NCBI GenBank assembly: GCA_047615545.1 | Contig: JBLHID010000001.1 | Location: 8,586 to 72,585 of the forward strand | Origin: Polaribacter sp. | GTDB taxonomy: Bacteria > Pseudomonadota > Gammaproteobacteria > GCA-001735895 | Reading direction: 5' to 3' | DNA length: 64,000 bases | Part shown: in pieces, positions 1-64,000 of the stretch | Layout of the letters: every line of letters starts with the position of its first letter | Position numbering within the stretch: the first letter of the stretch is position 1 | Translations under genes and position numbers: made by a program | The notes under the pieces: model-generated | What the model saw: only the letters and a program-made list of their open reading frames with translations | The model's database searches: none | What the model was told of the DNA's origin: nothing

Positions 1-18
1 ACTTGAATTAAATTAAAG

Positions 19-1134
19 CTATATTCTGACGTAGTGGCCGCCAGGTGCTGATTGAATAAGCTCGTCGAGCTCTAGTAACAGTAGCATGGATGAAACCTTG
101 TCGATGGTCAAGCCACTGCGTTCTACCAATGTGTCCGTTGATATTGGGTCATAACCCATTTGTTCAAGTAGCTCGTTATAGACTATATCTAGTTTATTAC
201 TGGCTTTAATCGACGCCGAAGAAGGTTGCTCAGTGACTGGTTGGCTAGCGATATAACCGAGTAAGCTCGACAGATCCTCAATAATATCGGACGCTTTGTC
301 CGCTAATCGAGCGCCTTCTCTGATCAGTTGGTGGCAGCCCCGCACTTGCGGATTATGGATTGACCCAGGAATGGCAAAAACCTCTCGCCCTTGTTCAACG
401 GCTTGATGCGCGGTAATGAGTGAGCCGCTTCGACGAGCGGCTTCTACGACCAAAGTGGCGACACTGAGTCCGCTAATAATGCGGTTTCTGCGGGGAAAGT
501 TTTCGCTACGCGGGCTTGTACCCAGTGGGAATTCCGTGACCAATAGCCCATCCGAATGAATGTCGTAAGCCAATTGCCGATTTTTGGCAGGATAAATTTT
601 ATCCAGACCAGTGCCTGTCACCGCTATTGTCTTGCCTGTGCCGGTTAAAGCGCCTACATGGGCGTGAGTGTCGATACCCATTGCCATGCCGCTTGTTATG
701 GTAATGCCGGCGTTGGATAAATAGGCAGCAAAGTCACGTGCTGTTTTTGCGCCGCCAGGGGTGCAGTTACGGCTGCCAACTATCGCAATTTGGGGGTTAG
801 AGAGTAAATCGATACTGCCACTGCAGTAGAGGAGCGCTGGGTAGTTTGCGGTTTGCTTCAACAATGCGGGGTAAGCGTCATCGTCGAAGCATATAATGTG
901 ATTATTTGGTTGTTCTGCCCAAGCGAGTTCTTTTTCTACTTGGCCTTCGTTGGGGGATTTTATCTGGTCTATTTGCCGCGCTGACAACCCTGCTGCTTGC
1001 AGGTCATGTCTACTGACACTGAATATCTCGTTGAAATCACCACCGAACTTTTCACGCAAGTCGAGCAAAGATACTCGACCAATTCCGAAAACGTGAAACA
1101 GTCGTAGAAAATTAGCAAATTGATCCTTTTGCAT
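19..1134 (-). CDS. dprA: DNA processing protein DprA (Smf)
   Basis: 371-aa ORF with the DprA Rossmann-like core (GIDT..HxG, GTGLDKIYPAKN). It lies divergent from def, as in many gammaproteobacteria. Confidence 0.85.
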   Translation of the reverse strand: MQKDQFANFLRLFHVFGIGRVSLLDLREKFGGDFNEIFSVSRHDLQAAGLSARQIDQIKSPNEGQVEKELAWAEQPNNHIICFDDDAYPALLKQTANYPALLYCSGSIDLLSNPQIAIVGSRNCTPGGAKTARDFAAYLSNAGITITSGMAMGIDTHAHVGALTGTGKTIAVTGTGLDKIYPAKNRQLAYDIHSDGLLVTEFPLGTSPRSENFPRRNRIISGLSVATLVVEAARRSGSLITAHQAVEQGREVFAIPGSIHNPQVRGCHQLIREGARLADKASDIIEDLSSLLGYIASQPVTEQPSSASIKASNKLDIVYNELLEQMGYDPISTDTLVERSGLTIDKVSSMLLLLELDELIQSAPGGHYVRI

Positions 1135-1638
1135 GAATGTGTCATCCCTGTTTTTTGAGCTAGGTCAATTGAACCAGTGATGCCCTTATATATTATGGCG
1201 CTATCCCATGCTCGATTCTGACCTTGGCTTAGCTATCGGAGTATACTCTGTAAGGCAGCTCGGCATAATCTCTTATGCTAATCGGGACCTCATTTTTGAA
1301 ATGGTTGTGCGTTCCATAACGATGCCCATGCCCATATCAGGTAGTTCGACGTGGAAGTTAGCGCCTATTAGATGCATATTTTCAGCCTGAGTTTTTTTGA
1401 GCCGAACTCCTTTTTAAGTAAACTTTAAGTTAATGCCAGAAAATGAACGAAAAGTACGAGTAAATGTCCCACAAGGCGTCTCCTTTTTGTACAATATAGG
1501 TATCAGGGTGTTCTGGTTCCTAGGTAATGGTTTCAGCTGGTTTAGGTTCAGTGACACTGGCTTTTACCGGCTAAGATTCTAATATAATCAGTAGCTTGGA
1601 AGATATCCTATCTGTAAACATTATAGAATTTCGAAAAC

Positions 1639-2139
1639 ATGGCTTTATTAAATATTTTACACTTTCCTGACCCAAAACTTCGCACAGTTGCGAAGTCGGT
1701 GACATTGTTTGACGATGAGCTAAAGCAGTTCGTGAGAGATATGTTCGAAACGATGTACGAAGCGCCGGGTATCGGCTTAGCCGCTACGCAGGTTGATCGA
1801 CACATTCGATTACTGGTTATTGACGTATCAGAAAAGGGAGACGGCCCCAGATGTTTGATTAATCCTGAAATTATACAAGCCGATGGTGAAGGGTATATGG
1901 ATGAGGGCTGCCTTTCGGTGCCTGGCTATTATGAGCCGGTCACGAGAGCGGATCATGTTTGGGTGCGGGCCCAGGACGCTAACGGTGATATTTTTGAAAT
2001 AGAAGCAGAGGGTATAGAGGCTGTTTGTATACAGCACGAAATGGATCACTTGCTGGGTAAGTTATTTGTTGATTACTTGTCACCTTTAAAGCGTAATCGA
2101 ATTCGGTCAAAGTTATTGAAACAACAGAAACAGGCTTAG
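1639..2139 (+). CDS. def: peptide deformylase
   Basis: 166 aa with the three PDF motifs [17 protein letters not shown] and QHEMDHLLG. It is followed by fmt. Confidence 0.92.
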
Positions 2140-2173
2140 TCATTCACCGGGTCAAGTCTCAACAAAAAATCAT

Positions 2174-3115
2174 ATGATGAAAATAATTTATGCCGGTACG
2201 CCAGATTTTGCGGTGCCTGCTTTAGAGTCCCTAGTGCAGTCAGAACACGAGGTAATTGCGGTTTATACGCAACCGGACAGGCCAGCAGGCCGTGGTCGAA
2301 AACTTCAGCAAAGCGTGGTCAAGGAATGCGCTTTATTTCACGATATAGCGGTATATCAACCACCCTCCTTTAAAGAATCCGCTGATTTAGAACGGTTTTT
2401 CGAGCTAGAGGCCGACCTGATGATAGTGGCTGCTTATGGTTTGATTTTGCCGGTCGCTATATTAAATGCGCCTCGGCTCGGTTGTATTAATATTCATGGT
2501 TCTATATTGCCGCGTTGGCGAGGTGCTGCGCCAATACAACGTGCTATTCTGGCGAACGATTCATCGACTGGGGTGACAATTATGCAAATGGATAGTGGGC
2601 TCGATACAGGCGCCATGATTTCAAAACAAACCTTAGCCATCGACCCAAGCTGGACTTCGTTTGATTTGCATGAGCAGTTGAAGCGAGTAGGGGCTGGTTT
2701 ACTCATTAATACCTTGCCTATAATTGAGTCAGGTCAAGCTCAGCCTGAATCTCAAAAAGAACCTCAAAATGAGTCGCTGGCAAATTATGCTAGTAAGCTC
2801 AGCAAGTCTGAGGCACAAATTGACTGGCATAAAAGCGCAGAGGAAATTGCTCGAGAAATTAAAGCCTTCATCCCCTGGCCGGTGAGTTATACCCATTTAA
2901 ACGGGAAGCTGGTTCGGGTTTGGCAAGCCAGTTTCGATCCTACCCAAACGTTTGCAGGGCAGGGTAATGTGCTCGATCATAACAATGAAGGCGTTTATGT
3001 TAGCTGTGGTGACGGTGTGTTGTGTATCGAAGAATTGCAGTTCGAGGGTAAAAAACGATGTACCGCCGCTCAATCATTTAATGGTCAGAACCTCACTGGG
3101 AGTCAGTTTCTGTGA
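2174..3115 (+). CDS. fmt: methionyl-tRNA formyltransferase
   Basis: 313 aa with a formyltransferase N-domain (IYAGTPDFAVPALESL; HGSILPRWRGAAPIQRAI). It sits in the def-fmt-rsmB order. Confidence 0.92.
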   Translation: MMKIIYAGTPDFAVPALESLVQSEHEVIAVYTQPDRPAGRGRKLQQSVVKECALFHDIAVYQPPSFKESADLERFFELEADLMIVAAYGLILPVAILNAPRLGCINIHGSILPRWRGAAPIQRAILANDSSTGVTIMQMDSGLDTGAMISKQTLAIDPSWTSFDLHEQLKRVGAGLLINTLPIIESGQAQPESQKEPQNESLANYASKLSKSEAQIDWHKSAEEIAREIKAFIPWPVSYTHLNGKLVRVWQASFDPTQTFAGQGNVLDHNNEGVYVSCGDGVLCIEELQFEGKKRCTAAQSFNGQNLTGSQFL

Positions 3116-4473
3116 ATAGTCCAGAAGCAGCCAATCGTGCGGGTAGTCGCGCATCTAAACCAAATCCGAGACAGTTGGCGCTACAGTCATTATTACTGGT
3201 CATTGGTAAGGGACGATCTTTGGATGATGCGCTAGTCAATGTACAGGCTAAATACCCTGATTTAGATCCAAGGGATACAGCCTTATGCCGTGAAATGGCA
3301 AGCGGGGTATGTCGTTACTATCACGCTTTGCAGTATTTACTCAAACCACGGTTACGCAAGTTGTTTAAAACGAAAGATCTTGACCTGGAAATTATTTTGC
3401 TGGTTGGTATGTACCAATTGTTGATGATGAGGGTGGACGACCATGCGGCCGTGAACGAATCGGTCAAACTAACATTACATCAGAAAAAAAGTTGGGCTAA
3501 AGGGTTGGTCAACGGCGTATTACGCCAGCTGATTCGTGATGAAGTGACAGTCGAATCACTCTCGGCTGATATTTCTTACCCTGAGTGGATAAACCATAAA
3601 CTCGCTGCCGATTGGCCTGATGACAGTGTTGAAGTCCTGCAAGCGGGTAATCAGCGAGCACCGATGACGTTGCGGGTTGACTTAAGTCAGAGAACGCGAG
3701 AGCGGCAAGTTGAGATAATGCGAGAGCAAGACATCGTCGCTGATCTGCATCCTGTGGTCGAGTCGGCGATTGTGTTGGAAAAACCGTGTTCTGTTTCCAA
3801 AATAGATGGTTTCGAATCCGGTGTAGTCAGTGTGCAGGATGCAGCGGCGCAATTAGCGGCCGTGTTACTCGACTGTAAGCCTGGGATGCGGGTGTTAGAT
3901 GCCTGTGCCGCACCGGGTGGGAAGTCTGCACATATTTTGCAGGCTTGTGATGAGGTGACTTTGGTTGCCATCGATAAGGATGAGTCTCGATTGGCGCTCA
4001 TCGAACAAAATTTACAACGCATCCACCGACTGGCACATTTGAAATGCGGCAACGCAACGCAACCTGCTGATTGGCATGACGGTGTGCTATTCGATCGTAT
4101 TCTAGCGGATGTTCCTTGTTCTGCTAGTGGTGTTATACGCCGCCATCCTGATATTAAGCTGTTACGCCGTGACGACGATATTCCGAACCTAGTGTTACAA
4201 CAGCAAGCTATCTTGTTGGCCTTGTGGCCGTTACTGAAACCGGGCGGCATTATGATTTATAGCACTTGCTCGATTTTCAAAGATGAGAATGAAGGTCAGA
4301 TAGCCTGGTTTGTCGATAACCATAAAAACTGCACGGTAAATCGTTTGAATTCAGTACAATGGGGTCACAAGCGCCCATATGGGCGGCAGATATTACCGGG
4401 GCAGCAAGGCATGGACGGATTCTATTATGCGAAAATACATAAAACTATCATGAAGAGCGATCAGGCTGACTGA
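3112..4473 (+). CDS. rsmB: 16S rRNA (cytosine967-C5)-methyltransferase RsmB/Sun
   Basis: 453 aa with an NusB-like N-terminus and a SAM m5C methyltransferase core (DACAAPGGKS, the PCSASGVIRR catalytic-cysteine motif). It overlaps the fmt stop. Confidence 0.88.
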   Translation: MNSPEAANRAGSRASKPNPRQLALQSLLLVIGKGRSLDDALVNVQAKYPDLDPRDTALCREMASGVCRYYHALQYLLKPRLRKLFKTKDLDLEIILLVGMYQLLMMRVDDHAAVNESVKLTLHQKKSWAKGLVNGVLRQLIRDEVTVESLSADISYPEWINHKLAADWPDDSVEVLQAGNQRAPMTLRVDLSQRTRERQVEIMREQDIVADLHPVVESAIVLEKPCSVSKIDGFESGVVSVQDAAAQLAAVLLDCKPGMRVLDACAAPGGKSAHILQACDEVTLVAIDKDESRLALIEQNLQRIHRLAHLKCGNATQPADWHDGVLFDRILADVPCSASGVIRRHPDIKLLRRDDDIPNLVLQQQAILLALWPLLKPGGIMIYSTCSIFKDENEGQIAWFVDNHKNCTVNRLNSVQWGHKRPYGRQILPGQQGMDGFYYAKIHKTIMKSDQAD

Positions 4474-5051
4474 TGGGATTCGGTTACCACTTCAATTTGT
4501 ACCGAAGTGTCCAAGCACTATTGTTTGGGTTGCTCATTAGTGCGGCTTCTTTTGCACAAGGCGAGCCTGCGTTTAACATAAGAACTGCCAGTTTCACGAT
4601 GCAAGAGAGCTTGTTACTGCTGGATTCAACGATAGAAATAGACCTTCCCAAGTACATTAATAAGGCGATTGATCAGGGTTTTGCCGTACCCTTAATGTTT
4701 GAAGTAGAGGTACTCAAATATAGTCGATACTGGTTTGATGAAAAGTTGCTGTCACTCAAGCAGCAATACCAGTTGCACTACCTACCGATGCTCAGCTCTT
4801 ATGCCATCTTCGATGTCAATGCGAATCAGCGGATGTACTTTAATAGTCGGCAGGAAGCAGAGCGAAGTCTCAATGTGATCAACGCCTACCCGATGTTCGA
4901 TGTCGCCAATATAAACCAGTCGGGGCGAGTCTATGTACGCATGCGAGCAGGCATCGATGTTGATGAGCTCCCTTTGCCGCTCAAATCGAGTTTTTATTCG
5001 GACAACGACTGGGACTTGCAAAGTGACTGGTTTGAATGGGATGTAGACTGA
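4473..5051 (+). CDS. DUF4390-like periplasmic protein with a signal peptide
   Basis: 192 aa with an N-terminal signal-like hydrophobic segment. Its position between rsmB and an NtrY-type kinase matches the conserved DUF4390-ntrY-ntrX arrangement. Confidence 0.5.
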   Translation: MGFGYHFNLYRSVQALLFGLLISAASFAQGEPAFNIRTASFTMQESLLLLDSTIEIDLPKYINKAIDQGFAVPLMFEVEVLKYSRYWFDEKLLSLKQQYQLHYLPMLSSYAIFDVNANQRMYFNSRQEAERSLNVINAYPMFDVANINQSGRVYVRMRAGIDVDELPLPLKSSFYSDNDWDLQSDWFEWDVD

Positions 5052-7291
5052 CTACAATGACGCATTCTACGGTTCGCAACTTCCTGTCTATTTTAGCGTT
5101 GGTGATTCTGCTTGTGGTGTCACTCTATGCGATAAGCGATGCCACCTCAAATTCGGCAAATTTTGGTAAGTACTATAACTGGTTGATTTTTTTTAATGCG
5201 ATAGGCCTTATCGCACTGATCGGCCTTATTGTTTACAACGTTTATAAATTAGTCATTCAGTATCGTCTGAAGGCAATAGGCTCACGCCTGACAGCTCGCA
5301 TGATTGGCGTCTTTGTTTTATTGACGATTATTCCAGTTAGTATCGTGTATTATTTCTCGATCAGTTTTATCCACCGAAGCATCGATAGCTGGTTTGACGT
5401 GGGTATTGAAGTGGCACTGGATGACTCGCTACAGTTAGGACGTAGTGCCTTGGACTTAAGAAAACGAGAGGCATTAAAAAAGACTCGGTTAATTGCCTCA
5501 GAAATACCTGACATAAACCAAAATATCTTATTCGTTTATCTCGATGATATGCGTGATCAGCAAAACGCTATCGAGTTAACGCTAGTGGATCATCGTCAGT
5601 CGATCATTGCCTCGAGCAGTATCGATTCGACTATTATGCCAACCGCATTATTGCTTACTGAAGTAGGTGAGCTTGACCAAGATAGCCATTATCTAAAATT
5701 GGAAGATAGCCAGATATCGGGTCTAGCGATTCGGGTAGCGGTACAGGTGCAAAGCATTGACGCGACGGAAAAATCGAAGACGCTGCAGGCACTATTCCCG
5801 TTGACCGACAGGCTAAACGAACTCACTATCAGTGTGCAGGCCGCCTTTGATCGTTACAAACAACTGTCCGTATTGCGCGTGCCGTTAAAAACTAGCTTTA
5901 CGTTGGCGCTCTCTCAAATATTGTTGTTGAGCGTGCTATCAGCTATCTGGCTCGCATTTGTTGCGGCGCGTAATTTAGTTGCGCCTATTAATGAGCTGGT
6001 CGAAGGGACAAAGTCTGTGGCGGCGGGAGATTATGGAAAACTATTGACCGTATCAGGCACAGATGAACTGGGATTTTTACTGAGGTCATTTAATACCATG
6101 ACACGGAAAATATCGCGCACACGAGCCATAGCTGAAAAAAGTCAGGCGATGGAGGCGATGCAGCGCAATTACCTCGAATCGGTCATGGAGCACATAACCT
6201 CAGGCGTACTCACTATTGATGACACAGGGTTTATTAAAAGTGGTAATCCAGCGGCCTGCCTTATATTTTCGGTAGATAGTTTTTACTTTACAGAGCTATC
6301 GATCAAAGATGTTTTGATGTTGTATCCGCGGATGGCTGTTTTCTTTGAAGTCGTGCAGAGGCAAATGGAAAATCAGGACGAATGGCAAGAAGAAGTCACG
6401 ATAGTAGGCCCCGGTGGCAATAAGAACCTGCGGGTGACGGGTACCACCATTCAGTCTCAGCCAGGAGAGCGACGAGAACAAGTCATAGTGGTCGATGATT
6501 TAACCGAATTGATCCAAGCAGAAAAAGACTCGGCTTGGAGCGAAATGGCGCGCCGACTCGCACACGAAATTAAAAACCCACTCACCCCTATTCAATTGTC
6601 GGCGGAGCGGTTACAGCGAAAATTGAGCACTGAAGTCACGGGTGAAAAACTAGAAATGTTGAATCGATATACCCATACCATTGTGCAACAGGTTGAGGCA
6701 ATGAAGACAATGGTTAATGAGTTTTCCGATTATGCTCGTTCAGCATCAAAAAACCCTGAGCTAATCGATTTAAACGCAATGTTAGAAGCGATAGCTGTTT
6801 TGTACCATGATAATCGCACTCACATGTCGATAGAGATGTCACTCGATAGTACGAGGCCTCACATTTTGGCTGATGGTATTCGATTACGTCAGTTAGTACA
6901 TAATCTGTTGAAAAACAGTCTCGAAACGATTGGCGAAAACGGCTGGATAAAGCTGAAAACAAAATGCACAGTGTATTTTGGGCAAGCCTGTGTCGAACTC
7001 AGTGTCGAAGATAATGGCAAAGGTATCGCCGCTGACGTTGCCGATAAGATATTTGAGCCCTATGTGACAACAAAAGTGAAAGGAAGTGGCTTAGGCTTGG
7101 CTATAGTCAAAAAAATAGTAGATGAGCAAGGTGGCGCAGTTTGGGTAGAAAGTTCGAAGCAAGGTGGTGCCCATTTTATTGTTCGTTTGCCAATGATGTC
7201 TAAATCAGATGAAACAGCTATGATTGTTGACCAAGGTAGCATCAAACATAACGGCATTAAAAATAGTAGTAAAAAGGTTGAGGTTATTTAA
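5036..7291 (+). CDS. ntrY: NtrY-like sensor histidine kinase (2 TM, HAMP, PAS, HisKA, HATPase)
   Basis: 751 aa. The H-box HEIKNPLTPIQLSAERLQRK is characteristic of the NtrY family, and G-boxes (GSGLGLAIVKKIV) are present. Confidence 0.75.
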   Translation: MGCRLTTMTHSTVRNFLSILALVILLVVSLYAISDATSNSANFGKYYNWLIFFNAIGLIALIGLIVYNVYKLVIQYRLKAIGSRLTARMIGVFVLLTIIPVSIVYYFSISFIHRSIDSWFDVGIEVALDDSLQLGRSALDLRKREALKKTRLIASEIPDINQNILFVYLDDMRDQQNAIELTLVDHRQSIIASSSIDSTIMPTALLLTEVGELDQDSHYLKLEDSQISGLAIRVAVQVQSIDATEKSKTLQALFPLTDRLNELTISVQAAFDRYKQLSVLRVPLKTSFTLALSQILLLSVLSAIWLAFVAARNLVAPINELVEGTKSVAAGDYGKLLTVSGTDELGFLLRSFNTMTRKISRTRAIAEKSQAMEAMQRNYLESVMEHITSGVLTIDDTGFIKSGNPAACLIFSVDSFYFTELSIKDVLMLYPRMAVFFEVVQRQMENQDEWQEEVTIVGPGGNKNLRVTGTTIQSQPGERREQVIVVDDLTELIQAEKDSAWSEMARRLAHEIKNPLTPIQLSAERLQRKLSTEVTGEKLEMLNRYTHTIVQQVEAMKTMVNEFSDYARSASKNPELIDLNAMLEAIAVLYHDNRTHMSIEMSLDSTRPHILADGIRLRQLVHNLLKNSLETIGENGWIKLKTKCTVYFGQACVELSVEDNGKGIAADVADKIFEPYVTTKVKGSGLGLAIVKKIVDEQGGAVWVESSKQGGAHFIVRLPMMSKSDETAMIVDQGSIKHNGIKNSSKKVEVI

Positions 7292-8547
7292 TGAGTGCAA
7301 GAATACTGGTGGTCGATGATGAGCCCGATATCCGATTTTTGCTAAAGGATATTCTTGAAGATGAAGGTTATCTGGTGGATGTCGCAGAACATGCCAAAGC
7401 AGCGAATGAAAGTCGTAGCGCCAATAAGCCTGATCTAGTTTTACTCGACATCTGGATGCCCGAAGTTGACGGCGTAACGCTACTAAAGGAATGGAAGTCA
7501 TCACAAACAGATGCCTGTCCAGTGGTCATGATGTCAGGGCACGGTACAGTAGAAACCGCGGTTGAAGCAATCAAGTTTGGTGCCTATGATTTCGTAGAAA
7601 AACCGCTGTCGATGGCGAAGCTGCTAAATACCGTAAAAGCGGCGCTTGCCAGTGTAACTGTATCATCTGAAACACCGCGTCAAAGTAAAAAAGAGGAGCC
7701 CGTTGGCAATAGTGAGGTTATCCAGCAATTAAAGCTAGGTATGCAGTCAATTAGTCGTTCTAGCCATCCTGTGTTTTTTTCAGGCGCCAATGGTAGTGGC
7801 AGGAAAATATGGGCGTCCTATTTGTGTGAATTATCGGGTTCTTCGCTCCAATTTTTTGACTCATCAAAGAGTTTTGATCAATACTCGCCTCTGCCAAGTA
7901 GTATTTATATAGAGGAAGTTAGTGACTTATCACTCGATGTACAATCGAATTTATTACAAGCAATTATGGACGCCAGTAACCCGAAACATCGATATATTGT
8001 CGCCAGTCGATCAAGTCACAAAGCGCTAACCGAAAGCTTGAGCATCTTGCCAGAGATTGCCTCATATTGGCGTAATGCTATCTATATTCCATCGCTATCT
8101 GAGCATATTGAAGATATTCCCGAATTACTCGAGTACTATGTCAACTGGTATAGCGACCATGAACAATTGCCCTATCGGCACTTTGGTGTTGCGGCCCAAA
8201 ATTTATTACGGAATTACGAGTGGTTAGGTGATATTTTACAGCTTAAGCAATTTATCAAAGCAATTCTCGGAAATAGTGATAATGAAACGATTGAACTTGA
8301 CGAAATTGAGACTGTTTTAAAACAGTTTAAGTTGCTGTCCGTGTCAAATGAAGCCAATACGATGCAGCTAACGGTTAACCTAGATATGGATTTGCGCGAA
8401 GCGCGGGAAGCCTTCGAAAGAGGGTATCTATCACGCCATCTCGAAATGTGCGGCAACAATATGACTGAGCTGGCGAGACGAGTCGGTCAGGAAAGAACGA
8501 ACTTGTATCGAAAGTTAAAGAGTTTAGGTTTGCACCATAAGAAATAG
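7291..8547 (+). CDS. ntrX: NtrX-like response regulator with REC, a degenerate sigma54-type AAA+ domain and a Fis-type HTH
   Basis: 418 aa with a receiver (VVDDEPDIRFLL..DIWMPEVDG) and a C-terminal HTH (MTELARRVGQERTNLYRKLK). The central domain has a non-canonical P-loop (GANGSGRK) and no visible GAFTGA motif. Confidence 0.7.
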   Translation: MSARILVVDDEPDIRFLLKDILEDEGYLVDVAEHAKAANESRSANKPDLVLLDIWMPEVDGVTLLKEWKSSQTDACPVVMMSGHGTVETAVEAIKFGAYDFVEKPLSMAKLLNTVKAALASVTVSSETPRQSKKEEPVGNSEVIQQLKLGMQSISRSSHPVFFSGANGSGRKIWASYLCELSGSSLQFFDSSKSFDQYSPLPSSIYIEEVSDLSLDVQSNLLQAIMDASNPKHRYIVASRSSHKALTESLSILPEIASYWRNAIYIPSLSEHIEDIPELLEYYVNWYSDHEQLPYRHFGVAAQNLLRNYEWLGDILQLKQFIKAILGNSDNETIELDEIETVLKQFKLLSVSNEANTMQLTVNLDMDLREAREAFERGYLSRHLEMCGNNMTELARRVGQERTNLYRKLKSLGLHHKK

Positions 8548-8620
8548 ATCAAGGGCTTAGATCGAGAGCCTAATTCAAGCAGCTTATACCCAAAAAAATC
8601 CAAAAAGAATAATACTAATC

Positions 8621-9997
8621 ATGAATATCATAATACTCGGTGCAGGTCAGGTCGGCTCGACAGTCGCAACGGAGCTTGCCAGAGAAGAAGCAAACGAAAT
8701 AACTATTGTCGATAAAGACCAGCAAATTTTATCTGAATTGCAGGATCGGTTAGATTTACGAACCATTTGTGGTAATGGCTCTTATCCCAATATATTAGAG
8801 GCAGCCGGTGCCGATGATGCCGATATGATCATCGCATTAACCAATAGCGATGAAACCAACATGATGGCCTGCCAGATAGCATCGTCGTTATTTCATACGC
8901 CAACCAAAATAGCGCGTATTAGGTCGCCTGAATACTTGCGTAACCCTGACTTATTTTCGCCCGAATCGATCCCTGTCGATTTTATGATTAGCCCAGAATC
9001 ACTTGTCACCGATTATATCCATCATCTCATTGAGCATCCAAGTGCACTTCAAGTGCTTGATTTTGCTGATGGTAAGGTGCAGCTGGTCGCAGTTAAAGCT
9101 TACGACAGCGGGCCACTAGTGGGGAAGGCGCTGAAAGCAATGAAGCAGCATATACCCGGTGTCGATATGCGTGTGGCGGCTATTTTCAGAGAAGGTCAGT
9201 CAATCACACCATCGGCGGAATGCGTCGTCAAAGCTGGTGATGAAGTTTATTTTATCGCAGCCCGCAACCATATTCCGACGGTTATGTCCGAGATGCGTAA
9301 GCTCGAAAAACCCATTAAGCGGGTGATGCTTGCTGGCGGTGGAAATATTGGTGGGCAGCTAGCGGCACTACTCGAAAAAGACTATCAAGTGAAAGTAATC
9401 GAACGCTTTGCCGGCAGAGCAAAACAGTTATCCGGTATACTTGGTTCTAGCATTGTGTTGCTCGGTGATGCTGCCGACCCGGAGCTATTAATCGAGGAAA
9501 ACATTGAAAACATGGATGTATTTTGTGCACTCACCAATGACGATGAAGCGAATATATTATCGTCGATGTTGGCAAAACGACTCGGCGCTAAAAAAGTGAT
9601 GTCACTTATTAATCGTCCAGCGTATGTGGATCTGGTTGAGAGTGGTTTAATTGATATTGCGATCTCTCCGCACCAAGTCACTATTGGCACGTTGCTGGCC
9701 CATATCCGTCGTGGTGACGTGGTTGCGGTTCATGCACTACGACGTGGCTCTGCCGAAGCTATCGAAGCGATTGCCCATGGCGATAAAAGTTCATCCAAAG
9801 TAGTGGGGCGGTCGATAGAGCAAATTAAATTACCGGCTGGCGTTACCATTAGTGCGATAGTGCGAGGCGACGAGGTGGTGATTGCACACCACGACACCAT
9901 GATCGAATCTGAAGATCATGTTATTTTATTCCTCACTGATAAGAAAAAAATATCCGATGTCGAACGCTTGTTCCAAGTCGGCTTTACCTATTTCTAG
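8621..9997 (+). CDS. trkA: Trk K+ uptake NAD-binding subunit TrkA
   Basis: 458 aa with two Rossmann GxGxxG repeats ([10 protein letters not shown]; [14 protein letters not shown]) and RCK_C domains. Confidence 0.9.
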
Positions 9998-10012
9998 CGC
10001 GGATACGGCCTT

Positions 10013-11464
10013 ATGCAATTATTAGTTATCCAGCGCATATTGGGGTTGTTGCTGGTCATTTTTAGTAGCACGTTATTACCCCCTATTGCCATCGAACTGT
10101 ATTATCAAGACGGCTCAGCACTGCCGTTTGTCGAGGCTTTCCTGTTAACTTTAATCTGTGGTATTTTGCTTTACTTGCCGGTTAAAAAACAGAAAAAGGA
10201 GTTAAGGCTGCGCGACGGGTTTTTGGTCGTGGTACTGTTCTGGACGGTTTTGGGTATCTTTGGTGGCCTACCGTTTTACTTGTCCGAAGCCGCTGATTTA
10301 TCAATTACCGATGCGGTTTTTGAGTCGATTTCAGGTCTAACCACGACGGGTGCAACCGTCATCGTCGGCTTAGACCAAATGCCACACTCGCTATTGTTTT
10401 ATCGACAGGAAATACAATGGCTGGGTGGCATGGGTATTATCGTACTCGCCGTTGCCGTACTGCCTATGCTGGGTATTGGTGGCATGCAGCTATTTCGGGC
10501 AGAAACCCCGGGGCCAGTGAAGGACAATAAACTCACACCGCGCATCACAGAAACAGCTAAGGCGCTTTGGTTTATTTACCTCGGCTTAACCGTAGCCTGT
10601 GGTATCGCCTACTGGGTAGCAGGCATGAGCTTGTTCGACGCTATCGCGCATGCTTTTTCGACTGTTTCGATAGGTGGGTTCTCGACACATGACGCGAGCA
10701 TAGGGTATTTCAATAATACCGCGATCGAATTGATCGCTGTTGTTTTTATGCTGTTATCTGGTATCAATTTCGCCATTCACTTTGGCGCTATTCGCAACCG
10801 AACATTGCGCCCCTATTGGCGTGATAGTGAATTTAGAGCCTATATCGGTGTACTGGCCGCAGTGAGTGTTATCACTATTGGCTATTTACAAATCAGTGGT
10901 ACTTTTACCTCGACGACAGAATCAATCGTCACCGGCTTATTTCAAGTCGTATCAATCGGCACTACAACGGGGTTCACGACAGCAGAATATTATTCATGGC
11001 CAAACTTCTTACCGGTGCTACTGCTTTATGTCAGCTTTATTGGAGGCTGTTCCGGCTCGACTGGTGGCGGCATTAAAGTGATTAGAATTCTTTTGCTGGT
11101 CAAACAAGGCGCCCGCGAATTGAAACGGCTTGTCCATCCAAACGCACAAATAGTCGTCAAAATTGGTAAAAAGCCATTACCCGAAAAAGTACTCGAAGCG
11201 GTCTGGGGTTTCTTCGCTGCCTATTTTGCAATATCTGCATTAATGATCCTGTTGCTCATGGCTTCAGGGTTAGATCAGGAAACAGCTTTTTCAGCAGTAG
11301 CCGCAAGCCTCAATAATTTAGGCCCAGGGCTTGGCGATGTCGGTCAAAACTTCGCTTCGATTAATGATTTTGCAAAGTGGGTTTTATGTCTGGCGATGTT
11401 GTTAGGGCGACTAGAAATATTTACCCTGCTGGTTCTGTTCACTCCCGCATTCTGGAGAAAATAA
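10013..11464 (+). CDS. trkH: Trk K+ uptake membrane subunit TrkH
   Basis: 483-aa polytopic membrane protein with TrkH selectivity-filter-like GxG repeats (TTTGATV, GGCSGSTGGGIKV). It is adjacent to trkA. Confidence 0.88.
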   Translation: MQLLVIQRILGLLLVIFSSTLLPPIAIELYYQDGSALPFVEAFLLTLICGILLYLPVKKQKKELRLRDGFLVVVLFWTVLGIFGGLPFYLSEAADLSITDAVFESISGLTTTGATVIVGLDQMPHSLLFYRQEIQWLGGMGIIVLAVAVLPMLGIGGMQLFRAETPGPVKDNKLTPRITETAKALWFIYLGLTVACGIAYWVAGMSLFDAIAHAFSTVSIGGFSTHDASIGYFNNTAIELIAVVFMLLSGINFAIHFGAIRNRTLRPYWRDSEFRAYIGVLAAVSVITIGYLQISGTFTSTTESIVTGLFQVVSIGTTTGFTTAEYYSWPNFLPVLLLYVSFIGGCSGSTGGGIKVIRILLLVKQGARELKRLVHPNAQIVVKIGKKPLPEKVLEAVWGFFAAYFAISALMILLLMASGLDQETAFSAVAASLNNLGPGLGDVGQNFASINDFAKWVLCLAMLLGRLEIFTLLVLFTPAFWRK

Positions 11465-11470
11465 TTTAAG

Positions 11471-12370
11471 ATGGCCACGAATATCACCAAAAACCTAAAT
11501 AAATCGACCAACCCGATACTGGCTAGGGCGCACAAGAAAATTCGTGCTCTGGTTGGTCGAGCGGTAAGCGATTTCAATATGATAGAACAGGGTGACCGCG
11601 TAATGGTATGCCTGTCAGGTGGAGCTGATAGTTATACGATGCTCGATATGCTGATGGGCTTGCAGCAAGCGGCCCCTATTCAATTTGACATCATAGCGGT
11701 CAACCTCGACCAAAAACAACCGGGCTTTCCTGAACACGTATTACCAGAGTATCTCGAAGCGCTCGGTGTTGATTATCGAGTGGTCGTGGAAGACACTTAT
11801 AGTATTGTAAAACGGTTGATACCGGAGGGTAAAACAACCTGCTCTCTGTGTTCTCGATTACGCAGAGGCGTGTTATACAACACCGCAGTTGAATTGGGTG
11901 CCACCAAAATTGCCTTGGGGCATCATGCAGATGATATGGTCGAAACTGCTTTTTTGAATATGTTTCATAACGGCCGTCTCAAGTCGATGCCACCCAAGCT
12001 GGTCAGTGATGACAAACGCAACGTGGTGATTCGGCCATTGGCTTACGTCAGAGAGAAACCGATCAAGGAATATGCAGCTTTAAGAGAGTTCCCCATTATT
12101 CCCTGCAACCTATGTGGCTCGCAGGAAAACCTACAACGTCAATCGGTAAAGGCAATGTTGAAACAATGGGATGAAACCAACCCAGGTCGTGTCCAAAACA
12201 TATTCAATGCACTAGGCCGCGTGACACCTTCACATCTACTCGATAATGGGCTGTTCGATTTTGCGAGTCTATCGATTGCCGATGCCGCTAACTTAGATGA
12301 ACTCGATACCGCATTTGATCCCGAAAAATTCGAGACATTGTTTAACGACATAAAAGTAGCTGTTCAGTAG
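11471..12370 (+). CDS. ttcA: tRNA 2-thiocytidine(32) synthetase TtcA
   Basis: 299 aa with PP-loop SGGADS and the Cys motifs [10 protein letters not shown] and [13 protein letters not shown]. Confidence 0.85.
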
Positions 12371-12682
12371 GATCTGAGCTGATATTGTTATGTGGGATAT
12401 TGACAGGTTGCTAAATAAAAAATCTGACCAAGAGGTCAAGGTGCCGGGATTCACCTTGTGAGTGAGTGCTTACATCCATCCCTGGGATGCGCGTCCATGC
12501 GCATCGATTGCTTCCTTGCCCGCCTTTCAATCCTTGAGACGTGAGGTCATATTGTCATGCCAGAAGTAGTATAGCTATCGCGAACAGAGCTACAAACTGT
12601 CAGTGCGGTAGGGATATGCAGGTAGGAAGAACCTTACTCATGATGGATTACCTAATGTATTCGAACTAAATCGGAGCGCCCA

Positions 12683-13627
12683 ATGCTATTTCCTGCGATC
12701 AAGTCCGCGAGCACGCGGCGGTTTCCTGTCTCTGATGAACATACTCTTTATCTGGAAGAGAGCGGCAACCCAGACGGCATACCGGTGGTGTTTTTACATG
12801 GTGGCCCAGGCGGTAGCTGTGATCCAAGCCACCGACGCTTTTTTGACCCTGAAAAATACCGCATTATTTTATTCGATCAACGCGGCTGCGGAAAATCAAA
12901 ACCACACGCCAACCTGGATAACAATACAACCTGGGACTTGGTCGCCGATCTGGAAAAAATCCGAGAGTTTCTGGAAATAGATCGTTGGGTCGTATTTGGT
13001 GGCTCATGGGGTTCGACGCTTGCACTAGCCTACGCCATAAACCATACCGACAAAGTTTTGGGTTTAATCTTGCGTGGTATCTTTTTAGCCCGAGAGACCG
13101 ACGTAGACTGGTTTTTTAGAGGTGGTGCAGCGAGAATTCTTCCAGAAGCTTGGGAGCGCTTTATCGCCCCCATTCCGTTAGCCGAACGTGATGATATTGT
13201 CGCTGCCTATTACAGTCGGCTAACCAGTGAGAACGAAATTGTTCGAATGGGGGCTGCGAAAGCATGGTCAATCTGGGAAGGGTCTTCGATCACTTTGATG
13301 CCCGACACTACAGTCGTCGAAGCTTTCAGTGAACCCCATTTTGCCTTGAGCATCGCCCGTATCGAATGTCACTATTTCATGAATCAAAGCTTCTTTGAGC
13401 CGAATTACTTGCTCGAAAATGCACACAAACTAAAAGATATACCCGGTTTTATAGTACATGGTCGATACGATATGGTTTGTCCGATTGATCAAGCGCTATT
13501 GCTGCACCAACACTGGCCAGGCAGTCAACTCCGAGTCATTAGCAATGCAGGGCATGCTGCATCAGAGCCCGGTATAAGCCACGCGTTAGTGGATAGCTGC
13601 AATAAAATGTCGGCGCTACTAGCATGA
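12683..13627 (+). CDS. pip: proline iminopeptidase (alpha/beta hydrolase)
   Basis: 314 aa with an HGGPGG oxyanion region, the nucleophile elbow GGSWGSTLALAYA and a C-terminal His. Confidence 0.85.
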   Translation: MLFPAIKSASTRRFPVSDEHTLYLEESGNPDGIPVVFLHGGPGGSCDPSHRRFFDPEKYRIILFDQRGCGKSKPHANLDNNTTWDLVADLEKIREFLEIDRWVVFGGSWGSTLALAYAINHTDKVLGLILRGIFLARETDVDWFFRGGAARILPEAWERFIAPIPLAERDDIVAAYYSRLTSENEIVRMGAAKAWSIWEGSSITLMPDTTVVEAFSEPHFALSIARIECHYFMNQSFFEPNYLLENAHKLKDIPGFIVHGRYDMVCPIDQALLLHQHWPGSQLRVISNAGHAASEPGISHALVDSCNKMSALLA

Positions 13628-14058
13628 TCGCGCTCTTGCAGCGAGTACGAAAAGCCAGTGTCAAAGTCGATGACGATTGCATAGGCCGAATCGACCAAGG
13701 TATTTTGGCCTTGATCGGTGTTCAGCCAGAGGACGATGATGCCCTACTGCGTCTTTTTGTAACACGCATTTTGAACTATCGCATGTTTTCTGATGTTGAT
13801 GGCAAAATGAATTTGTCGTTAGTCGATACTCAAGGTGGGTTATTGCTAGTGCCGCAGTTCACACTGGCAGCGAATACCCGCAAAGGTCGCCGGCCTAGCT
13901 TTACCTCAGCCGCCACTCCACAACATGGCGAAAAAATATTCCACGCAATGGTTGATGTCGCGAGAAGCTGTTATAACACAGTTGAAAGCGGTCAATTTGG
14001 CGCAGATATGCAGGTTGAATTGATCAACGATGGGCCTGTGACTTTTGTGCTCGACTAA
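13624..14058 (+). CDS. dtd: D-aminoacyl-tRNA deacylase
   Basis: 144 aa with the MIALLQRV N-terminus and SQFTL-like motif typical of Dtd. Confidence 0.9.
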   Translation: MIALLQRVRKASVKVDDDCIGRIDQGILALIGVQPEDDDALLRLFVTRILNYRMFSDVDGKMNLSLVDTQGGLLLVPQFTLAANTRKGRRPSFTSAATPQHGEKIFHAMVDVARSCYNTVESGQFGADMQVELINDGPVTFVLD

Positions 14059-14161
14059 GTTACTGAGTTAAACACGGTTGATTTATGTTGTTTAAAGGTC
14101 GAATTTAGAGCGAATGTCGATTATTATCTGCGTCCTCTTTCGATCCTAAAAAAGTCAACAT

Positions 14162-14755
14162 ATGTCAGACCGCATCGCTACCGTTACAAGAGACACGTTA
14201 GAAACTCAAATCAGTGTATCCATTAATTTGGATGGAACAGGTAAATCTAGTTTCAACACAGGCATTCCATTTTTCGAGCACATGCTGGATCAGATAGCCC
14301 GTCATGGCATGATTGACTTAGATGTGAAGGCAAATGGTGATATTCATATTGATGATCACCATACAGTTGAAGATGTTGGTATCGCGTTAGGTCGAGCATT
14401 TAAGGAAGCGCTTGGCGATAAAAAAGGCATCTTGCGTTATGGTCATGCTTATGTGCCATTAGACGAAGCGCTTTCCCGAGTGGTTATCGACTTTTCTGGG
14501 CGACCTGGTATCGAGTATCGTGTTGAATATCCACGAGCGCGTATTGGTCAGTTCGATGTCGATTTAATTCACGAGTTTTTCCAGGGCTTTGCCAATCATG
14601 CGCCAGCCACGCTACATATCGATAACCTGCATGGCAACAATGCGCATCATGTTGCCGAGACTGTTTTCAAAGCATTTGGTCGAGCAGTTCGCTATGCGGT
14701 ATCTGCGGATGAGCGCATGGCTGGTGTGATTCCATCGACTAAAGGCGTGTTGTAG
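14162..14755 (+). CDS. hisB: imidazoleglycerol-phosphate dehydratase
   Basis: 197 aa with the IGPD metal-binding motifs ([19 protein letters not shown]). Confidence 0.92.
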
Positions 14756-14758
14756 TCG

Positions 14759-15406
14759 ATGCAAACGATTGCCGTTGTCGACTATGGCATGGGTAATCTG
14801 CGATCTGTAGTCAATGCGCTTGAACATGTTTCGGGTAAGCAGCAACAGGTTGTACTCACCTCCAGTCCAGATGAAGTGATGAAGGCCGACCGTGTTGTAT
14901 TCCCGGGTCAAGGTGCTGCCCGTGACTGTATGAAAGCGATTCAGAATTACGAGTTGCGTGACACCATTTTGGCTGCTGCTGAACAAAAGCCTTTTCTGGG
15001 TATCTGCATGGGTATGCAGGTTTTAATCGACACTAGTGAAGAGAATGAGGGGACTGATTGCCTGTCGCTTTATACCGGTAAGGTCAAATATTTTGGCGAT
15101 TTGCACCAAGACACTGCCGGTAATAAATTAAAAGTGCCGCACATGGGCTGGAATAATCTAAGTCAAACGAAAGCTCACCCACTGTGGCATGGGATAGAAG
15201 AGTGTGCTCGATTCTATTTTGTGCATAGCTACTACCTTGAGTGTGCAGATAAACAGTTAATTGCCGGTGAGTGCGACTATGGCTTCACTTTTACCAGTGC
15301 GATAGCCAAAGATAATGTATTTGCTCTGCAATGCCACCCTGAAAAGAGTGCTGAAGCAGGGCTTCAATTACTCACAAATTTTGTCGAATGGGACGGACAA
15401 GCATGA
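14759..15406 (+). CDS. hisH: imidazole glycerol phosphate synthase glutaminase subunit HisH
   Basis: 215 aa class-I amidotransferase with GICMGMQ and a C-terminal HPE. Confidence 0.92.
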
Positions 15407-16134
15407 ATTTAATTCCAGCAATCGATTTGAAGCAGGGGCAATGCGTTCGTCTGCGTCAGGGTCGTATGGAAGATAGTACGGTTTTCTCTGATGATCCGGT
15501 GGCAATGGCCAGCAAGTGGGTATTGCAGGGTTGCAAGCGTCTGCACCTAGTTGATTTGGATGGCGCATTCGAAGGTAAGCCTGTCAATGCGGATGCTATC
15601 GAAGCCATTTCTGTGGCGCATCCTAATTTACCCATTCAAATTGGTGGTGGAATCCGCACCATTGAAACTGCGGCGGCCTATATAGAAGTCGGCGTGAGTT
15701 ACGTGATTATAGGCACCCAGGCTGTCAAGAATCCTGATTTTGTCACCAAACTATGTATCGAGTTTCCTGGTAAGGTGATTGTCGGTATCGATGCAAAGGA
15801 TGGCATGGTCGCGGTGCAGGGGTGGGCGGAAAACTCTGAGCAGTCTGCCGAAGATCTAGCGAAAAAATTCGAAGATCAAGGCGTATCTTCAATTGTATAC
15901 ACCGATATCAGCCGCGATGGCATGATGCAAGGTGTTAATGTCGAAGCTACGAGTCAGCTGGCATCTGCCATTAGCATTCCGGTCATCGCCTCGGGCGGTG
16001 TGACAGATATGAATGATATTATCAGGCTGAATGAAGCGAAGCACGCTGGTATTGAAGGCGTGATTATTGGCCGAGCTTTATATGAAAACACTATTAGCCT
16101 AGTGCAGGCTCAGCAATACATTGACCAGAACTAA
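15403..16134 (+). CDS. hisA: ProFAR isomerase HisA
   Basis: The ATG overlapping the hisH stop (ATGA) starts [17 protein letters not shown], a (beta/alpha)8 HisA. The ORF-track start at 15388 is probably 15 nt too early. Confidence 0.9.
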
Positions 16135-16189
16135 TCGATCTGAACTACACGATTGACAGCCAAAACTAAACTCATCATCTAAATTACTC

Positions 16190-16963
16190 ATGCCTTTAGC
16201 CAAAAGAATTATTCCATGCCTCGACGTTGATAACGGTCGAGTCGTGAAGGGTGTTAAGTTTGTCGAGATACGAGATGCTGGCGATCCGGTTGAGAATGCT
16301 CGACGTTATAACCTGGAAGGTGCCGACGAAATTACCTTTCTGGACATTACTGCGACCTCGGATAATCGAGACACGATGGCGCATCTTGTTCAGGCTGTGG
16401 CGAGTGAAGTGTTTATCCCGCTCACCGTGGGCGGTGGTATCCGCGAAGTCGCTGATATACGTCGAATGCTCAATGCCGGTGCTGATAAAGTCAGTATTAA
16501 CAGCGCCGCTATATTCAACCCCGAATTCGTACAAGAAGCCGCACAGAAATTTGGATCGCAATGTATTGTAGTGGCGATAGATGCAAAAAAAGTAAGCCAG
16601 CCAGACGAGGTTGATCGATGGGAGATATTCACCCACGGCGGCCGAAAAGAAACTGGAATCGATGCAGTTGCGTGGGCAGCCAAAATGGATTTATTTGGAG
16701 CTGGAGAAATCCTCCTAACCAGCATGGATCGAGACGGTACCAAAATTGGATTTGATACCGACTTAACCAGCCAAGTGTCCGAAGCGGTTCGAGTGCCTGT
16801 AATCGCGTCAGGCGGGGTCGGCAATCTGGATCATCTAGTCGATGGCGTTCTAAAGGGTAAGGCCGATGCTGTATTAGCCGCGAGTATTTTTCACTTTGGC
16901 GAATACCGAATAGAGCAGGCCAAAGCCTATATGCAGCAGAAAGGTATCGAGGTACGTCTCTAA
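16190..16963 (+). CDS. hisF: imidazole glycerol phosphate synthase cyclase subunit HisF
   Basis: 257 aa starting [15 protein letters not shown], which is HisF. Confidence 0.92.
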
Positions 16964-17346
16964 TGGAAAGCTGGCTGAATGATGTCAAATGGGATGACAG
17001 CGGATTAGCGCCCGCAATAGCTCAAGATGCGACCAGCGGCGAGATTTTAATGATGGCTTGGATGAATGTTGAAGCTCTGGCATTAACACAACAGCATCAA
17101 CGTGCAGTCTATTGGTCTCGTTCACGCAGCAAATTGTGGTTTAAGGGTGAAGAATCAGGCCATGTCCAAACCCTAGAAGAGATCCGTATTGATTGTGATG
17201 CTGATGTTATTTTACTTAAAGTGAAGCAAGTCGGTGGTATTGCTTGCCACACGGGTCGTCGACACTGTTTTTTTCGCGTTTTAAACAACGGGCAATGGCA
17301 AATCGACGAAGAAATAGTTAAAAATCCTGACGAGATTTATCAATGA
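16963..17346 (+). CDS. hisI: phosphoribosyl-AMP cyclohydrolase
   Basis: 127 aa with the HisI Cys/His motif ([26 protein letters not shown]). Confidence 0.88.
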
Positions 17347-17663
17347 GTGATGATACACTAACGCGCTTGATGGCAATTCTGGAATCAAGAAAAGGTGGGG
17401 ATCCATCTACCTCCTATGTCGCGAAATTATACGATCAGGGGATAGACACCATATTAAAGAAGCTTGGTGAAGAGTCTGTAGAAACTATCATTGCTGCGAA
17501 GTCGGGTAATAAAGAGCAGATAATTTATGAAACAGCCGACTTGTGGTTTCATAGTTTGGTTTTACTCGCACAACAAAATTTGTCTGCACAGCAGGTTCTT
17601 GATGAGCTTGATAGGCGTTTCGGCCTGTCCGGTATCGACGAAAAAGCTGCGCGACCTAAGTAA
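17343..17663 (+). CDS. hisE: phosphoribosyl-ATP pyrophosphatase
   Basis: 106-aa MazG-like HisE ([18 protein letters not shown]-like). It overlaps the hisI stop. Confidence 0.85.
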
Positions 17664-17718
17664 TCGAAGTAAAGTAATCGAAGCAAAATAACAGAATTAA
17701 AGCAATAGAGGTGTAAAG

Positions 17719-17946
17719 ATGGGTTTTGGTGGAATTAGTATTTGGTCATTGTTATTAGTTTTAGCAATCGTGATTTTGTTATTCGGCACTAAAAAACTAC
17801 GCAATGTCGGTGGTGATTTAGGCGGGGCAATCAAAAACTTTAAAAAATCGGTAAAAGATCAAGAGTCTGCCAGCACTGAAGAAACAGTCGCTGAAGATCA
17901 GGTTATTGAGGGAAAAGTTACCGAAGAGAAAGATAAAGCCTCTTAA
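17719..17946 (+). CDS. tatA: Sec-independent translocase TatA
   Basis: 75 aa with a single TM, the hinge [10 protein letters not shown] and an amphipathic helix. Confidence 0.88.
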
Positions 17947-18058
17947 TTTATAAAAGGCCGTCAACTTTATTCGTGGTAGGTTAACCCTGTGTGTCTAAAG
18001 GTTGATCAGCTGTGAGTTTTTTTTCAATTGCTATCACATTCATAGTTAGAGTTTCCTA

Positions 18059-18550
18059 ATGTTTGACATGGGTTTTACCGAAGTTGTGCTAATCGGCGTT
18101 GTTGCGTTGGTCGTTATTGGGCCTGAACGCTTGCCCGGAGTGGCGATTACCGTAGGCAAGTATGTGGGTCGACTAAAACGCTTCATGACTAATGTTCGAG
18201 CCGATGTGGAAAGTGAATTAAAAACCGATGAAATTCGTAAGTTGCTCGCTTCGCAACAGGAAGAGTTGAGTTCACTAAAGGATGCCGTTAGTGGAGCCAG
18301 AAAAGACTTTGATATGTCGGACGTTGCAAAATCGATAGACGAATCAGTGTCTGATGTGACGGGTACGGGTACATCTCCAGCTCAAACGCCAGTCGAACAA
18401 GATGCGGCTTTAGAGCAGAGCGAGGATTGGATACCACCTTGGACTCAACCCGAGGCAGAAACGACATCGAAAGAAAATACCGACGCAGAATCAGCGTCGA
18501 CAGGAGCCTCTCCAGAGGTTATGCCAGAGAAGAGCAAGAGTGCATCATGA
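18059..18550 (+). CDS. tatB: Sec-independent translocase TatB
   Basis: 163 aa, MFDMGFTEVVLIGVVALVVIGPERLP with an acidic C-tail. Confidence 0.88.
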   Translation: MFDMGFTEVVLIGVVALVVIGPERLPGVAITVGKYVGRLKRFMTNVRADVESELKTDEIRKLLASQQEELSSLKDAVSGARKDFDMSDVAKSIDESVSDVTGTGTSPAQTPVEQDAALEQSEDWIPPWTQPEAETTSKENTDAESASTGASPEVMPEKSKSAS

Positions 18551-19398
18551 CTGAGTCAGCAAGTGAGTTAGGTAGCGGCAACTTGATGTCGCATCTGGTT
18601 GAGCTGCGTGATCGAGTGATGCGCATGGTGATCGCCATTCTAGCGATATTCCTCTGTTTGTTTTACTGGGCTAACGATATCTATACCTATCTTGCAGTGC
18701 CCTTGACCAGCCACATGCCAGAAGGCTCAACGATGATAGCAATTGACGTTGCTTCGCCATTTTTAACGCCTTTCAAACTGGTGTTAATGTTGTCAATATT
18801 CCTCGCAATGCCAGTTATTTTATATCAATTTTGGGCCTTCGTTGCACCAGGTTTGTATAAGACTGAAAAACGTATCGCAGGACCATTATTGATATCGAGC
18901 ATCCTATTGTTTTATGCCGGTATAGCCTTTGCGTATTACGTCGTATTCCCTCTGGTGTTTGGTTTTTTTACTTCGGTTGGCCCCGAAATGATCAGCATTT
19001 CGACAGATATAGGCCGCTACCTTGATTTTGTGTTGTCGTTATTTTTTGGATTTGGATTGGCTTTCGAAGTGCCTATAGCCACTATTATTTTAGTCGCCGT
19101 TGGCATTACTACACCTAAAAAACTTGGGCAAATGCGGCCCTACGTAATTGTCGGTGCCTTCGTCATTGGTATGCTTTTGACACCACCTGATATTATTTCT
19201 CAAGTCCTTTTGGCTGTGCCAATGTGGATATTATTCGAAGCAGGGCTCATCGCAGCTACTATTATGTTCAAAGATCGAAACATGGATTCAGCTGACGATG
19301 ATGAAGAACTAGATGAAACCGAACTTGATATCCCTGATGGGGACCTTACTCCAAGCAGTGATGACAAGTCTGATAGTTCGGATAACAATCAAAACTAA
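18547..19398 (+). CDS. tatC: Sec-independent translocase TatC
   Basis: A six-TM protein. The likely start is the ATG overlapping the tatB stop (MTESASE..HLVELRDRV); the ORF-track start at 18427 is an upstream in-frame extension. Confidence 0.88.
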   Translation: MTESASELGSGNLMSHLVELRDRVMRMVIAILAIFLCLFYWANDIYTYLAVPLTSHMPEGSTMIAIDVASPFLTPFKLVLMLSIFLAMPVILYQFWAFVAPGLYKTEKRIAGPLLISSILLFYAGIAFAYYVVFPLVFGFFTSVGPEMISISTDIGRYLDFVLSLFFGFGLAFEVPIATIILVAVGITTPKKLGQMRPYVIVGAFVIGMLLTPPDIISQVLLAVPMWILFEAGLIAATIMFKDRNMDSADDDEELDETELDIPDGDLTPSSDDKSDSSDNNQN

Positions 19399-19544
19399 GG
19401 TGATAGCCTTAATAGGTTAAGCTCAGCCCCTACCGTTCATCTGACAATTGGCACCGTTTATGTGTTTAGTAGCTGGTGGTCGACGCAGGTTGTGTAGGTT
19501 TCACTATAATCTTTAGCTGTCTAGCGCAGCTTAGTTGGTTACTC

Positions 19545-19811
19545 ATGGATATTTCAGGTTCTGTCAAATCTCCGCAGATTTTACCATCTGCAACGAATAG
19601 TGCGGTCGAAGGTATCAATACTCAACAGCAACTGTTGGAACGAAATGTAGAGCAAGTTGCCGAAGGCCAAGGCGCTGACGCTCGAAATACTAATTCACAA
19701 GACAGGGCATTAGTCGAGCAGCAGCAGATTGTGACAGCCGTACAGGCCAATGCCAGATCTCTTGAGGCCGCTAATGAACGATTAGGTACGGTGATCGATA
19801 TCAAAACCTAG
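19545..19811 (+). CDS. small hypothetical protein (~88 aa, Gln/Ala-rich, possibly YjfB-like)
   Basis: An internal ATG (MDISGSVKSP...) is the likely start of the 111-aa ORF. The product is low-complexity and Q-rich, with no recognisable catalytic motif. Confidence 0.3.
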   Translation: MDISGSVKSPQILPSATNSAVEGINTQQQLLERNVEQVAEGQGADARNTNSQDRALVEQQQIVTAVQANARSLEAANERLGTVIDIKT

Positions 19812-20139
19812 AGTTCTAGACTTAAATTCACCCAGCCTACAAAATACACCCACGCCCACGCTAGCACCCATCCAAATCAGAGACGCAAATACCCGCATAC
19901 TCATAATGGTGTGCCCCAAGTCTTTGTGACAGAATTCATTCGATGTTTCTGGTTTTTTTACATTGTCTAGATGATAATCATTTCACCTCGTCGAGACATC
20001 AATCTTTTAAAATCATTAAGTTATATTAGTTTCATTTCCTATTTGGGAGCCTGAGATTTGAGATGGTTTTTGATGAATCCATTTAATTTGCGTAATTTAT
20101 ATTTTCATAAAAAGGGAAATTGTAAGGGAGATTTTAGTA

Positions 20140-20904
20140 GTGTTCATGACAAAACGACAAAGTAGTATTCTTGATTTGCTAAAGAATAATGGACAGGTTC
20201 TGGTTGACGAGCTTGTTGATAAGTTTGGCGTGACTCCACAAACTATTCGTACGGATCTAAATGATCTTAGCAAGGCTAATAAAATTGTTAGGGTCCATGG
20301 TGGGGCCCGATTGATGGCTGGCCGAGAGAACGTAGAGTATGAGGCTAGACGTCAGATTGCAGCGTCTCAGAAAGTACTTATTGGAAGAGCTGCATCTAAG
20401 ATCATTCCTGATAATGCGTCTCTTTTTATTAATATAGGTACGACTACAGAGGCGTTTAGCGATGCCCTTATTGATCACAAGGGTCTAATGGTAATTACTA
20501 ACAATATTAATGTTGCCAGTAGATTAAGATTGTTTAGGGATAATGAAGTTATCATCACAGGTGGGGTTGTTAGGCCTTCAGACGGAGGTATTGTTGGTGA
20601 GGCTGCGGTTGATTTTATTGGAAATTTCAAGGTTGACTACGCTATTATAGGCTCTTCTGCGATAGACTCTGACGGATCACTGCTGGATTTTGACTTCCGC
20701 GAAGTAAAGGTTGCTCAAGCTATTATTAAAAATGCCCGTCACGTTATATTACTAGCTGACTCCACGAAATTAGGACGTAGTGCACCAGTTAGAATTGGTC
20801 ATATTTCGCAGGTTAATACATTTATTACAGATATCATCGATGACGATGATTTTCGTGAAGTATGCATAAATGCTGAGATTAGAGTCATAGAGGTTCAAGT
20901 TTGA
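20140..20904 (+). CDS. glpR: DeoR-family glycerol-3-phosphate regulon repressor
   Basis: 254 aa with an N-terminal DeoR HTH (RQSSILDLLKNNGQVLVDELVDKFGVTPQTIRTDL) and a sugar-phosphate-binding C-domain. It is the first gene of the glp locus. The start is a GTG with an SD (AGGGAG) 9 nt upstream. Confidence 0.8.
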   Translation: MFMTKRQSSILDLLKNNGQVLVDELVDKFGVTPQTIRTDLNDLSKANKIVRVHGGARLMAGRENVEYEARRQIAASQKVLIGRAASKIIPDNASLFINIGTTTEAFSDALIDHKGLMVITNNINVASRLRLFRDNEVIITGGVVRPSDGGIVGEAAVDFIGNFKVDYAIIGSSAIDSDGSLLDFDFREVKVAQAIIKNARHVILLADSTKLGRSAPVRIGHISQVNTFITDIIDDDDFREVCINAEIRVIEVQV

Positions 20905-21148
20905 ATTGAAACTGTAATCGTAATAGGCACCAAAATTCCTATATAGACATCCTTAAAAAGCGTTAGTTATACAGTGGTTTGCCCACATAAGCCCGTCACC
21001 CATTGCGTTCTACATAGCACAATCCTCAAATAATCAAATAGAGCCTGCAGGATGCATCCGCCAGAAAAATCGGAATAGTACCAATAGCTCAAAAAAGAAG
21101 TCCACTTCAATAGAATTGATTGTTTAATCCTAGCTGCAATGCGTATAT

Positions 21149-21267
21149 TTTTTGAAAAGATCTTCTCTTATGGCTAAATTTTGCTGCATCAAATTCAGAC
21201 CGATGGATTTTGGAATTTCTTTCGTTTGACATTCGGTTAATTTTCGATTACTTTCTTTTTGAAAAGA
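21149..21267. promoter_or_regulatory. two copies of the 12-mer TTTTTGAAAAGA (21149-21160 and 21256-21267) in the glpR-glpD intergenic region
   Basis: An exact 12-nt direct repeat lies 107 bp apart, the second copy ~45 bp upstream of the glpD start. These are candidate operator or promoter elements for the DeoR-type repressor. Confidence 0.3.
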
Positions 21268-21311
21268 ACTGAGCTCATCAGCAATAATTATACTATTTCT
21301 TAGGGGGAGCA

Positions 21312-22844
21312 TTGTCGGAAGTACACGATATTTTTGTCATTGGCGGCGGTATTAATGGATGCGGAATCGCGCGTGACGCAGCTGGGCGTGGATATTCTGT
21401 TCGTCTTGCTGAAATGAACGATCTGGCCAGCGGAACATCTTCTTGGTCGTCTAAGCTCATCCACGGTGGTTTTCGATATTTAGAACATTACAAATTTAAG
21501 CTAGTTCGAGAATCATTAGGTGAGCGTGAAGTTCTCTTGAAAATGGCGCCACATATTATTTGGCCAATTCGATTTGTTTTGCCTCACCATAGTTCAATGC
21601 GTCCCGCATGGCTGTTACGTCTAGGTCTATTTTTATACGACCATATGGGCAAGCGTAAATTATTACCTGGCACCAAACAAATAAACTTAAGAACTGATCC
21701 GGTTGGGAAACCACTCAAAACCATATTCTCAAAGGGGTTTGAGTATTCTGATTGTTGGGTAAATGATGCACGTCTGGTAGTGCTGAATGCTAAAGATGCC
21801 CAAGAGCATGGGGCTATCATTGAAACCCGTACTAAGGTTATATCTGCACGAAGGGAAGAAGGATATTGGTGCCTATCAACTCAGAATTTACGCTCTGGCG
21901 AAATATCGCAGCATAAGGCGCGTTTACTTGTAAATGCTTCGGGGCCTTGGGTTGATAAGGTATTGGGTGAAGCACTTAGTAGCAACCGCTCAAAGAATGT
22001 TCGCCTTGTTCAAGGGAGCCATATCGTAGTCCCCAAGATTCATGATCATGATCGAGCTTATATTTTTCAAAACGCTGATAATCGTATAATTTTTGCCTTA
22101 CCTTTCGAGCAAGACTACACCTTAATTGGCACCACGGACCAAGACTACCAGGGTGATCCAGCCGATGTAAAAATCACTGAGCCTGAAATTTCTTATATCT
22201 GCTCTTCAGCAAGTGAGTATTTCGAAAAGCCAATCAATGTGGATGATGTAGTTTGGTCTTATTCGGGCGTTCGCCCACTTTATGATGATGGCGCGACAGA
22301 GGCGCAAGAAGCCACTCGTGATTACGTTTTACGAGTGGATGGTGATGACTTGCCCGTGATAAATATTTTTGGTGGGAAAATCACTACCTATCGGAAATTA
22401 TCAGAATCAATGATGGAAAAAATAGAAGGTTTGATAGGTGCTCGGCTTGGTTCTTGGACTGCAACTTCGCGTCTTCCCGGTGGTGATTTCGAAGTGGCTG
22501 ATTTTGATTCGTTGGTTTCGAAGTTGGAGGGAGAATTTGATTTTTTGGGTTCGATGCTGGCTAAAAGACTGATTCGTTCATATGGAACTAGTGCCTGGAC
22601 ACTGATGAAAGGTGCTTTAAATATTGAAGATATGGGTCAAAATTTTGGTGGCACTCTGACGGCGCGAGAGGTTGATTACTTGATGAAGCATGAATGGGCG
22701 GAATGTGCAGCAGACGTCGTTTGGCGGAGATCCAAACTTGGTATTCGACTTGATAAAAAAGAAATTTTGGCGATTGACGATTGGATGCAGCAAAACACTG
22801 TGTCTTGTCAGTGTGCACAAAAGCTAAGGAGTCAGAATTGTTAG
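21312..22844 (+). CDS. glpD: FAD-dependent glycerol-3-phosphate dehydrogenase
   Basis: 510 aa with the FAD dinucleotide fold IFVIGGGINGCGIARDAAGRG. It uses a TTG start preceded by a GGGGGAG SD. Confidence 0.9.
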   Translation: MSEVHDIFVIGGGINGCGIARDAAGRGYSVRLAEMNDLASGTSSWSSKLIHGGFRYLEHYKFKLVRESLGEREVLLKMAPHIIWPIRFVLPHHSSMRPAWLLRLGLFLYDHMGKRKLLPGTKQINLRTDPVGKPLKTIFSKGFEYSDCWVNDARLVVLNAKDAQEHGAIIETRTKVISARREEGYWCLSTQNLRSGEISQHKARLLVNASGPWVDKVLGEALSSNRSKNVRLVQGSHIVVPKIHDHDRAYIFQNADNRIIFALPFEQDYTLIGTTDQDYQGDPADVKITEPEISYICSSASEYFEKPINVDDVVWSYSGVRPLYDDGATEAQEATRDYVLRVDGDDLPVINIFGGKITTYRKLSESMMEKIEGLIGARLGSWTATSRLPGGDFEVADFDSLVSKLEGEFDFLGSMLAKRLIRSYGTSAWTLMKGALNIEDMGQNFGGTLTAREVDYLMKHEWAECAADVVWRRSKLGIRLDKKEILAIDDWMQQNTVSCQCAQKLRSQNC

Positions 22845-23917
22845 AACTGCGAAATTTGACCAAAAAAGTCGGTAACTTGACCCACATCAATGATGTGTCG
22901 TTGAAGTTAGAGAAGGGCTCATTAAATGTCCTGCTTGGTTCGACTTTGTCTGGAAAAACATCCTTGATGAGGCTGATGGCGGGTCTTGATAGGCCAACCT
23001 CTGGTGAAATACTGATGGATGGTAAAAGTGTCCTTAAGACGCCTGTTCAAAAACGTAATATTGCAATGGTTTATCAGCAATTTATAAACTACCCCGCTTT
23101 TTCGGTCTATGAAAACATTGCGTCTCCAATGCGTGTGGCGGGTGTTGATAAAAAGACTATTGATGTAAAAGTTCGGGAAGCAGCTGATTTGATGAAACTT
23201 ACCCCGTATCTGGATAGAGGGGTTCTTAATTTGTCGGGTGGTCAGCAGCAGCGTACAGCACTTGCAAGAGCTTTAGTGAAAGGTGCTGAACTTGTTTTAT
23301 TAGATGAGCCGCTTGCTAATTTAGATTATAAATTGCGTGAAGAACTTCGAGTAGAATTGCCACGGATTTTTGCCGAAACAGGTGCAATATTTATTTATGC
23401 GACGACTGAGCCACAAGAAGCATTGTTGCTTGGCGGCAGGACTGCGACGTTGCATGAGGGCTGTGTAACCCAGTTTGGTCAGACTATCGATGTTTATAAT
23501 AACCCATCAAATTTAGAGACTGCACAGACCTTTTCAGACCCCCCAATGAATGTAATTGAAATGCAGAAAAAGGGGGCGAAGTTTGTATTCTCGCAAGGAC
23601 AGGTTGACTGCCCTAAAGATCTTCCGAGTTTGCCTGATGGTCCCTATAGAATAGGTATTCGGCCTCACCATTTTATGTTAAATAAATCTAAGGCAGCCTC
23701 ACTGAAAATTGAAGCGCCAGTCTCTACCACTGAAATTGCTGGATCTGAAACTTTTATTCACGTGTCGCAAGGTGATCTCAAGTTGGTTGTGTTAACGCAT
23801 GGTGTTCATAGGGTGGAAATTGGGAATCAAATTCCAATATATATCGATCCATCAAAATTCTTTATATTTGATGGGCAGGATGTGCTTGTGTCTGCGCCAG
23901 GAACGGGGACAACGTAA
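22838..23917 (+). CDS. ABC transporter ATP-binding protein (MalK/UgpC-like, first of two)
   Basis: Walker A GSTLSGKTSL, the signature LSGGQQQR and Walker B LVLLDEP are present, with a C-terminal TOBE-like domain. The likely start is the TTG at 22838, 7 nt after an AAGGAG SD; the ORF track extends to 22781. Confidence 0.8.
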   Translation: MLELRNLTKKVGNLTHINDVSLKLEKGSLNVLLGSTLSGKTSLMRLMAGLDRPTSGEILMDGKSVLKTPVQKRNIAMVYQQFINYPAFSVYENIASPMRVAGVDKKTIDVKVREAADLMKLTPYLDRGVLNLSGGQQQRTALARALVKGAELVLLDEPLANLDYKLREELRVELPRIFAETGAIFIYATTEPQEALLLGGRTATLHEGCVTQFGQTIDVYNNPSNLETAQTFSDPPMNVIEMQKKGAKFVFSQGQVDCPKDLPSLPDGPYRIGIRPHHFMLNKSKAASLKIEAPVSTTEIAGSETFIHVSQGDLKLVVLTHGVHRVEIGNQIPIYIDPSKFFIFDGQDVLVSAPGTGTT

Positions 23918-25005
23918 TGGCTCAAATTACACTCGATAAATTAGCACACTCATATTTACCAGACCCAAAGACGGATGCTGATTTCGCGTTGAAGGAAATT
24001 GATTATGTCTGGGATGATGGTGGAGCCTATGCTCTTTTAGGTCCTTCCGGTTGTGGCAAAACAACACTCTTAAATATCATATCTGGCTTGTTGGTACCGT
24101 CAAAAGGAAAGATCCTATTTGATGACCGTGATGTCACGACCTTTCAGCCTGAGCAGCGTAATATCGCACAAGTTTTTCAGTTTCCTGTTATCTATGACAC
24201 GATGACCGTGCGTCAGAATCTCGAATTCCCATTGAGAAACCGTAATGTTCCACAGGATGAAATATCTAAGCGAGTTGAGGCAATGATAGATGTTCTTGAT
24301 TTGGGTGGCAAAGCTAATCGAAAGGCTAGAGGGCTAACTGCCGATGAAAAGCAGAAGATCTCTCTAGGGCGTGGATTGGTTCGTTACGATGTTAATGCCA
24401 TCCTGTTTGATGAGCCATTGACTGTTATTGATCCACATATGAAATGGCAACTTCGTACTAAGTTAAAAGAACTTCATCGCCAGTTTAACCACACTATGAT
24501 TTATGTGACTCATGATCAAACAGAGGCACTGACCTTTGCCGACAAGGTTGTCGTCATGTATGACGGTGAAGTGGTTCAGATAGGTACGCCTGAAGAACTT
24601 TTTGATGAGCCTAAACATACTTTTGTAGGCTATTTTATTGGTTCGCCGGGGATGAATATCTTCCCAGTTGATGTCGTTGGAAATCAGGCAAAAATTGGTA
24701 GTCATTCTGTCGATCTCAAAGGCGTTTATGCTGATTTGACGGGGAAGGTTGAACTTGGCATTCGACCAGAATTTATTTCATTAAAGAAAGCTGGTTCAGG
24801 CATTCCCGCGCAGGTTACGGGTGTTGATGATATTGGTCGTTTCAAAATTGTTCATGCAACTGTAGATAATATTGAAGTGAATATTGTCTTGAACGAGGGG
24901 GAAAGCATTCCCTCTGATCCAAAGATAACCTTCGAAACTTCACGTACCCATATTTATCAAAACGATCATTTGGTGCGTCCCTTAGTTAACGGAAGAGGAC
25001 TATAG
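23917..25005 (+). CDS. ABC transporter ATP-binding protein (MalK/UgpC-like, second of two)
   Basis: 362 aa with Walker A GPSGCGKTTL, an LS-G-Q-type signature region and Walker B ILFDEP. Confidence 0.85.
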   Translation: MAQITLDKLAHSYLPDPKTDADFALKEIDYVWDDGGAYALLGPSGCGKTTLLNIISGLLVPSKGKILFDDRDVTTFQPEQRNIAQVFQFPVIYDTMTVRQNLEFPLRNRNVPQDEISKRVEAMIDVLDLGGKANRKARGLTADEKQKISLGRGLVRYDVNAILFDEPLTVIDPHMKWQLRTKLKELHRQFNHTMIYVTHDQTEALTFADKVVVMYDGEVVQIGTPEELFDEPKHTFVGYFIGSPGMNIFPVDVVGNQAKIGSHSVDLKGVYADLTGKVELGIRPEFISLKKAGSGIPAQVTGVDDIGRFKIVHATVDNIEVNIVLNEGESIPSDPKITFETSRTHIYQNDHLVRPLVNGRGL

Positions 25006-25008
25006 ATC

Positions 25009-25896
25009 ATGGAGAAAACCTACAACAATAAAGCCTGGTTGCTGGTCATTCCTGTTTTTATATTGGTCGCATTGTCAGCCATTATTCCGATTATGACTGT
25101 TGTTAATTACTCAGTTCAAGATACCTTTGGTGGTAATAAGTTTTTCTGGGTTGGTACGGAATGGTTTACGGATGTATTGAGATCTGAGCGATTCCATGAT
25201 GCATTGGGGCGCAATCTTCTGTTCTCGTTCATCATCCTTTGTATTGAAATTCCTTTAGGTATCTGGATTGCTCTTTCAATGCCCAAGAAGGGGGTTTGGG
25301 TGCCTGTCTGTCTGATTATGATGGCGCTACCCCTGCTAATTCCATGGAATGTTGTTGGCACTATATGGCAGATTTTTGGCCGAGGTGATATTGGTCTTCT
25401 CGGGCATACCATGACTTTACTTGGTATCGATTATAACTATACCAATAATATTTTTGATGCCTGGGTCACCATCATCATCATGGATGTGTGGCATTGGACC
25501 AGCCTTGTCGTGTTACTTTGTTATGCGGGTTTAGTGTCTATTCCGGAAGCTTATTATCAAGCAGCAAGAATTGACGGCGCATCAAAGTGGGCTGTGTTTC
25601 GATTTATCCAATTACCAAAAATGAAAGGAGTTCTAATCATTGCGTTTCTTCTGCGTTTTATGGACTCATTCATGATTTATACCGAACCTTTTGTTCTCAC
25701 CGGAGGCGGCCCAGGAAACTCAACAACGTTTTTATCTATCGATCTCGTAAAGCAAGCCATTGGCCAATTTGATTTAGGGCCAGCGGCAGCAATGTCTCTG
25801 ATTTATCAGTTAATTGTACTGCTAGTTTGCTACATCTTTTTTACAGTGATGAGTAACGTCGGAACCGATAAGCCAGTCAAGGAGATTGCAGAATGA
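25009..25896 (+). CDS. carbohydrate ABC transporter permease (MalF/UgpA-like)
   Basis: 295-aa polytopic protein with the EAA-like loop YQAARIDGASKWAVFRFIQLP. Confidence 0.85.
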   Translation: MEKTYNNKAWLLVIPVFILVALSAIIPIMTVVNYSVQDTFGGNKFFWVGTEWFTDVLRSERFHDALGRNLLFSFIILCIEIPLGIWIALSMPKKGVWVPVCLIMMALPLLIPWNVVGTIWQIFGRGDIGLLGHTMTLLGIDYNYTNNIFDAWVTIIIMDVWHWTSLVVLLCYAGLVSIPEAYYQAARIDGASKWAVFRFIQLPKMKGVLIIAFLLRFMDSFMIYTEPFVLTGGGPGNSTTFLSIDLVKQAIGQFDLGPAAAMSLIYQLIVLLVCYIFFTVMSNVGTDKPVKEIAE

Positions 25897-26768
25897 TTTC
25901 TGACGATAAGGGCTCAACGACGCATCTAGTCGATAGTGCGATGCGAGAAGAAAAGACGATATCCAAGACGCTAAATCTAAAATGGATTACGCCGTCAGTT
26001 TACATTTTCTTTTTGATGCTGCCGATTTATTGGCTTATCAATATGAGTTTTAAAAGCAACCAGGAAATCCTTTCGTCATTTACACTATTTCCTGAAAGCC
26101 CAACATTGGCCAACTATGTTGTGATATTCAGTGATCCGTCTTGGTACAACGGGTATATAAATTCAATGATTTATGTGGCCTTAAATATGGTCATTTCTAT
26201 TTCAGTCGCGCTGCCAGCTGCCTATGCATTTTCAAGGTATCGGTTTCTAGGCGACAAACATATGTTCTTTTGGTTGTTATCTAATCGGATGGCGCCTGCG
26301 GCCGTTTTTGTACTGCCATTCTTTCAGCTTTATTCTTCTTTTGGACTCATTGATACGCATATTGCAGTTGCCCTAGCGCATTGTCTTTTCAATGTTCCAT
26401 TGGCAGTTTGGATTTTGGAGGGATTTATGTCAGGCATTCCCAAAGAGATCGATGAAACTGCCTATATAGATGGTTATTCGTTCCCCAGATTCTTTGTAAA
26501 AGTGTTCATCCCATTGATTGCCTCTGGTATCGGTGTGGCGGCATTTTTCTGTTTCATGTTTTCCTGGGTTGAATTACTGATCGCAAGAACATTGACTACG
26601 GTCGATGCAAAACCGATCGCCGCAATAATGACTAGAACAGTCGGTGCGGCTGGTGTTGATTGGGGTGTGCTTGCCGCGGCGGGTGTTCTCACCATAATTC
26701 CTGGGGCATTGGTTATCTATTTCGTCCGTAATTATATCGCTAAGGGTTTTGCCCTTGGCCGCGTTTAA
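25893..26768 (+). CDS. carbohydrate ABC transporter permease (MalG/UgpE-like)
   Basis: 291-aa polytopic protein with the EAA-like loop DETAYIDGYSFPRFFVKVFIP. Confidence 0.85.
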   Translation: MISDDKGSTTHLVDSAMREEKTISKTLNLKWITPSVYIFFLMLPIYWLINMSFKSNQEILSSFTLFPESPTLANYVVIFSDPSWYNGYINSMIYVALNMVISISVALPAAYAFSRYRFLGDKHMFFWLLSNRMAPAAVFVLPFFQLYSSFGLIDTHIAVALAHCLFNVPLAVWILEGFMSGIPKEIDETAYIDGYSFPRFFVKVFIPLIASGIGVAAFFCFMFSWVELLIARTLTTVDAKPIAAIMTRTVGAAGVDWGVLAAAGVLTIIPGALVIYFVRNYIAKGFALGRV

Positions 26769-26790
26769 ATAACTCATAGGAGCGTCAATA

Positions 26791-27075
26791 ATGGAACTCT
26801 CTTGGATGGCATGGACTGGTCCAACCGCGATTTTCTGGATAGGCATTATTAGTTGCATACTTTCGATGTGTGTATGGGAATATTTTTCACCTGGTGGTAA
26901 CCCACGTGTCGGTATTCTAAGGTTTGAAACTACCAGAGGTGACCGTCTTTTTATATCACTTATCGGTAGTGCTTTTATTCACCTCGCCTGGTTAGGGTTC
27001 ATTGGTGCTGCTGGATTATGGTGGGCTCTAGGCATTTCATTAATTTACGCCATCGGTGTTTTTAAAACAGTGTAA
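26791..27075 (+). CDS. small two-TM membrane protein (DUF2160-like)
   Basis: 94 aa with two hydrophobic helices. It sits between the permeases and the binding protein of the glycerol ABC locus. Confidence 0.5.
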   Translation: MELSWMAWTGPTAIFWIGIISCILSMCVWEYFSPGGNPRVGILRFETTRGDRLFISLIGSAFIHLAWLGFIGAAGLWWALGISLIYAIGVFKTV

Positions 27076-27144
27076 TGGCAAACTTGAGCGCGCTCTTTAC
27101 AAGCTCGCTCTTCATCTCCGCATTAACCCTTAAGGAGGATTAAA

Positions 27145-28866
27145 ATGCGAAAATATGGTCTAAAATCAACGGCAATAGTCGGTCTGATGATAGGAATGAG
27201 TTCTGCACAAGCCGATATGGCTGCTGCAAACAAATTTCTAGCGGATGAAATCGCGGGCGTTTCAGTTTTAAGCGCTCAACAACAAAAAGCAGAAATGAAG
27301 TGGTTTATTGATGCTGCAAAACCCTATACAAACCTGAGAATCAAAGTTGTTTCCGAAACGATTGGTACTCATGAGTATGAGTCCAAAGTGCTTGCGCCAG
27401 CTTTTACAGCCATCACTGGCATAGAAGTTATCCATGATTTGATTGGTGAGGGAGACGTCGTTGAAAAGCTTCAAACCCAGATGCAATCTGGCGAGAATAT
27501 TTACGATGCGTATGTAAATGACTCTGATTTGATTGGAACGCATTGGCGTTACAAGCAAGTCCGTAACCTGACTGACTGGATGGCCGGAGAAGGTAAAGAC
27601 GTTACAAATCCTGACCTAGATCTAGCCGATTTTATTGGAACCTCTTTTACGACTGCCCCAGATGGCAAGCTCTATCAGCTTCCTGATCAGCAGTTCGCAA
27701 ATCTATATTGGTTCCGATACGATTGGTTCAACGACGAAAAGAACAAGGCCGATTTCAAAACAGCCTATGGTTATGATCTCGGCGTACCAGTGAATTGGTC
27801 AGCTTATGAAGATATCGCTGAATTTTTCACTGGACGCGACCTTTCTCGTTTAGGTGTGGATGGTAGTGTCTATGGCAACATGGACTATGGTAAAAAAGAT
27901 CCTTCACTTGGCTGGCGCTACACTGATGCCTGGATGTCTATGGCAGGCATGGGCGATACTGGCGAGCCAAACGGTCTTCCAGTGGATGAGTGGGGCATTC
28001 GTGTCAATGATAAGTCACAACCAACCGGTTCTTGTGTTGCGCGTGGTGGAGCCACCAACTCTCCAGCTGCTGTCTATGCTGTCGAAAAAGCAATTGAGTG
28101 GTTGAAGAAGTATTCTCCACCTGAAGCGGCTGGCATGACATTTGGTGAAGCAGGTCCAATTCCTGCTCAAGGTAATGTTGCGCAGCAAATGTTCTGGTAC
28201 ACCGCGTTTACTGCAGCGACAGTGAAACCTGATCTGCCAGTGATGAACAAAGACGGCACACCAAAATGGCGTATGGCACCATCACCACATGGCGCTTATT
28301 GGAAAGAAGGCACAAAAATTGGTTATCAGGATGCAGGTTCATGGACTCTTATGGAATCTACCCCAGTTGATCGTGCTCAAGCGGCTTGGTTATATGCTCA
28401 GTTCGTGACTTCAAAAACAATCGATCTGAAAAAATCTGATGTTGGTCTCACATTTATTCGTGAATCAACCATCAATTCAGAGCATTTCACAAAACGTGCA
28501 AATAAGCTGGGTGGTTTGATCGAGTTCTATCGTTCACCAGCGCGTGTGCAGTGGTCACCAACGGGTACAAATGTGCCTGATTATCCAAAACTTGCTCAAC
28601 TATGGTGGCAGAACATTGGCGACGCAATGTCTGGTGCTAAAACAGCGCAAGGTGCATTGGATAGTCTATGTGCAGCACAAGAAAAAGTGCTTTCTCGCAT
28701 CCAACGTGCAGGTGTTCAGGGTGATCTTGGTCCTCAATTGAACGAAAAGAAAGACGATAGTTATTGGTTAGCACAAGCCGGCGCTCCAAAGGCAAAACTA
28801 GCCAATGAGAAGCCACAAGGAGTCACTGTCTCATATGATGAGCTTGTGAAAAGTTGGACTCAGTAG
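27145..28866 (+). CDS. ABC transporter periplasmic solute-binding protein (glycerol-binding candidate)
   Basis: 573 aa with a signal peptide (MRKYGLKSTAIVGLMIGMSSAQA) and a family-1 extracellular solute-binding fold. It is the last transporter component before glpK. Confidence 0.8.
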   Translation: MRKYGLKSTAIVGLMIGMSSAQADMAAANKFLADEIAGVSVLSAQQQKAEMKWFIDAAKPYTNLRIKVVSETIGTHEYESKVLAPAFTAITGIEVIHDLIGEGDVVEKLQTQMQSGENIYDAYVNDSDLIGTHWRYKQVRNLTDWMAGEGKDVTNPDLDLADFIGTSFTTAPDGKLYQLPDQQFANLYWFRYDWFNDEKNKADFKTAYGYDLGVPVNWSAYEDIAEFFTGRDLSRLGVDGSVYGNMDYGKKDPSLGWRYTDAWMSMAGMGDTGEPNGLPVDEWGIRVNDKSQPTGSCVARGGATNSPAAVYAVEKAIEWLKKYSPPEAAGMTFGEAGPIPAQGNVAQQMFWYTAFTAATVKPDLPVMNKDGTPKWRMAPSPHGAYWKEGTKIGYQDAGSWTLMESTPVDRAQAAWLYAQFVTSKTIDLKKSDVGLTFIRESTINSEHFTKRANKLGGLIEFYRSPARVQWSPTGTNVPDYPKLAQLWWQNIGDAMSGAKTAQGALDSLCAAQEKVLSRIQRAGVQGDLGPQLNEKKDDSYWLAQAGAPKAKLANEKPQGVTVSYDELVKSWTQ

Positions 28867-28930
28867 TTTGTATCTAAAATATAAAAGCTAGATACCTCCT
28901 CAGCAATCGCTACGGCGTACATGCTATTTA

Positions 28931-28958
28931 GACCTGGGGAAACCCAGGTCTTTTTTTT
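28931..28958 (+). terminator. Rho-independent terminator (GACCTGGGGAAACCCAGGTC + T8)
   Basis: A perfect 8-bp GC-rich stem with a GAAA loop is followed by TTTTTTTT, 65 nt after the binding-protein stop. Confidence 0.8.
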
Positions 28959-28987
28959 GTAACTCATGTGAAAATATGGAGACAGCA

Positions 28988-30502
28988 ATGGCGGACTCTT
29001 TCATCCTTGCAATTGATCAAGGTACTACTTCCTCACGAGCAATCATTTTTGATGAACAGTTTCATATTGTCTCGTCAGCACAACAAGAGTTCACACAACA
29101 TTTCCCTGCGTCGGGAATGGTCGAGCACAATGCTGAAGAGATTTGGCGCAGCGTAATAGCCACTTGTCGAAACGCAATTGCTGATGCAGGTATCCAAACA
29201 TCACAAATTGCAGGTATTGGAATTACGAATCAGCGTGAAACGACAGTCGTATGGGAAAAGGCTACTGGCAAGCCTATTCATCATGCAATTGTATGGCAAG
29301 ACAGGCGGACATCTGATTTCTGCAACGAATTGAAAAATGACGGTCTTGAGGAGATTATTCGTAATAAAACGGGTTTACTTCTCGACCCTTACTTCTCAGC
29401 AACAAAAATACGTTGGATACTAAATCACGTTGAAGGCGCGAGAAAAAAAGCAAATGACGGCGAGCTCCTTTTTGGAACTATCGATACCTATTTATTATGG
29501 CGTCTTACCGATGGTGCCTCACATAAAACAGACGCTACCAATGCGTCTCGAACGCTTCTTTTTGATATAGAAAAGAATGATTGGGACAATGAGCTACTAG
29601 ACATATTTGATGTTCCTCGTCAGATGCTGCCTACCGTGGAAGATTGTGCAGCCGATTTTGGGAGCACAGTAAATGATCTGTTTGGTGCCTCAATTCCAAT
29701 ATTGGGCATCGCCGGCGATCAACATGCGGCAATGCTTGGACAGGCTTGTTTTTATCCTGGAATGATCAAGTCAACCTACGGCACAGGTTGCTTCGTTATG
29801 TTGAACACGGGAGAGGAAAGAGCGTTCTCAAAGAATCGGCTACTGTCCACAGTTGCCTATCGAATAAACGGTAAAACGACCTATGCCTTGGAAGGTTCAA
29901 TCTTCATTGCCGGTGCTGCGGTTCAGTGGCTACGAGACGGACTAAAGATAATTGATGATGCCAGTAAAACTGGAAGTCTCGCCGCTGAAGCTGATAACAG
30001 CCAAGATGTCATTATGGTGCCAGCTTTTACAGGGCTAGGCGCTCCCTATTGGGAGCCTGATGTCAGAGGTGCAATCTTCGGTTTGACACGTAACTCCGGT
30101 CATCGTGAGCTATCCAGGGCCGCCTTAGAGGCCGTTTGTTATCAAACCCGAGACCTGGTCGACGCTATGAAAGATGATTGGCAAGGACAGTTAAACGACA
30201 CCATTCTGAGAGTTGATGGCGGCATGGTCGCCAGTGACTGGACCATGCAATATTTAGCAGACATGCTAGCTGCTCCAATTGACAGACCTTCCATTCTTGA
30301 AACTACAGCGCTAGGAGCGGCATGGCTAGCTGGGATGAAGAGTGGGATTTGGCCTGATATAGAAGGTTTTACGAACTCATGGGAGCTACAAAATCGCTTT
30401 CAACCTCGAATGGAAGAAACCGAGCGTGCACGTCGCTATGCTGGTTGGCGTGCAGCCGTCGCAAGTACAATATCTCAGGCTAAAGCCAGCTCAACGACAT
30501 AG
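28988..30502 (+). CDS. glpK: glycerol kinase
   Basis: FGGY kinase with [15 protein letters not shown] and a GTGCF-type motif. The ATG at 28988 has a GGAG SD; the ORF track starts 12 nt earlier at 28976. Confidence 0.92.
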
Positions 30503-30611
30503 ATAACCGGGCCAAAATCAAGTTCCAAAGTGTTTTTAGGGTAAGAGCCGGATACGAGTGAGTTAGAGTCAACTTAACAATACTTGTAGAGTTTTGATTA
30601 TAGGAAAACTA

Positions 30612-31373
30612 ATGAAAAATGACTTTTTTGATTCAAATCTATTATCGGATAAAACCATTGTAATAACGGGTGCTGGTCGCGGTATTGGCCTCGAAGTAGC
30701 GAATTTAATGGCCCAGTGCGGTGCAAGAATAATAGCCCATAGTGGTCGAACCGGTACCGCAAAAAATCTCTCTGGAATCTCAAGTTCGGTGTTTGAAGCT
30801 GATTTTGCAGATACCAAATCAGTGAAAGAGTTTATCGATTTTGTACAAGCAGAGTCATCAGTAATCGATGTTTTGATTAACAATGCCGGTACCATGCTGG
30901 GTAGGTTTCCCGCAGATGAAATCACCACGGATCAATATCATCAACTCGTTAACCTGAATCAAACTTCTGTAGTACAAATTACAAGCGCATTAATTCCATG
31001 GCTTCGTAAATCCCAGAATGCTGCAATCATAAATACAGTATCAATTTCTGCAACAACCGGTGGAAGTAGTGGCTCTTCAATTTACAGTGCTACCAAAGCC
31101 TTTGTCAGCACTTACACGAAGGCACTAGCACGAGAGCTTGCACCCGATAGTATCAGAGTAAATGCAGTCTCTCCTGGAACGATAAAGACCGATTTTCATA
31201 AGCGCTATTCGAGTAAAGAAAAGTTAGAGACAACGAGACGATCTATCCCTCTGCAGCGCCTTGGTACACCACAGGATTGTTCGCCAGCATACGTGTTCTT
31301 ATCTTCTGAAAAACTATCTGGGTATATCACTGGCCAGATTATAGAGATCAATGGAGGCCAATTGATTATTTAA
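30612..31373 (+). CDS. SDR-family oxidoreductase
   Basis: Has TGAGRGIG cofactor-binding and YSATKAF catalytic motifs. The likely start is the ATG at 30612 (MKNDFFDSNLL), 18 nt inside the ORF-track start. Confidence 0.8.
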   Translation: MKNDFFDSNLLSDKTIVITGAGRGIGLEVANLMAQCGARIIAHSGRTGTAKNLSGISSSVFEADFADTKSVKEFIDFVQAESSVIDVLINNAGTMLGRFPADEITTDQYHQLVNLNQTSVVQITSALIPWLRKSQNAAIINTVSISATTGGSSGSSIYSATKAFVSTYTKALARELAPDSIRVNAVSPGTIKTDFHKRYSSKEKLETTRRSIPLQRLGTPQDCSPAYVFLSSEKLSGYITGQIIEINGGQLII

Positions 31374-31438
31374 CAGCGACTTCTATTTAATCAGCATTAT
31401 TTTTTTTGATATATCAGAAATTTACTTTAGAGAACTGC

Positions 31439-32437
31439 ATGAAAATTAAAGTCGGTATTAATGGTTTTGGACGTATTGGACGCATGGCTTTCCGTGCAAT
31501 TAGAAAAGACTTCCCCAATTTAGAAGTAGTAGGTATTAACGACCTGCTTGATAACGATTATCTTGCTTACATGCTGAATTACGATACAGCACATGGTCGT
31601 TTTGACGGTGATATAGAAGTTGACGGTAATAGCTTTGTGATTGATGGTAAGCGGATAAGTCTATCTGCTGAGCGTAATCCTGAGGAATTAAAGTGGGGTG
31701 AAATTGGTGTTGACGTGGTGCTTGATTGTACTGGTTTTTTCCTAACCGAGATAAGTTGTCAGGCGCATATTAATGCAGGTGCGAAAAAAGTAGTTCAATC
31801 AGCACCGCCTAGGGACAGTACGCCGATGTTTGTTTATGGCGTAAACCACAAAGAATATACGGGCCAAAATATTGTATCTGCAGCTTCGTGTACCACTAAC
31901 TGTCTTGCACCAATCGCTAAGATTGTTCACGACAACTGGGGGCTTAAGCGCGGATTGATGACAACGGTTCACGCGGTGACTGCATCACAAAAAACGGTTG
32001 ATGGCCCATCAGAAAAAGACTGGCGTGGTGGTCGTGCGGTATTTGAAAACATCATTCCTTCTTCGACAGGTGCCGCAAAAGCGGTAGGAATAGTTTTGCC
32101 TGAGCTTGATGGCAAACTGACCGGCATGGCTTTTCGTATTCCTTCGATCGACGTTTCTGTTGTTGACCTAACGTGTGAGCTAAACAAGCCAGCCTCTTAC
32201 GAAGAAATATGTAGCGCTGTTAAAGAAGCTTCTGAAGGTTCAATGAAAGGAACATTGCAATACACTGAAGACAAAGTCGTTTCTTCAGATTTCCGTGGTA
32301 TCAGCGCATCGTCAATCTTTGATGCAGGCGCTGGTATTGCACTAGATGACACTTTTGTGAAGTTGGTTGCTTGGTATGACAATGAATATGGTTATACCTG
32401 CAATATGTTGCGTTTAGCTGAACATGTTGCAGCTTAA
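31439..32437 (+). CDS. gapA: glyceraldehyde-3-phosphate dehydrogenase
   Basis: [16 protein letters not shown]-terminus and the active site [10 protein letters not shown]. The ORF-track start at 31406 is an upstream extension. Confidence 0.92.
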
Positions 32438-32479
32438 GTTCTATAAAGTAGCCTAAAGGCTTAAATAATGGAAAGAACG
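32345..32479 (+). repeat. left copy of a ~135-bp direct repeat (last 31 codons of gapA plus ~40 nt downstream)
   Basis: The sequence gatgacacttttgtgaagttgg...gttgcagcttaa recurs at 40723-40856. The two copies share 90/93 nt in the coding part (3 substitutions, 1 non-synonymous) and ~70% identity after the stop. Confidence 0.85.
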
Positions 32480-32644
32480 GAAGCCATTCAGGCTTATTCG
32501 GTTGGTTGAACATAGGTCAACATCTGTTTCCTGAAAGGCACTACCGAAATTTCGGAAGCGTATTTTTTGAATCGTGGAAAAGAATCATGATATAAACTGC
32601 CAAGCATTATAGAGACATGTTGACTTGTCCGTACTCTGCTCCTA

Positions 32645-34438
32645 TTACCCATGACTGCTGCGCTTCGACAACCAGCTCCCAGAATAAGTCTCATAGTAAC
32701 TCCGTAACCATAGGTCCATCCCCTCTGCAGGTTGTGGATTCGCAAAGTAATAGCCTTGCAGGTTATCGCATCCAAGACCTTTAAGCGTATCAAGTTGCTT
32801 TTCGGTTTCGACACCCTCGGCAACGACCCGCAGGCCAAGATTGTGACCCAGGTCAATAATCGACTTAACGATCAAAAAATTGTTTTTGTGTTCTAGTTTT
32901 TTTACAAAAGACTGGTCAATCTTGACCTCTTTAACGGGGAGTTGATGAAGATAGGTTAACGAGGAATATCCGGTACCAAAATCATCGATCGATAATTCGA
33001 TACCATTTTCATTTAGATTTCGCAGCTGTGCCTCCACTCGAGGAGAATTGCCCATTAGATGATTTTCCGTTACCTCCATTACCAGACCGCCCTGAGGTAT
33101 ATCCCAACTTTGCATTAGATTTACGATCCACTCGGGGTCCAATACATTACTATCGCTAAAGTCATCCGGAGAGACATTGACGGATACCTTGTTTATCACA
33201 CCCTCTCTAATCCAGCTTGAACATTGCTCCATTGCCGTTGCTATAACCCATTGAGTGATCAATGAAACCATATTGTTTTTCTCAGCAAAAGGAATGAAGT
33301 CGATAGGCGATAGCACTCTACTATCCGGGTGGTGCCATCGCACTAGCGCTTCAAGCCCAGGTGCTGATTGATGATTTGAGTCGACTTGAGGTTGATAGTA
33401 AATTTCCAACTGGTTTTCTTTTATCGCCGTAATCAAATCGGCCCGCAAATTTATAGTTAAGTCGTTCTTGGGGTCAATGGATTCGTCATAAACTGTAAAT
33501 GCTCTTCGTGAACGTTTGGCATCATACATTGCGATATCAGCCTTTCGTAACAAATCATCGACCGAGCTACCGTGAAGTGGATATTCCGCAATTCCAAAAC
33601 TACCGCTAACGACTACCTTGTGTTCTTCGTATTCTACTGGTAAATCACAAGCTTCAATTAAATTCTCGATAACCATGGCCGCTTCTACACTGCTGGTTTG
33701 ATTCAAAATTAAACAAAATTCATCACCACCGATACGAGCCAGTGTGTCACTGTTTCTCAAGCGCGCCATCATCCTGTTGGACACTTCCTGTAACACTAGG
33801 TCACCAGCTCGATGTCCCAGCGTATCGTTAATGGCTTTGAAATCATTTAGATCCAAGATCGCTAATACAAAATTGCCCTTGGCACGTTCCGCTAATGCAA
33901 TATAGCGTTTGCCACAATCCAGCAATAGTTTGCGGTTCGCAAGCCCCGTCAATGGATCGTGCAAGGAATCATAGGCATGTTGTTGGTCGGCGTCAGCAAG
34001 CTGAGTGGTGAGCGCCTCCAGCTCAGTATTGCGCCGAGCCAGTAAAATATTTTGTTGCCATAATTTTTTAAAAATCTTCACCTTGCCGATCAAAATCTCT
34101 TCATTTAATGGTTTGCAAATATAATCGACTGCACCGGCCCGATAGCCCTTGATTGAAAAATGTTCTTCTTTATTGATCGCAGTCAGAAAAATAATTGGTA
34201 TATTTGCGGAGCTTTTATTCGATAACATTAAGTCAGCAGTTTCGAAGCCATCCATGTCCGGCATATTTACATCGAGTAGCACCAGGAAGAAGTCATGCTT
34301 CATAACCTGAACCAAAGCACCTTTACCCGAATCCACCTCTATAATTTCAATTTCCAGGGATGCTAGCACTCTGCGTAAGGCATACAGATTATTGGGCTTA
34401 TCATCGACAATCAGTATTTTTGGGAGAGGTTCATTCAT
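32645..34438 (-). CDS. response regulator with REC-GGDEF-EAL domains (c-di-GMP turnover)
   Basis: 597 aa with an N-terminal receiver (ILIVDDKPNNLYAL..DVNMPDMDG), a GGDEF motif (RIGGDEFCLIL) and EAL motifs (EALVRW, DDFGTGYSSL). Confidence 0.88.
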   Translation of the reverse strand: MNEPLPKILIVDDKPNNLYALRRVLASLEIEIIEVDSGKGALVQVMKHDFFLVLLDVNMPDMDGFETADLMLSNKSSANIPIIFLTAINKEEHFSIKGYRAGAVDYICKPLNEEILIGKVKIFKKLWQQNILLARRNTELEALTTQLADADQQHAYDSLHDPLTGLANRKLLLDCGKRYIALAERAKGNFVLAILDLNDFKAINDTLGHRAGDLVLQEVSNRMMARLRNSDTLARIGGDEFCLILNQTSSVEAAMVIENLIEACDLPVEYEEHKVVVSGSFGIAEYPLHGSSVDDLLRKADIAMYDAKRSRRAFTVYDESIDPKNDLTINLRADLITAIKENQLEIYYQPQVDSNHQSAPGLEALVRWHHPDSRVLSPIDFIPFAEKNNMVSLITQWVIATAMEQCSSWIREGVINKVSVNVSPDDFSDSNVLDPEWIVNLMQSWDIPQGGLVMEVTENHLMGNSPRVEAQLRNLNENGIELSIDDFGTGYSSLTYLHQLPVKEVKIDQSFVKKLEHKNNFLIVKSIIDLGHNLGLRVVAEGVETEKQLDTLKGLGCDNLQGYYFANPQPAEGMDLWLRSYYETYSGSWLSKRSSHG

Positions 34439-34701
34439 TTTGTAAATCCATTAGCATTATTAGCAACGTTAATTCTTCCATAGATAAAGGTTCTGTCCAC
34501 CCAAATTGCTTCGATAGCTGCTCGTGGCATCACTTTTGCCTCTGCAACGCAGTCAAATAACACGTTTATAGACGACTGCGAATAGTTGACCCAATCGTTG
34601 AGAGAAAGATTGAATATTTTATCACTTTCGACCCGCAGATATCGACATTGCCGTACTTGCCTAGGATGCTCGCAGCTGCCGAGAAACTGGTGGCGGTCTT
34701 T

Positions 34702-35526
34702 TCATACATGCGCTAACCGCCGATATATTCGTTCTTTGTGCTCAAAGCTTTCGTACTCATGATCAGAATAGGTTAGCGATTCTTGGGTGCCCAAGACTAA
34801 AAAGCCACGGGGCACCAAGCTGTCGGAAAATAACTTCAATGTTCGATTTTGAAGGTTACGACCAAAATAGATCATCACATTGCGACAGATCACTACATTC
34901 ATTTCGGCAAAAACACCATCGCGGATAAGATTGTGATTGGCGAAGGTGATGCGATCGCGTAGCGTTTTCACCATGCGTGCAGAGTCGTAACCTGTTTGAT
35001 AATAATCCGAAAATGAGGATTTACCACCTGATTTCATATAGTTATCAGTATAAGTCTTCATCAGGTTTATCGGGAAAATTGCCTTTTTAGCCGATGACAG
35101 AGCCTTGTTATTGTAGTCCGTCGCATAAATACGGCAACGATCCAGCAGGCCTTCTTCTTGCAACAAGATTGCCATCGAATAAACTTCTGCTCCGGTAGCG
35201 CAACCCGCATGCCAGATATTGATTCGGGAATAGGTACGCAATTTTGGAATAACCGTTTCGCGAATCTTTTTAAAGACCCAAGGGTCACGGAACATTTCCG
35301 TGACCGTGACCGACATGTCGGTCAAAAAGCTTTCAAAAAAAGCTTGATCATGCAAAACCAACGGAATCATTTCAGATACCCGCTCTAATCCAGTAATAGC
35401 CAGACGTTGCGAAACGCGACGATTTAACGAGGCACGCGCATAATCACGAAAATCGTAACCCCAGCGTTTGAAAATAGCCTCCAGAAACAAGTCGACTTCC
35501 AGTTCATTGATATTGGGTTTTTCCAC
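34702..35526 (-). CDS. CheR-type SAM-dependent protein-glutamate methyltransferase (stand-alone)
   Basis: 274 aa with a CheR N-terminal helical domain and a SAM-binding core (IWHAGCATGAEVYSMAILL; NVVICRNVMIYF). No CheA, CheW, CheB or MCP gene is present in the cassette. Confidence 0.8.
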   Translation of the reverse strand: MEKPNINELEVDLFLEAIFKRWGYDFRDYARASLNRRVSQRLAITGLERVSEMIPLVLHDQAFFESFLTDMSVTVTEMFRDPWVFKKIRETVIPKLRTYSRINIWHAGCATGAEVYSMAILLQEEGLLDRCRIYATDYNNKALSSAKKAIFPINLMKTYTDNYMKSGGKSSFSDYYQTGYDSARMVKTLRDRITFANHNLIRDGVFAEMNVVICRNVMIYFGRNLQNRTLKLFSDSLVPRGFLVLGTQESLTYSDHEYESFEHKERIYRRLAHV

Positions 35527-35529
35527 GAT

Positions 35530-38500
35530 CTAGCGGCCAAATTCAGTACGTTCGAACAACCATACGCGCAGCATCGACTTTAATATCTCGACATTGATCG
35601 GCTTGGTTAAATATTCCGACGCACCAGCATCAATACATAAGGCGCGGTCTTCTGGCATTGCTTTGGCAGTCAATGCGATCAACGGCAACTCAGCAAACTG
35701 GCTGATGCCTCGAATTTTCCGCATGGCTTCGTTGCCATCCATAACGGGCATCATGATATCCATCAACACCAATTCTATGCTCGGATTTTCATTTAGTTTA
35801 TCGAGGGCAACTTGACCGTTTTCTGCCATCAAAACATTAAGACCTAGCTGCTGTAGCTCTCTCGACAGGGCATAGACATTGCGCATATCGTCGTCAACTA
35901 AAAGAATCGTTCTGTCTCGGAACAGCATATCATCGTTGTGTAACATTCCGACTTCCTGTTTTTCCTCGCGTTGACCGTTTACCACGCCGCTGTGCAAAAA
36001 CATTGCAACTTCATCAATTAAACGCTCGGGGGACTCGGCACCCTTGACAATAACACTGCCGGTAAACCCTAGGAGACGTACAGTCTCTTCATCGGTCAAC
36101 TCACGTCCGCTATAGATAATAATTGGTGGCAATGCGTTTTTGCTATTTTTGGACACTTTTCTCAGGATATCAAATCCACTCATGTCAGGCAGTTCCAAGT
36201 CCAAGATAACGCAATCAAACTGCTTCGACTTTATATGCCTACAAGCATCTTTGCCATTACTGGCGAATGTGAACTCGATAGTAGAACCGCGAAACAGCGA
36301 AGCGATCGCTTGTTGGTTGCCCTGATCGTCTTCGACCACAAGGATGTGGCGTATATTTTCCAATGATAGACGGTTGATATCGCCAAGGGCCGATTCAATA
36401 TCTTCTCTGGTCACGGGTTTTTGCAGATAGCCGGTGATGCCAGATGCGATTACCTCACCTTTTCGATCAAAACCAGAAATAACATGTATCGGAACACTAG
36501 CGGTCCTAGCCTGGTACTTCAGTTGCTTAATAACCTCTAGGCCGTCGATATCGGGCAATCCCATATCAAGCAATATCCCACATAGTTGGAATTCCGTCGT
36601 TAAATACAACCCGCTGCGGCCATCGGCGGCAGCCAGACATTTGTAGCCACTCGAACGCACCGTGTCCATCAACGTCTGGGCGAAGTCGCTGTCATCTTCA
36701 ATGATCAGTATGGTCTGGTCGCCTTCCTCTATTTGATTTCGGTCATCGCTAATATACTCGGTTGGTCGAAGTTCGACAGCTAAAGCCGTTAGCCCTGGTC
36801 CTGCAAAAGATGTCTGTTGCTGCGCTGCAGGGTTGATTTTTTTTGCTTCACTTCGGTCTTCTTCATTTAAGGGCAAATAAAGACTGAAACAGCTACCTTC
36901 ACCCTCTTTACTCTCTACCAAAATTTCCCCACCTAGTAAATGTGTGAGTTCACGGGATATCGAGAGGCCCAAGCCCGTTCCACCATGTTTGCGACTAGTA
37001 GTACCGTCCACCTGCTGAAAAGCGTCGAATACCAGTTGCTGTTTATCCATTGGAATGCCGATGCCGGTGTCGATTACCGAAAATACCAACAGGTCCTTAT
37101 TTTTCAGTTCGTTTAAACCAGGGTCCATATTAGAGTTATGCGGGGATATTCGTAAAGTTACCTTGCCGGTCTCGGTGAATTTGAACGCGTTCGAGAGAAA
37201 ATTTCTCAATATCTGTTCTAGACGCTGCCCATCCGTATTGATCGATTCGGGTGCTGTGTCGGTAATATCCACCTCGAATTTCAGATTCTTCGAAGTTGCA
37301 ACTGGATTGAACAACCGTTGCAAACCGTCGCTAAAGGGTTCAAGTTCTACCAACTCATCATTAACCATCAACATGCCGGCCTCCACCTTGGACAAGTCCA
37401 TGATGTCATTGATCAGGTTCAGTAAATCCTGACCGCCTTCGTAGATAATTTTGGCATCTTCAATTTGCTCATCCTGTAAGTTGCCGAGGCGGTTGGACAT
37501 CAAACTTTTTGACAGTAATAACATGCTGTTTAACGGGGTGCGAAGTTCGTGTGACATATTGGCCAGGAACTGTGATTTATAGGTGTTGATCACTTTAAGT
37601 TCATGGGCCTGTTCTTCAAGCTCGATCTGAACCTGCTTGAACAATACATTGCTAGCTTCGATTTCTTTTTTCTGCTTTTGCAGCGATTCGGTCTTTTCCT
37701 CCATCTCTTCATTGGAACTTCGCAATTCTTCCTGTTGAGTCTGCAATTCCTCAGATTGAGTCTGGGACTCTTCGAGAAGATTACTAACCCTTTCCTGATT
37801 TTGGCCGGCGCGCACCGCTATTGCGATGGCACCTGACACTAATTCGACAAACTCTATCTGCAAGTCGGTGAATGGCTCGAAGGATCCTATTTCGATTGCA
37901 CCGATGACCCGGTCTTCGAGCCTGAGCGGTACTATCATCAAGTGACGCGGTACTGCTCCACCAAGCCCCGAATTGATCTCGATATAATCATCTGGCAACT
38001 CTGATACCATAATGGTATTGGCGTCTTGAATAGCCTGACCCACCGAGCCTTCTCCGGCCTTAATCGTCCTCAGGGCATGTTTGTGGTGGGAATAGGCGTA
38101 ACTACCTGTCCGGGTGTAGGCATCGTTGTCATTGGCTAAATAAATAACACCGACCGAAGCCCCCACATATTTCGCCAAACCGATGATTATACTGTTACTT
38201 AGCTCATCTAATGCTCGACCCGCACCCATGACATCCGCCATCTCTGCCTGACCATTTTTGGTCCACTGAAAGCGTTCGTTTAGCTCAGCGGAACTCATGA
38301 TGACGTTAAGCACGTTGCGAATCATAAAAAAGGAAAAGATCCCGCCTAAAATAGTACTTAGCACCAATGTAGTGAGAATCAAAAAAAGGTTCTCGTCGAA
38401 CACCTGGTTACCCAGCTCTCGGTTAGTGTCCATCGATAGTTTATTCGCAGTAACCACTTCGCTGATAATTACTTCGGCCTGATCCGCTAATTCTCGGCCT

Positions 38501-40221
38501 TTACCTGAGGCAAGATCGAATGCGAGCTGATTGCCATTTTGCCTCGAGAGCATTCGAACCTTTTCATTGATGGCCAGAAAATTTAACCAGGATTGCTCAA
38601 AGCGGTTCAGAGAGTTCAATTCATTGCCAATGGACAGGAGTTTTAATTGTTTGATCTTTTCTCCCAAGTTAGATTTGAATAACGCTAACGAATCAGAAAA
38701 ACTGTCCATGCCTTCCTGTGTTTTTTCGAGGATCAGACTCTTCTCAGCCCGGTGTATTGCCAACATGTCCTGGATCATGCGCGAAACGATCAACTTTCGT
38801 TCGTTTGCCAGCGCCAGCTGATTTACGCTCTCAATGTTTAGTGCGACATTTCCCTTGACGGTAATATCCAGTTGCAGTTCAGCCTGATCCGCTAATAGGC
38901 GTCCTTCATTTGTGGCTAGATCAAAAGCACGTCGGTTTCCATTTTCCCGAGAAAATTTACGTACCTGGATGTTGTGTGCGCGGTAATTCTTATAAGCTAG
39001 TTTCGATTTTTGGAACGAATTCATATTTTCGCTGTTTGTTTCGAGTGCCGCCTGCAATCGGTCGAAGCGCCTATCGATTTCGATTTCCAGATCCAACATT
39101 ATCTGCATGTATGTGTCTTTGTCAGTCTGGGTTGGCGCCAGAATCAGGTTTTTTTCTGCGCGCTGATACTCCACTACATTGCGCAACAGCCGTGATGTCG
39201 ACTGAATAATCTGGCCGGAGTTCAGCAGTTTGAAAACATCGGTAGAGATATCATCGCTCTGAAAGCGCTCTTCGTGAAATTTACTTATTTTGAATAGCGC
39301 GGTTTCAAGAGTTTCGAAAGATTGTCGCGCATCGCCGATAGACAAGTTGAGTGCGCGAACATTGGAGTTAAGCAGGGTTAATTCTAGCACCTGTTGGTAG
39401 ACATCGCTCCACTGGTTCCATGTTCGGGAAAACTTGTCTAGATCAGAACTACCGTCTGCGGTCGTCAGTTCTCTTAAAGCCCTTCGATTGGAGAACAAAT
39501 CATCTTGTAAGACTTCAATGCGGTTCGCGTACTGACGCATATCCTCGACGTTGGTTGATAGAATAATATTTCTTTCTGCGCGCAGTATTAACAGCATATC
39601 ATTTTGAATCTGGGTGCCGTAAACAATTTTTAGTTGAGCACCAGCCGCCCGTTTCTCGTAACTTTCCGCTGTCTGGTCGGCCACGGCAACAATACCACGC
39701 AGCTCTGTTTCGGCGTTATCGAAGGCGCTGCGCGCCGCCGTTGCAGATAGCTCTCTGGCTTGTACATTTGAGTTCAGTCGTGCATATTCGCGGACCTTGT
39801 TGTCAATAGCCATGTACTCGGATATTTTTTGACGAAACTTGATAATCTTGTCGCTGTTCTTCTTATCTACTAGTGTTTGAATTAAATTCACGCGTTCAAT
39901 TAAATCGAGATGTGTTTGTTGGATAAAGACTGCATATTCATCCATTTCAGCTTGGGTTTGAGCAGTAATAATATTTTTTTCGGCCCGCGTTATCTTCAAT
40001 AAATCTTGCTGAATTTTTTCACCAAGCTGTAATTTATTCGCAGAAATATCCACGATGTCGTTCACATTTTTTTTAAGAGCCTCTAACGCGTTAATACCCA
40101 CGATTCCGACACCCAATATGGCAATAATCAGTAAAGCACTGATTATTGCCAATTTAATACCAATGGCTCGTTGCGATTCAGTCATAATTTTGATCCCTTT
40201 AATATCACCGCTGGTTATCAA
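35530..40221 (-). CDS. giant hybrid sensor histidine kinase: TM, four tandem helical sensor repeats, TM, GAF, coiled coil, HisKA, HATPase, three REC domains
   Basis: 1563 aa. Four ~120-aa periplasmic repeats each carry an R-A-E-(K/R)-(N/S)-(I/L)-IL motif. The H-box is MSHELRTPLNSM and the G-box is GGTGLGLSISRELTHLLGGEI. The three receivers carry ILIIEDD..LDMGLPDIDG, ILVVEDD..LDLELPDMSG and ILLVDDD..MDIMMPVMDG. Confidence 0.85.
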   Translation of the reverse strand: MITSGDIKGIKIMTESQRAIGIKLAIISALLIIAILGVGIVGINALEALKKNVNDIVDISANKLQLGEKIQQDLLKITRAEKNIITAQTQAEMDEYAVFIQQTHLDLIERVNLIQTLVDKKNSDKIIKFRQKISEYMAIDNKVREYARLNSNVQARELSATAARSAFDNAETELRGIVAVADQTAESYEKRAAGAQLKIVYGTQIQNDMLLILRAERNIILSTNVEDMRQYANRIEVLQDDLFSNRRALRELTTADGSSDLDKFSRTWNQWSDVYQQVLELTLLNSNVRALNLSIGDARQSFETLETALFKISKFHEERFQSDDISTDVFKLLNSGQIIQSTSRLLRNVVEYQRAEKNLILAPTQTDKDTYMQIMLDLEIEIDRRFDRLQAALETNSENMNSFQKSKLAYKNYRAHNIQVRKFSRENGNRRAFDLATNEGRLLADQAELQLDITVKGNVALNIESVNQLALANERKLIVSRMIQDMLAIHRAEKSLILEKTQEGMDSFSDSLALFKSNLGEKIKQLKLLSIGNELNSLNRFEQSWLNFLAINEKVRMLSRQNGNQLAFDLASGKGRELADQAEVIISEVVTANKLSMDTNRELGNQVFDENLFLILTTLVLSTILGGIFSFFMIRNVLNVIMSSAELNERFQWTKNGQAEMADVMGAGRALDELSNSIIIGLAKYVGASVGVIYLANDNDAYTRTGSYAYSHHKHALRTIKAGEGSVGQAIQDANTIMVSELPDDYIEINSGLGGAVPRHLMIVPLRLEDRVIGAIEIGSFEPFTDLQIEFVELVSGAIAIAVRAGQNQERVSNLLEESQTQSEELQTQQEELRSSNEEMEEKTESLQKQKKEIEASNVLFKQVQIELEEQAHELKVINTYKSQFLANMSHELRTPLNSMLLLSKSLMSNRLGNLQDEQIEDAKIIYEGGQDLLNLINDIMDLSKVEAGMLMVNDELVELEPFSDGLQRLFNPVATSKNLKFEVDITDTAPESINTDGQRLEQILRNFLSNAFKFTETGKVTLRISPHNSNMDPGLNELKNKDLLVFSVIDTGIGIPMDKQQLVFDAFQQVDGTTSRKHGGTGLGLSISRELTHLLGGEILVESKEGEGSCFSLYLPLNEEDRSEAKKINPAAQQQTSFAGPGLTALAVELRPTEYISDDRNQIEEGDQTILIIEDDSDFAQTLMDTVRSSGYKCLAAADGRSGLYLTTEFQLCGILLDMGLPDIDGLEVIKQLKYQARTASVPIHVISGFDRKGEVIASGITGYLQKPVTREDIESALGDINRLSLENIRHILVVEDDQGNQQAIASLFRGSTIEFTFASNGKDACRHIKSKQFDCVILDLELPDMSGFDILRKVSKNSKNALPPIIIYSGRELTDEETVRLLGFTGSVIVKGAESPERLIDEVAMFLHSGVVNGQREEKQEVGMLHNDDMLFRDRTILLVDDDMRNVYALSRELQQLGLNVLMAENGQVALDKLNENPSIELVLMDIMMPVMDGNEAMRKIRGISQFAELPLIALTAKAMPEDRALCIDAGASEYLTKPINVEILKSMLRVWLFERTEFGR

Positions 40222-40722
40222 CGCTCAGAAAACTTTTCCGATATAAGTTCAAACCCATGTAACTAATGTCCGTAATGACCCAGCCGACAGCGGTATTGCT
40301 AGCATAGTCGAGGACCACAGAGCCCCACTTTGTGTCAATACTTGATAACCTTTTTATTAATATTTTTAGCTTAATTTTAACCACTAGTGTTTGAGGGGAA
40401 GGCAATGGGAAACTCAATAATTCAGCCGAATTCTAAGCTAAATCGGGCTAAAAAGCATGTTCGGTGCCTATTTGTTAAAATATACTGTAAGTAAATATCT
40501 ACGAATCAATCGGACCGACCGGCTTTAATGAAATAGACACAAGCCGCATTATCCAGCATTTGGTATCACTTTAAGACATTGATATCATTCCGGCAAAGTA
40601 CCGTAAAGAACCAATTTGAGTCGCTATTAGGAACGTCTGCCTATTTGACGGGGCCACCAAACAGAATCTGTTTTTTATAAAAAATCTGAAATGTACGGGT
40701 ACTGAATATGCGCAGTATGAAT

Positions 40723-40856
40723 GATGACACTTTTGTGAAGTTGGCTGCTTGGTATGACAATGAATATGGTTATACCTGCAATATGTTGCGCCTAGCTGAA
40801 CATGTTGCAGCTTAAGCTCTATAACGCAGCCCAAGGCCTAAATCATGAGAAGAACA
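40723..40856 (+). repeat. right copy of the ~135-bp direct repeat (orphan gapA 3' fragment of 31 codons plus stop, then diverged flank)
   Basis: It encodes [30 protein letters not shown] with no upstream gapA body. It is nearly identical to 32345-32437 and defines the distal boundary of the 8.4-kb insertion. Confidence 0.85.
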
Positions 40857-41187
40857 AGCACGATGACTGAGGGAAACGTTGGTGTCTCTCGATGCGGCGC
40901 CTATTACCATTGCAGTGCGAGTTGTATTCACGGTGCATGCTTTTACATTTAGCGAGTTATCAAAGGGAGATGTTAAAAATATCCCCTCTGTGCTTTTTGT
41001 TTTAATAAAGGTACATCTTAGAGGTGGTTTGCCTGCCGATGTTATTGAAGTATAAAAAAGGGGCTGTATACCTATAGCACCTTCAGAGAGGGGTCTTATG
41101 ATAGGATGTTTGACTCTTGCTATTCACGGGGAGCACCGATGAGATATGATGCACCCCATAGTAATTAATCCCTTTTGAGAGAAAAAA

Positions 41188-42726
41188 TTGTCTACTTCCA
41201 ATTCTAGGCGTAACCCCACTTTACTGGTGATTATGGACGGCTTCGGCCTGAATCCGTCACCAGAGCATAATGCCGTGTTCGAGGCAAATACCCCCAATCT
41301 GGATCGCTACTTTTCGACTTACCCTACGACAGAGCTAGAAGCGTCGGGACGTGCTATCGGTCTACCTATGGGACAAATGGGTAATTCGGAAGTTGGTCAC
41401 ATGACCATCGGCAGTGGCACGGTAGTAAAACAGGATCTGGTGCGAATCAATGATTCTATAAAAGATAAAAGTTTCTTCCAAAACTCCGCTTTCGTCGGTG
41501 CAATTGAAGCTGCCAAACGTAAAAATCGACCAATCCATTTAATGGGTTTAGTGTCTGATGGTGGTGTGCACAGCCATATCGACCATTTATTGTCGCTGAT
41601 AGATTTGTGTGCGGCACACCAAGTTGTGCCTCAAGTGCATATGATAACGGATGGCCGAGACACCAGCCAGCAAGCTGCGCTTAGCTTTATACCCTTGCTA
41701 GAAGAGCGACTGAGCAATTGCGGTGGGTTTATTGGGAGTGTCAGTGGGCGATTTTATTTGTTAGACCGCGATAGGAGATGGGATCGAGTGCAATTGGGCT
41801 GGGATGCTATTGTTGGTGCCAGTGCTGTTCAGGCCGATTCCGCGAGCGAAGCGGTGGAGCAAAGCTATGCAGCGGGTCAATTTGATGAGTTTATAAAGCC
41901 AACGCTATTGCCTAAGTTTTCACCCATTCAAGCAGGCGATGAACTGATTTTCTTCAATTTTCGAAATGATAGAACTAGAGAAATAACAGCCGCGCTGTCT
42001 AAAAATCATTTTGAGTCGGTGAATAGAGGTGAAAATTTCGTGCCAATCAAAGTCACTTGCATGACTTTATACGACGATGACTTTAATTTACCTATTGCCT
42101 TTCAACCTACCCGACCGAGCGTCACGCTGGGAGGTTTAATTAGTGATGCAGGTCGTCGTCAATTGCATTGTGCAGAGACCGAAAAGTATGCGCATGTTAC
42201 CTTCTTCTTCAATGGTGGACGCGAGGCGTGTTTTGACGGCGAAGAACACAGGCTCATCAAGTCTCCCAGAATCGCCACCTACGATTTAATGCCAGAGATG
42301 AGCGCGGCAGAAGTGACGGAGACAATGATAGCCGCATTGCAATCAAGAGAATTCGATTTTCTAGTGGTTAACTATGCAAACGGCGACATGGTCGGACATA
42401 CCGCAGTGAGAGATGCCGTTATTAAGGCCGTCGAAGTGCTAGATCATGAAGTAGGACGGCTGCTTGATGTCGCTATAGAACTCGGTTATTCAGCATTATT
42501 AACGGCAGACCACGGTAATTGTGATGAAATGGTCGACCCGAAAACTGGTGCGCCTCATACCCAACATACGCAATACCCTGTGCCCTGCATGGTTGCCGAC
42601 AAAGGTGTGGAATCGCTAGCCAGTGCTGGAAACTTGTCCGCAATTGCACCAACCGTATTGCAAATAATGGGAATACCGCAGCCGAAGGCGATGACGGGAA
42701 AGTCATTAATATTGGATGCGTGGTAG
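41188..42726 (+). CDS. gpmI: 2,3-bisphosphoglycerate-independent phosphoglycerate mutase
   Basis: 512 aa with the iPGM metal-site motifs (LLVIMDGFGLN, GNSEVGHM, MITDGRDT) and a TTG start. Confidence 0.9.
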   Translation: MSTSNSRRNPTLLVIMDGFGLNPSPEHNAVFEANTPNLDRYFSTYPTTELEASGRAIGLPMGQMGNSEVGHMTIGSGTVVKQDLVRINDSIKDKSFFQNSAFVGAIEAAKRKNRPIHLMGLVSDGGVHSHIDHLLSLIDLCAAHQVVPQVHMITDGRDTSQQAALSFIPLLEERLSNCGGFIGSVSGRFYLLDRDRRWDRVQLGWDAIVGASAVQADSASEAVEQSYAAGQFDEFIKPTLLPKFSPIQAGDELIFFNFRNDRTREITAALSKNHFESVNRGENFVPIKVTCMTLYDDDFNLPIAFQPTRPSVTLGGLISDAGRRQLHCAETEKYAHVTFFFNGGREACFDGEEHRLIKSPRIATYDLMPEMSAAEVTETMIAALQSREFDFLVVNYANGDMVGHTAVRDAVIKAVEVLDHEVGRLLDVAIELGYSALLTADHGNCDEMVDPKTGAPHTQHTQYPVPCMVADKGVESLASAGNLSAIAPTVLQIMGIPQPKAMTGKSLILDAW

Positions 42727-43010
42727 GTTAGGAAGAGCGGGCCCTGCAGCGAATTAATGAATAATTGGTAAGCCAATTGGTGTCTAATACCAAATCTAAT
42801 GCCTGGTTGCCTGGGAATCTTTATCGGGCAACGCTGGCCAGGAGCCTTTGATAACCAGGAGACAAATCCCAGCACTCTCCACTTGTTGTTAATAGTGACA
42901 AGATATGCCAGTAAGATGATGCTAAAATATCGCAGCTTTTGTTCCTAAGGGCGCCTCTAAAAATAGTGATTTTTTTTGAGTGCCACGAAGCACCGCGCGG
43001 AGAACCTGAG

Positions 43011-43079
43011 TGTACATGAAGTACATGAGGATCGACCGGGCTGGCGCACCAGCACGGAGGTTATGTACAAGATGTACGG
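43011..43079. promoter_or_regulatory. pair of TGTAC-N5-GTACA palindromes (43011-43027 TGTACATGAAGTACATG; 43064-43079 TGTACAAGATGTACGG) upstream of yebC-ruvCAB
   Basis: Two similar 15-bp inverted-repeat motifs lie ~53 bp apart in the 500-bp gpmI-yebC intergenic region. This is a candidate operator pair, not the canonical CTGT-N8-ACAG LexA box. Confidence 0.3.
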
Positions 43080-43225
43080 TATGTCGATTTTGCAGGAGCA
43101 AAAAACCGGTGACGCCGCAATCGCGGAAAAAGTGCATTTTTTAAGATGCCCTTAAAATAAGTTGACTGAGAAGTTGAGAGTAATTTTGAGACAATCCCTA
43201 GAATAGTATGATGAGGTAATTAGTA

Positions 43226-43963
43226 GTGGCAGGTCACAGTAAATGGGCAAATATCCAGCATCGGAAAAAGGCTCAAGATGCCAAGCGCGGCAAGTTATTC
43301 ACCCGGCTCATTCGCGAGATTATGGTTGGAGCGAAAGCAGGCGGGTCTGATCAAGATTCTAACCCAGGGCTTCGTGTCGCAGTTGAAAAGGCAAAATCGC
43401 AAAGTGTTCCCAAGGATGCTATAGAGCGAGCAATCAAACGAGGTGCAGGTGAACTCGACGGTGCCGATTACGAAGAAATTCGATACGAAGGTTATGGCCC
43501 GTTAGGCGTAGCATTCATTGTTGACTGCTTATCCGATAACAGAAACCGAACCGTGGCCGAAGTGCGTCACGCATTTAGTAAGTCAGGTGGTAATCTCGGC
43601 CAAAGTGGTTCAGTCGCCTACCTGTTCACCAGTATTGGTGTCTTGTTATACGCACCAGACCAAGATGAAGACTCGATCATGGAAGCAGCATTAGAAGCGG
43701 GTGCTGATGATGTTGTTGTTGCCGAAGATGGCAGTATCGAAGTGCTAACCTCGGCGGAGGAATACCTAGCGGTTAAACTGGCGATGACCGAGGCTGGACT
43801 AGAACCAGAAGAGTCAGAACTGACTATGCGTGCTGAGGTAAACGCCGAATTGAATGTCGAAGATGCTGAAAAGGTTCTGCGATTAGTCGATCTATTAGAG
43901 AGTTCGGATGATGTGCAGGAAGTCTACTATAACGCTGATATTCCCGAAGAGGCCTATGAATAA
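43226..43963 (+). CDS. yebC: YebC/PmpR-family transcriptional regulator
   Basis: 245 aa beginning MAGHSKWANIQHRK, the hallmark YebC N-terminus. It precedes ruvC as in most proteobacteria. Confidence 0.9.
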   Translation: MAGHSKWANIQHRKKAQDAKRGKLFTRLIREIMVGAKAGGSDQDSNPGLRVAVEKAKSQSVPKDAIERAIKRGAGELDGADYEEIRYEGYGPLGVAFIVDCLSDNRNRTVAEVRHAFSKSGGNLGQSGSVAYLFTSIGVLLYAPDQDEDSIMEAALEAGADDVVVAEDGSIEVLTSAEEYLAVKLAMTEAGLEPEESELTMRAEVNAELNVEDAEKVLRLVDLLESSDDVQEVYYNADIPEEAYE

Positions 43964-44008
43964 TGATGGTAGGGCTGTCGTTGGCGCTGCCTCGAAACTG
44001 TCCCACTC

Positions 44009-44533
44009 GTGATTATTCTGGGCATAGACCCCGGGTCTCGTAAAACTGGTTTCGGCTTGATCGAAAACCAACCTAATCGAATCACCTATATCCACAGTGG
44101 GTATCTCAATATAAAAGGTGACTCATTAGCCGAAAAGCTGGGACAAATATTTAGTGATATTACCGACTTGATATCTGAGTATCGACCACAGCAAATGGGT
44201 ATCGAACAAGTGTTTATGCATCGCAACGCTGATTCTGCACTCAAGCTAGGGCAGGCAAGGGGAGCTGCAATTTGCGCTGGTCATATTGCAGGGCTAGAAA
44301 TCGGCGAGTATGCTCCAAGATTAATAAAAAAAGCGCTAGTTGGAACAGGCGCAGCAAGCAAGGAGCAGGTACTGCACATGGTGCAGAGATTGTTGAATAT
44401 CAGTAAGGATCTACAGTCAGACGAAAGTGACGGGCTGGCAATCGCCATTTGTCATGCCCAATATTACGCTACCCAGAAAAAAATGGGCATTGACCCCAAA
44501 CTATTGAAGAACCGGAGAACAAGCCGCAGATGA
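44009..44533 (+). CDS. ruvC: Holliday junction resolvase RuvC
   Basis: 174 aa with a GTG start and ILGIDPGSRKTGFGL with the catalytic acidic residues. Confidence 0.9.
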   Translation: MIILGIDPGSRKTGFGLIENQPNRITYIHSGYLNIKGDSLAEKLGQIFSDITDLISEYRPQQMGIEQVFMHRNADSALKLGQARGAAICAGHIAGLEIGEYAPRLIKKALVGTGAASKEQVLHMVQRLLNISKDLQSDESDGLAIAICHAQYYATQKKMGIDPKLLKNRRTSRR

Positions 44534-45144
44534 TTGGTCGACTGACAGGTATTTTGGCAGCAAAGCGCGCGCCGCAGATATTAGTTGAATGCCAGGGTGT
44601 CGGCTACGAAGCCGATGTGTCAATGACGACTTACTATCAACTGCCTGAAGTGGGTGAACAAGTCTCGGTCTGGACTCATCTACAAATTAAGGATGATGCG
44701 CACACCCTGATAGGCTTTAAAACCGAGCAGGAACGAAAATTATTCCGCCAGTTAATCCGCGTCAATGGTGTTGGCCCAAAAATGGCGCTCACCATATTAT
44801 CCGGCACTGATAGTCGAGAATTCGCGCAGTGCGTATCACAAAATGACATTGTCACATTGACCCGACTGCCTGGTGTCGGTAAAAAGACAGCCGAGCGCCT
44901 AATTATCGAAATGCGAGACAAAGTAGGTGACTTGATCTCGGAAGATTCAGTGTATGAAGATGGCGTTTCCAGCGTAAAGAGTGCGCCATCATGCAAAAAC
45001 GAAGCGATAGAAGCGCTACAAGTATTAGGCTACAAACCCGCAGATGCAGAGAAAATGGTGAAGCAGGCAGAGCAAGCTACCGATATCGAAATGACCGCTT
45101 CGGCGCTTATCCGAAAAGCACTGCAAACCTCAGTGCAGCGATAA
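44530..45144 (+). CDS. ruvA: Holliday junction branch migration protein RuvA
   Basis: 204 aa starting MIGRLTGIL, with HhH motifs (LIRVNGVGPKMA, LTRLPGVGKKTAERL). Confidence 0.9.
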   Translation: MIGRLTGILAAKRAPQILVECQGVGYEADVSMTTYYQLPEVGEQVSVWTHLQIKDDAHTLIGFKTEQERKLFRQLIRVNGVGPKMALTILSGTDSREFAQCVSQNDIVTLTRLPGVGKKTAERLIIEMRDKVGDLISEDSVYEDGVSSVKSAPSCKNEAIEALQVLGYKPADAEKMVKQAEQATDIEMTASALIRKALQTSVQR

Positions 45145-45147
45145 CAA

Positions 45148-46173
45148 ATGAGTATGGATGAAGAGCGTTTGATTACCCCTGAAATTGTCAGCCAAGAGCT
45201 ATCACAGGACAGGGCATTGCGCCCCAAGTTACTCGATGACTATATCGGGCAACCTGAAGTTTGTGAGCAAATGGACATATTCATACAAGCCGCCAAAAAT
45301 CGTAGCGAAGCCTTAGATCACGTATTGATATTCGGCCCACCAGGTTTAGGTAAAACAACTTTGTCGCACATCATCGCCAACGAAATGCAGGTAACATTGC
45401 GCCATACCTCTGGGCCCGTGTTGGAAAAGCCTGGTGATCTTGCCGCTATATTGACAAACCTGGAGCCTCATGATGTGCTATTCATTGACGAAATTCATCG
45501 ACTGAGTCCCGTTGTAGAAGAAATACTCTACCCCGCAATGGAAGACTATCAACTCGACATCATGATCGGTGATGGCCCCGCCGCGAGATCGATAAAGCTT
45601 GATTTACCCCCCTTTACTTTGGTCGGCGCTACGACAAGAGCAGGGTCATTGACCTCCCCATTACGTGACCGATTCGGTATAGTGCAACGGCTTGAATTCT
45701 ACTCAAGCAAAGATTTGACCACGATTATTTTAAGATCCGCCGCGTTACTCGAAATAAAAATCGACCAGAGTGGCGCAACAGAAATAGCGTTACGTTCACG
45801 CGGCACACCCAGAATAGCCAACCGATTGTTACGGCGCGCAAGAGATTACGCCGAAGTGAAAGCCGATGGTGTGATATCGGATTCCATCGCGAAATTAGCG
45901 CTCGATATGTTGAAAGTCGATCGTTCAGGCCTTGATCACATGGACCGACGACTCATATTGGCGCTCATCGAAAAATTTGATGGTGGCCCAGTTGGTGTAG
46001 AGAGTCTCGCCGCCGCAATCGGCGAAGAGCGAGGTACGATTGAAGACGTCATCGAGCCTTATCTGATACAACAGGGCTTTATGATGCGAACGCCCAGAGG
46101 CCGAGTAGTGACAGCACGTGGCCATGCCCATTTTGGTTTTACTCCAAAAGGGAAAGCCGAAATTGAGCAATGA
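45148..46173 (+). CDS. ruvB: Holliday junction ATP-dependent helicase RuvB
   Basis: 341 aa AAA+ protein with Walker [11 protein letters not shown], Walker [10 protein letters not shown] and a winged helix. Confidence 0.92.
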
Positions 46174-46303
46174 CTGTCGGACCGTTACTATTGAACCATT
46201 ACTATTGAACTATGATCAACAGAGCTTCATGGCGATTTAAGGCATTTGCATAAATTTGGCCACTTAGATTTAATAAGAAGACACAACTTAAGGCGAAACA
46301 CGA

Positions 46304-46978
46304 ATGAACGACCAATCCATAACAGCATTAATCGCCCATGCGAGCCTTCCAGTCCAACTGGTGCTAATTATACTGCTAATGGCATCCGTTTTTTCCTGGG
46401 CGACCATGTATGTGAAGCGAACTTATATTAAACAAAATCAGGCTGAAGCAAACGCCTTCGAGGGTCGGTTTTGGTCTGGCGTAAATCTCAGTGATTTGTT
46501 TGCTCAGCTTAGCGTTCGACAGGGAAAACGCTTCGGCCTTGAGGCTATATTCGAAAATGGTTTCCGCGAGTTTGCCCGAGCGAGAAAAGCCGAGCTGGAT
46601 ACTACGTCCATTATCGACTCGGCCCATCGAGCGATGAAAGTATCGATGGCACGAGAAATTGAATCTCTGGAGAGCAATTTGACTTTTCTCGCTACGGTCG
46701 GTTCGGTCAGTCCTTATGTGGGCTTATTCGGTACCGTATGGGGTATCATGGAGTCATTCCGAGCGCTCGCTGGTGTGCAGCAGGCGACGCTCGCGATGGT
46801 AGCTCCTGGTATATCAGAAGCGCTCATTGCAACAGCAATGGGTTTATTGGCGGCCATTCCAGCCGTCATAGGTTACAATAAATTTACAAGCGAAGTTGAA
46901 ACAATGGTTGTACGTTACGAGAATTTCCTGGAAGAGTTTACCGGTATTTTGCAACGACAGGCTCAGGATCAAAAATAA
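46304..46978 (+). CDS. tolQ: Tol-Pal system protein TolQ
   Basis: 224 aa in the MotA/TolQ/ExbB family with three TM segments, followed by tolR-tolA-tolB-pal. Confidence 0.9.
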   Translation: MNDQSITALIAHASLPVQLVLIILLMASVFSWATMYVKRTYIKQNQAEANAFEGRFWSGVNLSDLFAQLSVRQGKRFGLEAIFENGFREFARARKAELDTTSIIDSAHRAMKVSMAREIESLESNLTFLATVGSVSPYVGLFGTVWGIMESFRALAGVQQATLAMVAPGISEALIATAMGLLAAIPAVIGYNKFTSEVETMVVRYENFLEEFTGILQRQAQDQK

Positions 46979-47034
46979 GCGGGCGAGTCGACTACTTATG
47001 AATCATCAACCTTTAATAAGGACGATCAAATAAC

Positions 47035-47460
47035 GTGCCTAGGTCAAGATCACGGCGTCGAGTCATCGCCGAAATCAACGTCGTGCCCTACATCGACGTT
47101 ATGCTCGTATTGCTAATTATCTTCATGGCGACCGCACCGCTGCTCAAACAGGGTGTTGAAGTCGACCTGCCCACTGCACCAACCAATACACTCGGGAGTA
47201 GCCTTAACCCGATCATTGTCAGTGTGGATAAAGCTGGTTTAATATATATCAACGCAGGTGATGAGCGAGACACTAGTCTCGCAGCTGATGAGTTAATAGC
47301 GCAAGTTCGCTCCGCATTGGCTGAGAAACCACAGCGACCAGTGTTGATTCGTGGCGATGCCGATGGCCCCTACAACAATGTCGTGAAAATACTCGTGCTG
47401 TTGCAACAGGCGAAAGTTGGTTCGGTTGGTTTGGTGACAGAGCCAGAGGTTGTCCAGTAA
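47035..47460 (+). CDS. tolR: Tol-Pal system protein TolR
   Basis: 141 aa in the ExbD/TolR family with a single TM (INVVPYIDVMLVLLIIFM) and a GTG start. Confidence 0.88.
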   Translation: MPRSRSRRRVIAEINVVPYIDVMLVLLIIFMATAPLLKQGVEVDLPTAPTNTLGSSLNPIIVSVDKAGLIYINAGDERDTSLAADELIAQVRSALAEKPQRPVLIRGDADGPYNNVVKILVLLQQAKVGSVGLVTEPEVVQ

Positions 47461-48413
47461 TGTTTGAAGAGTTGCTGAGACATCCAAAAGCTATTGCTCT
47501 ATCGACCCTATTTCATCTCATTATGATTATCGCCATAGTGATCAATTTCCATTTTTTCGACAAGCCTAAGTTGTTACAGACGGGCGCTCCGGTTAAAGCC
47601 ATCCAAGCAAAAGTGGTTGAGGCTAACCAGCTGGATGAAAGTAAACAGAAAAAAGATACGGAAAAAGCCAAGCGACGACAAAAAGAACTGAAAAGGATCG
47701 CCCTTGAAAAAAGCGCTCTCGAAAAAATGACGAGAGAGTTAGAGCAGGAAAAAAAGAAGCAGAAAAAGGCCGAAGCGCTAAAAAGAAAGTTAAAGTTAGA
47801 GAAACAAGAGGAGCGCCTCAAGGCTCTGAAAAAAGCAGAGGCAGGCAAAAAGGTAGCCAGAGAAAAGACAGCCAGAGAAAAGACAGCCAGAGAAAAGGCA
47901 GCCAGAGAAAAGATAGCTAGAGAGATGGCAGCCAGAGAAAAGGCAAAGCAAGCCGAAGAAAAGCGGGCCGCTGATGCACTGACAAAGAAGAAGAAGGAAG
48001 AAGAAAGAATACAAGCCGAACAAACAGAGAAAAGACAGCTTGCGGAAAAGAGACGGCAAGCCGAACAAGAACAAAAACGTAAAGAAGCAGAGCTACTAGC
48101 GCAGTTTAAGGAGGAAGAATCGAATCGCCGTCTGAGCTTATTGAGGAATGAATACATCACCGCTATTAGACAGAGGGTTGAGCGTAACTGGCAGAAACCT
48201 CCGGAAAGTGTCAAAATAGAAAGCTGTGAAGTTCGAGTCCTACAAGGGCCGGGTGGCATCATACTCGACGTGACTTTTGACGCCTGTGATGGTGGCACCA
48301 ACGCTTATCGCGCATCGATAGAAAATGCAGTATACAAATCGGAGCCATTGCCACTACCTGGTGACCAAACATTATTTGAACGCGAGATAATTTTTGTATT
48401 TAGCCCTAAGTAA
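47460..48413 (+). CDS. tolA: Tol-Pal system protein TolA
   Basis: 317 aa with an N-terminal TM, a long Lys/Glu/Ala-rich helical domain II and a C-terminal TolA domain III. It sits in operon position between tolR and tolB. Confidence 0.85.
   Translation: MFEELLRHPKAIALSTLFHLIMIIAIVINFHFFDKPKLLQTGAPVKAIQAKVVEANQLDESKQKKDTEKAKRRQKELKRIALEKSALEKMTRELEQEKKKQKKAEALKRKLKLEKQEERLKALKKAEAGKKVAREKTAREKTAREKAAREKIAREMAAREKAKQAEEKRAADALTKKKKEEERIQAEQTEKRQLAEKRRQAEQEQKRKEAELLAQFKEEESNRRLSLLRNEYITAIRQRVERNWQKPPESVKIESCEVRVLQGPGGIILDVTFDACDGGTNAYRASIENAVYKSEPLPLPGDQTLFEREIIFVFSPK
47856..47945 (+). repeat. six tandem 15-bp units (GCCAGAGAAAAGACA-like) inside tolA encoding (A-R-E-K-T/A/I)n
   Basis: Read directly from the sequence: near-perfect 15-nt tandem repeats that give the AREKTAREKTAREKAAREKIAREMAAREKA stretch. 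Confidence 0.8.
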
Positions 48414-48470
48414 GAGCTAATAGGTCGCGATACCTGAAGCTAAAACACGAACAAAAGTACAATATAAATA

Positions 48471-49781
48471 ATGAATAGACTAGTTAAAATACTTATTCCA
48501 CTGCCACTTTTAATGCTGATGTTTAGCCCATTAAATGCAGCACTAACCATTGAAATCACAGAGGGTACCGAAGGCGCGCTACCGATTGCTGTGGTGCCAT
48601 TCGATACATCAAAAGTAGCATCCAAACTGTCAGCGGACATCGCTCAAATCGTAACTGACGACTTAAATCGGAGTGGCGTTTTAACCGTGCTGGCACGAAA
48701 CTCATTGCCTGCGGTGCCACATTACAGCCATCAGGTAAAATACCCAGAATGGCGAGCAGCTGAGCAGGACTATCTAGTGGTAGGGCGAGTTCTGGAAAAA
48801 AGCTTAGGGCAATATGAAATACAATTTCAATTGCTCGACGTACTAAGACAAAAGCAGCTTTTTGGTTACAGTTTTGAAACAAAAAATCAAAAGCTACGAT
48901 CCTCCGCACATGAAATAAGCGACTTAATCTATCAAAAGATAACAGGCATCAGGGGCGCTTTTGATACGCGTATAGCTTATATCAGGGCACAACGAAATCA
49001 GGGCAGGAAGTATATCTTGCAAGTCGCTGATACTGACGGCTTCAACGCACAAACGGTATTAGAGTCGGATGAACCATTAATGTCCCCTAGCTGGTCACCT
49101 GATGGCAAATCACTAGCCTATGTATCATTCGAAAACCGTCGACCTGAGATATTCATTCAGCACTTAAGTACTGCTAAGCGGAGTAAAATATCGGGTTTTA
49201 AAGGTGTTAATAGTGCGCCTAGTTGGTCACCTAATGGAAAATTCATGGCGCTGGTTTTATCTAAAGATGGAGGGCCGGATATCTATTTGATGAATGTTGA
49301 AACCAAAAATTTAACCCGGCTAACGCACCATCGTGGTATTGATACCGAACCCGTATGGAGCAGTGATGGTGAAACGATCATATTCACATCTGATCGCAGT
49401 GGCTCCCCGCAAATTTATGAAATGGCTGCTACTGGCGGAAAACCAAGTAGAATAACATTTGAAGGTGGATATAACTCAGCAGCATCGGTATCGCCGGATG
49501 GTAAATATATCGCGTTGGTGCATGGTGAGGGAGGTCAATATAAAATTGCCCAATTGGAGCTCGAAACCGGAAACTTAGTCGTGCTGACCGATAGCAGTCT
49601 GGACGAGTCTCCTTCTTTTGCACCTAACGGGAAGATGGTGTTATATGCCTCGACTCGTGGTGATAATGGCGTACTCTATGCAGTATCGGTAGATGGACGA
49701 GGAAAACACACCCTATCGGATCAAACTGGCGACATACGCGAGCCAGTTTGGGGGCCATATAAATATAAACGTAAACAATAA
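48471..49781 (+). CDS. tolB: Tol-Pal system beta-propeller protein TolB
   Basis: 436 aa with a signal peptide, an N-terminal TolB domain and repeated WD-like SPDG/SWSPDGK propeller blades. Confidence 0.9.
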   Translation: MNRLVKILIPLPLLMLMFSPLNAALTIEITEGTEGALPIAVVPFDTSKVASKLSADIAQIVTDDLNRSGVLTVLARNSLPAVPHYSHQVKYPEWRAAEQDYLVVGRVLEKSLGQYEIQFQLLDVLRQKQLFGYSFETKNQKLRSSAHEISDLIYQKITGIRGAFDTRIAYIRAQRNQGRKYILQVADTDGFNAQTVLESDEPLMSPSWSPDGKSLAYVSFENRRPEIFIQHLSTAKRSKISGFKGVNSAPSWSPNGKFMALVLSKDGGPDIYLMNVETKNLTRLTHHRGIDTEPVWSSDGETIIFTSDRSGSPQIYEMAATGGKPSRITFEGGYNSAASVSPDGKYIALVHGEGGQYKIAQLELETGNLVVLTDSSLDESPSFAPNGKMVLYASTRGDNGVLYAVSVDGRGKHTLSDQTGDIREPVWGPYKYKRKQ

Positions 49782-49797
49782 TATTAGGAGTGAAACT

Positions 49798-50403
49798 ATG
49801 AGATCATTTAGCGTCAGGAGCAAAGTATTACTTTTGTGTATCACCGCTGTGTTTATCACTGCTTGTCAGACTGGATCGGATGAGATCATTGAAGACAGCA
49901 TTACTATCGATGGTGCCGACCAATCACAACTAGAAGGTGTCGATGTCTCTATCGATGGTGTTGGCTCAGATTTAACCGCACTTGAGGGTGGTAGTGGTGG
50001 TTCCGTTGGCGCATTCGGTGTCGAGGCAGAGTCCGCCCAAGCAATGCTAGAGAAAACCGATTCTGCTATCGCTAACCGTGTTATCTATTTCCATTTCGAC
50101 AGTGCCAAAATCGTGGAGGACTCACTGAGCACGCTCGTCGCACATGGTAGCTTTATCGCTAACAATGGCAATGTTTCAGTGCGACTGGAAGGGCACAGTG
50201 ATGAACGTGGTAGTCGGGAATATAATATCGCATTGGGTGATAGACGAGCGCAGTCTGCCCGTCGAGTATTAATGTTTCAAGGCGCATCGGTTGATCAGCT
50301 AGAAACCATCAGTTATGGCGAGGAGCAGCCAGCGATGCTCGGCCATACAGACGATGCATGGTCGAAAAATCGACGAGTAGAACTTGTTTATAAAGTTAAC
50401 TAG
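49798..50403 (+). CDS. pal: peptidoglycan-associated lipoprotein Pal
   Basis: The ATG at 49798 has a TAGGAG SD. The lipobox is LLCITAVFITAC, followed by an OmpA-like C-domain (NIALGDRRAQSARRVL). The ORF-track start at 49693 overlaps tolB. Confidence 0.88.
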   Translation: MRSFSVRSKVLLLCITAVFITACQTGSDEIIEDSITIDGADQSQLEGVDVSIDGVGSDLTALEGGSGGSVGAFGVEAESAQAMLEKTDSAIANRVIYFHFDSAKIVEDSLSTLVAHGSFIANNGNVSVRLEGHSDERGSREYNIALGDRRAQSARRVLMFQGASVDQLETISYGEEQPAMLGHTDDAWSKNRRVELVYKVN

Positions 50404-50444
50404 ACAAGTTTATTAGGTTAGTTATAGGTAGGCGAATTAGATTA

Positions 50445-51434
50445 ATGAAGGCCAAGAAAATGAAAATGATGAAAACACTGTTACTAATGGCGGCACTAAA
50501 TGCCAGTCTGACATTTTCTTCGGCCGCTCAGGCTCAGGCATTCACCCCTGACCAATTAACACTGCAGGTTAAAAATCTGAATGCTCATTCGGAAAAAACA
50601 GCAGTCATGCTGGAAATGATCGATAAGGAACTCAAGTCGGTAAAGCTGCAGGTTGGTAAAGTCGAACGCTTAGTCAATAACGGAGCAATGATCGAATTGT
50701 CGCAACGACTGGATGAATTATCCTCTGAAGTGAGCCAATTAAATGGTTTGCTGGAACAGCAAAGTCACGAGCTGGCTGGTATTAAAAAAAGTCAGCGAGA
50801 GTTATACCGGGATACCGACAGACGCCTACGTGATCTGGAGAGCCGGTCCTCGCAGCAGTCCTCTGGCATGCCTAGCGTGCCTGTCGAGGTGCCGAGTTTA
50901 CCGGAAGTGAGTATACCGTCTGTTAATGTAGCTATACCGGACGCCGCCATTCAGGCCGTCGAAGCAATCGCTGAGCAATCTACGCTGCAGCAGCTTGACA
51001 GTAGCCTCTCCGGCAATACTCGAAACATCGCGTCCGGCGTTACCTCCAGTCAAGAGCAAAGCGCTTACCAGTCTGCCTTTGATACACTGAAAGAAGGGCG
51101 TTACGAAAAAGCGAAGTCAGAACTCAAAACCTTTTTGCAAAATCACGCGTACGGCAGTTTTGCCGGAAACGCACAATACTGGCTTGGTGAAGCCTATTAC
51201 GTGACGCGGGAATTTGAGCAAGGCATAAAAGAGTTTATGACAGTGCTGTCGAATTATCCGCTTAGCCTCAAAGTCCCTGATGCAATGTTAAAACTTGGCT
51301 ACACCTACTACGAATTAAAGCAATACGATCAGGCAATAATACTGCTTCAAGACTTACAAAAGCGCTACCCGAAATCGACCGCATTTAGATTAGCTGGCAA
51401 GCGATTAGATCGAATTAGAAAAGAAGGACATTAA
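50445..51434 (+). CDS. cpoB: cell division coordinator CpoB/YbgF
   Basis: 329 aa with a signal peptide, an N-terminal coiled coil and C-terminal TPR repeats (YQSAFDTLKEGRYEKA.., AQYWLGEAYY). It is the last gene of the tol-pal operon. Confidence 0.85.
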   Translation: MKAKKMKMMKTLLLMAALNASLTFSSAAQAQAFTPDQLTLQVKNLNAHSEKTAVMLEMIDKELKSVKLQVGKVERLVNNGAMIELSQRLDELSSEVSQLNGLLEQQSHELAGIKKSQRELYRDTDRRLRDLESRSSQQSSGMPSVPVEVPSLPEVSIPSVNVAIPDAAIQAVEAIAEQSTLQQLDSSLSGNTRNIASGVTSSQEQSAYQSAFDTLKEGRYEKAKSELKTFLQNHAYGSFAGNAQYWLGEAYYVTREFEQGIKEFMTVLSNYPLSLKVPDAMLKLGYTYYELKQYDQAIILLQDLQKRYPKSTAFRLAGKRLDRIRKEGH

Positions 51435-51490
51435 GCGTCGAATTTGCTTGAAATCATTAATAAGATCGGTATGATTCCCGTTCCTTTTCA

Positions 51491-51566
51491 GGGCCGTTAG
51501 CTCAGTTGGTAGAGCATCTGACTTTTAATCAGGGTGTCGAGCGTTCGAATCGCTCACGGCCCACCA
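51491..51566 (+). tRNA. tRNA-Lys (anticodon UUU)
   Basis: 76 nt, GGGCCGTTAGCTCAGTTGGTAGAGCATCTGACTTTTAATCAG...CGGCCCACCA. It has a 7-bp acceptor stem, an anticodon loop CUUUUAA and encoded CCA. It follows cpoB as lysT does in E. coli. Confidence 0.92.
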
Positions 51567-51592
51567 TTTTCTCTATATATTCAATAGTTTAT

Positions 51593-51622
51593 ATTATCGC
51601 CAAATATTTATTTGGCGATAAT
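51593..51622. repeat. perfect 14-bp-arm inverted repeat (ATTATCGCCAAATA..TATTTGGCGATAAT) 26 nt downstream of tRNA-Lys
   Basis: Read directly from the sequence. It could be a tRNA terminator or processing hairpin (no U-tract follows) or a protein-binding palindrome at the core/accessory boundary. Confidence 0.6.
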
Positions 51623-51746
51623 TATATAAAACACACTTGAATTGTTATCTCTGTTAAACCTCGATCCAAGTACTAATTCTTGTTTTTTTGCTCCTAGATT
51701 CGATGCTCGTGAACGCTTCGCTATTAACAAAGTTGAAGACAGATAA

Positions 51747-52616
51747 ATGAAACTAGTTGATATACTCGCAGCAATAGCAGTCGCCTCTATTTGGGGTATG
51801 GGATTTATCGTTGCCAAGTCAGGCATGAGCCATTTCTCACCCATTTTACTCATGGCGCTCAGGTTTACACTGACGGCAGTTTGCCTTATGTGGTTTTTTA
51901 GACCACCACTAAATCTGCTCAAAGACTTATTCTGGATATCGCTGGTCAGCGCAGCTATTCAATACAGCCTTACGTTTACTGGCGTCCAAGGTCTCGATGC
52001 TTCAACGGCTGCCTTGCTAGTTCAATTAGAAGTACCCTTTGGCCTATTGTTGGCTTATATTTTCCTAGGTGAGCGAGTCACTTTAAAACAAGGTATCGGC
52101 ATTCTAGTCGCATTCGTGGGTGTGGCACTTATTCTTAAGGAACCCAAATTATCGGGCAGTTTTGTTAGCGCACTGATGGTTATAGGCGGAGCATTTACTT
52201 GGGCCGTGGGCCAGATCATGATTAAAAAAATGGCAACTGTCGGCGGTTTTATGTTGATCAGCGGCATCGCTATTTTCGCTACCCCTCAACTATTTATCGC
52301 TTCCTATTTGTTTGAATCAAATCAAATAACACAAATCCAATCTGCAGGTTGGCCCGCCTGGAGTGCCGTTATTTACCTTGGGTTGATAATGACTGCATTA
52401 GGGTATGGCATGTGGTACCGGCTGTTAGGCCTATATTCAATCAATCAGGTAATGCCTTTTTTACTGCTGCTGCCAGTTGTTGCGGTGATTGGAGGTGTAC
52501 TCTTTCTCGACGAAATTCTCACCACCAAAGTTGTCATAGGCGGCATCCTAGCATTGTCCGGTGTCGCATTAATATCGATTCAATATGGGGCTAAAAATCC
52601 AAAAGTCGGTTTATAA
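51747..52616 (+). CDS. EamA/DMT-family transporter
   Basis: 289 aa with ten predicted TM segments and two EamA repeats. Confidence 0.8.
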   Translation: MKLVDILAAIAVASIWGMGFIVAKSGMSHFSPILLMALRFTLTAVCLMWFFRPPLNLLKDLFWISLVSAAIQYSLTFTGVQGLDASTAALLVQLEVPFGLLLAYIFLGERVTLKQGIGILVAFVGVALILKEPKLSGSFVSALMVIGGAFTWAVGQIMIKKMATVGGFMLISGIAIFATPQLFIASYLFESNQITQIQSAGWPAWSAVIYLGLIMTALGYGMWYRLLGLYSINQVMPFLLLLPVVAVIGGVLFLDEILTTKVVIGGILALSGVALISIQYGAKNPKVGL

Positions 52617-52677
52617 TCATCATAGAATGTCTGCTGGATACTACTTGCCCTTTTGCTGTAAAAATTGAGATCACACC

Positions 52678-53859
52678 ATGAATGAAAAGATAGTCATCAC
52701 CGGTATTGCTCGTACACCATTAGGTGGATTCCAGGGTGCTCTGTCGGACGTGAGCGCACCTCAATTAGGTGCGATAGCGATAGCAGCTGCAGTAGCGCGT
52801 AGCCAACTGGCCAAGGACGCTATAGATGAAGTGATCATGGGTTGTGTGTTATCAGCAGGATTGGGTCAAGCTGCAGCGCGTCAGGCTAGCATTGGTGCCG
52901 GACTAGCGCTTTCCACCGGCGCAACCACCATAAATAAAATGTGTGGGTCAGGTATGAAAGCTGTAATGCTGGCGCATGACTTACTGCTCGGGGGTAGTAA
53001 TCGAATTATGGTCGCGGGTGGGTTAGAGAGCATGAGCAATGCGCCTTATCTATTGCCCAAGGCACGTGCTGGAATGCGCATGGGGCACAGCAATGTAATC
53101 GATCACATGTTCTTTGATGGGCTTGAAGATGCCTATGACAAGGGCTGTTTAATGGGGGTTTTTGCTGATAATACGGCTGATAAATATAGCTTTAGCCGAG
53201 AGCAGCAAGATAACTTCGCGATCACATCTCTTAAACGGGCACAGGCCGCAATAGAAAGCGGTGCTTTTGCAGACGAGATCTGTCCAGTCGTCGTAAAAAC
53301 TCGAAAGGGTGACGTAATCATTGACACCGACGAGCAGCCCTCGAAAGCCGATCTAGATAAAATACCTACTTTGCGCGCCGCTTTTCGCAGTGATGGCACT
53401 GTCACCGCTGCCAACTCAAGTTCTATCTCTGATGGTGCCGCTGCCCTGACACTGATGAGCCTAACCGAGGCCGATAATCGTAATGTTAAGCCGCTCGCTA
53501 TCATTCAAGGGCATAGTTCTTTCTCACATGAGCCCGCTTGGTTTACGACTGCACCGGTTGGCGCAATTAAAAATTTACTCAATAAATTAGGCTGGCAAGT
53601 TGATGAGGTCGATTTGTTCGAAATAAATGAAGCCTTCGCGGTTGTCACGATGTCAGCCATGCATGATCTCGGGCTGGATCACAATAAAGTCAATGTCAAT
53701 GGTGGTGCCTGCGCCCTGGGCCATCCTATTGGTGCTTCGGGTGCGCGTATACTGGTGACTTTGATAGCTGCATTACAACAAAGAGGTTTGAAGAAAGGTA
53801 TCGCAGCGCTCTGTATCGGTGGTGGCGAAGCGGTTGCGATCGCGGTTGAAATTATTTAG
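52678..53859 (+). CDS. acetyl-CoA C-acetyltransferase (thiolase II)
   Basis: 393 aa with the thiolase motifs: the acyl Cys in [32 protein letters not shown] and CIGGGEAVA. Confidence 0.9.
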
Positions 53860-53926
53860 TTAACACGATTAATATAATGCAGCCTAGTCAGTATCAGATT
53901 AGCTTATATGCCTTTGCCTTAATCAG

Positions 53927-54812
53927 TTAAAATTGTCGAAGTCGGCCGACGCGATGGTTTTCAAAATGAAGCGTTAAGCGTGCCTGTGGATGTGAAGATC
54001 GAGCTCGTTAACAAACTGGTCGATGCTGGTTTAAGGGTTGTCGAGTCGGGTAGTTTTGTGTTGCCCAATTGGGGCCTCAAATGGCTTCTAGCAGTGCGGT
54101 ATTTAAGTCGACCCAACAACGTCGCCAGTTTTCTTACCCGATTCCAGTACCGAATATGAAAGGCTCTGAGCCAGCATTAGAGGCTGGAGTGTCGGAAATT
54201 GCGATGTTCACCGCTGCCTCCGAAGTATCCACACAAAAAAACATTAATTGTTTGATCGAACAAAGCATCACGCGATATCAACAAGTGGTCAAAAAAGCAC
54301 AGGTTGAGACCATTAAGATCAGAGGTTATATCTCCTATGTTTTTGGTTGTCCCTATGAAAATAAAGTATCGAATGATATCGTAACCATTATTGTCCTGCG
54401 CCTTCAAGACCAAGGATTTTACGAAATATCACTCGGTGACACGATCGGGGACGGCACGCCTGCCAGCGCATTGGCGATGGTAGAAACGGTTGCCCAAAAA
54501 ATTGAAATAGAGCAACTAGCCGCTCACTTCCACGATACATACGGGCAGGGGCTGGCAAATATTTACGCGGTGCTGCAAGCCGGCATCGCCATCCTCGATA
54601 GTTCGATTAATAGTCTGGGCGGATGCCCTTACGCCAATGGTGCCAGTGGCAATGTCTCCACTGAAGACTTATTCTATACGCTCAATGGCATGCATATAGA
54701 TATGGATAAATTACTGATCGCGGGTGATTACATTAATCAATTCCTGGGTCGTCAATCAACCTCGAGAGTCGCACGGGCTCTTGGAAATCACACCACTTAT
54801 GAACAGGGGTAA
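53927..54812 (+). pseudogene. hydroxymethylglutaryl-CoA lyase, disrupted by loss of the start/N-terminus and a -1 frameshift near 54065
   Basis: Frame A (from 53927) gives KIVEVGRRDGFQNE...AGLRVVESGSFV. Frame B (the 54069 ORF) continues PQMASS..KNINC..RGYISYVFGCPYE..GDTIGDGTP..HFHDTYGQGLANI..GGCPYA. A TAA lies two codons upstream of KIVEVG with no start codon in between. Confidence 0.7.
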
Positions 54813-54818
54813 TTAGTA

Positions 54819-55493
54819 ATGCCGACAACACTTGCGTTTGATATTTACGGTACCCTAATTGACACTCAGGGCATCAACCAAAAGCTATTCGATATCATCG
54901 GTGACCAGGCCACAGAATTTTCCCATCGGTGGCGGGAGAAACAATTGGAGTACTCGTTTCGACGAGGACTCATGCGCCGCTATGAAAATTTTGCCACCTG
55001 TACTGTTCAAGCACTTGACTACACCGATAGATTGTTCAGCACCAACATCAGTATTACCGATAAACAGGCTTTGATGCATGCTTACAAAACACTACCACCA
55101 TTTGCCGATGTCACTCGGAGCTTAATTAGGGCAGAAAAAGAGGGGTTTCGGCTATTTGCATTCTCCAATGGTAGCGAGAGCGCCGTCGAGGAACTGCTGA
55201 AAAATGCTGGGATAAGGCAGTATTTCGAAGGCGTCATTAGCGTAGACAGTCTACAAACATTTAAGCCGAATCCTGATGTCTACCAATATTTTCTCAACAA
55301 AACAGACAGTCAACCTGGGACAAGTTGGTTGGTCTCCAGCAATCCTTTCGATGTTATTGGCGCGATATCGGCTGGAATGAAGGCGGCCTGGTTACAGCGC
55401 GACCCAAAAGCCTTGTTTGACCCATGGGAAGTCAACCCAACATTGACACTCAAGCATCTATCTCAGTTGCCAGAACTAATATTGAAAAAATAA
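54819..55493 (+). CDS. HAD-superfamily hydrolase (haloacid dehalogenase type II-like)
   Basis: 224 aa with HAD motif I (AFDIYGTLID) and motifs II-IV (FSNGS, K, WLVSSNPFDV). Confidence 0.75.
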   Translation: MPTTLAFDIYGTLIDTQGINQKLFDIIGDQATEFSHRWREKQLEYSFRRGLMRRYENFATCTVQALDYTDRLFSTNISITDKQALMHAYKTLPPFADVTRSLIRAEKEGFRLFAFSNGSESAVEELLKNAGIRQYFEGVISVDSLQTFKPNPDVYQYFLNKTDSQPGTSWLVSSNPFDVIGAISAGMKAAWLQRDPKALFDPWEVNPTLTLKHLSQLPELILKK

Positions 55494-55516
55494 GCGAGCG
55501 GAGGCTCCCTTGTTTT

Positions 55517-56776
55517 CTATTTCCACGAAAGATCATATACCTTTGGAAATGGCCCTTTTTTATAGTTTATTGCTGATGACGCTGTAAGATCATCACGCAA
55601 CATCACTTGGCGCACCATTTCTGGAATCATTGCCATGCCCACATACTTACCCAACCAATCATGCGAGGCAAAACCATAATTGAAATTATGATACCAATTA
55701 CGATCTGCATCAAATTCTTCTGGATGGTCGTAGGCATAGGTATCAAACATCGCCGACTATGTGAGGGTTAATACATCAGTGCCTTTTGGAATGTCAGTTT
55801 CGCGATCAGTGCCCTTAGCAATCGTATAATTTTCTGATAGTTGACGAAACATATATGGACTGATGGGCACGAAGCGTAAAGCTTCCCACACCATGCCATC
55901 TATCTCTACCGTATCTTCTTTAGCTGATGCTGCCTTTGCTCTAGCTAACAGTTCAGGCTGATCAATGAAAAACTGAATTACTTGAGCTACTGCTTGCGAG
56001 GTTGTTTCCACCGAACCAATTAGCAAACCACCGCCATTAACGCCGATACGCGCCAGCGGAAAATCTACTTGCACGGCAAAAGCACTACGCAGCATACGTT
56101 TGACGATATCGTCTTTCTAAATAATAGGATCTTTTTTGAAAATTGCACGCAGTAGATTTATCACTTTCAACACCGTGCCAAATATCCGGTCTTTGATCTT
56201 AACCGGCAGTATTTTTCGCACCATTAATACCGTAATATAATCAACCAATTCCACCGAACACTTCCCATGTTCAGCAACAATATGGTCAAAAGTTTTCTGT
56301 GAATTCAGATCAAGCGGCTGATTGTGGAAAGTATTGTATTGATTCCAATAAGACCACTTAAGTAGTTTTTTTGGATCAATGCCATCAAGGCCAAAATATT
56401 CTCGCACCATGATGGCAGGCACCATACGGCAAAAAATATTAACGATTTCAATGCTTCCCCCCGCATCATCTAAAATCTTTTTGGCGGAGTCTTGAATGCC
56501 CTGCCTAACATGAGGAATATCGTCACGATTAAGCATCCCTTGCATAATCTACTTTTCGCGATAATGAAGCGCATCATCATCGTGAGCCATCAAATAACCT
56601 TCATCGGTAGCAGTAACGCCCATTTTCGGCTTATACAAATTAACCGTGAAAATACTGTGCATTTGTAAGGAATCGCGAATGTCCGTGAACAATGCCAACA
56701 AGGTGCATTCAGGGGTGACCAGTACCGGCCGCTCTTCTCGTAGCTGTTTAAAAAATGGTAATGGCTCGGTCTGCAT
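55517..56776 (-). pseudogene. cytochrome P450 interrupted by three in-frame TAG codons (single frame, no frameshift)
   Basis: Four consecutive minus-strand ORFs share one frame and are separated by TAG at 56549-51, 56117-19 and 55757-59. P450 landmarks are present: the N-terminus PFFKQLREERPVLV, I-helix GGLLIGSVETT, EALR, and a heme loop YGFASHDWLG in which Trp occupies the Cys position. Confidence 0.7.
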
Positions 56777-56858
56777 CCATTTTTGAACTAGCGGATACTT
56801 ATCAGCATCTGCGGCGCATAATATTCTGCAAGATAGTTTTAAGCCATTTCCCTATGCT

Positions 56859-58964
56859 CTAAAGAGTTTTAATATATTCAATCAAATCCCAACGCTGGGC
56901 TTCCGTCAGCTCGGGTAATTGAGTCCCGTTCATTTGTGGTGTTTTACCGCCACCATATTCATGACCACCATTCCTATTGCCGTCACGGTCAAGATTGTTC
57001 AGTGTTTTAAAGGTAAAGCCCTTATAACCTTCTGAACGGAAACCCACTTTCACTGGATCAAACTCACGGCTACCTACCATAAACTCTGTAGGGCGGCGTT
57101 CTTGAGGTTGCAACAAATCATATAAAGTTGGTACTGAACCATTATGCAAATATGGGGCAGTTGCCCAAATACCATTTAGTGAACGTCCCTTGTAGGCCAG
57201 CAAAGAGTTATAAGGTTGCGACGTAGTGTCGGCTTTATAATTTCCACTTTTGATAGTGTTAGGAATAGTATTATCTAAAAGTGATGATCCAATATTATAG
57301 ATGCGATCAAACCAACGACGTAAGAACATTTTGTCGCTGTCAGGCGTTGCAATAACACCTTTGGTGGCCGATGTTAATATTTGAATCACTGGCGCATCTT
57401 CTTCTATTAACAAGTCTCCCACATCCACGCTTTGTACCGTATGCTTAAGATTGCCTGACTTGCCACTGTAAGAAACGCCATTCATGGCCGCTGCAGGGTC
57501 TGTGCCGATAAATTCTAACGCCGACATTTTCGCGATAACAATCCGATCCAAATTATCTCTCGCAATAACTTCGTGACAAGATTGGCAATATTGAGCGTAA
57601 ATAACTTGACCTCGTTCGGCTTTTTTGTCACCAATCGTGCCCAGAATTTCTTCAGGCCACATAGGAGATTGCAAGCTTTTCAAGTGTGATTCTAAACGTC
57701 GCAAGTTGGTCAGATCAATAGATGATTTAAAATCCACCTGCTCGTCTAGGTGTTTTTGCCCTGTTAATGTTGCGGACAAACTAAAACCATCAGTTTTATG
57801 TGAACTCCAGTCAAGTATGCCAAACACACCAATGACTTCGCCTGTGTTACGTCCCAATGGGCCTAAACCCGCATTGCTTGCAACGCCATTCCATTGAACA
57901 TAGTCAGACTGTGCAACATCCCACAAAAATGGATAGCTTACTGGGGCGTTAGCTTCATTGAAAACTTGTTTCACAACACGCAAAGTATTACGTTGGTTTA
58001 AACTAGGGTACCCCGCTTCTTTTGATCCTAAACGTTCAATAATCAAACCAAATTGTTTATCGACAATAATATTTTCACCTATTTTACTGAGCACTTTATC
58101 TATCTGCTCATTCGTTAGGATCCTTTTGCCAATAGGCGACAATGCGAGCTGCATCGCGTTTTTAAGCTGGGGTTTATTAATCATGTGCTGTAGAACACGA
58201 TTGTAAATTCGCCCAAAAGCATCTAGCCGAGCATAGCCATACTTGACCTTACTATGATTCACTGTGTTATATAGACGTCTCGTTTTTGTCCATTCCTCTA
58301 AGCTCGAGATGACCTTATCCGCTGAACTAAAATCATTATCCAAGGCAATTACTTTATCAATAAAACGTTGTTTCTTAGCCTCATTATCCAAAGTGCCCTG
58401 CATAGATTTTTCTAAATCATGTAAGAAACTAACCATATCCGCCATAGCGGGGCCACCATCAATGCGAATAGCGTTACCCTGGTAATTTATTTGTGCGGTA
58501 TGACAGGCAGCACAGGTATAGCCTACGTAATCTTTACTCTGATAAGTTTCTTTAACAAAGCCCACGGGAAAACCATCAGGATTAAAAAAGGTTGGTTTTT
58601 GTGGCAAATATCGGTATTTATCAACATTCGTGTTAGAGATAAAACGTTCTGTTGATTCTTCTTGTTCCAGTGCAACTAAGAAATCATAGGGCAGTAAGGC
58701 AGAACCCTGAGTAGTATTGTAATACCACAAACTATCAGATTCCGACCAGCCTTGTTTTAGATAAACTGGGGTTGAATAGCTTTCTCCAAATGCGCCATTA
58801 TCAATTGCGATCGCACCACGATTCGGGTCATTATCCCAACCTTGGTAGACTTTGCCCATAGCCAAAGAAATTAGAATTAATAATGAAATGACAGCTAACA
58901 AACGCCATTTATGTTGAAGTAGGAAAAAAATAGCGGCTAAAATGCGCTGAAACACAGTGGACAT
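56859..58964 (-). CDS. large di-heme cytochrome c peroxidase-family protein (701 aa, 2x CXXCH)
   Basis: It has a signal/TM N-terminus, the heme-binding sites CAACH and CQSCH, and a CCP/MauG-type distal motif APYLHNGSVPTLYDLL. It is about twice the length of canonical CcpA. Confidence 0.7.
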   Translation of the reverse strand: MSTVFQRILAAIFFLLQHKWRLLAVISLLILISLAMGKVYQGWDNDPNRGAIAIDNGAFGESYSTPVYLKQGWSESDSLWYYNTTQGSALLPYDFLVALEQEESTERFISNTNVDKYRYLPQKPTFFNPDGFPVGFVKETYQSKDYVGYTCAACHTAQINYQGNAIRIDGGPAMADMVSFLHDLEKSMQGTLDNEAKKQRFIDKVIALDNDFSSADKVISSLEEWTKTRRLYNTVNHSKVKYGYARLDAFGRIYNRVLQHMINKPQLKNAMQLALSPIGKRILTNEQIDKVLSKIGENIIVDKQFGLIIERLGSKEAGYPSLNQRNTLRVVKQVFNEANAPVSYPFLWDVAQSDYVQWNGVASNAGLGPLGRNTGEVIGVFGILDWSSHKTDGFSLSATLTGQKHLDEQVDFKSSIDLTNLRRLESHLKSLQSPMWPEEILGTIGDKKAERGQVIYAQYCQSCHEVIARDNLDRIVIAKMSALEFIGTDPAAAMNGVSYSGKSGNLKHTVQSVDVGDLLIEEDAPVIQILTSATKGVIATPDSDKMFLRRWFDRIYNIGSSLLDNTIPNTIKSGNYKADTTSQPYNSLLAYKGRSLNGIWATAPYLHNGSVPTLYDLLQPQERRPTEFMVGSREFDPVKVGFRSEGYKGFTFKTLNNLDRDGNRNGGHEYGGGKTPQMNGTQLPELTEAQRWDLIEYIKTL

Positions 58965-59163
58965 GGCAATTATCCGTTTGACATTAATGATTTTTTATAG
59001 AACTTATTTAATTTTTACCGTAATCTACACTACTGTGTGGTGAAAGTCTCGTCAATTTGGAGTGGGCTCAGTAAAAGGGGTCGGATGACTGAAAGTTCGA
59101 TCAGTTGCTGAAATTTAATCCCTCCGTCCCCTTTTATTTGTTGCTATGCTCTGACATTCATTT

Positions 59164-59532
59164 TTGTGGCTCAATATTCCCATGATTCCAACCTTAAAAA
59201 CTCAATTGTCGTCATTCGGTTTCTTACGTCTAGGCTTAATCGGTCTGGCTATATTGTCTATGCTTATACCTATCGTTGAGTGGGTAGCCATCCTGTTGAT
59301 AGGGGAGGTTGCAGAGCGCTCAGTGCTAGGGTTAAGTGCCCAGTTAATAGCGCCAGTCATGGCACCCGTGCTAATTATCGTTCTTTTGCTTGATATCATT
59401 ATGGCTAAAGTGCGGGCAGCTGATGACCCGACCGGTGCAGGCGTTCTTTACCAAGCAATCAGTAGAATTGGGACCATATTGATTATTGTTATGCTGCTTT
59501 TCTGGGTGCCGTTTTTTATTGCCTTCATTTAG
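59164..59532 (+). CDS. hypothetical small integral membrane protein
   Basis: 122 aa with three or four hydrophobic helices and no recognisable motif. It is divergent from the peroxidase gene. Confidence 0.4.
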   Translation: MWLNIPMIPTLKTQLSSFGFLRLGLIGLAILSMLIPIVEWVAILLIGEVAERSVLGLSAQLIAPVMAPVLIIVLLLDIIMAKVRAADDPTGAGVLYQAISRIGTILIIVMLLFWVPFFIAFI

Positions 59533-59566
59533 GGCATTCTCAAAAAATCGAAGTAGGGAAAATAGC

Positions 59567-60058
59567 ATGCAATATAGATACATTGAATCACCCGTAGGAA
59601 AACTACTTATAGCAGGTGACGAACACGGACTGGCAATGATTGGGTTCTCAAAAGGCAAAGCAGTCGTTGTGCCCGAAACGCGGTGGCAAATGAATGATGC
59701 TTGCTTTGAAGATGCTGAGAGACAACTGAATCAATACTTTGCGGGCGCTCGAACAACATTTGATTTAAAGTTGGCACCAACTGGTACTGCGTTTCAATTA
59801 GCTGTTCTTAATGCACTGCAAGACATTCCCCAGGGCGAAACCCGAACCTACCTTCAAATAGCACAACAAATAAAACGACCGAAAGCAGTCAGAGCGGTTG
59901 GCGCAGCGAATGCACGAAACCCCTTGCCAATTGTCATTCCCTGTCACCGTGTTATTGGTGCCGATGGCAGTTTGACTGGGTTTTCAGGTGGATTAGAAGC
60001 CAAGCTGTTTCTTTTAGAGCTGGAAGGAGTAAAAGTAAAGACACTCGCTACAAAGTAG
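59567..60058 (+). CDS. ogt: methylated-DNA--protein-cysteine methyltransferase
   Basis: The ATG at 59567 starts MQYRYIESPVGKLLIAGDEHGL, and the active-site motif IPCHRVIGADGSLTGFSGG is present. The ORF-track start at 59486 overlaps the previous gene. Confidence 0.88.
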   Translation: MQYRYIESPVGKLLIAGDEHGLAMIGFSKGKAVVVPETRWQMNDACFEDAERQLNQYFAGARTTFDLKLAPTGTAFQLAVLNALQDIPQGETRTYLQIAQQIKRPKAVRAVGAANARNPLPIVIPCHRVIGADGSLTGFSGGLEAKLFLLELEGVKVKTLATK

Positions 60059-60078
60059 GGTGGTTAAGTTGGTTGCGA

Positions 60079-60585
60079 CTATCGTTTCTTCAAACCAATT
60101 TGTCGACCGATCCAGTCAGGTTTTTCGGCCACTTCTGCTTGTTTAAGGGCGGCTTGAGCTAATTCTGGCATTTCAATCGTACGAGAATCTCGTGTGCTGT
60201 AATGCAACACCATAAACTCTCCGGTGGCGCAGAGTTTGCCGTCAACTATCATTTTATGAGCAAACCAAATTTTCTTTGCTTCAGATCCTAGAATGATTGA
60301 TTCGACTTCAATCATAGCGGGAGAGCGCACGTCATCGAGATAACGTAGGTGTGTTTCAACGGTATACAGCGCACAGCCTGTTTCTTCAAAGTAATCAACG
60401 CCGATATTAAACTGGTCTTGCAACTTCCATGTGGTGTTCGTGAAAGGCACCAAATAATAGGCTTCGTTAAGATGGCCGTAAGCATCTAACCAGGAATCTT
60501 GTAGAGGTTCTGAATGTAGTTTGAAATTAGTCATGGTTAGCATGGACGCCGAGTTGATCGTAAACGCAGTATAGATGGAAAACAA
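60079..60585 (-). CDS. hotdog-fold acyl-CoA thioesterase (4HBT/YbgC-like)
   Basis: 168 aa whose thioesterase-superfamily pattern matches 4HBT-type enzymes. Confidence 0.65.
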   Translation of the reverse strand: MFSIYTAFTINSASMLTMTNFKLHSEPLQDSWLDAYGHLNEAYYLVPFTNTTWKLQDQFNIGVDYFEETGCALYTVETHLRYLDDVRSPAMIEVESIILGSEAKKIWFAHKMIVDGKLCATGEFMVLHYSTRDSRTIEMPELAQAALKQAEVAEKPDWIGRQIGLKKR

Positions 60586-60652
60586 GCAAGCATGTTCTAT
60601 AAAACTGCTATTTCAGGTAGGCATGCCATTAGCTAGATAGTAGAATCGCGCG

Positions 60653-61579
60653 ATGAAAACAATCCTCGAAATATCTCAACTCTCCAAAGTTTACGAATCT
60701 GGTCATCAGGCGCTAAAAAGTATTGACCTAGATATCTATCAAGGTGAAATATTCGCCTTGCTTGGCCCGAATGGCGCGGGCAAAACAACGCTGATCTCGA
60801 CCATCTGCGGCATTGTTTCACCTAGTTCGGGTTCAGTTACGGTTGATGGACACGATATTATTACCGGATATCGCGAGACCCGTAGTTTAATTGGCCTGGT
60901 GCCTCAGGAGTTGACCTTGGGTGCATTCGACTCTGTTTGGAATACAGTTAATTTCAGTCGTGGGTTGTTCGGTAAAAAACCAAATCCAGCTTATATCGAG
61001 CAACTGCTTAAAGACCTGTCTTTATTTGATAAGAAGGATTCTGAGCTTCGCACCCTGTCTGGCGGCATGAAACGACGAGTGTTGATTGCAAAGGCGTTGT
61101 CACACGAACCTCGAATATTATTTCTTGACGAACCGACAGCTGGCGTCGATGTCGAGCTACGCAAAGACATGTGGGCTCTGGTCCGAGGGCTCAATAAGTC
61201 GGGCGTGACTATTATTCTGACGACACACTATATAGAAGAAGCCGAAGAGATAGCCGATCGCGTGGGTATTATCAGTGGGGGGGAGTTAATGATGGTCGAA
61301 GACAAAAAAACGTTAATGCAAAAACTCGGCAAGAAACAATTGGTACTCGATTTAAAACAGGCAATAACGTCGATACCGCAAAGTCTTGAGACCTATCAAC
61401 TAGAGCTTTCGGTCGACGGCGACCAATTGACCTATACCTACGATACCGCGTCAAACCGCACCGGCATCACCGCATTATTACAAAGCCTGAGTGACCAAGG
61501 TATTTTGATGAAGGATTTAAAAACAAGCCAGAGTTCACTGGAAGATATTTTTGTCAGCATGGTGAGGAAGAGCGCATGA
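60653..61579 (+). CDS. ABC transporter ATP-binding protein (ABC-2 exporter type)
   Basis: 308 aa with Walker [11 protein letters not shown], the signature LSGGMKRR and Walker [12 protein letters not shown]. Confidence 0.85.
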
Positions 61580-62337
61580 ATTTGCAGGCGATGAAAGTTA
61601 TTTATAAATTCGAAATGCTACGCGCCTGGAAAACACTGACGCAAACGATCGCGTCACCAGTGATCTCAACCTCGCTCTATTTTGTCGTGTTTGGTTCGGC
61701 GATTGGCTCGCGCATTCAAGAGGTAGAAGGCGTGCCATACGCCGTGTTTATCGTGCCTGGCCTGGTGATGCTCTCACTATTAACTCAGAGTATTGCCAAC
61801 GCATCATTTGGTATTTTCTTCCCCAAATTCACAGGCACCATTTATGAAGTGATGTCAGCTCCAATTTCATTTTTTGAGATTGTCGTAGGTTATGTCGGCG
61901 CAGCAGCCACCAAATCGTTGATTCTTGGCATTATCATATTGATAACCGCAAACTTTTTTGTTGATTTGAATATCGCGCATCCAGTATGGATGGTCGCTTT
62001 CCTAATACTCACTTGTGTTTCGTTTAGCTTGTTTGGTTTTATTATTGGCTTGTGGGCGACCAATTTTGAAAAGCTTCAACTGATTCCGATGCTGGTGATA
62101 ACACCACTGGTATTTCTTGGTGGTAGTTTCTATTCAGTCAGCATGTTGCCGCCAGCTTGGCAAACGGTAACGCTATTTAATCCGGTGCTGTATTTGATCA
62201 GTGGGTTTCGTTGGAGCTTTTTCGAAGTGGCCGATGTGAGTGTCGGTATTAGCCTAACTATGGTCATTGGGTTCTTAATATTGTGTTTAGGAATTGTATG
62301 GTGGATGTTTAAAACAGGTTATCGTCTTAAGCAATGA
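61576..62337 (+). CDS. ABC-2 family transporter permease
   Basis: 253 aa with six TM segments. It is translationally coupled to the preceding ATPase. Confidence 0.8.
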
Positions 62338-62514
62338 AACTAGTTGAAACAACTTTGTTCATAGGTCTCTCATGAAGTGTAGACTTTCGGGGGGTTGAAA
62401 AAAGCTTGGCCATCCGTGGCCAACAAATACTACAAGGAGGAGAGGGTAAAACAGTGCTAATAATAGTTATCTAAACACTACTATTAGCAGCCCCGAACTA
62501 GGGCTGGGTAAAAA

Positions 62515-62748
62515 TTACTTCTGCCAGAAATACTTATTGGTTTCTCTAGCAACGTCGCCGTAGTTCAGACCAATGTCAGCAAGCATGCGAGCATTCATTT
62601 GTGACAGCTGGAGACGATCGTTTGAGCGTGCTGACCAAACGGAAAGTGTTGAGCTAATTTTGCTTGTGAACGATTGAACGCTTTGTATCAAAGAGTGCAG
62701 GTTCGAACCAAGTTCGATGTGATGAGTTTTTACAGCTGTTGTAGTCAT
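62515..62748 (-). CDS. DUF1127-domain small protein
   Basis: 77 aa with a C-terminal L..LSQMNARMLADIGL..GDV motif typical of DUF1127 (YjiS-like) proteins. A ~370-bp AT-rich untranslated region lies upstream. Confidence 0.6.
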   Translation of the reverse strand: MTTTAVKTHHIELGSNLHSLIQSVQSFTSKISSTLSVWSARSNDRLQLSQMNARMLADIGLNYGDVARETNKYFWQK

Positions 62749-63120
62749 GGCGGTGGTCCTAGATGCTCCCTAGTTAGAGGTGGTTGAGTAATGTTAGGTA
62801 TTATAGGCACCAACTGTCACATAAACAGATACAGATAAATTGAAAAGTGACCGTAACAGTTGACTCTGTCAAGCGATCTGTTTCGAAATACCATGAAACA
62901 ATTCTAAAATTGTAACGAAAAGGAGAGGTTTTATAGCTCTGCTGTTGATTTTCTATGTCAATTAAAACGTTAAGTGATTGATTTTAAGGGTAGTAATTTC
63001 GGCGTAATGACTGATTCAAGTGAATTTTGAGATGGGAGAATATTTCCAAATTAAAACTAGAATTCAACTGAAAATACCCACCGATGTTTTGTGGACTATC
63101 TGATAAAAAACAAAACAGTT

Positions 63121-63473
63121 CTAAATTACAAGTACAGTTGATCCGGTTGTATTGCTGGCTTCTAAATCTTGATGGGCTTTTGCGCAATCGGCAAGCGCAA
63201 AGCTCTGATTGATATGTATAGACACATCACCATTACGCACCACTTCAAACAAACGGTCAGCACCTTCTTCAAATAACGCTCGGGTAGCTATATGGGTGCC
63301 TAGAGTAGGGCGAGTTACATATAATGATCCTTTGGGTGCGAGTATGCCGGGGCTGAATGGATCAACCGCGCCGCTCGCATTGCCATAAGTGGCTAAAACA
63401 CCAAAAGGTTGCAGGCAATCGAGGGACGCTGCAAAGGTCGCATTACCGATCGAGTCGTATGCTGCTGCGCCAC
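63121..63473 (-). pseudogene. 5'-truncated quinone oxidoreductase (Qor/zeta-crystallin) C-terminal fragment
   Basis: The minus-strand translation ..YDSIGNATFAASLDCLQPFGVLATYGNASG..KGSLYVTRPTLGTHIATRA..CAKAHQDLEASNTTGSTVLVI* matches a Qor C-terminus. Homology stops abruptly at ~63473, where IS91-like sequence begins. Confidence 0.65.
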
Positions 63474-63479
63474 ACCACT

Positions 63480-63953
63480 ACCAAACATCCGTTACCAGCT
63501 AAAGACTCCCTACCGTGATGGTACAACCCATGCCATATTCGAACTGTTGGACTTCAAATCAAAACTGGCGTCTCCTGTACCGAAACCGAAGGTCAATCTA
63601 ACCCGGTTTCATGGTGTGTTCGCACCCAACAGCAAACACCGAATTCTAGTCACACCAGCCAGGCGGGGCAAGGGCGGGCAAAAAGTCAGTGCTCAGGACA
63701 AAACGCCAGTTGAGGGCCGCACAGCCATGACCTGGGCACAACGGTTAAAGAGGGGATTCACATTGATGTTGAAGCCTGCACTCACTGTGGGGGTCCCGTA
63801 AAGGTCATCGCCGATACGTCGGAACGCTGTATCGAAAATCAGCAGATCATTGACAAGGTTCCGTCCCATCTTAAGAAAAAGGACGGGTTACCCTCACATC
63901 CTGATGTCCTACCTGAAACCAGAGCCCCTCCGCAAACCAGCTTGCTTGGCTGA
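63480..63953 (+). mobile_element. IS91-family (rolling-circle) transposase C-terminal remnant, frameshifted
   Basis: The sequence ..IRYQLKTPYRDGTTHAIFELLDF..KVNLTRFHGVFAPNSKHRILVTP..MTWAQRLKR continues after a +1 shift near 63760 as HIDVEACTHCGGPVKVIA..ILDxxPSHL..RAPPQ. This is the conserved tail of IS91/ISCR transposases; the N-terminal ~300 aa are missing. Confidence 0.7.
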
Positions 63954-64000
63954 CATCAGAATAGTTTGATAATTCTACTCTCTGGCACCAATAGGCGGCA

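Follow-up and report, generated by a model that had tools for sequence, protein, structure and literature searches.

A signalling operon of Polaribacter sp. was found attached to the 3' end of gapA, between two copies of that gene end, in a 64,000-nt stretch of DNA (GCA_047615545.1, JBLHID010000001.1:8586-72585), here called the window. The reading that we favour, tentatively and at somewhat below even probability, is that the host's own recombination joined this cassette to the gapA 3' end without a dedicated element; no observation points to a mobile element of that kind having placed the operon at gapA. The last 93 nt of gapA and 42 nt of 3' flank are present twice, at 32345-32479 and 40723-40856, as a preliminary description had reported and as repeat search, alignments and BLASTN agree. 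The proximal copy (32345..32479, plus strand; gapA codons 303-332, the stop codon and the 42-nt flank) completes gapA (31439..32437, plus strand; 332 aa; Pfam Gp_dh_N/Gp_dh_C), which is predicted to be functional and whose exact protein occurs on 14 contigs. The distal copy (40723..40856, plus strand) holds 30 codons, a stop codon and 41 nt of flank. Both copies contain the gene 3' end, and they bound a cassette of 8,243 nt, a discrete unit whose limits lie exactly at the two repeat copies, as first described. This type of footprint is already known, and the gapA locus is one further case.

The duplicated gapA end is the sole long dispersed repeat of the window. The repeat search returned it as a two-copy family (32345-32464 and 40723-40842; 92% identity, spacing 8378), confirming that the copies align when checked by computation, and BLASTN of population contigs against the window matched the repeat over 134 nt (91%, E ~1e-47). 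In pairwise and multi-lineage alignments similarity sets in abruptly on the left, at 32345/40723 (gapA codon 303 of 332). On the right, the multi-lineage alignment ends it after ...GAAGAAC (32479/40856); beyond this point the proximal copy is continued by sequence like that of a diverged lineage (L181), and the sequence past the distal copy follows a co-occurring one (L177/L178). The coding part, 93 nt including the stop, has three mismatches (96.8% identity, in line with the 97% first given): GTT/GCT at 32367/40745, a Val/Ala difference in which the distal state is derived, and the synonymous CGT/CGC at 32413/40791 and TTA/CTA at 32414/40792. The post-stop part (42 vs 41 nt) carries eight substitutions and one indel; it is weaker than the coding part, as had been claimed, but its 79% identity is somewhat higher than the earlier value of about 70%.

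The coding part is far more alike than the flank (3/93 vs 9/42 differences; Fisher p = 0.0014), which supports host recombination: copies that had both been alleles of a functional gene end would be near-identical where translated and different in their untranslated flanks. The similarity of the coding part greatly exceeds that expected from neutral decay since the lineage splits, with a dS of 0.12 between the tails vs 0.41-0.43 for gapA between lineages. By a rough estimate, about six synonymous differences are expected between orthologous tails at the observed flank distance, and two were found (Poisson P ~0.06). This shortfall weakens the favoured reading, as does the finding that, at the variable sites of the alignment, the two copies do not sort cleanly into an L177-like and an L181-like allele. 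The two window tails are about equally far from the L177 tail (8 and 7 of 93 positions) and closer to each other (3/93), as an in-genome duplication predicts. Such a local rearrangement within one genome, without transfer, could have arisen by replication template switching or unequal exchange; the operon would have moved within the chromosome and duplicated a 135-nt target, after which the flank diverged and the coding part was converted. The native composition of the cassette and its lack of mobility genes agree with this course of events, but we consider it improbable. Under a single duplication date the coding and flank divergences lie ~4-fold apart (the p = 0.0014 given above), a discord for which local rearrangement needs extra assumptions; furthermore, the junction is common to a strongly diverged lineage, and no microhomology or second breakpoint signature was identified.

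The distal copy is an orphan tail with an intact frame and stop, as originally stated, given that in-frame stops lie 11 and 14 codons 5' of it. Similarity begins abruptly at 40723 with unrelated sequence upstream, and the gapA side is colinear. The left junction of the orphan was recovered in four independent assemblies (the window, L081, L082 and L184), with no base difference at the junction, and 7/93 positions separate the orphan from the co-occurring L177-type tail; an assembly artefact was rejected on these grounds. A chimera of co-occurring strains might be suspected because the related empty-site lineage shares samples with the window type (L178 and L180 with the window-type contigs L090 and L088) and because several contigs end soon after gapA. 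We regard it as very improbable, since non-gapA sequence joined to codon 303 recurs across the four assemblies, the orphan has its own seven differences, and the broken contigs first enter cassette-specific sequence and then end.

The favoured explanation takes the cassette, on its predicted domains, for a c-di-GMP signalling operon of chemosensory type, an ordinary chromosomal one that encodes a hybrid kinase, CheR, CheB and REC-GGDEF-EAL. From the proximal repeat to the stop codon of the REC-GGDEF-EAL gene runs a cassette-side flank (32480..32644) common only to L181 (88%). The REC-GGDEF-EAL response regulator (32645..34438, minus strand; Pfam), last gene of the operon, shares 75-77% amino acid identity with its L171-L176 orthologues. 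It is followed on the same strand by a pseudogene remnant of the methylesterase gene cheB (34439..34701), the CheR methyltransferase (34702..35526; Pfam) and a 1563-aa hybrid histidine kinase (35530..40221; Pfam). Three minus-strand cassette genes had been described before, and Pfam bears them out; the decayed cheB, recovered as BLASTN/TBLASTN remnants, had been overlooked. It keeps residues ~80-111 and ~153-172, having lost the N-terminal 79 and an internal 41 residues, and CheB is intact in L171-L176 (184-186 aa). The kinase combines tandem 4HB_MCP-like modules, GAF, HisKA, HATPase_c and three REC domains (Pfam), and its orthologues show 64-78% amino acid identity. By Pfam domains and gene order the operon resembles Wsp-type c-di-GMP chemosensory pathways, in which CheR and CheB accompany a hybrid histidine kinase and a REC-GGDEF output. 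Unlike Wsp, it has no separate MCP or CheW, its four-helix-bundle sensor modules being fused to the kinase; the output protein adds an EAL domain, and cheB of the window is a pseudogene. Between the 5' end of the kinase gene and the distal repeat lies a non-coding stretch of 501 nt (40222..40722), where homology and gene-remnant searches found no homologue past ~98 nt upstream of the kinase start at any fetched locus, no gene remnant, and no Pfam match at E<=1 in the frames of non-coding 40150-40760.

The empty site that had been predicted exists. In L177 and L178, both from one study, the order is tatC-orf113-gapA-gpmI-yebC with a single repeat copy and without the cassette, and the 3' flank of that copy continues into the distal flank of the window. 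L181 carries the arrangement gapA-42 nt-cassette, with the same proximal junction as the window, on a contig that ends within the REC-GGDEF-EAL gene and covers the proximal junction only. Window and L181 differ by a dS of ~0.43: gapA, flank and REC-GGDEF-EAL are 81-91% identical, with the cassette 13-16% diverged, and the glp genes are 96-99% identical. The switch in identity places a homologous-recombination breakpoint at ~31250, just upstream of gapA; together with an identity mosaic within gapA, it is an independent sign of homologous exchange at the locus. The glp genes form a glycerol-utilisation block (19942..31438, plus strand; Pfam) of glpR (DeoR), glpD, an ABC transporter (two ATPases, two permeases, DUF2160 and a binding protein), glpK and an SDR gene. 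With gapA as a member it spans 12.5 kb, and more distant relatives are without it at this locus. This glpR...gapA block is itself accessory, with low GC3 (0.31-0.40) and atypical tetranucleotide usage; it is missing between tatC-orf and gpmI in L091/L092, and in L177/L178 the glp cluster is deleted save for a frameshifted SDR remnant. A contiguous glpK-SDR-gapA-gpmI cluster, which had been expected without the insert, was seen in no genome.

If host recombination built the locus, the source was most likely DNA of a related lineage whose gapA was already followed, after 42 nt, by the operon. The incoming DNA would have paired with the resident glp-gapA region through its gapA-side homology, while its other end would have joined illegitimately in the resident gapA at codon 303, possibly by homology-facilitated illegitimate recombination or by an equivalent single crossover of a circularised fragment. 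The working gene would then be completed by the incoming gapA end, and the resident end would survive as a non-functional relic, shifted downstream by 8.2 kb together with its spacer to gpmI. Subsequent gene conversion, with the live copy as template, may have added to the likeness of the coding parts. The cassette could in turn be lost, or replaced by another allele, through RecA-type exchange between the 135-nt repeats, which may have left the exact one-copy empty allele of the co-occurring sister lineage. We infer this order of events, as well as the donor and the enzyme, from observations that each support host recombination: the repeat and its sharp limits, the exact one-copy allele in L177 and L178, and the L181 proximal junction with the breakpoint at ~31250. 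The locus shows a homology-anchored pattern, in which one junction lies inside homology to the resident gene and extended homology is lacking at the other, where a new join was made.

Further support comes from precedent: insertions anchored by homology, made without an integrase and leaving old 3' ends stranded, have been described (PMC5361080). In the "C-terminal displacement" of Rhs/T6SS effector-immunity loci, as proposed here, no integrase takes part, one end is anchored by homology and the other is illegitimate, and the old 3' end is left downstream as an orphan (PMC5361080); the homologous-recombination mosaicism at the window locus counts as another likeness. In the Rhs/T6SS cases, however, the incoming 3' end encodes a toxin tip unlike the old one, and the orphans do not match the active end, whereas the window has one sequence at both ends and, as additional DNA, an operon that is unrelated and lies in the opposite orientation. 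Moreover, the corresponding donor arrangement, gapA-42 nt-cassette without an orphan tail, was seen in none of the genomes compared, which weakens the case for host recombination. So does the rarity of homology-facilitated illegitimate recombination, as stated in literature that PMC5361080 quotes, and the anatomy fits an element-borne mimic of the gene end equally well.

A different polarity, compatible with either mechanism, would make the cassette and both repeats ancestral to the clade of the window, L181 and L177, the empty site of L177/L178 arising by RecA-type deletion and the repeats being held alike by gene conversion. This is a real possibility, although the balance of probability leans against it. 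The L177 lineage demonstrably loses DNA here, as its missing glp cluster and SDR remnant attest, and informative gapA sites join L177 to the cassette-bearing L181 (20 sites) more often than the window to L181 (6), a weak grouping. Together with the junction common to L181, this grouping suggests that the empty site may be secondary, having arisen by deletion between the repeats. The tails differ at only 2-3/93 nt although the junction dates back to dS ~0.43, so conversion or recent renewal is needed; it also counts for this polarity that both copies are polymorphic in the population at one homologous site (32413 T/C; 40791 C/G). Against the ancestral polarity, the recombination mosaicism at the locus makes the gapA tree unreliable, no cassette-bearing genome of the L177 lineage is known, and the single copy of L177 is, in alignment, not visibly a chimera of proximal left and distal right parts.

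Host recombination is also supported by what searches for mobility returned. No recombinase or transposase domain was detected in ORFs of at least 110 aa within the 64-kb window, the visible part of the genome, in agreement with the earlier statement that no integrase is present; a recombinase gene may lie outside the window, which weakens the favoured reading. Excisionase, phage and conjugation genes are likewise missing from cassette and window, terminal inverted repeats were not found at the cassette ends, and no viral or plasmid relatives of the cassette were retrieved. Transposons and IS elements typically show a transposase, terminal inverted repeats and a target duplication of 2-14 bp. 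Insertion of such an element was rejected, there being no transposase, no inverted repeats at the cassette ends and a duplication of 135 nt. The composition of the cassette is core-like (tetranucleotide distance 0.0110 vs a null of 0.0100 +/- 0.0013; GC3 0.44-0.50), and the suggested comparison of k-mer and codon usage gave no foreign signature. Orthologues of the cassette occupy two other, ordinary chromosomal sites (gltA|rpsO and TRAP transporter|EamA), where no gapA tail, flanking repeat or integrase was found within 10 kb, and a second gapA tail within 10 kb was present in 0/80 genomes (gapA 68-83% amino acid identity). Composition, ordinary sites and this count all add to the support for host recombination.

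The same results bear on the integrative element that the preliminary description had proposed. An e14/icd-type site-specific element, its attP bearing a 135-nt mimic of the gapA end and its integrase deleted or acting in trans, would replace the gapA end upon integration and displace the original; it might even be a cargo-only island akin to the CIMEs (cis-mobilisable elements) of streptococcal ICEs. CIMEs carry cargo only, have direct repeats at a housekeeping-gene 3' end and no recombinase of their own, and a known ICE integrase found in related strains demonstrably uses their repeats as att sites. For the cassette, by contrast, neither a cognate integrase nor a related element is known. 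In favour of an integrative element, the direct repeats coincide exactly with the ends of the segment that some lineages have and others lack; the cassette occurs in three different genomic contexts in three lineages; in L181 a cassette diverged from that of the window meets gapA at the same junction, which related elements using one att site would be expected to show; and the cheB remnant testifies to deletional decay.

The anatomy also matches icd/icdC around e14 of E. coli K-12 point for point. In both systems a central-metabolism gene carries an insertion at its 3' end, with the gene end directly repeated on either side; on its left the repeat starts abruptly within coding sequence, and it closes with a short post-stop flank that is less well conserved. 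The coding parts of icd and icdC are ~92% identical with mostly silent changes, comparable with the high similarity of the window repeat; icdC is a displaced in-frame orphan like the distal gapA tail (alignment and annotation; PMC13626634), and a one-copy state is known from e14-free strains as from L177/L178. This likeness keeps a decayed or trans-mobilised integrative element a live rival, if a rather unlikely one. e14 encodes intE, xisE and phage genes and is excised upon SOS induction (PMC13626634), whereas the cassette has no recombinase or phage gene; it consists of one signalling operon, core-like in composition, which in other genomic contexts is a plain chromosomal one that lacks repeats, gapA tails and integrases. 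Also unfavourable to such an element are the missing pseudogene trace in the 501 nt adjoining the distal repeat, the 0/80 count, the lack of viral or plasmid relatives, and the fact that gapA as an att site is not described in the literature searched. Of the original insertion reading, the discrete unit, the empty site and the e14-like anatomy are retained; site-specific integration, with no recombinase or remnant of one to point to, and the contiguous cluster are not.

To the right of the cassette, gpmI (41188..42726, plus strand; Pfam), encoding cofactor-independent phosphoglycerate mutase, is the conserved neighbour, and gpmI-yebC synteny holds in distant relatives. By comparison with L177, the rest of the original gapA-gpmI spacer occupies 40857..41187, of which 40857-40864 and 41052-41187 are colinear with L177, the window having 40865-41051 in addition. 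The promoter-like site predicted for gpmI, at 41123-41150, has a -10 region that is conserved in L091/L092.

It is firmly established that an 8,243-nt signalling operon on the minus strand forms a discrete unit, with a 135-nt duplication of the end of gapA at its borders. The direct repeat of the gapA 3′ end claimed in the preliminary description was recovered at the same positions by a repeat finder and by pairwise and multi-lineage alignments. The repeat finder returned a two-copy direct repeat (32345-32464 and 40723-40842, 92% identical, spacing 8378) and no other long dispersed repeat in the 64-kb window, and the alignments placed the limits at 32345-32479 for the proximal copy, which ends the functional gapA, and at 40723-40856 for the distal copy, an orphan gapA tail with a 35-aa ORF (40708-40815). 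The left edge is abrupt and lies within codon 303 of 332. The right edge falls directly after ...GAAGAAC, past which the proximal copy runs into sequence common only to a diverged cassette-bearing lineage (contig L181) and the distal copy into AAGCACGAT..., common to a cassette-free lineage (L177/L178). The window represents a metagenomic population with 11 further contigs of 99.8-99.99% identity; as all of these are arranged like the window and the distal junction is spanned by three, an assembly artefact is excluded.

Pfam searches confirmed gapA, gpmI, and, in the cassette, the REC-GGDEF-EAL gene, CheR, and a hybrid kinase of 1563 aa. CheR and the REC-GGDEF-EAL gene are separated by 263 nt of decayed cheB (34439-34701, minus strand), which retains only about residues 80-111 and 153-172 of a 184-186-aa methylesterase, and the methylation arm of the pathway is thus half lost in the window population. 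The kinase (35530-40221, minus strand) contains four tandem four-helix-bundle-like modules of ~135 aa each, followed by GAF, HisKA/HATPase, and three REC domains. Each module displays an RAEKN(I/L)IL-type motif, with DNA repeats at 39140, 39560, and 39965. Given that it is always encoded beside CheR/CheB, with no separate MCP or CheW, the kinase may be methylation-tuned.

Orthologues of the kinase were found at 64-78% aa identity. At three loci (L171-L173) an operon with the order kinase-CheR-CheB-REC/GGDEF/EAL lies between gltA and rpsO, and at three others (L174-L176) the neighbours of the orthologous operon are a TRAP transporter and an EamA gene; all six loci have an intact cheB. Nucleotide similarity to the window is limited to the genes, from ~40232-40319 down to 32668-32693. 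No gapA fragment or flanking direct repeat is present at these sites, with only internal domain repeats in L171, L174, and L176, and none of the domains listed within 10 kb of the operons is that of an integrase.

The nearest gpmI relatives in an older metagenome collection (L091, 85% aa identity; L092, 82%) share the order hisBHAFIE-tatABC-small ORF-gpmI, without gapA, the cassette, or anything else in between. In the window the corresponding genes extend to 19811 and the gpmI start is at 41188; homology to both relatives, judged by eye, breaks off near 19905 and is regained near 41138. Some 21 kb is thus accessory here, comprising glpR, glpD, a glycerol-type ABC transporter, glpK, an SDR gene, gapA, the cassette, and the orphan tail. 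A search for terminal direct or inverted repeats of this block (19.9-41.1 kb) gave nothing above chance. The compositionally foreign part is the glpR...glpK-SDR-gapA block (19942-32479), which is atypical in GC3 (0.31-0.40) and tetranucleotide usage, and not the signalling cassette: the comparison with the flanks proposed in the preliminary description gave a cassette tetranucleotide profile and GC3 matching those of the window core genes.

An empty site, predicted on the assumption of an insertion, is present in L177 and L178, which come from the same study, L178 from the same sample as a window-type contig (L090). Samples with both lineages include JGI 3300054698 and 3300053785. In L177 and L178, gapA and gpmI are 192 nt apart with only one copy of the repeat, whose gapA tail matches each of the two window copies; an exact one-copy allele in a co-occurring lineage is firmly shown. 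Their gene order is tatC-orf113-gapA-gpmI-yebC-ruvC-ruvA, their gapA has 93% aa identity to that of the window, and they align to 18583-19941, then to an SDR remnant plus gapA (31097-32474), and then from 41052 onwards. The remnant upstream of gapA (L177 1335-1601, L178 3694-3960) is frameshifted and internally deleted, which indicates that this lineage once had the glycerol cluster and has since lost it (window 19942-31096 is missing). The empty site in L177 may be either the pre-insertion state or a secondary deletion. Informative sites in gapA (20 versus 6-8) weakly favour such a deletion, although mosaicism at the locus undermines the gapA tree.

The occupied junction is just as firmly shown to be common to a strongly diverged lineage: L181 (sample 3300060725), with a gapA of 90% aa identity, is colinear with window positions 24763-33073 and therefore shares the junction of gapA, 42 nt, and cassette. 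Identity between the two is 96-99% in the glp genes and 81-91% from ~31250 on (gapA, flank, and the REC-GGDEF-EAL gene). The switch, just upstream of gapA, would mark a breakpoint of homologous recombination, although L181 may instead be chimeric there through misassembly. Homologous recombination at the gapA locus is itself firmly established. Compared pairwise, the three gapA genes (window, L177, L181) are about equidistant (89-90% nt identity, dS 0.41-0.43). Elsewhere, a glp-SDR-gapA block was found at another place, adjoining a LysR gene (L182/L183), and a gapA of 89% aa identity (P0126, L185) proved uninformative for the locus, as it belongs to a canonical tkt-gapA-pgk-pyk-fba cluster. 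A gapA scan of genome contigs retrieved only relatives of ≤83% aa identity without synteny, and no second gapA tail was found in 80 genomes with a related gapA. A member of the kinase cluster (P0242), followed as a route to the distal junction of the L181 lineage, turned out to be the window population itself.

One duplication event with neutral decay of the orphan tail afterwards does not fit the divergence between the two copies. The 93-nt coding part differs at three sites (dS 0.12), two synonymous and one a Val-to-Ala change that is the derived state in the orphan tail, while the 42-nt post-stop flank has eight substitutions and one indel (79% identity); the coding part is thus significantly more alike than the flank (3/93 versus 9/42 differences, Fisher p = 0.0014). 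Each window tail differs from L177 at 7-8 nt and from L181 at 10-11 nt. The coding/flank contrast and the tail dS leave two options, one of which would be needed. The copies may have been selected separately as working gene ends before being joined, as two alleles, one an element-borne mimic or a donor allele; alternatively, the orphan tail may have undergone gene conversion from the live gapA copy. An in-genome rearrangement with gene conversion as its later step is ranked third among the explanations for the duplication, and we regard it as very unlikely. A homologous site, the third base of an Arg codon, varies within the population in the proximal and the distal copy alike: 32413 is C in 4/10 contigs and otherwise T, and 40791 is G in 3/4 assemblies and otherwise C. 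Assigning the copies to a donor or recipient allele by the variable sites was uninformative, as the pattern is interleaved and does not sort with L177 or L181. Conservation of the orphan tail as carrier of a gpmI promoter was rejected, the sole promoter-like site (41123-41150) lying in sequence shared with the gapA-less relatives.

The preliminary description read the repeat as the footprint of site-specific integration into the gapA 3′ end. This anatomy is known from e14 in Escherichia coli K-12, which is bracketed by the icd end and an icdC fragment (PMC13626634). The icd-icdC alignment also begins abruptly on the left within coding sequence, with ~92% identity in the coding part and, past the stop, a less similar flank after which the match ends, and the gapA footprint is therefore fully compatible with integration of this type. 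However, e14 carries intE and xisE, of which the cassette has no counterpart. Every ORF of at least 110 aa in the window was scanned and housekeeping functions were found throughout (among them dprA, def, fmt, rsmB, trkAH, his, tat, ruvCAB, and tol-pal), with no recombinase or transposase. Stop-to-stop frames of 40150-40760, including the 501 nt of non-coding sequence that adjoin the distal copy, gave no Pfam match when screened for recombinase remnants, and Rfam identified tRNA-Lys alone over the whole window. Searches of viral contigs and plasmids yielded only distant domain-level matches to the cassette, or none, and no viral or plasmid relatives. The earlier statement that no integrase is present thus held for both the segment and the 64-kb window, and the absence of any visible mobility function is firmly shown. 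An e14-like element, decayed or trans-mobilised, sharing the icd/icdC anatomy but with nothing like intE/xisE in the segment, is ranked second and considered unlikely.

Ranked first, though only tentatively, at somewhat under an even chance, is acquisition driven by host recombination. Integrase-free routes of this kind, namely homology-facilitated illegitimate recombination and "C-terminal displacement", leave old 3′ ends stranded downstream of a conserved gene (PMC5361080). Incoming DNA would have found its homology anchor in gapA/glp, its other end would have been joined illegitimately at gapA codon 303, and the repeats would then allow loss or allelic replacement of the cassette. A more far-reaching proposal, which we consider quite unlikely, is that the segment is a cargo-only, integrase-less mobilisable island with the gapA 3′ end as attachment site. 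A recombinase gene at another place in these marine gammaproteobacterial genomes would mobilise it in trans, so that a complete chemosensory/c-di-GMP operon would shuttle between co-occurring lineages.

The duplicated-gene-end footprint as such is well known; new here are the gapA end as target, a chemosensory/c-di-GMP operon as sole content, and the lack of an integrase. No description of gapA as an attachment site was found in the literature searched, and it would become a new one if a trans-acting recombinase were found. The locus is a natural example of a large insertion in the end of a central housekeeping gene that remains unbroken because the gene end is present twice, one copy being functional. 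As co-occurring lineages differ in the repeat-bounded unit, an entire signalling operon, it may mark an ecological difference, such as in surface attachment or motility control. Although a duplicated gene end is usually taken to prove an integrase-driven island, no mobility gene was seen here, and such footprints alone are no ground for annotating integrative elements.

Several minor features accompany the locus. NCBI names proteins identical to P0001, P0244, P0246, P0247, and P0249 "MAG: ... [Polaribacter sp.]", at odds with the tol-pal, his-tat, and ruvCAB genes of the window and with its relatives, all of them gammaproteobacterial; an L181-type SDR is labelled Candidatus Azotimanducaceae. 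The window contig is probably mis-binned or mislabelled. Three independent assemblies end at 32540-32562, beside the 12-nt palindrome CCGAAATTTCGG (32545-32556). L177/L178 lack a 187-nt segment (40865-41051) that in the window lies between the orphan tail and the region upstream of gpmI. No fetched locus has a homologue of this segment, and the 57-aa ORF that gene callers predict there (40882-41055) has no Pfam match. Nor does the segment duplicate the MITE-like element found downstream of gpmI. That element, 210 nt long (42951-43160), lies in the gpmI-yebC interval and is missing from L177. Inverted partial copies of it occur in unrelated loci (L093, L096 twice, and L080), and it resembles a miniature mobile repeat. 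At 47833-47952, an array of 15-nt tandem repeats within a TonB_2-domain (TolA-like) gene is ordinary low-complexity coding sequence.

Follow-up and report, generated by a model that had tools for sequence, protein, structure and literature searches.

A gene for a hybrid histidine kinase that is directly followed by one for a CheR-like methyltransferase and then by one for a REC-GGDEF-EAL response regulator raises the question of what kind of signalling system these genes form, what it may sense and what it may control. The genes lie in a stretch of 64,000 nucleotides, here called the window, and their host is a marine gammaproteobacterial MAG. A preliminary description, made from the letters of the window, had read them as a self-contained, chemosensory-like pathway of a kind not yet described.

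Gene content and domain organization

The module is composed of the kinase, CheR and REC-GGDEF-EAL genes only (Table 1), and the CheR start is located 3 nt past the kinase stop codon. The true start of the kinase is likely the ATG at 40185 (M13, with AAGGGA just ahead), which would give a protein of 1551 aa. The kinase ORF presents the order TM1, four helical repeats of ~137 aa, TM2, GAF, long helix, HisKA/HATPase and three receivers; Pfam and the ORF coordinates agree with the preliminary description in this order, in the absence of an Hpt domain and in the neighbouring genes.

Table 1. Features of the three-gene locus and its flanks, in window positions, with residue numbers for the parts of the kinase.
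Feature	Position	Strand	Remarks
Direct repeat copy 1	32345..32464	+	3' end of gap gene and sequence downstream of gap gene
Response regulator REC-GGDEF-EAL	32645..34438	-	Pfam; follows CheR after 263 nt
RsbM-type CheR-like SAM-dependent methyltransferase	34702..35526	-	Pfam CheR_N and CheR
Hybrid histidine kinase ORF	35530..40221	-	1563 codons from TTG
TM1	40081..40158	-	residues ~22-47; hydropathy scan
Sensor repeat 1	39667..40080	-	residues 48-185; 4HB_MCP_1-like; RAEKN at residue 79
Sensor repeat 2	39256..39666	-	residues 186-322; RAERN at residue 214
Sensor repeat 3	38842..39255	-	residues 323-460; RAEKN at residue 354
Sensor repeat 4	38392..38841	-	residues 461-610; RAEKS at residue 491
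TM2	38320..38391	-	residues ~611-634; hydropathy scan
GAF domain	37813..38214	-	residues 670-803; Pfam GAF_2 E 1.2e-15
Signalling helix (S-helix), GAF to HisKA	37579..37812	-	residues 804-881
Three heptad-spaced Glu-Glu pairs	37705..37752	-	E824/E825, E831/E832, E838/E839 in SEELQTQQEELRSSNEEM
HisKA / DHp	37375..37578	-	residues 882-949; phospho-acceptor His891, codon 37549-37551
HATPase_c	36865..37233	-	residues 997-1119; Pfam
Receiver 1	36373..36711	-	residues ~1171-1283; Asp1219
Receiver 2	35992..36345	-	residues ~1293-1410; Asp1341
Receiver 3	35569..35907	-	residues 1439-1551; Asp1488
Direct repeat copy 2	40723..40842	+	92% identical; orphan copy of gap-gene 3' end

In the AF2 model, an unbroken helix spans residues 786-909 (model helix 147-270), starting at the end of the GAF domain, including the EE heptads and reaching the H-box, with a pLDDT of ~85-91 in the EE-heptad part. 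This S-helix is conserved across the kinase family. Pfam assigned Response_reg to three stretches of the kinase, and the acidic pair, phospho-acceptor Asp, Ser/Thr and Lys are present in all three receivers.

The three-gene segment is bounded by the two direct repeats, of which copy 2 precedes the kinase start by ~500 nt. Scanning positions 32300-41300 for promoters and terminators gave chance-level results, and the Rfam search of the whole window returned a single tRNA and nothing else. In a scan of genome contigs, the best match was 42% identical, among the matches listed.

The four-module periplasmic sensor

TM1 and TM2 bracket a stretch of ~563 residues, and TM1 and helix 1 of repeat 1 form one continuous helix in the AF2 model. 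The four repeats have a period of ~135-140 aa and align nearly without gaps. They share the core R-A-E-[KR]-[NS]-[IL]-I (residues 79, 214, 354 and 491). Invariant in all four are R, A and E in helix 1, an N-x-N in the turn between helices 3 and 4, and four residues of helix 4 (A, L, R and E). Smith-Waterman scores of the repeat pairs ranged from 127 to 182, against ~34 +/- 6 for shuffles (z of 14-23 in five pairs and 5.3 for R2-R3), and the observed score was equalled by none of 300 shuffles. Pfam recognized 4HB_MCP_1 (PF12729) in three stretches of the sensor (E 7.2e-20; 71.7 bits vs. a cut-off of 27), and each repeat was modelled by AF2 as four helical segments with a pLDDT of ~90. No CHASE3, NIT, HBM, HAMP or Hpt domain was found by Pfam in the kinase protein at E <= 0.1. 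CHASE3, NIT, HBM, TarH and HAMP were rejected as the family of the sensor, for which this threshold gives only 4HB_MCP_1. These results uphold the earlier reading of the region as four concatenated four-helix-bundle modules, and the shuffles confirm genuine duplicates instead of spurious self-similarity. The repeat length given then, ~120 aa, was too short, and from the guess of a 4HB- or CHASE3-like module only the 4HB part stood.

Against PDB sequences, neither the complete periplasmic region nor a profile built from the four repeats matched anything above chance level. In Foldseek, the best match of the sensor was the periplasmic domain of McpZ from Sinorhizobium meliloti (PDB 8F7N, E 5e-4), the global superposition of which on the sensor model is poor (rmsd 18.6 Å). 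The McpS HBM (2YFA) and the TorS sensor (3O1I) matched over two modules, with TM of 0.61-0.64, and the fold matches also included SMC- and Rad50-like rods. As modelled, the window sensor shares with McpZ, McpS and TorS an all-helical, extracytoplasmic architecture of several four-helix-bundle modules with shared long helices. Unlike them, its modules are true tandem sequence repeats with a constant ~135-aa period, and no sequence similarity to a chain of solved structure could be detected. McpZ has three concatenated modules, whereas the window sensor has four and its relatives two to six. The helix-length pattern also differs, being 2-1-1-2-1-1 in HBM and 1-1-1-2-1-1-2-1-1-2-1-1-1 in the AF2 model of the sensor. 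The helices at the module junctions are predicted to be continuous, and the predicted four-module arrangement (pTM 0.56) is at odds with an upright sensor.

It is conceivable, if on balance doubtful, that the ~135-aa RAEKN module represents a distinct class of extracytoplasmic sensor, made of true tandem four-helix bundles with continuous shared helices, present in 2 to 6 copies changed by in-register recombination, used by chemoreceptors as well as kinases, and with a geometry that departs from the upright stacking in 4HB, HBM or McpZ. Since such an array would not be an upright stack, it would signal across the membrane differently, and, with one ligand for each module, it could integrate several of them. 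The repeats might instead be a rod or scaffold that docks a periplasmic partner, as TorS does with TorT, or that monitors some physical property of the envelope, with the copy number tuning length and not ligand range. TorS in complex with TorT (3O1I, TM 0.61) and the SMC- and Rad50-like rods are among the fold matches, the junction helices are continuous in the AF2 prediction, and the modules all share the same conserved polar residues, in keeping with a structural role. In addition, chemoreceptors and kinases carry 2 to 6 copies of the module in tandem, and this number differs even among close orthologues. However, 4HB_MCP_1 is a ligand-binding family, the bimodular HBM domain of McpS binds ligands with both modules (PMC11804620), and a partner gene conserved beside the kinase was not found in the related loci compared, so that we hold a mere rod or scaffold to be rather improbable. 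Helical sensors with one, two and three modules are known, and the four-module sensor lengthens this series, in a family that reaches six modules; it poses a concrete structural question, namely how such an array is seated on the membrane and by which mode it signals.

Proposed kinase methylation and phosphotransfer

In Bacillus cereus, the S-helix of the kinase RsbK is methylated by RsbM, an orphan methyltransferase; the phospho-His of RsbK is H505, its REC is inhibitory, it has no Hpt, and a direct phosphotransfer from H505 to RsbY has been proposed (PMC4574943). RsbK-like kinases, 127 in number, are spread over 10 phyla, and Priestia, Lysinibacillus and Niallia are among the species with RsbK homologues in S3 Table of that work (PMC4574943).

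Next to their RsbK-type kinases, Priestia and Lysinibacillus (L087 and L088) encode CheR-like proteins with which the window CheR shares 49-53% identity (E 1e-95 to 4e-103). Residues 639-1279 of the kinase are 35% identical in BLASTP to the RsbK-type kinases of Priestia, Lysinibacillus and Niallia (E 1e-108 to 4e-114). The REC of the Priestia and Lysinibacillus kinases has its best match in REC3 of the window, which corresponds to the one inhibitory REC that RsbK-type kinases have (45-52% identity, BLASTP). The loci of Priestia megaterium and Lysinibacillus encode CHASE3-GAF-HK-REC, CheR-like and REC-SpoIIE proteins, which is the RsbK-RsbM-RsbY layout. Judged by this homology, the window locus can be assigned to the RsbK/RsbM type known from B. 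cereus, and the earlier statement that it was not a described system is not supported as regards the kinase-CheR pairing. The second Glu of each of the three EE pairs is located at -66, -59 and -52 from His891, in the same register as the EE heptads of RsbK-type kinases (-73/-66/-59/-52 from the His), and the three pairs are candidate methyl-acceptor sites. Chen and coworkers reportedly identified, in 2012, E439 and E446 as the methylation sites of RsbK; we take these to be H505-66 and H505-59, corresponding to the -66 and -59 Glu positions in the window.

The survey of CheR genes next to GAF kinases for which the preliminary description had called covered 80 loci among the matches listed, of which 54, picked by a tblastn-coverage criterion, were usable. 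CheR adjoins the kinase in 25 of these, and many phyla are represented. In four of the related loci (L001, L002, L003 and L005) CheR is directly downstream of a GAF-S-helix-HK-REC kinase, and in L004 it is nearby. EE heptads, scored as two or more EE[LM] motifs in the 105 aa preceding the phospho-His, were present in 23 of the 25 kinases with a CheR neighbour and in 3 of the 29 without it (Fisher p = 9e-10, ignoring shared ancestry; 54 loci, among the matches listed). The exceptions are two kinases with a CheR neighbour and fewer than two motifs, and three CheR-less ones with at least two. The CheR-less relatives keep the coiled coil and have K-E, A-E or T-E where EE stands. Heptad EE pairs before the H-box may serve as a sequence rule to predict CheR clients among GAF kinases. 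The synteny, this co-variation and the homologous system of B. cereus (PMC4574943) strongly suggest that the CheR-like enzyme methylates the kinase itself, as had been supposed; the accompanying idea of adaptation found no support.

CheR could also be an ordinary chemoreceptor methyltransferase acting on MCPs elsewhere in the genome, with its position reflecting co-regulation only and the kinase unmethylated. Its CheR_N and CheR domains are complete and many MCPs carry the same 4HB repeat module. Nevertheless, this is very improbable given its score of 82.7 bits with the chemotaxis CheR equivalog profile (cut-off 435), its identity to RsbM-type proteins, its tight placement after GAF-S-helix kinases across phyla, the co-variation with the EE heptads, the lack of MCP, CheA and CheW in the module, and the in vitro methylation of RsbK by RsbM (PMC4574943, citing its reference 20). 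As to the phosphoryl group, it might follow a multistep phosphorelay from His891 to a receiver of the kinase, then to an unlinked Hpt and to a regulator elsewhere, with the adjacent REC-GGDEF-EAL not being the main target. All phospho-acceptor residues are kept in the three receivers, which could serve such a relay; 263 nt separate the REC-GGDEF-EAL gene from CheR, the downstream gene differs in most relatives, and a three-repeat relative (P0093) has its own Hpt. We regard this relay as unlikely, since Pfam finds no Hpt in the kinase, the REC of RsbK is inhibitory and works with no relay step and no Hpt (PMC4574943), and the orthologous locus L001 keeps REC-GGDEF-EAL after CheR despite an otherwise different neighbourhood.

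The GGDEF motif, the RxxD I-site and the EAL catalytic motifs of the regulator are all intact. Downstream wiring is variable among relatives: most have a REC-HisKA-HATPase gene in the place of REC-GGDEF-EAL, and in L042 an HK-CheR-CheB set is followed by a GGDEF gene. The spacer between CheR and the regulator shows only patchy alignment with the orthologous locus, and at this distance the regulator may have its own promoter. REC-GGDEF-EAL is the presumed phosphotransfer target, and a c-di-GMP output of the kinase is plausible from the adjacency and the one orthologous locus.

We therefore propose, as a reasonably probable reading, a three-gene RsbK/RsbM-type signalling module that joins sensing by 4HB modules, CheR methylation of the EE helix and direct transfer to REC-GGDEF-EAL. 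With its four concatenated modules of 4HB_MCP_1 type, the kinase would sense something in the periplasm, and the signal would run from TM2 through GAF and one long signalling helix to the DHp helix with His891. Judging by homology, the CheR-like enzyme, translationally coupled to the kinase and a putative RsbM orthologue, would methylate Glu residues of the EE pairs on this helix, most likely E825 and E832. Methylation would set the output state of the kinase, possibly with the same sign as in B. cereus, where RsbK is kept off by methylation together with its C-terminal receiver. Since there is no Hpt, His891 would most likely hand its phosphoryl group straight to the REC of the adjacent regulator, altering c-di-GMP turnover, and the internal receivers may be inhibitory or phosphate-sink domains, with REC3 corresponding to the REC of RsbK.

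Comparison with known signalling systems

The kinase protein is of the HisKA class with no MCPsignal domain in Pfam, and tblastn with a CheB query from L003 (E <= 1e-8) found no CheB in the 64-kb window, while the same query found CheB beside CheR in 15 related loci. The reading as a self-contained chemosensory pathway was rejected because MCP, CheW and CheA are missing from the module and CheB from the window. Reversible, methylation-based adaptation cannot be inferred with no CheB in the locus or the window, RsbM of B. cereus being likewise an orphan, and methylation would thus more probably control a set-point or gain than provide rapid, reversible adaptation.

The Wsp system of Pseudomonas includes the MCP WspA, the CheR WspC, the CheB WspF, the CheA-type kinase WspE and the REC-GGDEF protein WspR. 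The two systems are alike in having a CheR-type methyltransferase tied to a membrane sensor and, as final output, a receiver-controlled c-di-GMP enzyme. However, Wsp has a true MCP, CheW proteins, a CheA-class kinase and CheB for adaptation, whereas in this module, with none of these, the HisKA-class kinase itself is the presumed methyl acceptor.

To our knowledge, work on histidine kinases methylated by a CheR-like enzyme has been almost confined to B. cereus, and the same module is now seen in a marine gammaproteobacterium, apparently tied to c-di-GMP control. Neither the methylatable kinase nor the sensor overturns current understanding.

The closest system is RsbK-RsbM-RsbY, with which the locus shares the core of GAF, EE-pair signalling helix, HisKA/HATPase and C-terminal REC, the CheR-like gene directly downstream of the kinase, the register of the EE pairs to the phospho-His, the lack of Hpt and of a paired CheB, and a response-regulator gene beside the pair. 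The CHASE3-HAMP sensor and the REC-PP2C partner are marks of the B. cereus prototype and not of the wider RsbK-type family, whose sensors vary. The locus departs from RsbK/RsbM in the four-module sensor, the missing HAMP, the two extra receivers and the presumed c-di-GMP output. RsbK of B. cereus senses via CHASE3 and has HAMP, whereas the window kinase has four tandem 4HB_MCP_1 modules and no HAMP detected by Pfam; RsbK has a single REC, whereas the RsbK-like REC is here separated from the kinase core by two extra receivers; and RsbY is a REC-PP2C protein of sigma-B partner switching, whereas the partner in this Gram-negative marine gammaproteobacterium, a host unlike B. cereus, is a REC-GGDEF-EAL protein of c-di-GMP signalling.

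Domain organization and sensor of the hybrid kinase

The reading frame of the hybrid histidine kinase was confirmed as real. Its true start is more likely the ATG of residue 13 (position 40185), which has AAGGGA ahead of it, than the TTG from which residues are counted here. Hydropathy places hydrophobic segments at about residues 22–47 and 611–634, with about 563 residues between them, in agreement with the preliminary description of two transmembrane helices around a region of about 560 residues. The GAF domain, coiled coil, HisKA/HATPase and three complete receivers (REC1–REC3) that it listed were borne out by Pfam and by intact receiver residues; the acidic pair, acceptor Asp, Ser/Thr and Lys are kept in all three. 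The Pfam scan of the kinase found no Hpt, as stated before, and no HAMP, CHASE3, NIT or HBM. An unbroken helix is predicted from the GAF end past the H-box (residues 786–909; AlphaFold2, residues 640–1135), and corresponds to what is called a signalling helix (S-helix) in the Bacillus cereus hybrid kinase RsbK.

Features of the kinase and its surroundings (residues counted from the TTG start)
Feature	Position	Strand	Remarks
Kinase ORF	35530..40221	minus	1563 codons counted from TTG
Sensor repeats	residues 48–185, 186–322, 323–460, 461–610		alignment nearly gap-free
GAF	residues 670–803		Pfam
HisKA	residues 882–949		Pfam
HATPase_c	residues 997–1119		Pfam
Three receivers	acceptor Asp 1219, 1341, 1488		Pfam and residue inspection
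CheR	34702..35526	minus	start 3 nt past kinase stop
REC-GGDEF-EAL	32645..34438	minus	263 nt beyond CheR
120-nt direct repeat	32345–32464 and 40723–40842		copies 8378 nt apart, 92% identical, on either side of the three-gene segment
RuvB	45148–46170		

The core R-A-E-[KR]-[NS]-[IL]-I occurs four times in the sensor, at residues 79, 214, 354 and 491. The alignment of the repeats has 11 invariant columns, which are RAE and an Ile in helix 1, a Val in helix 3, N-x-N at the helix 3/4 turn, and A, L, R and E in helix 4. Smith-Waterman scores were 127–182 in five pairs of repeats (z 14–23) and 65 between repeats 2 and 3 (z 5.3), on a shuffle baseline of about 34 ± 6, and none of 300 shuffles reached the observed scores; thus, the repeats are genuine and not the product of spurious self-similarity. 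The four repeats with an R-A-E core described earlier stand, but with a period of about 137 aa instead of about 120. Among the names proposed for them, Pfam gives 4HB_MCP_1 (three stretches, E 7e-20).

The AlphaFold2 model of residues 13–645 (nt 38287–40185; 48 aligned sequences) presents a mean pLDDT of 90.2 and a pTM of 0.56, and is all-helical with four helical segments per repeat. The last helix of each repeat continues unbroken into the first helix of the next, in junction helices of about 71–76 residues (model positions 139–209, 274–349 and 416–486), and the predicted helix-length pattern is 1-1-1-2-1-1-2-1-1-2-1-1-1. If the junction helices are straight, both chain ends would lie at mid-level of a two-tier array, and the last helix would face away from the membrane at even copy numbers. 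The four helical segments of each repeat agree with the concatenated four-helix bundles suggested previously. The straight-junction layout would be at odds with a 4HB or HBM sensor standing upright. The best PDB fold match (Foldseek) is the ligand-sensing domain of McpZ (8F7N, E 5e-4), which PMC11804620 names as the first trimodular sensor structure, followed by matches over two modules to McpS HBM (2YFA, TM 0.64), the TorS sensor (3O1I), PilJ (7ZJR) and NasR NIT (4AKK). No sequence-level similarity of the sensor to solved chains was found.

The RAEKN module and its copy number

A profile of the four repeats, run against 1.84 billion representative proteins, had 1368 matches at E ≤ 1e-3, of which 126 reached E ≤ 1e-30. 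The RAEKN module is thus a small subfamily; it is common to chemoreceptors and kinases. Among the best 150 matches, most have two copies and about a quarter have three, and four copies are seen in five, among them three MCPs and the window's own cluster. Six matched stretches are present in two of these 150, a 1170-aa MCP and a 775-aa protein, the latter with five copies by Pfam and motif count. The spacing between copies is steady at about 135 aa.

The closer homologue P0001 (73% identical to the window kinase) keeps all four repeats. The 55%-identical orthologue P0003 (locus L001, 148–4443) lacks window residues 289–413, about one repeat, by a deletion between repeats 2 and 3, which indicates that copy number shifts by recombination between repeats even in close relatives. 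The module is therefore a tandemly expandable unit, and this multi-module sensor, with its geometry, is one main point of interest of the analysis.

Proteins P0005–P0009 (775 aa), found on many short contigs, consist of five RAEKN modules in tandem, without an output domain that could be recognised; an example is the NCBI 'hypothetical protein HOD58_04975' of a Gammaproteobacteria MAG. P0013 (679 aa; locus L005, 8001–14476) has two 4HB repeats, HAMP, GAF and EEL heptads and ends just past the heptads, without a kinase domain. Its gene immediately precedes those of a PAS-GAF-HK-REC kinase and a CheR, and the protein may serve as a methyl-accepting sensor that lacks a kinase.

Gene neighbourhood and glutamate pairs

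The segment of kinase, CheR and REC-GGDEF-EAL genes lies between gap and a phosphoglycerate mutase gene. The first copy of the direct repeat comprises the last ~93 nt of gap and about 40 nt downstream, and the second is an orphan gap 3′-end fragment that lies some 500 nt upstream of the kinase. This bracketing suggests that a segment of about 8.4 kb was inserted among consecutive glycerol and glycolysis genes; it contains neither an integrase nor a transposase. Exact matches assign the window to a MAG contig of 78,208 bp. Cluster-mates of its conserved proteins (RuvB, RuvA, glpK, TolB) carry the labels Gammaproteobacteria or Candidatus Azotimanducaceae, and in gene content (tolQRAB-pal, about 45% GC) the window is gammaproteobacterial. 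By these features, the NCBI label 'Polaribacter sp.' of this MAG bin is probably wrong.

A strongly conserved core of GAF, coiled coil, HisKA/HATPase and receivers is common to homologues whose sensors differ widely (4HB repeats, CHASE3, PAS, HAMP); its coiled-coil segment reads ..SEELQxQQEELRxxNEELEE... Against the chemotaxis CheR equivalog, which has a cut-off of 435 bits, the window CheR scores only 82.7 bits. The pairing of CheR with GAF kinases, noted beforehand in the window, recurs elsewhere: CheR is present at all five metagenome loci examined for such kinases, directly downstream in L001, L002, L003 and L005 and nearby in L004, and L003 and L004 have a stand-alone CheB beside it. A genome survey gave 80 loci of many phyla among the matches listed, of which 54 were usable (match spanning GAF to HisKA), and 25 of these have a CheR neighbour. 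At least two EE[LM] motifs within 105 residues before the phospho-His occur in 23 of the 25 loci with CheR versus 3 of the 29 without it (Fisher p = 9e-10, uncorrected for phylogeny, for the 54 loci among the matches listed). Relatives without CheR, e.g. in Streptomyces and Acidobacteriota, retain the coiled coil with K-E, A-E or T-E replacing E-E. If CheR has the EE pairs as its substrate, this is the pattern one would expect, and such an EE-heptad rule for CheR-client kinases is the other main point of interest.

CheB follows CheR in at least 15 related loci; it is stand-alone, of about 200 aa and without a receiver, in L003, L004, L011, L012, L031, L033–L035, L040, L042, L049, L051 and L056–L058. 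A REC-HisKA-HATPase gene often comes next, in a recurrent four-gene module absent from the window. In L004 (3012–7881), the CheR-CheB pair has an H-NOX (HNOB) gene and several PAS/GAF kinases as neighbours, and a 4HB-PAS-GAF-HK-REC kinase whose EEL heptads form two sets lies downstream of them. The kinases in which K-E, A-E or T-E replaces Glu-Glu while the coiled coil before the H-box is retained are large GAF kinases that lack CheR; they come from Streptomyces, Acidobacteriota, Alphaproteobacteria and other groups (L014, L016–L018, L020–L022, L027–L030, L036, L061 and more).

In the window REC-GGDEF-EAL protein, the GGDEF motif is intact, and the RxxD I-site and every EAL catalytic motif are present. 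The orthologous L001 also has this regulator after CheR, amid genes that are otherwise unrelated, and in L042 HK-CheR-CheB is followed by a GGDEF gene; the commonest downstream gene in relatives encodes a REC-HisKA-HATPase protein.

Relationship to RsbK/RsbM

In B. cereus, the CheR-like RsbM, without a paired esterase, methylates RsbK on the S-helix and holds sigma-B off; RsbK (CHASE3-HAMP-GAF-S-helix-HK-REC) has an inhibitory C-terminal REC and lacks an Hpt, H505 has been proposed to pass its phosphoryl group directly to RsbY, and 127 RsbK-like kinases are distributed across 10 phyla (PMC4574943). For comparison we used RsbK-type loci of Priestia megaterium and Lysinibacillus, species listed as having RsbK homologues in S3 Table of PMC4574943, which present kinase, CheR-like and REC-SpoIIE genes, as expected. 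The window CheR shares 49–53% identity with the CheR-like proteins of these loci (E 1e-95 to 4e-103), and kinase residues 639–1279 are 35% identical to their kinases (E about 1e-112), whose single REC best matches REC3 (45–52%). The second Glu of the EE pairs lies at −73, −66, −59 and −52 from the phospho-His in RsbK-type kinases and at −66, −59 and −52 from His891 in the window. Positions −66 and −59 from B. cereus H505 correspond to residues 439 and 446, reportedly the major and minor methylation sites mapped by Chen et al. in 2012. By these homologies and the matching register, the window module is a member of the RsbK/RsbM family. The preliminary description, right in anatomy and neighbours, had not recognised the architecture as a described system, yet the module does belong to one, and methylation-based adaptation is unsupported here, since tblastn found no CheB in the locus or the 64-kb window.

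Anatomy, homology, synteny and co-variation were shown by the analysis, and from them we infer a mechanism with a ligand, a methyl transfer of a given sign and a phosphotransfer partner. In the best-supported version, periplasmic input would run from the 4HB array across TM2 and on to GAF and the S-helix. The RsbM-type CheR would methylate E825 or E832 (possibly also E839), setting kinase output; His891 would transfer directly to the receiver of the adjacent REC-GGDEF-EAL regulator, and the internal receivers, chiefly REC3, would act as inhibitory or sink domains.

The window module differs from the known system in several parts. Four 4HB modules replace the CHASE3 sensor of B. cereus RsbK, whose HAMP has no counterpart detected by Pfam; two more intact receivers precede the RsbK-like REC3, whereas RsbK-type kinases have a single REC; and REC-GGDEF-EAL takes the place of REC-PP2C as partner regulator.

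Follow-up and report, generated by a model that had tools for sequence, protein, structure and literature searches.

Bacterial unitary pseudogenes, disabled by nonsense or frameshift changes and left to neutral decay, are well known from host-associated as well as free-living species and are catalogued by NCBI PGAP. The locus described here, a cytochrome P450 gene within a 64-kb window (the whole stretch of DNA that was analysed), is of this kind: intact orthologs are found in relatives, several independent disabling lesions are present, the non-synonymous rate is raised, and secondary lesions are polymorphic among strains. Nothing essential sets it apart from such pseudogenes, and what it offers in addition is that metagenome contigs allow the older lesions to be told from the younger ones. 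Compared with the P450 superfamily (prokaryotic class I-like), the likeness consists of a fold-level sequence match, with the EXXR motif (as EALR) and the Cys pocket FxxGxxxCxG present in the intact orthologs. On the other hand, the gene belongs to a very divergent subfamily without a characterised member, whose usual partner is a di-haem cytochrome c peroxidase-like gene, and the copy in the window has neither the Cys ligand nor an open frame.

Extent and family of the P450 pseudogene

The whole pseudogene occupies 55517..56847 on the minus strand and comprises 1331 nt, following a 1-nt deletion, where intact orthologs have 443 codons. Its conceptual translation scores 45.8 bits against Pfam PF00067, for a cutoff (gathering score) of 22.8, and the intact homologs carry precomputed hits to the same family; its NCBIfam hits fall well short of the respective cutoffs. 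In the protein collection, 1783 homologs were recovered, and the best among the proteins listed have 443 aa and 75-84% identity, with the top matches from Candidatus Endobugula MAGs, gammaproteobacterium IMCC1989 and Eionea. The best solved match is PDB 9ia1 (E=1.4e-12).

The homologs begin 24 residues before the start at 56776 that had been taken in an earlier sequence-only reading of this DNA, with MTKNYLAEYDAAA.ADKYPLVQKW. The ancestral ATG is retained at 56845..56847 (minus strand), 71 nt upstream of that start and 11 nt past the TAG stop of the upstream gene, and aligns with the ATG of six orthologs. The normal terminal stop at 55517..55519 (minus strand) is TAG here and TAA in most relatives. 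Between these ends the window copy holds no uninterrupted frame of orthologous length, owing to a TAA codon, the 1-nt deletion and three TAG codons, and gene callers return fragments of 75, 142 and 192 or 112 aa. The locus should be annotated as a pseudogene rather than as three or four small ORFs; beyond annotation it matters little, albeit as a tidy small case of stepwise pseudogene decay that is visible in metagenomes.

Lesions, ancestral codons and their distribution among strains

To define the lesions we aligned the nucleotide sequence of the window with six intact orthologs (L002, L014, L001, L003, L004 and L066), each of which has a 1332-nt open P450 frame located 3' of a RoxA-like gene. 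The closest of these, L002 from a Candidatus Endobugula sp. MAG, shows about 90% protein identity in the best tblastn segment and 81.6% nucleotide identity to the window over a hit of about 3.5 kb that covers both genes. The alignment contains one gap column in the whole gene and none across 56776-55517, the region of the TAG codons, and each TAG therefore replaces a sense codon. In this respect the sequence-only reading, which had described one minus-strand frame interrupted by three in-frame TAG codons that stand for sense codons and not for indels, was borne out. It had also held that the gene was free of frameshifts and carried exactly three stops, which does not apply to the gene in its entirety, as both a fourth stop and a frameshift fall in the 24 codons that it missed.

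Population variation was assessed from 15 contigs (L077-L091), recovered through exact look-ups of the 701-aa neighbouring protein and of the 142-aa P450 fragment. At least 13 JGI and Logan samples contributed these contigs, whose gapless alignments with the window show 99.7-100% identity. All lesions lie on the minus strand. The TAA at codon 3 (56839..56841) replaces AAA or AAG (Lys) of relatives through an A>T change and is present in 15/15 population contigs, and the 1-nt deletion in codon 11 (between 56816 and 56815; GC-GCC against GCTGCC) causes a frameshift that is common to all of them; codon 10, in the same initial stretch, has changed from Asp to Tyr (D10Y). The TAG at codon 100 (56549..56551) arose from TCG by C>A and is likewise found in 15/15 contigs, whereas the TAG at codon 244 (56117..56119), derived from TTG (Leu) by T>A, is present in 11 of the 14 contigs that could be read at this position, with TTG in the other 3. 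The TAG at codon 364 (55757..55759), a C>T change of CAG, occurs in the window alone, with CAG in 8/8 other contigs that reach the site. Finally, codon 398 (55655..55657) is TGG, encoding Trp, in place of the TGT or TGC of relatives, a T>G change seen in 7 of 8 contigs, while L083 keeps TGT and hence the Cys.

The replaced residues differ between sites. In an alignment with 13 homologs the columns of codons 100 and 364 are Ser and Gln throughout (each in at least 98% of homologs), whereas that of codon 244 is variable with Leu, Met, Pro and Phe. For the two conserved sites the ancestral codons, TCG and CAG, could be read from L002 and the other relatives; at codon 244 the orthologs left the polarity unset, and it is the population contigs that give TTG>TAG. 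The Trp of the heme-binding segment YGFASHDWLG sits, congruent with the same reading, in the column of the haem-thiolate ligand. This column is Cys in at least 98% of 117 homologs, and the placement held on re-alignment, including with 9ia1, where the haem-ligand Cys of the GxHxCxG loop aligns with the homolog Cys at the Trp position of the window.

Aggregated over the whole gene, the damage amounts to four nonsense codons, one frameshift and the Cys>Trp exchange, each separated by a single mutation from the codon of the orthologs or of the population. The view of a recent inactivation by point mutation, taken in the sequence-only reading, was sound in substance but needed correction in its details, namely the ancestral codons and the TAA and frameshift that lie outside the interval it covered.

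The distribution among contigs also gives the lesions an order. The TAA, the deletion and the TAG at codon 100 are the older ones, while the TAG at codon 244 and the loss of the Cys ligand arose later and continue to segregate; since TAG alternates with TTG, TGG with TGT and the third TAG with CAG among the contigs, these lesions post-date inactivation. The third TAG is possibly private to the window, or else a base-calling error in the source assembly, and the 112-aa and 77-aa ORF fragments that it creates are on record nowhere beyond the window in our look-ups. The population haplotypes (53600-60000 compared with L077-L091) do not form a clean nested series, and four-gamete violations were detected between 56329 and 56118 as well as between the codon-244 site (56118) and the Cys/Trp site (55655). 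Such violations imply recombination, recurrent mutation or a chimeric metagenome consensus, and the mosaic haplotypes suggest recombination among co-occurring strains or chimerism of the consensus. Exact-pattern scans of metagenome contigs yielded no further haplotypes.

Congruent with the loss of the open frame, selection on the P450 is relaxed in the lineage of the window. Polarised substitutions number N34:S29 on the window branch against N5:S20 on the sister branch leading to L002 (Fisher p=0.004), and of the 152 columns with at least 98% conservation across 117 homologs, 7 are altered in the window, compared with a mean of 0.76 per homolog. The 1.33-kb pseudogene harbours 11 segregating sites (9 replacement or nonsense and 2 synonymous), while the 2.1-kb RoxA-like gene next to it has 6 (3:3), a difference in density of about three-fold (p=0.04). 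From the N:S counts about 37 substitutions are attributable to the neutral phase, and with 4.0-4.5% of random single-base changes yielding a stop, about 1.6 stops would be expected. The four observed are compatible with neutral decay, being a mild, non-significant excess over this expectation (Poisson P(>=4) about 0.08).

Decay of the P450 gene and its rival explanations

Could the stops be errors of base calling or consensus, with the real gene intact? The third TAG invites this suspicion, being confined to the window (55759) and required for ORF fragments that are recorded nowhere else. The TAA, the deletion and the first TAG are however not assembly errors, as they recur in 15 independent JGI and Logan contigs from at least 13 different samples, and the second TAG and the TGG are backed by 11 and 7 contigs, respectively. 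Moreover, the stops go together with the relaxed N:S ratio and the changes at conserved residues. For five of the six lesions an artefact is already refuted, and as an account of the locus it is very improbable. Translation of the TAG codons is a different matter, in that a suppressor tRNA or pyrrolysine would permit a full-length protein, and the internal stops in 56776-55517 are indeed all TAG and all in frame. Nevertheless, the resemblance to amber recoding goes no further than in-frame TAG codons within a conserved gene. The residues replaced are Ser, Leu and Gln, with no coherent position; two of the three TAG sites alternate with sense codons; a TAA and a frameshift precede the TAG codons; and the haem ligand is gone. 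TAG is furthermore an ordinary stop here, terminating 17 of 49 long ORFs in the window (35%), among them def (1639-2139), as the sequence-only reading had noted, and the adjacent RoxA-like gene, whose C-terminus IEYIKTL is the same as that of the L003 ortholog and whose orthologs end in TAG in five relatives and in TAA in two. A single tRNA, Lys-UUU, occurs in the 64-kb window. Neither is the preponderance of TAG telling: of the stops that lie one substitution away from the ortholog sequence, 37-38% are TAG, so that at least three TAG among four stops have a probability of about 0.15, and once the TAA is counted among them, the impression that all stops are TAG is unremarkable. Because three different residues are replaced, a TAA and a frameshift are present, the haem ligand is lost and TAG is a real stop, we set aside the read-through that had been floated as an exotic option; stop usage, the mixture of replaced residues and the polymorphism with sense codons rule out recoding as far as one window allows, leaving it a vanishingly small probability.

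A burst of mutation aimed at the P450 gene, by a mutagen or a cytosine deaminase, would be in keeping with six disabling or active-site lesions within 1.3 kb and with an SNP density about three times that of the neighbour, and the sequence-only reading had considered a mutagen- or deaminase-like origin with G-to-A changes from TGG. On the spectrum we reject such a signature. The lesions are a mixture of A>T, C>A, T>A, C>T, T>G and a deletion, with transversions in 4/5 of the point lesions, a lone C>T (the third TAG) and no G>A; the TAG codons descend from TCG, TTG and CAG, and it is the Trp that came from TGT. The substitutions on the window branch are similarly broad in spectrum, with A>G and T>C in front. 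Thus, with mixed and mostly transversional changes, neither a deaminase nor a single mutagen is supported. The lesions also differ in age, some being present in all contigs and others polymorphic, while the high SNP density is what neutral sequence beside a constrained gene should display, and we regard a targeted burst as extremely unlikely. A more plausible, yet still unlikely, alternative is that selection favoured the inactivation, for instance where its product did harm or imposed a cost in a new niche. Every strain sampled carries the first-hit lesions, the P450 seems degraded or truncated in L075 as well, with stops in L065 and L069, and the partner gene is intact in both the window and L075. 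However, drift or hitch-hiking would equally lead to presence in every contig of a closely related population, the P450 is lost in just 2-3 of 75 species, and stops acquired after the first knockout tell nothing about selection.

We are accordingly left in little doubt that the P450 is an ordinary unitary pseudogene in progressive decay, killed by point mutations and a one-base deletion. The host lineage is a marine gammaproteobacterium within the Candidatus Endobugula / IMCC1989 group, represented by metagenomes only, in which the P450 was presumably at the outset the second gene of a cassette, 3' of the di-haem cytochrome c peroxidase-like (RoxA-like) gene. Inactivation may have come about through any one of the TAA at codon 3, the 1-nt deletion at codon 11 and the TCG>TAG change at codon 100, in any order. 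Freed from selection, the dead gene has then drifted and gained about 30 missense changes, with the later lesions, TTG>TAG at codon 244 and TGT>TGG at Cys398, still segregating, and CAG>TAG at codon 364 appearing in the window only. Any function of the P450 protein would by now be gone, and TAG is decoded as stop. We infer that the loss was neutral or tolerated.

The RoxA-like partner gene and the surroundings of the locus

Directly upstream, at 56859..58964 on the minus strand, lies an intact gene of the di-haem cytochrome c peroxidase family (RoxA-like, 701 aa), which ends in TAG. It scores 609.6 bits against NCBIfam NF040606 (cutoff 150), is matched by the Pfam family RoxA-like_Cyt-c too, and its translation contains two CXXCH haem c motifs, CAACH and CQSCH. 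As it scores well short of the cutoffs of the RoxA, RoxB and RoxC equivalog models, it is not an ortholog of the rubber oxygenases. Its N:S ratio of 63:74 on the window branch, not significantly different from 30:50 on the sister branch (p=0.26), gives no evident sign of relaxation, and the gene is probably still functional.

The arrangement of a RoxA-like gene followed by the P450, adjacent and co-oriented, was found at 52 of 75 species loci, and two more species have the pair in another arrangement. The cassette ranges over Gammaproteobacteria, Alphaproteobacteria, Bacteroidota and Bryobacterales, and a literature search gave neither a description of the cluster nor a characterised member. 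Synteny with relatives is not conserved beyond the two genes, and the flanks are therefore uninformative. The P450 is disrupted elsewhere as well. It has two stops and a frameshift in L065 (9977-11274), where the RoxA-like gene is absent within 10 kb, and one stop in L069 (9974-11314). In L075 (9983-10372), from Candidatus Endobugula sertula AB1-4, the ATG is lost and several conserved residues are changed, with homology recognisable over about 112 codons up to the contig end and the RoxA-like gene open. Thus, loss of this P450 recurs occasionally. Tentatively, and at somewhat less than even odds in our judgement, the RoxA-like gene and the P450 may constitute a widespread uncharacterised two-gene module, of which the window and probably Ca. 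E. sertula would be natural P450 knockouts with an intact and apparently constrained peroxidase-like gene. If so, the function of the peroxidase-like protein needs no P450 and the module can be lost piecemeal. The locus in any case flags a conserved, unstudied cassette of a di-haem peroxidase-like gene and a P450 in marine and soil bacteria.

We also considered a pseudogene-rich symbiont genome as the setting, and rejected it. About 83% of the window is covered by ORFs of at least 150 aa, and the overlapping ORF pairs at TatB/TatC, GlpD/ABC, TolB/Pal and Ogt are separate intact genes. Decay is confined to the last 10 kb or so, with the P450, an HMG-CoA lyase gene and an IS91 fragment. Apart from these, the window is densely packed with intact genes, so the genome is not undergoing massive erosion; according to a 2026 preprint, pseudogenes are not abundant in the Ca. 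E. sertula genome either.

The HMG-CoA lyase pseudogene (53909-54812, plus strand) is located 1 kb from the P450. It retains an ATG at 53909, followed by a TAA at codon 5 (53921-53923). The N-terminal stretch VKIVEVG.RDG.QNE and the remainder are read in different frames, with what looks like a 1-nt deletion near 54070 (PNWG|PQMA), and against the HMGL-like profile the N-terminal fragment matches positions 2-44 and the main ORF 68-245. Considering that the same 243-aa call is made in the population contigs, the lesion is common to the population. A 130-aa ORF at 63409-63801 (plus strand), which matches just the last 55 or so positions of the Y2_Tnp (IS91-family) profile, looks like a transposase remnant at the window edge. 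A 168-aa ORF at 60079-60585 (minus strand) aligns with just the C-terminal third of carnitine 3-dehydrogenase (342-494 of 495) and could be either a stand-alone thioesterase-like domain protein or the remnant of a longer gene.

Regarding the organism, proteins identical to those of the window are held at NCBI in MAGs labelled 'Polaribacter sp.' (MFT5224326.1, on a 74-kb contig) and 'Flavobacteriales bacterium'. Among named organisms, however, the closest relatives of TolB, the P450 and the RoxA-like gene all belong to Gammaproteobacteria, in the case of the P450 to Ca. Endobugula and IMCC1989. The GC content is about 45%. The contigs filed under these two names are probably mis-binned. Elsewhere in the window, at 32645-40221 on the minus strand, a signalling cluster is encoded that comprises a 1563-aa hybrid sensor kinase (with 4HB_MCP, GAF, HisKA/HATPase and three receiver stretches), a CheR methyltransferase and a receiver-GGDEF-EAL protein, all seemingly intact.
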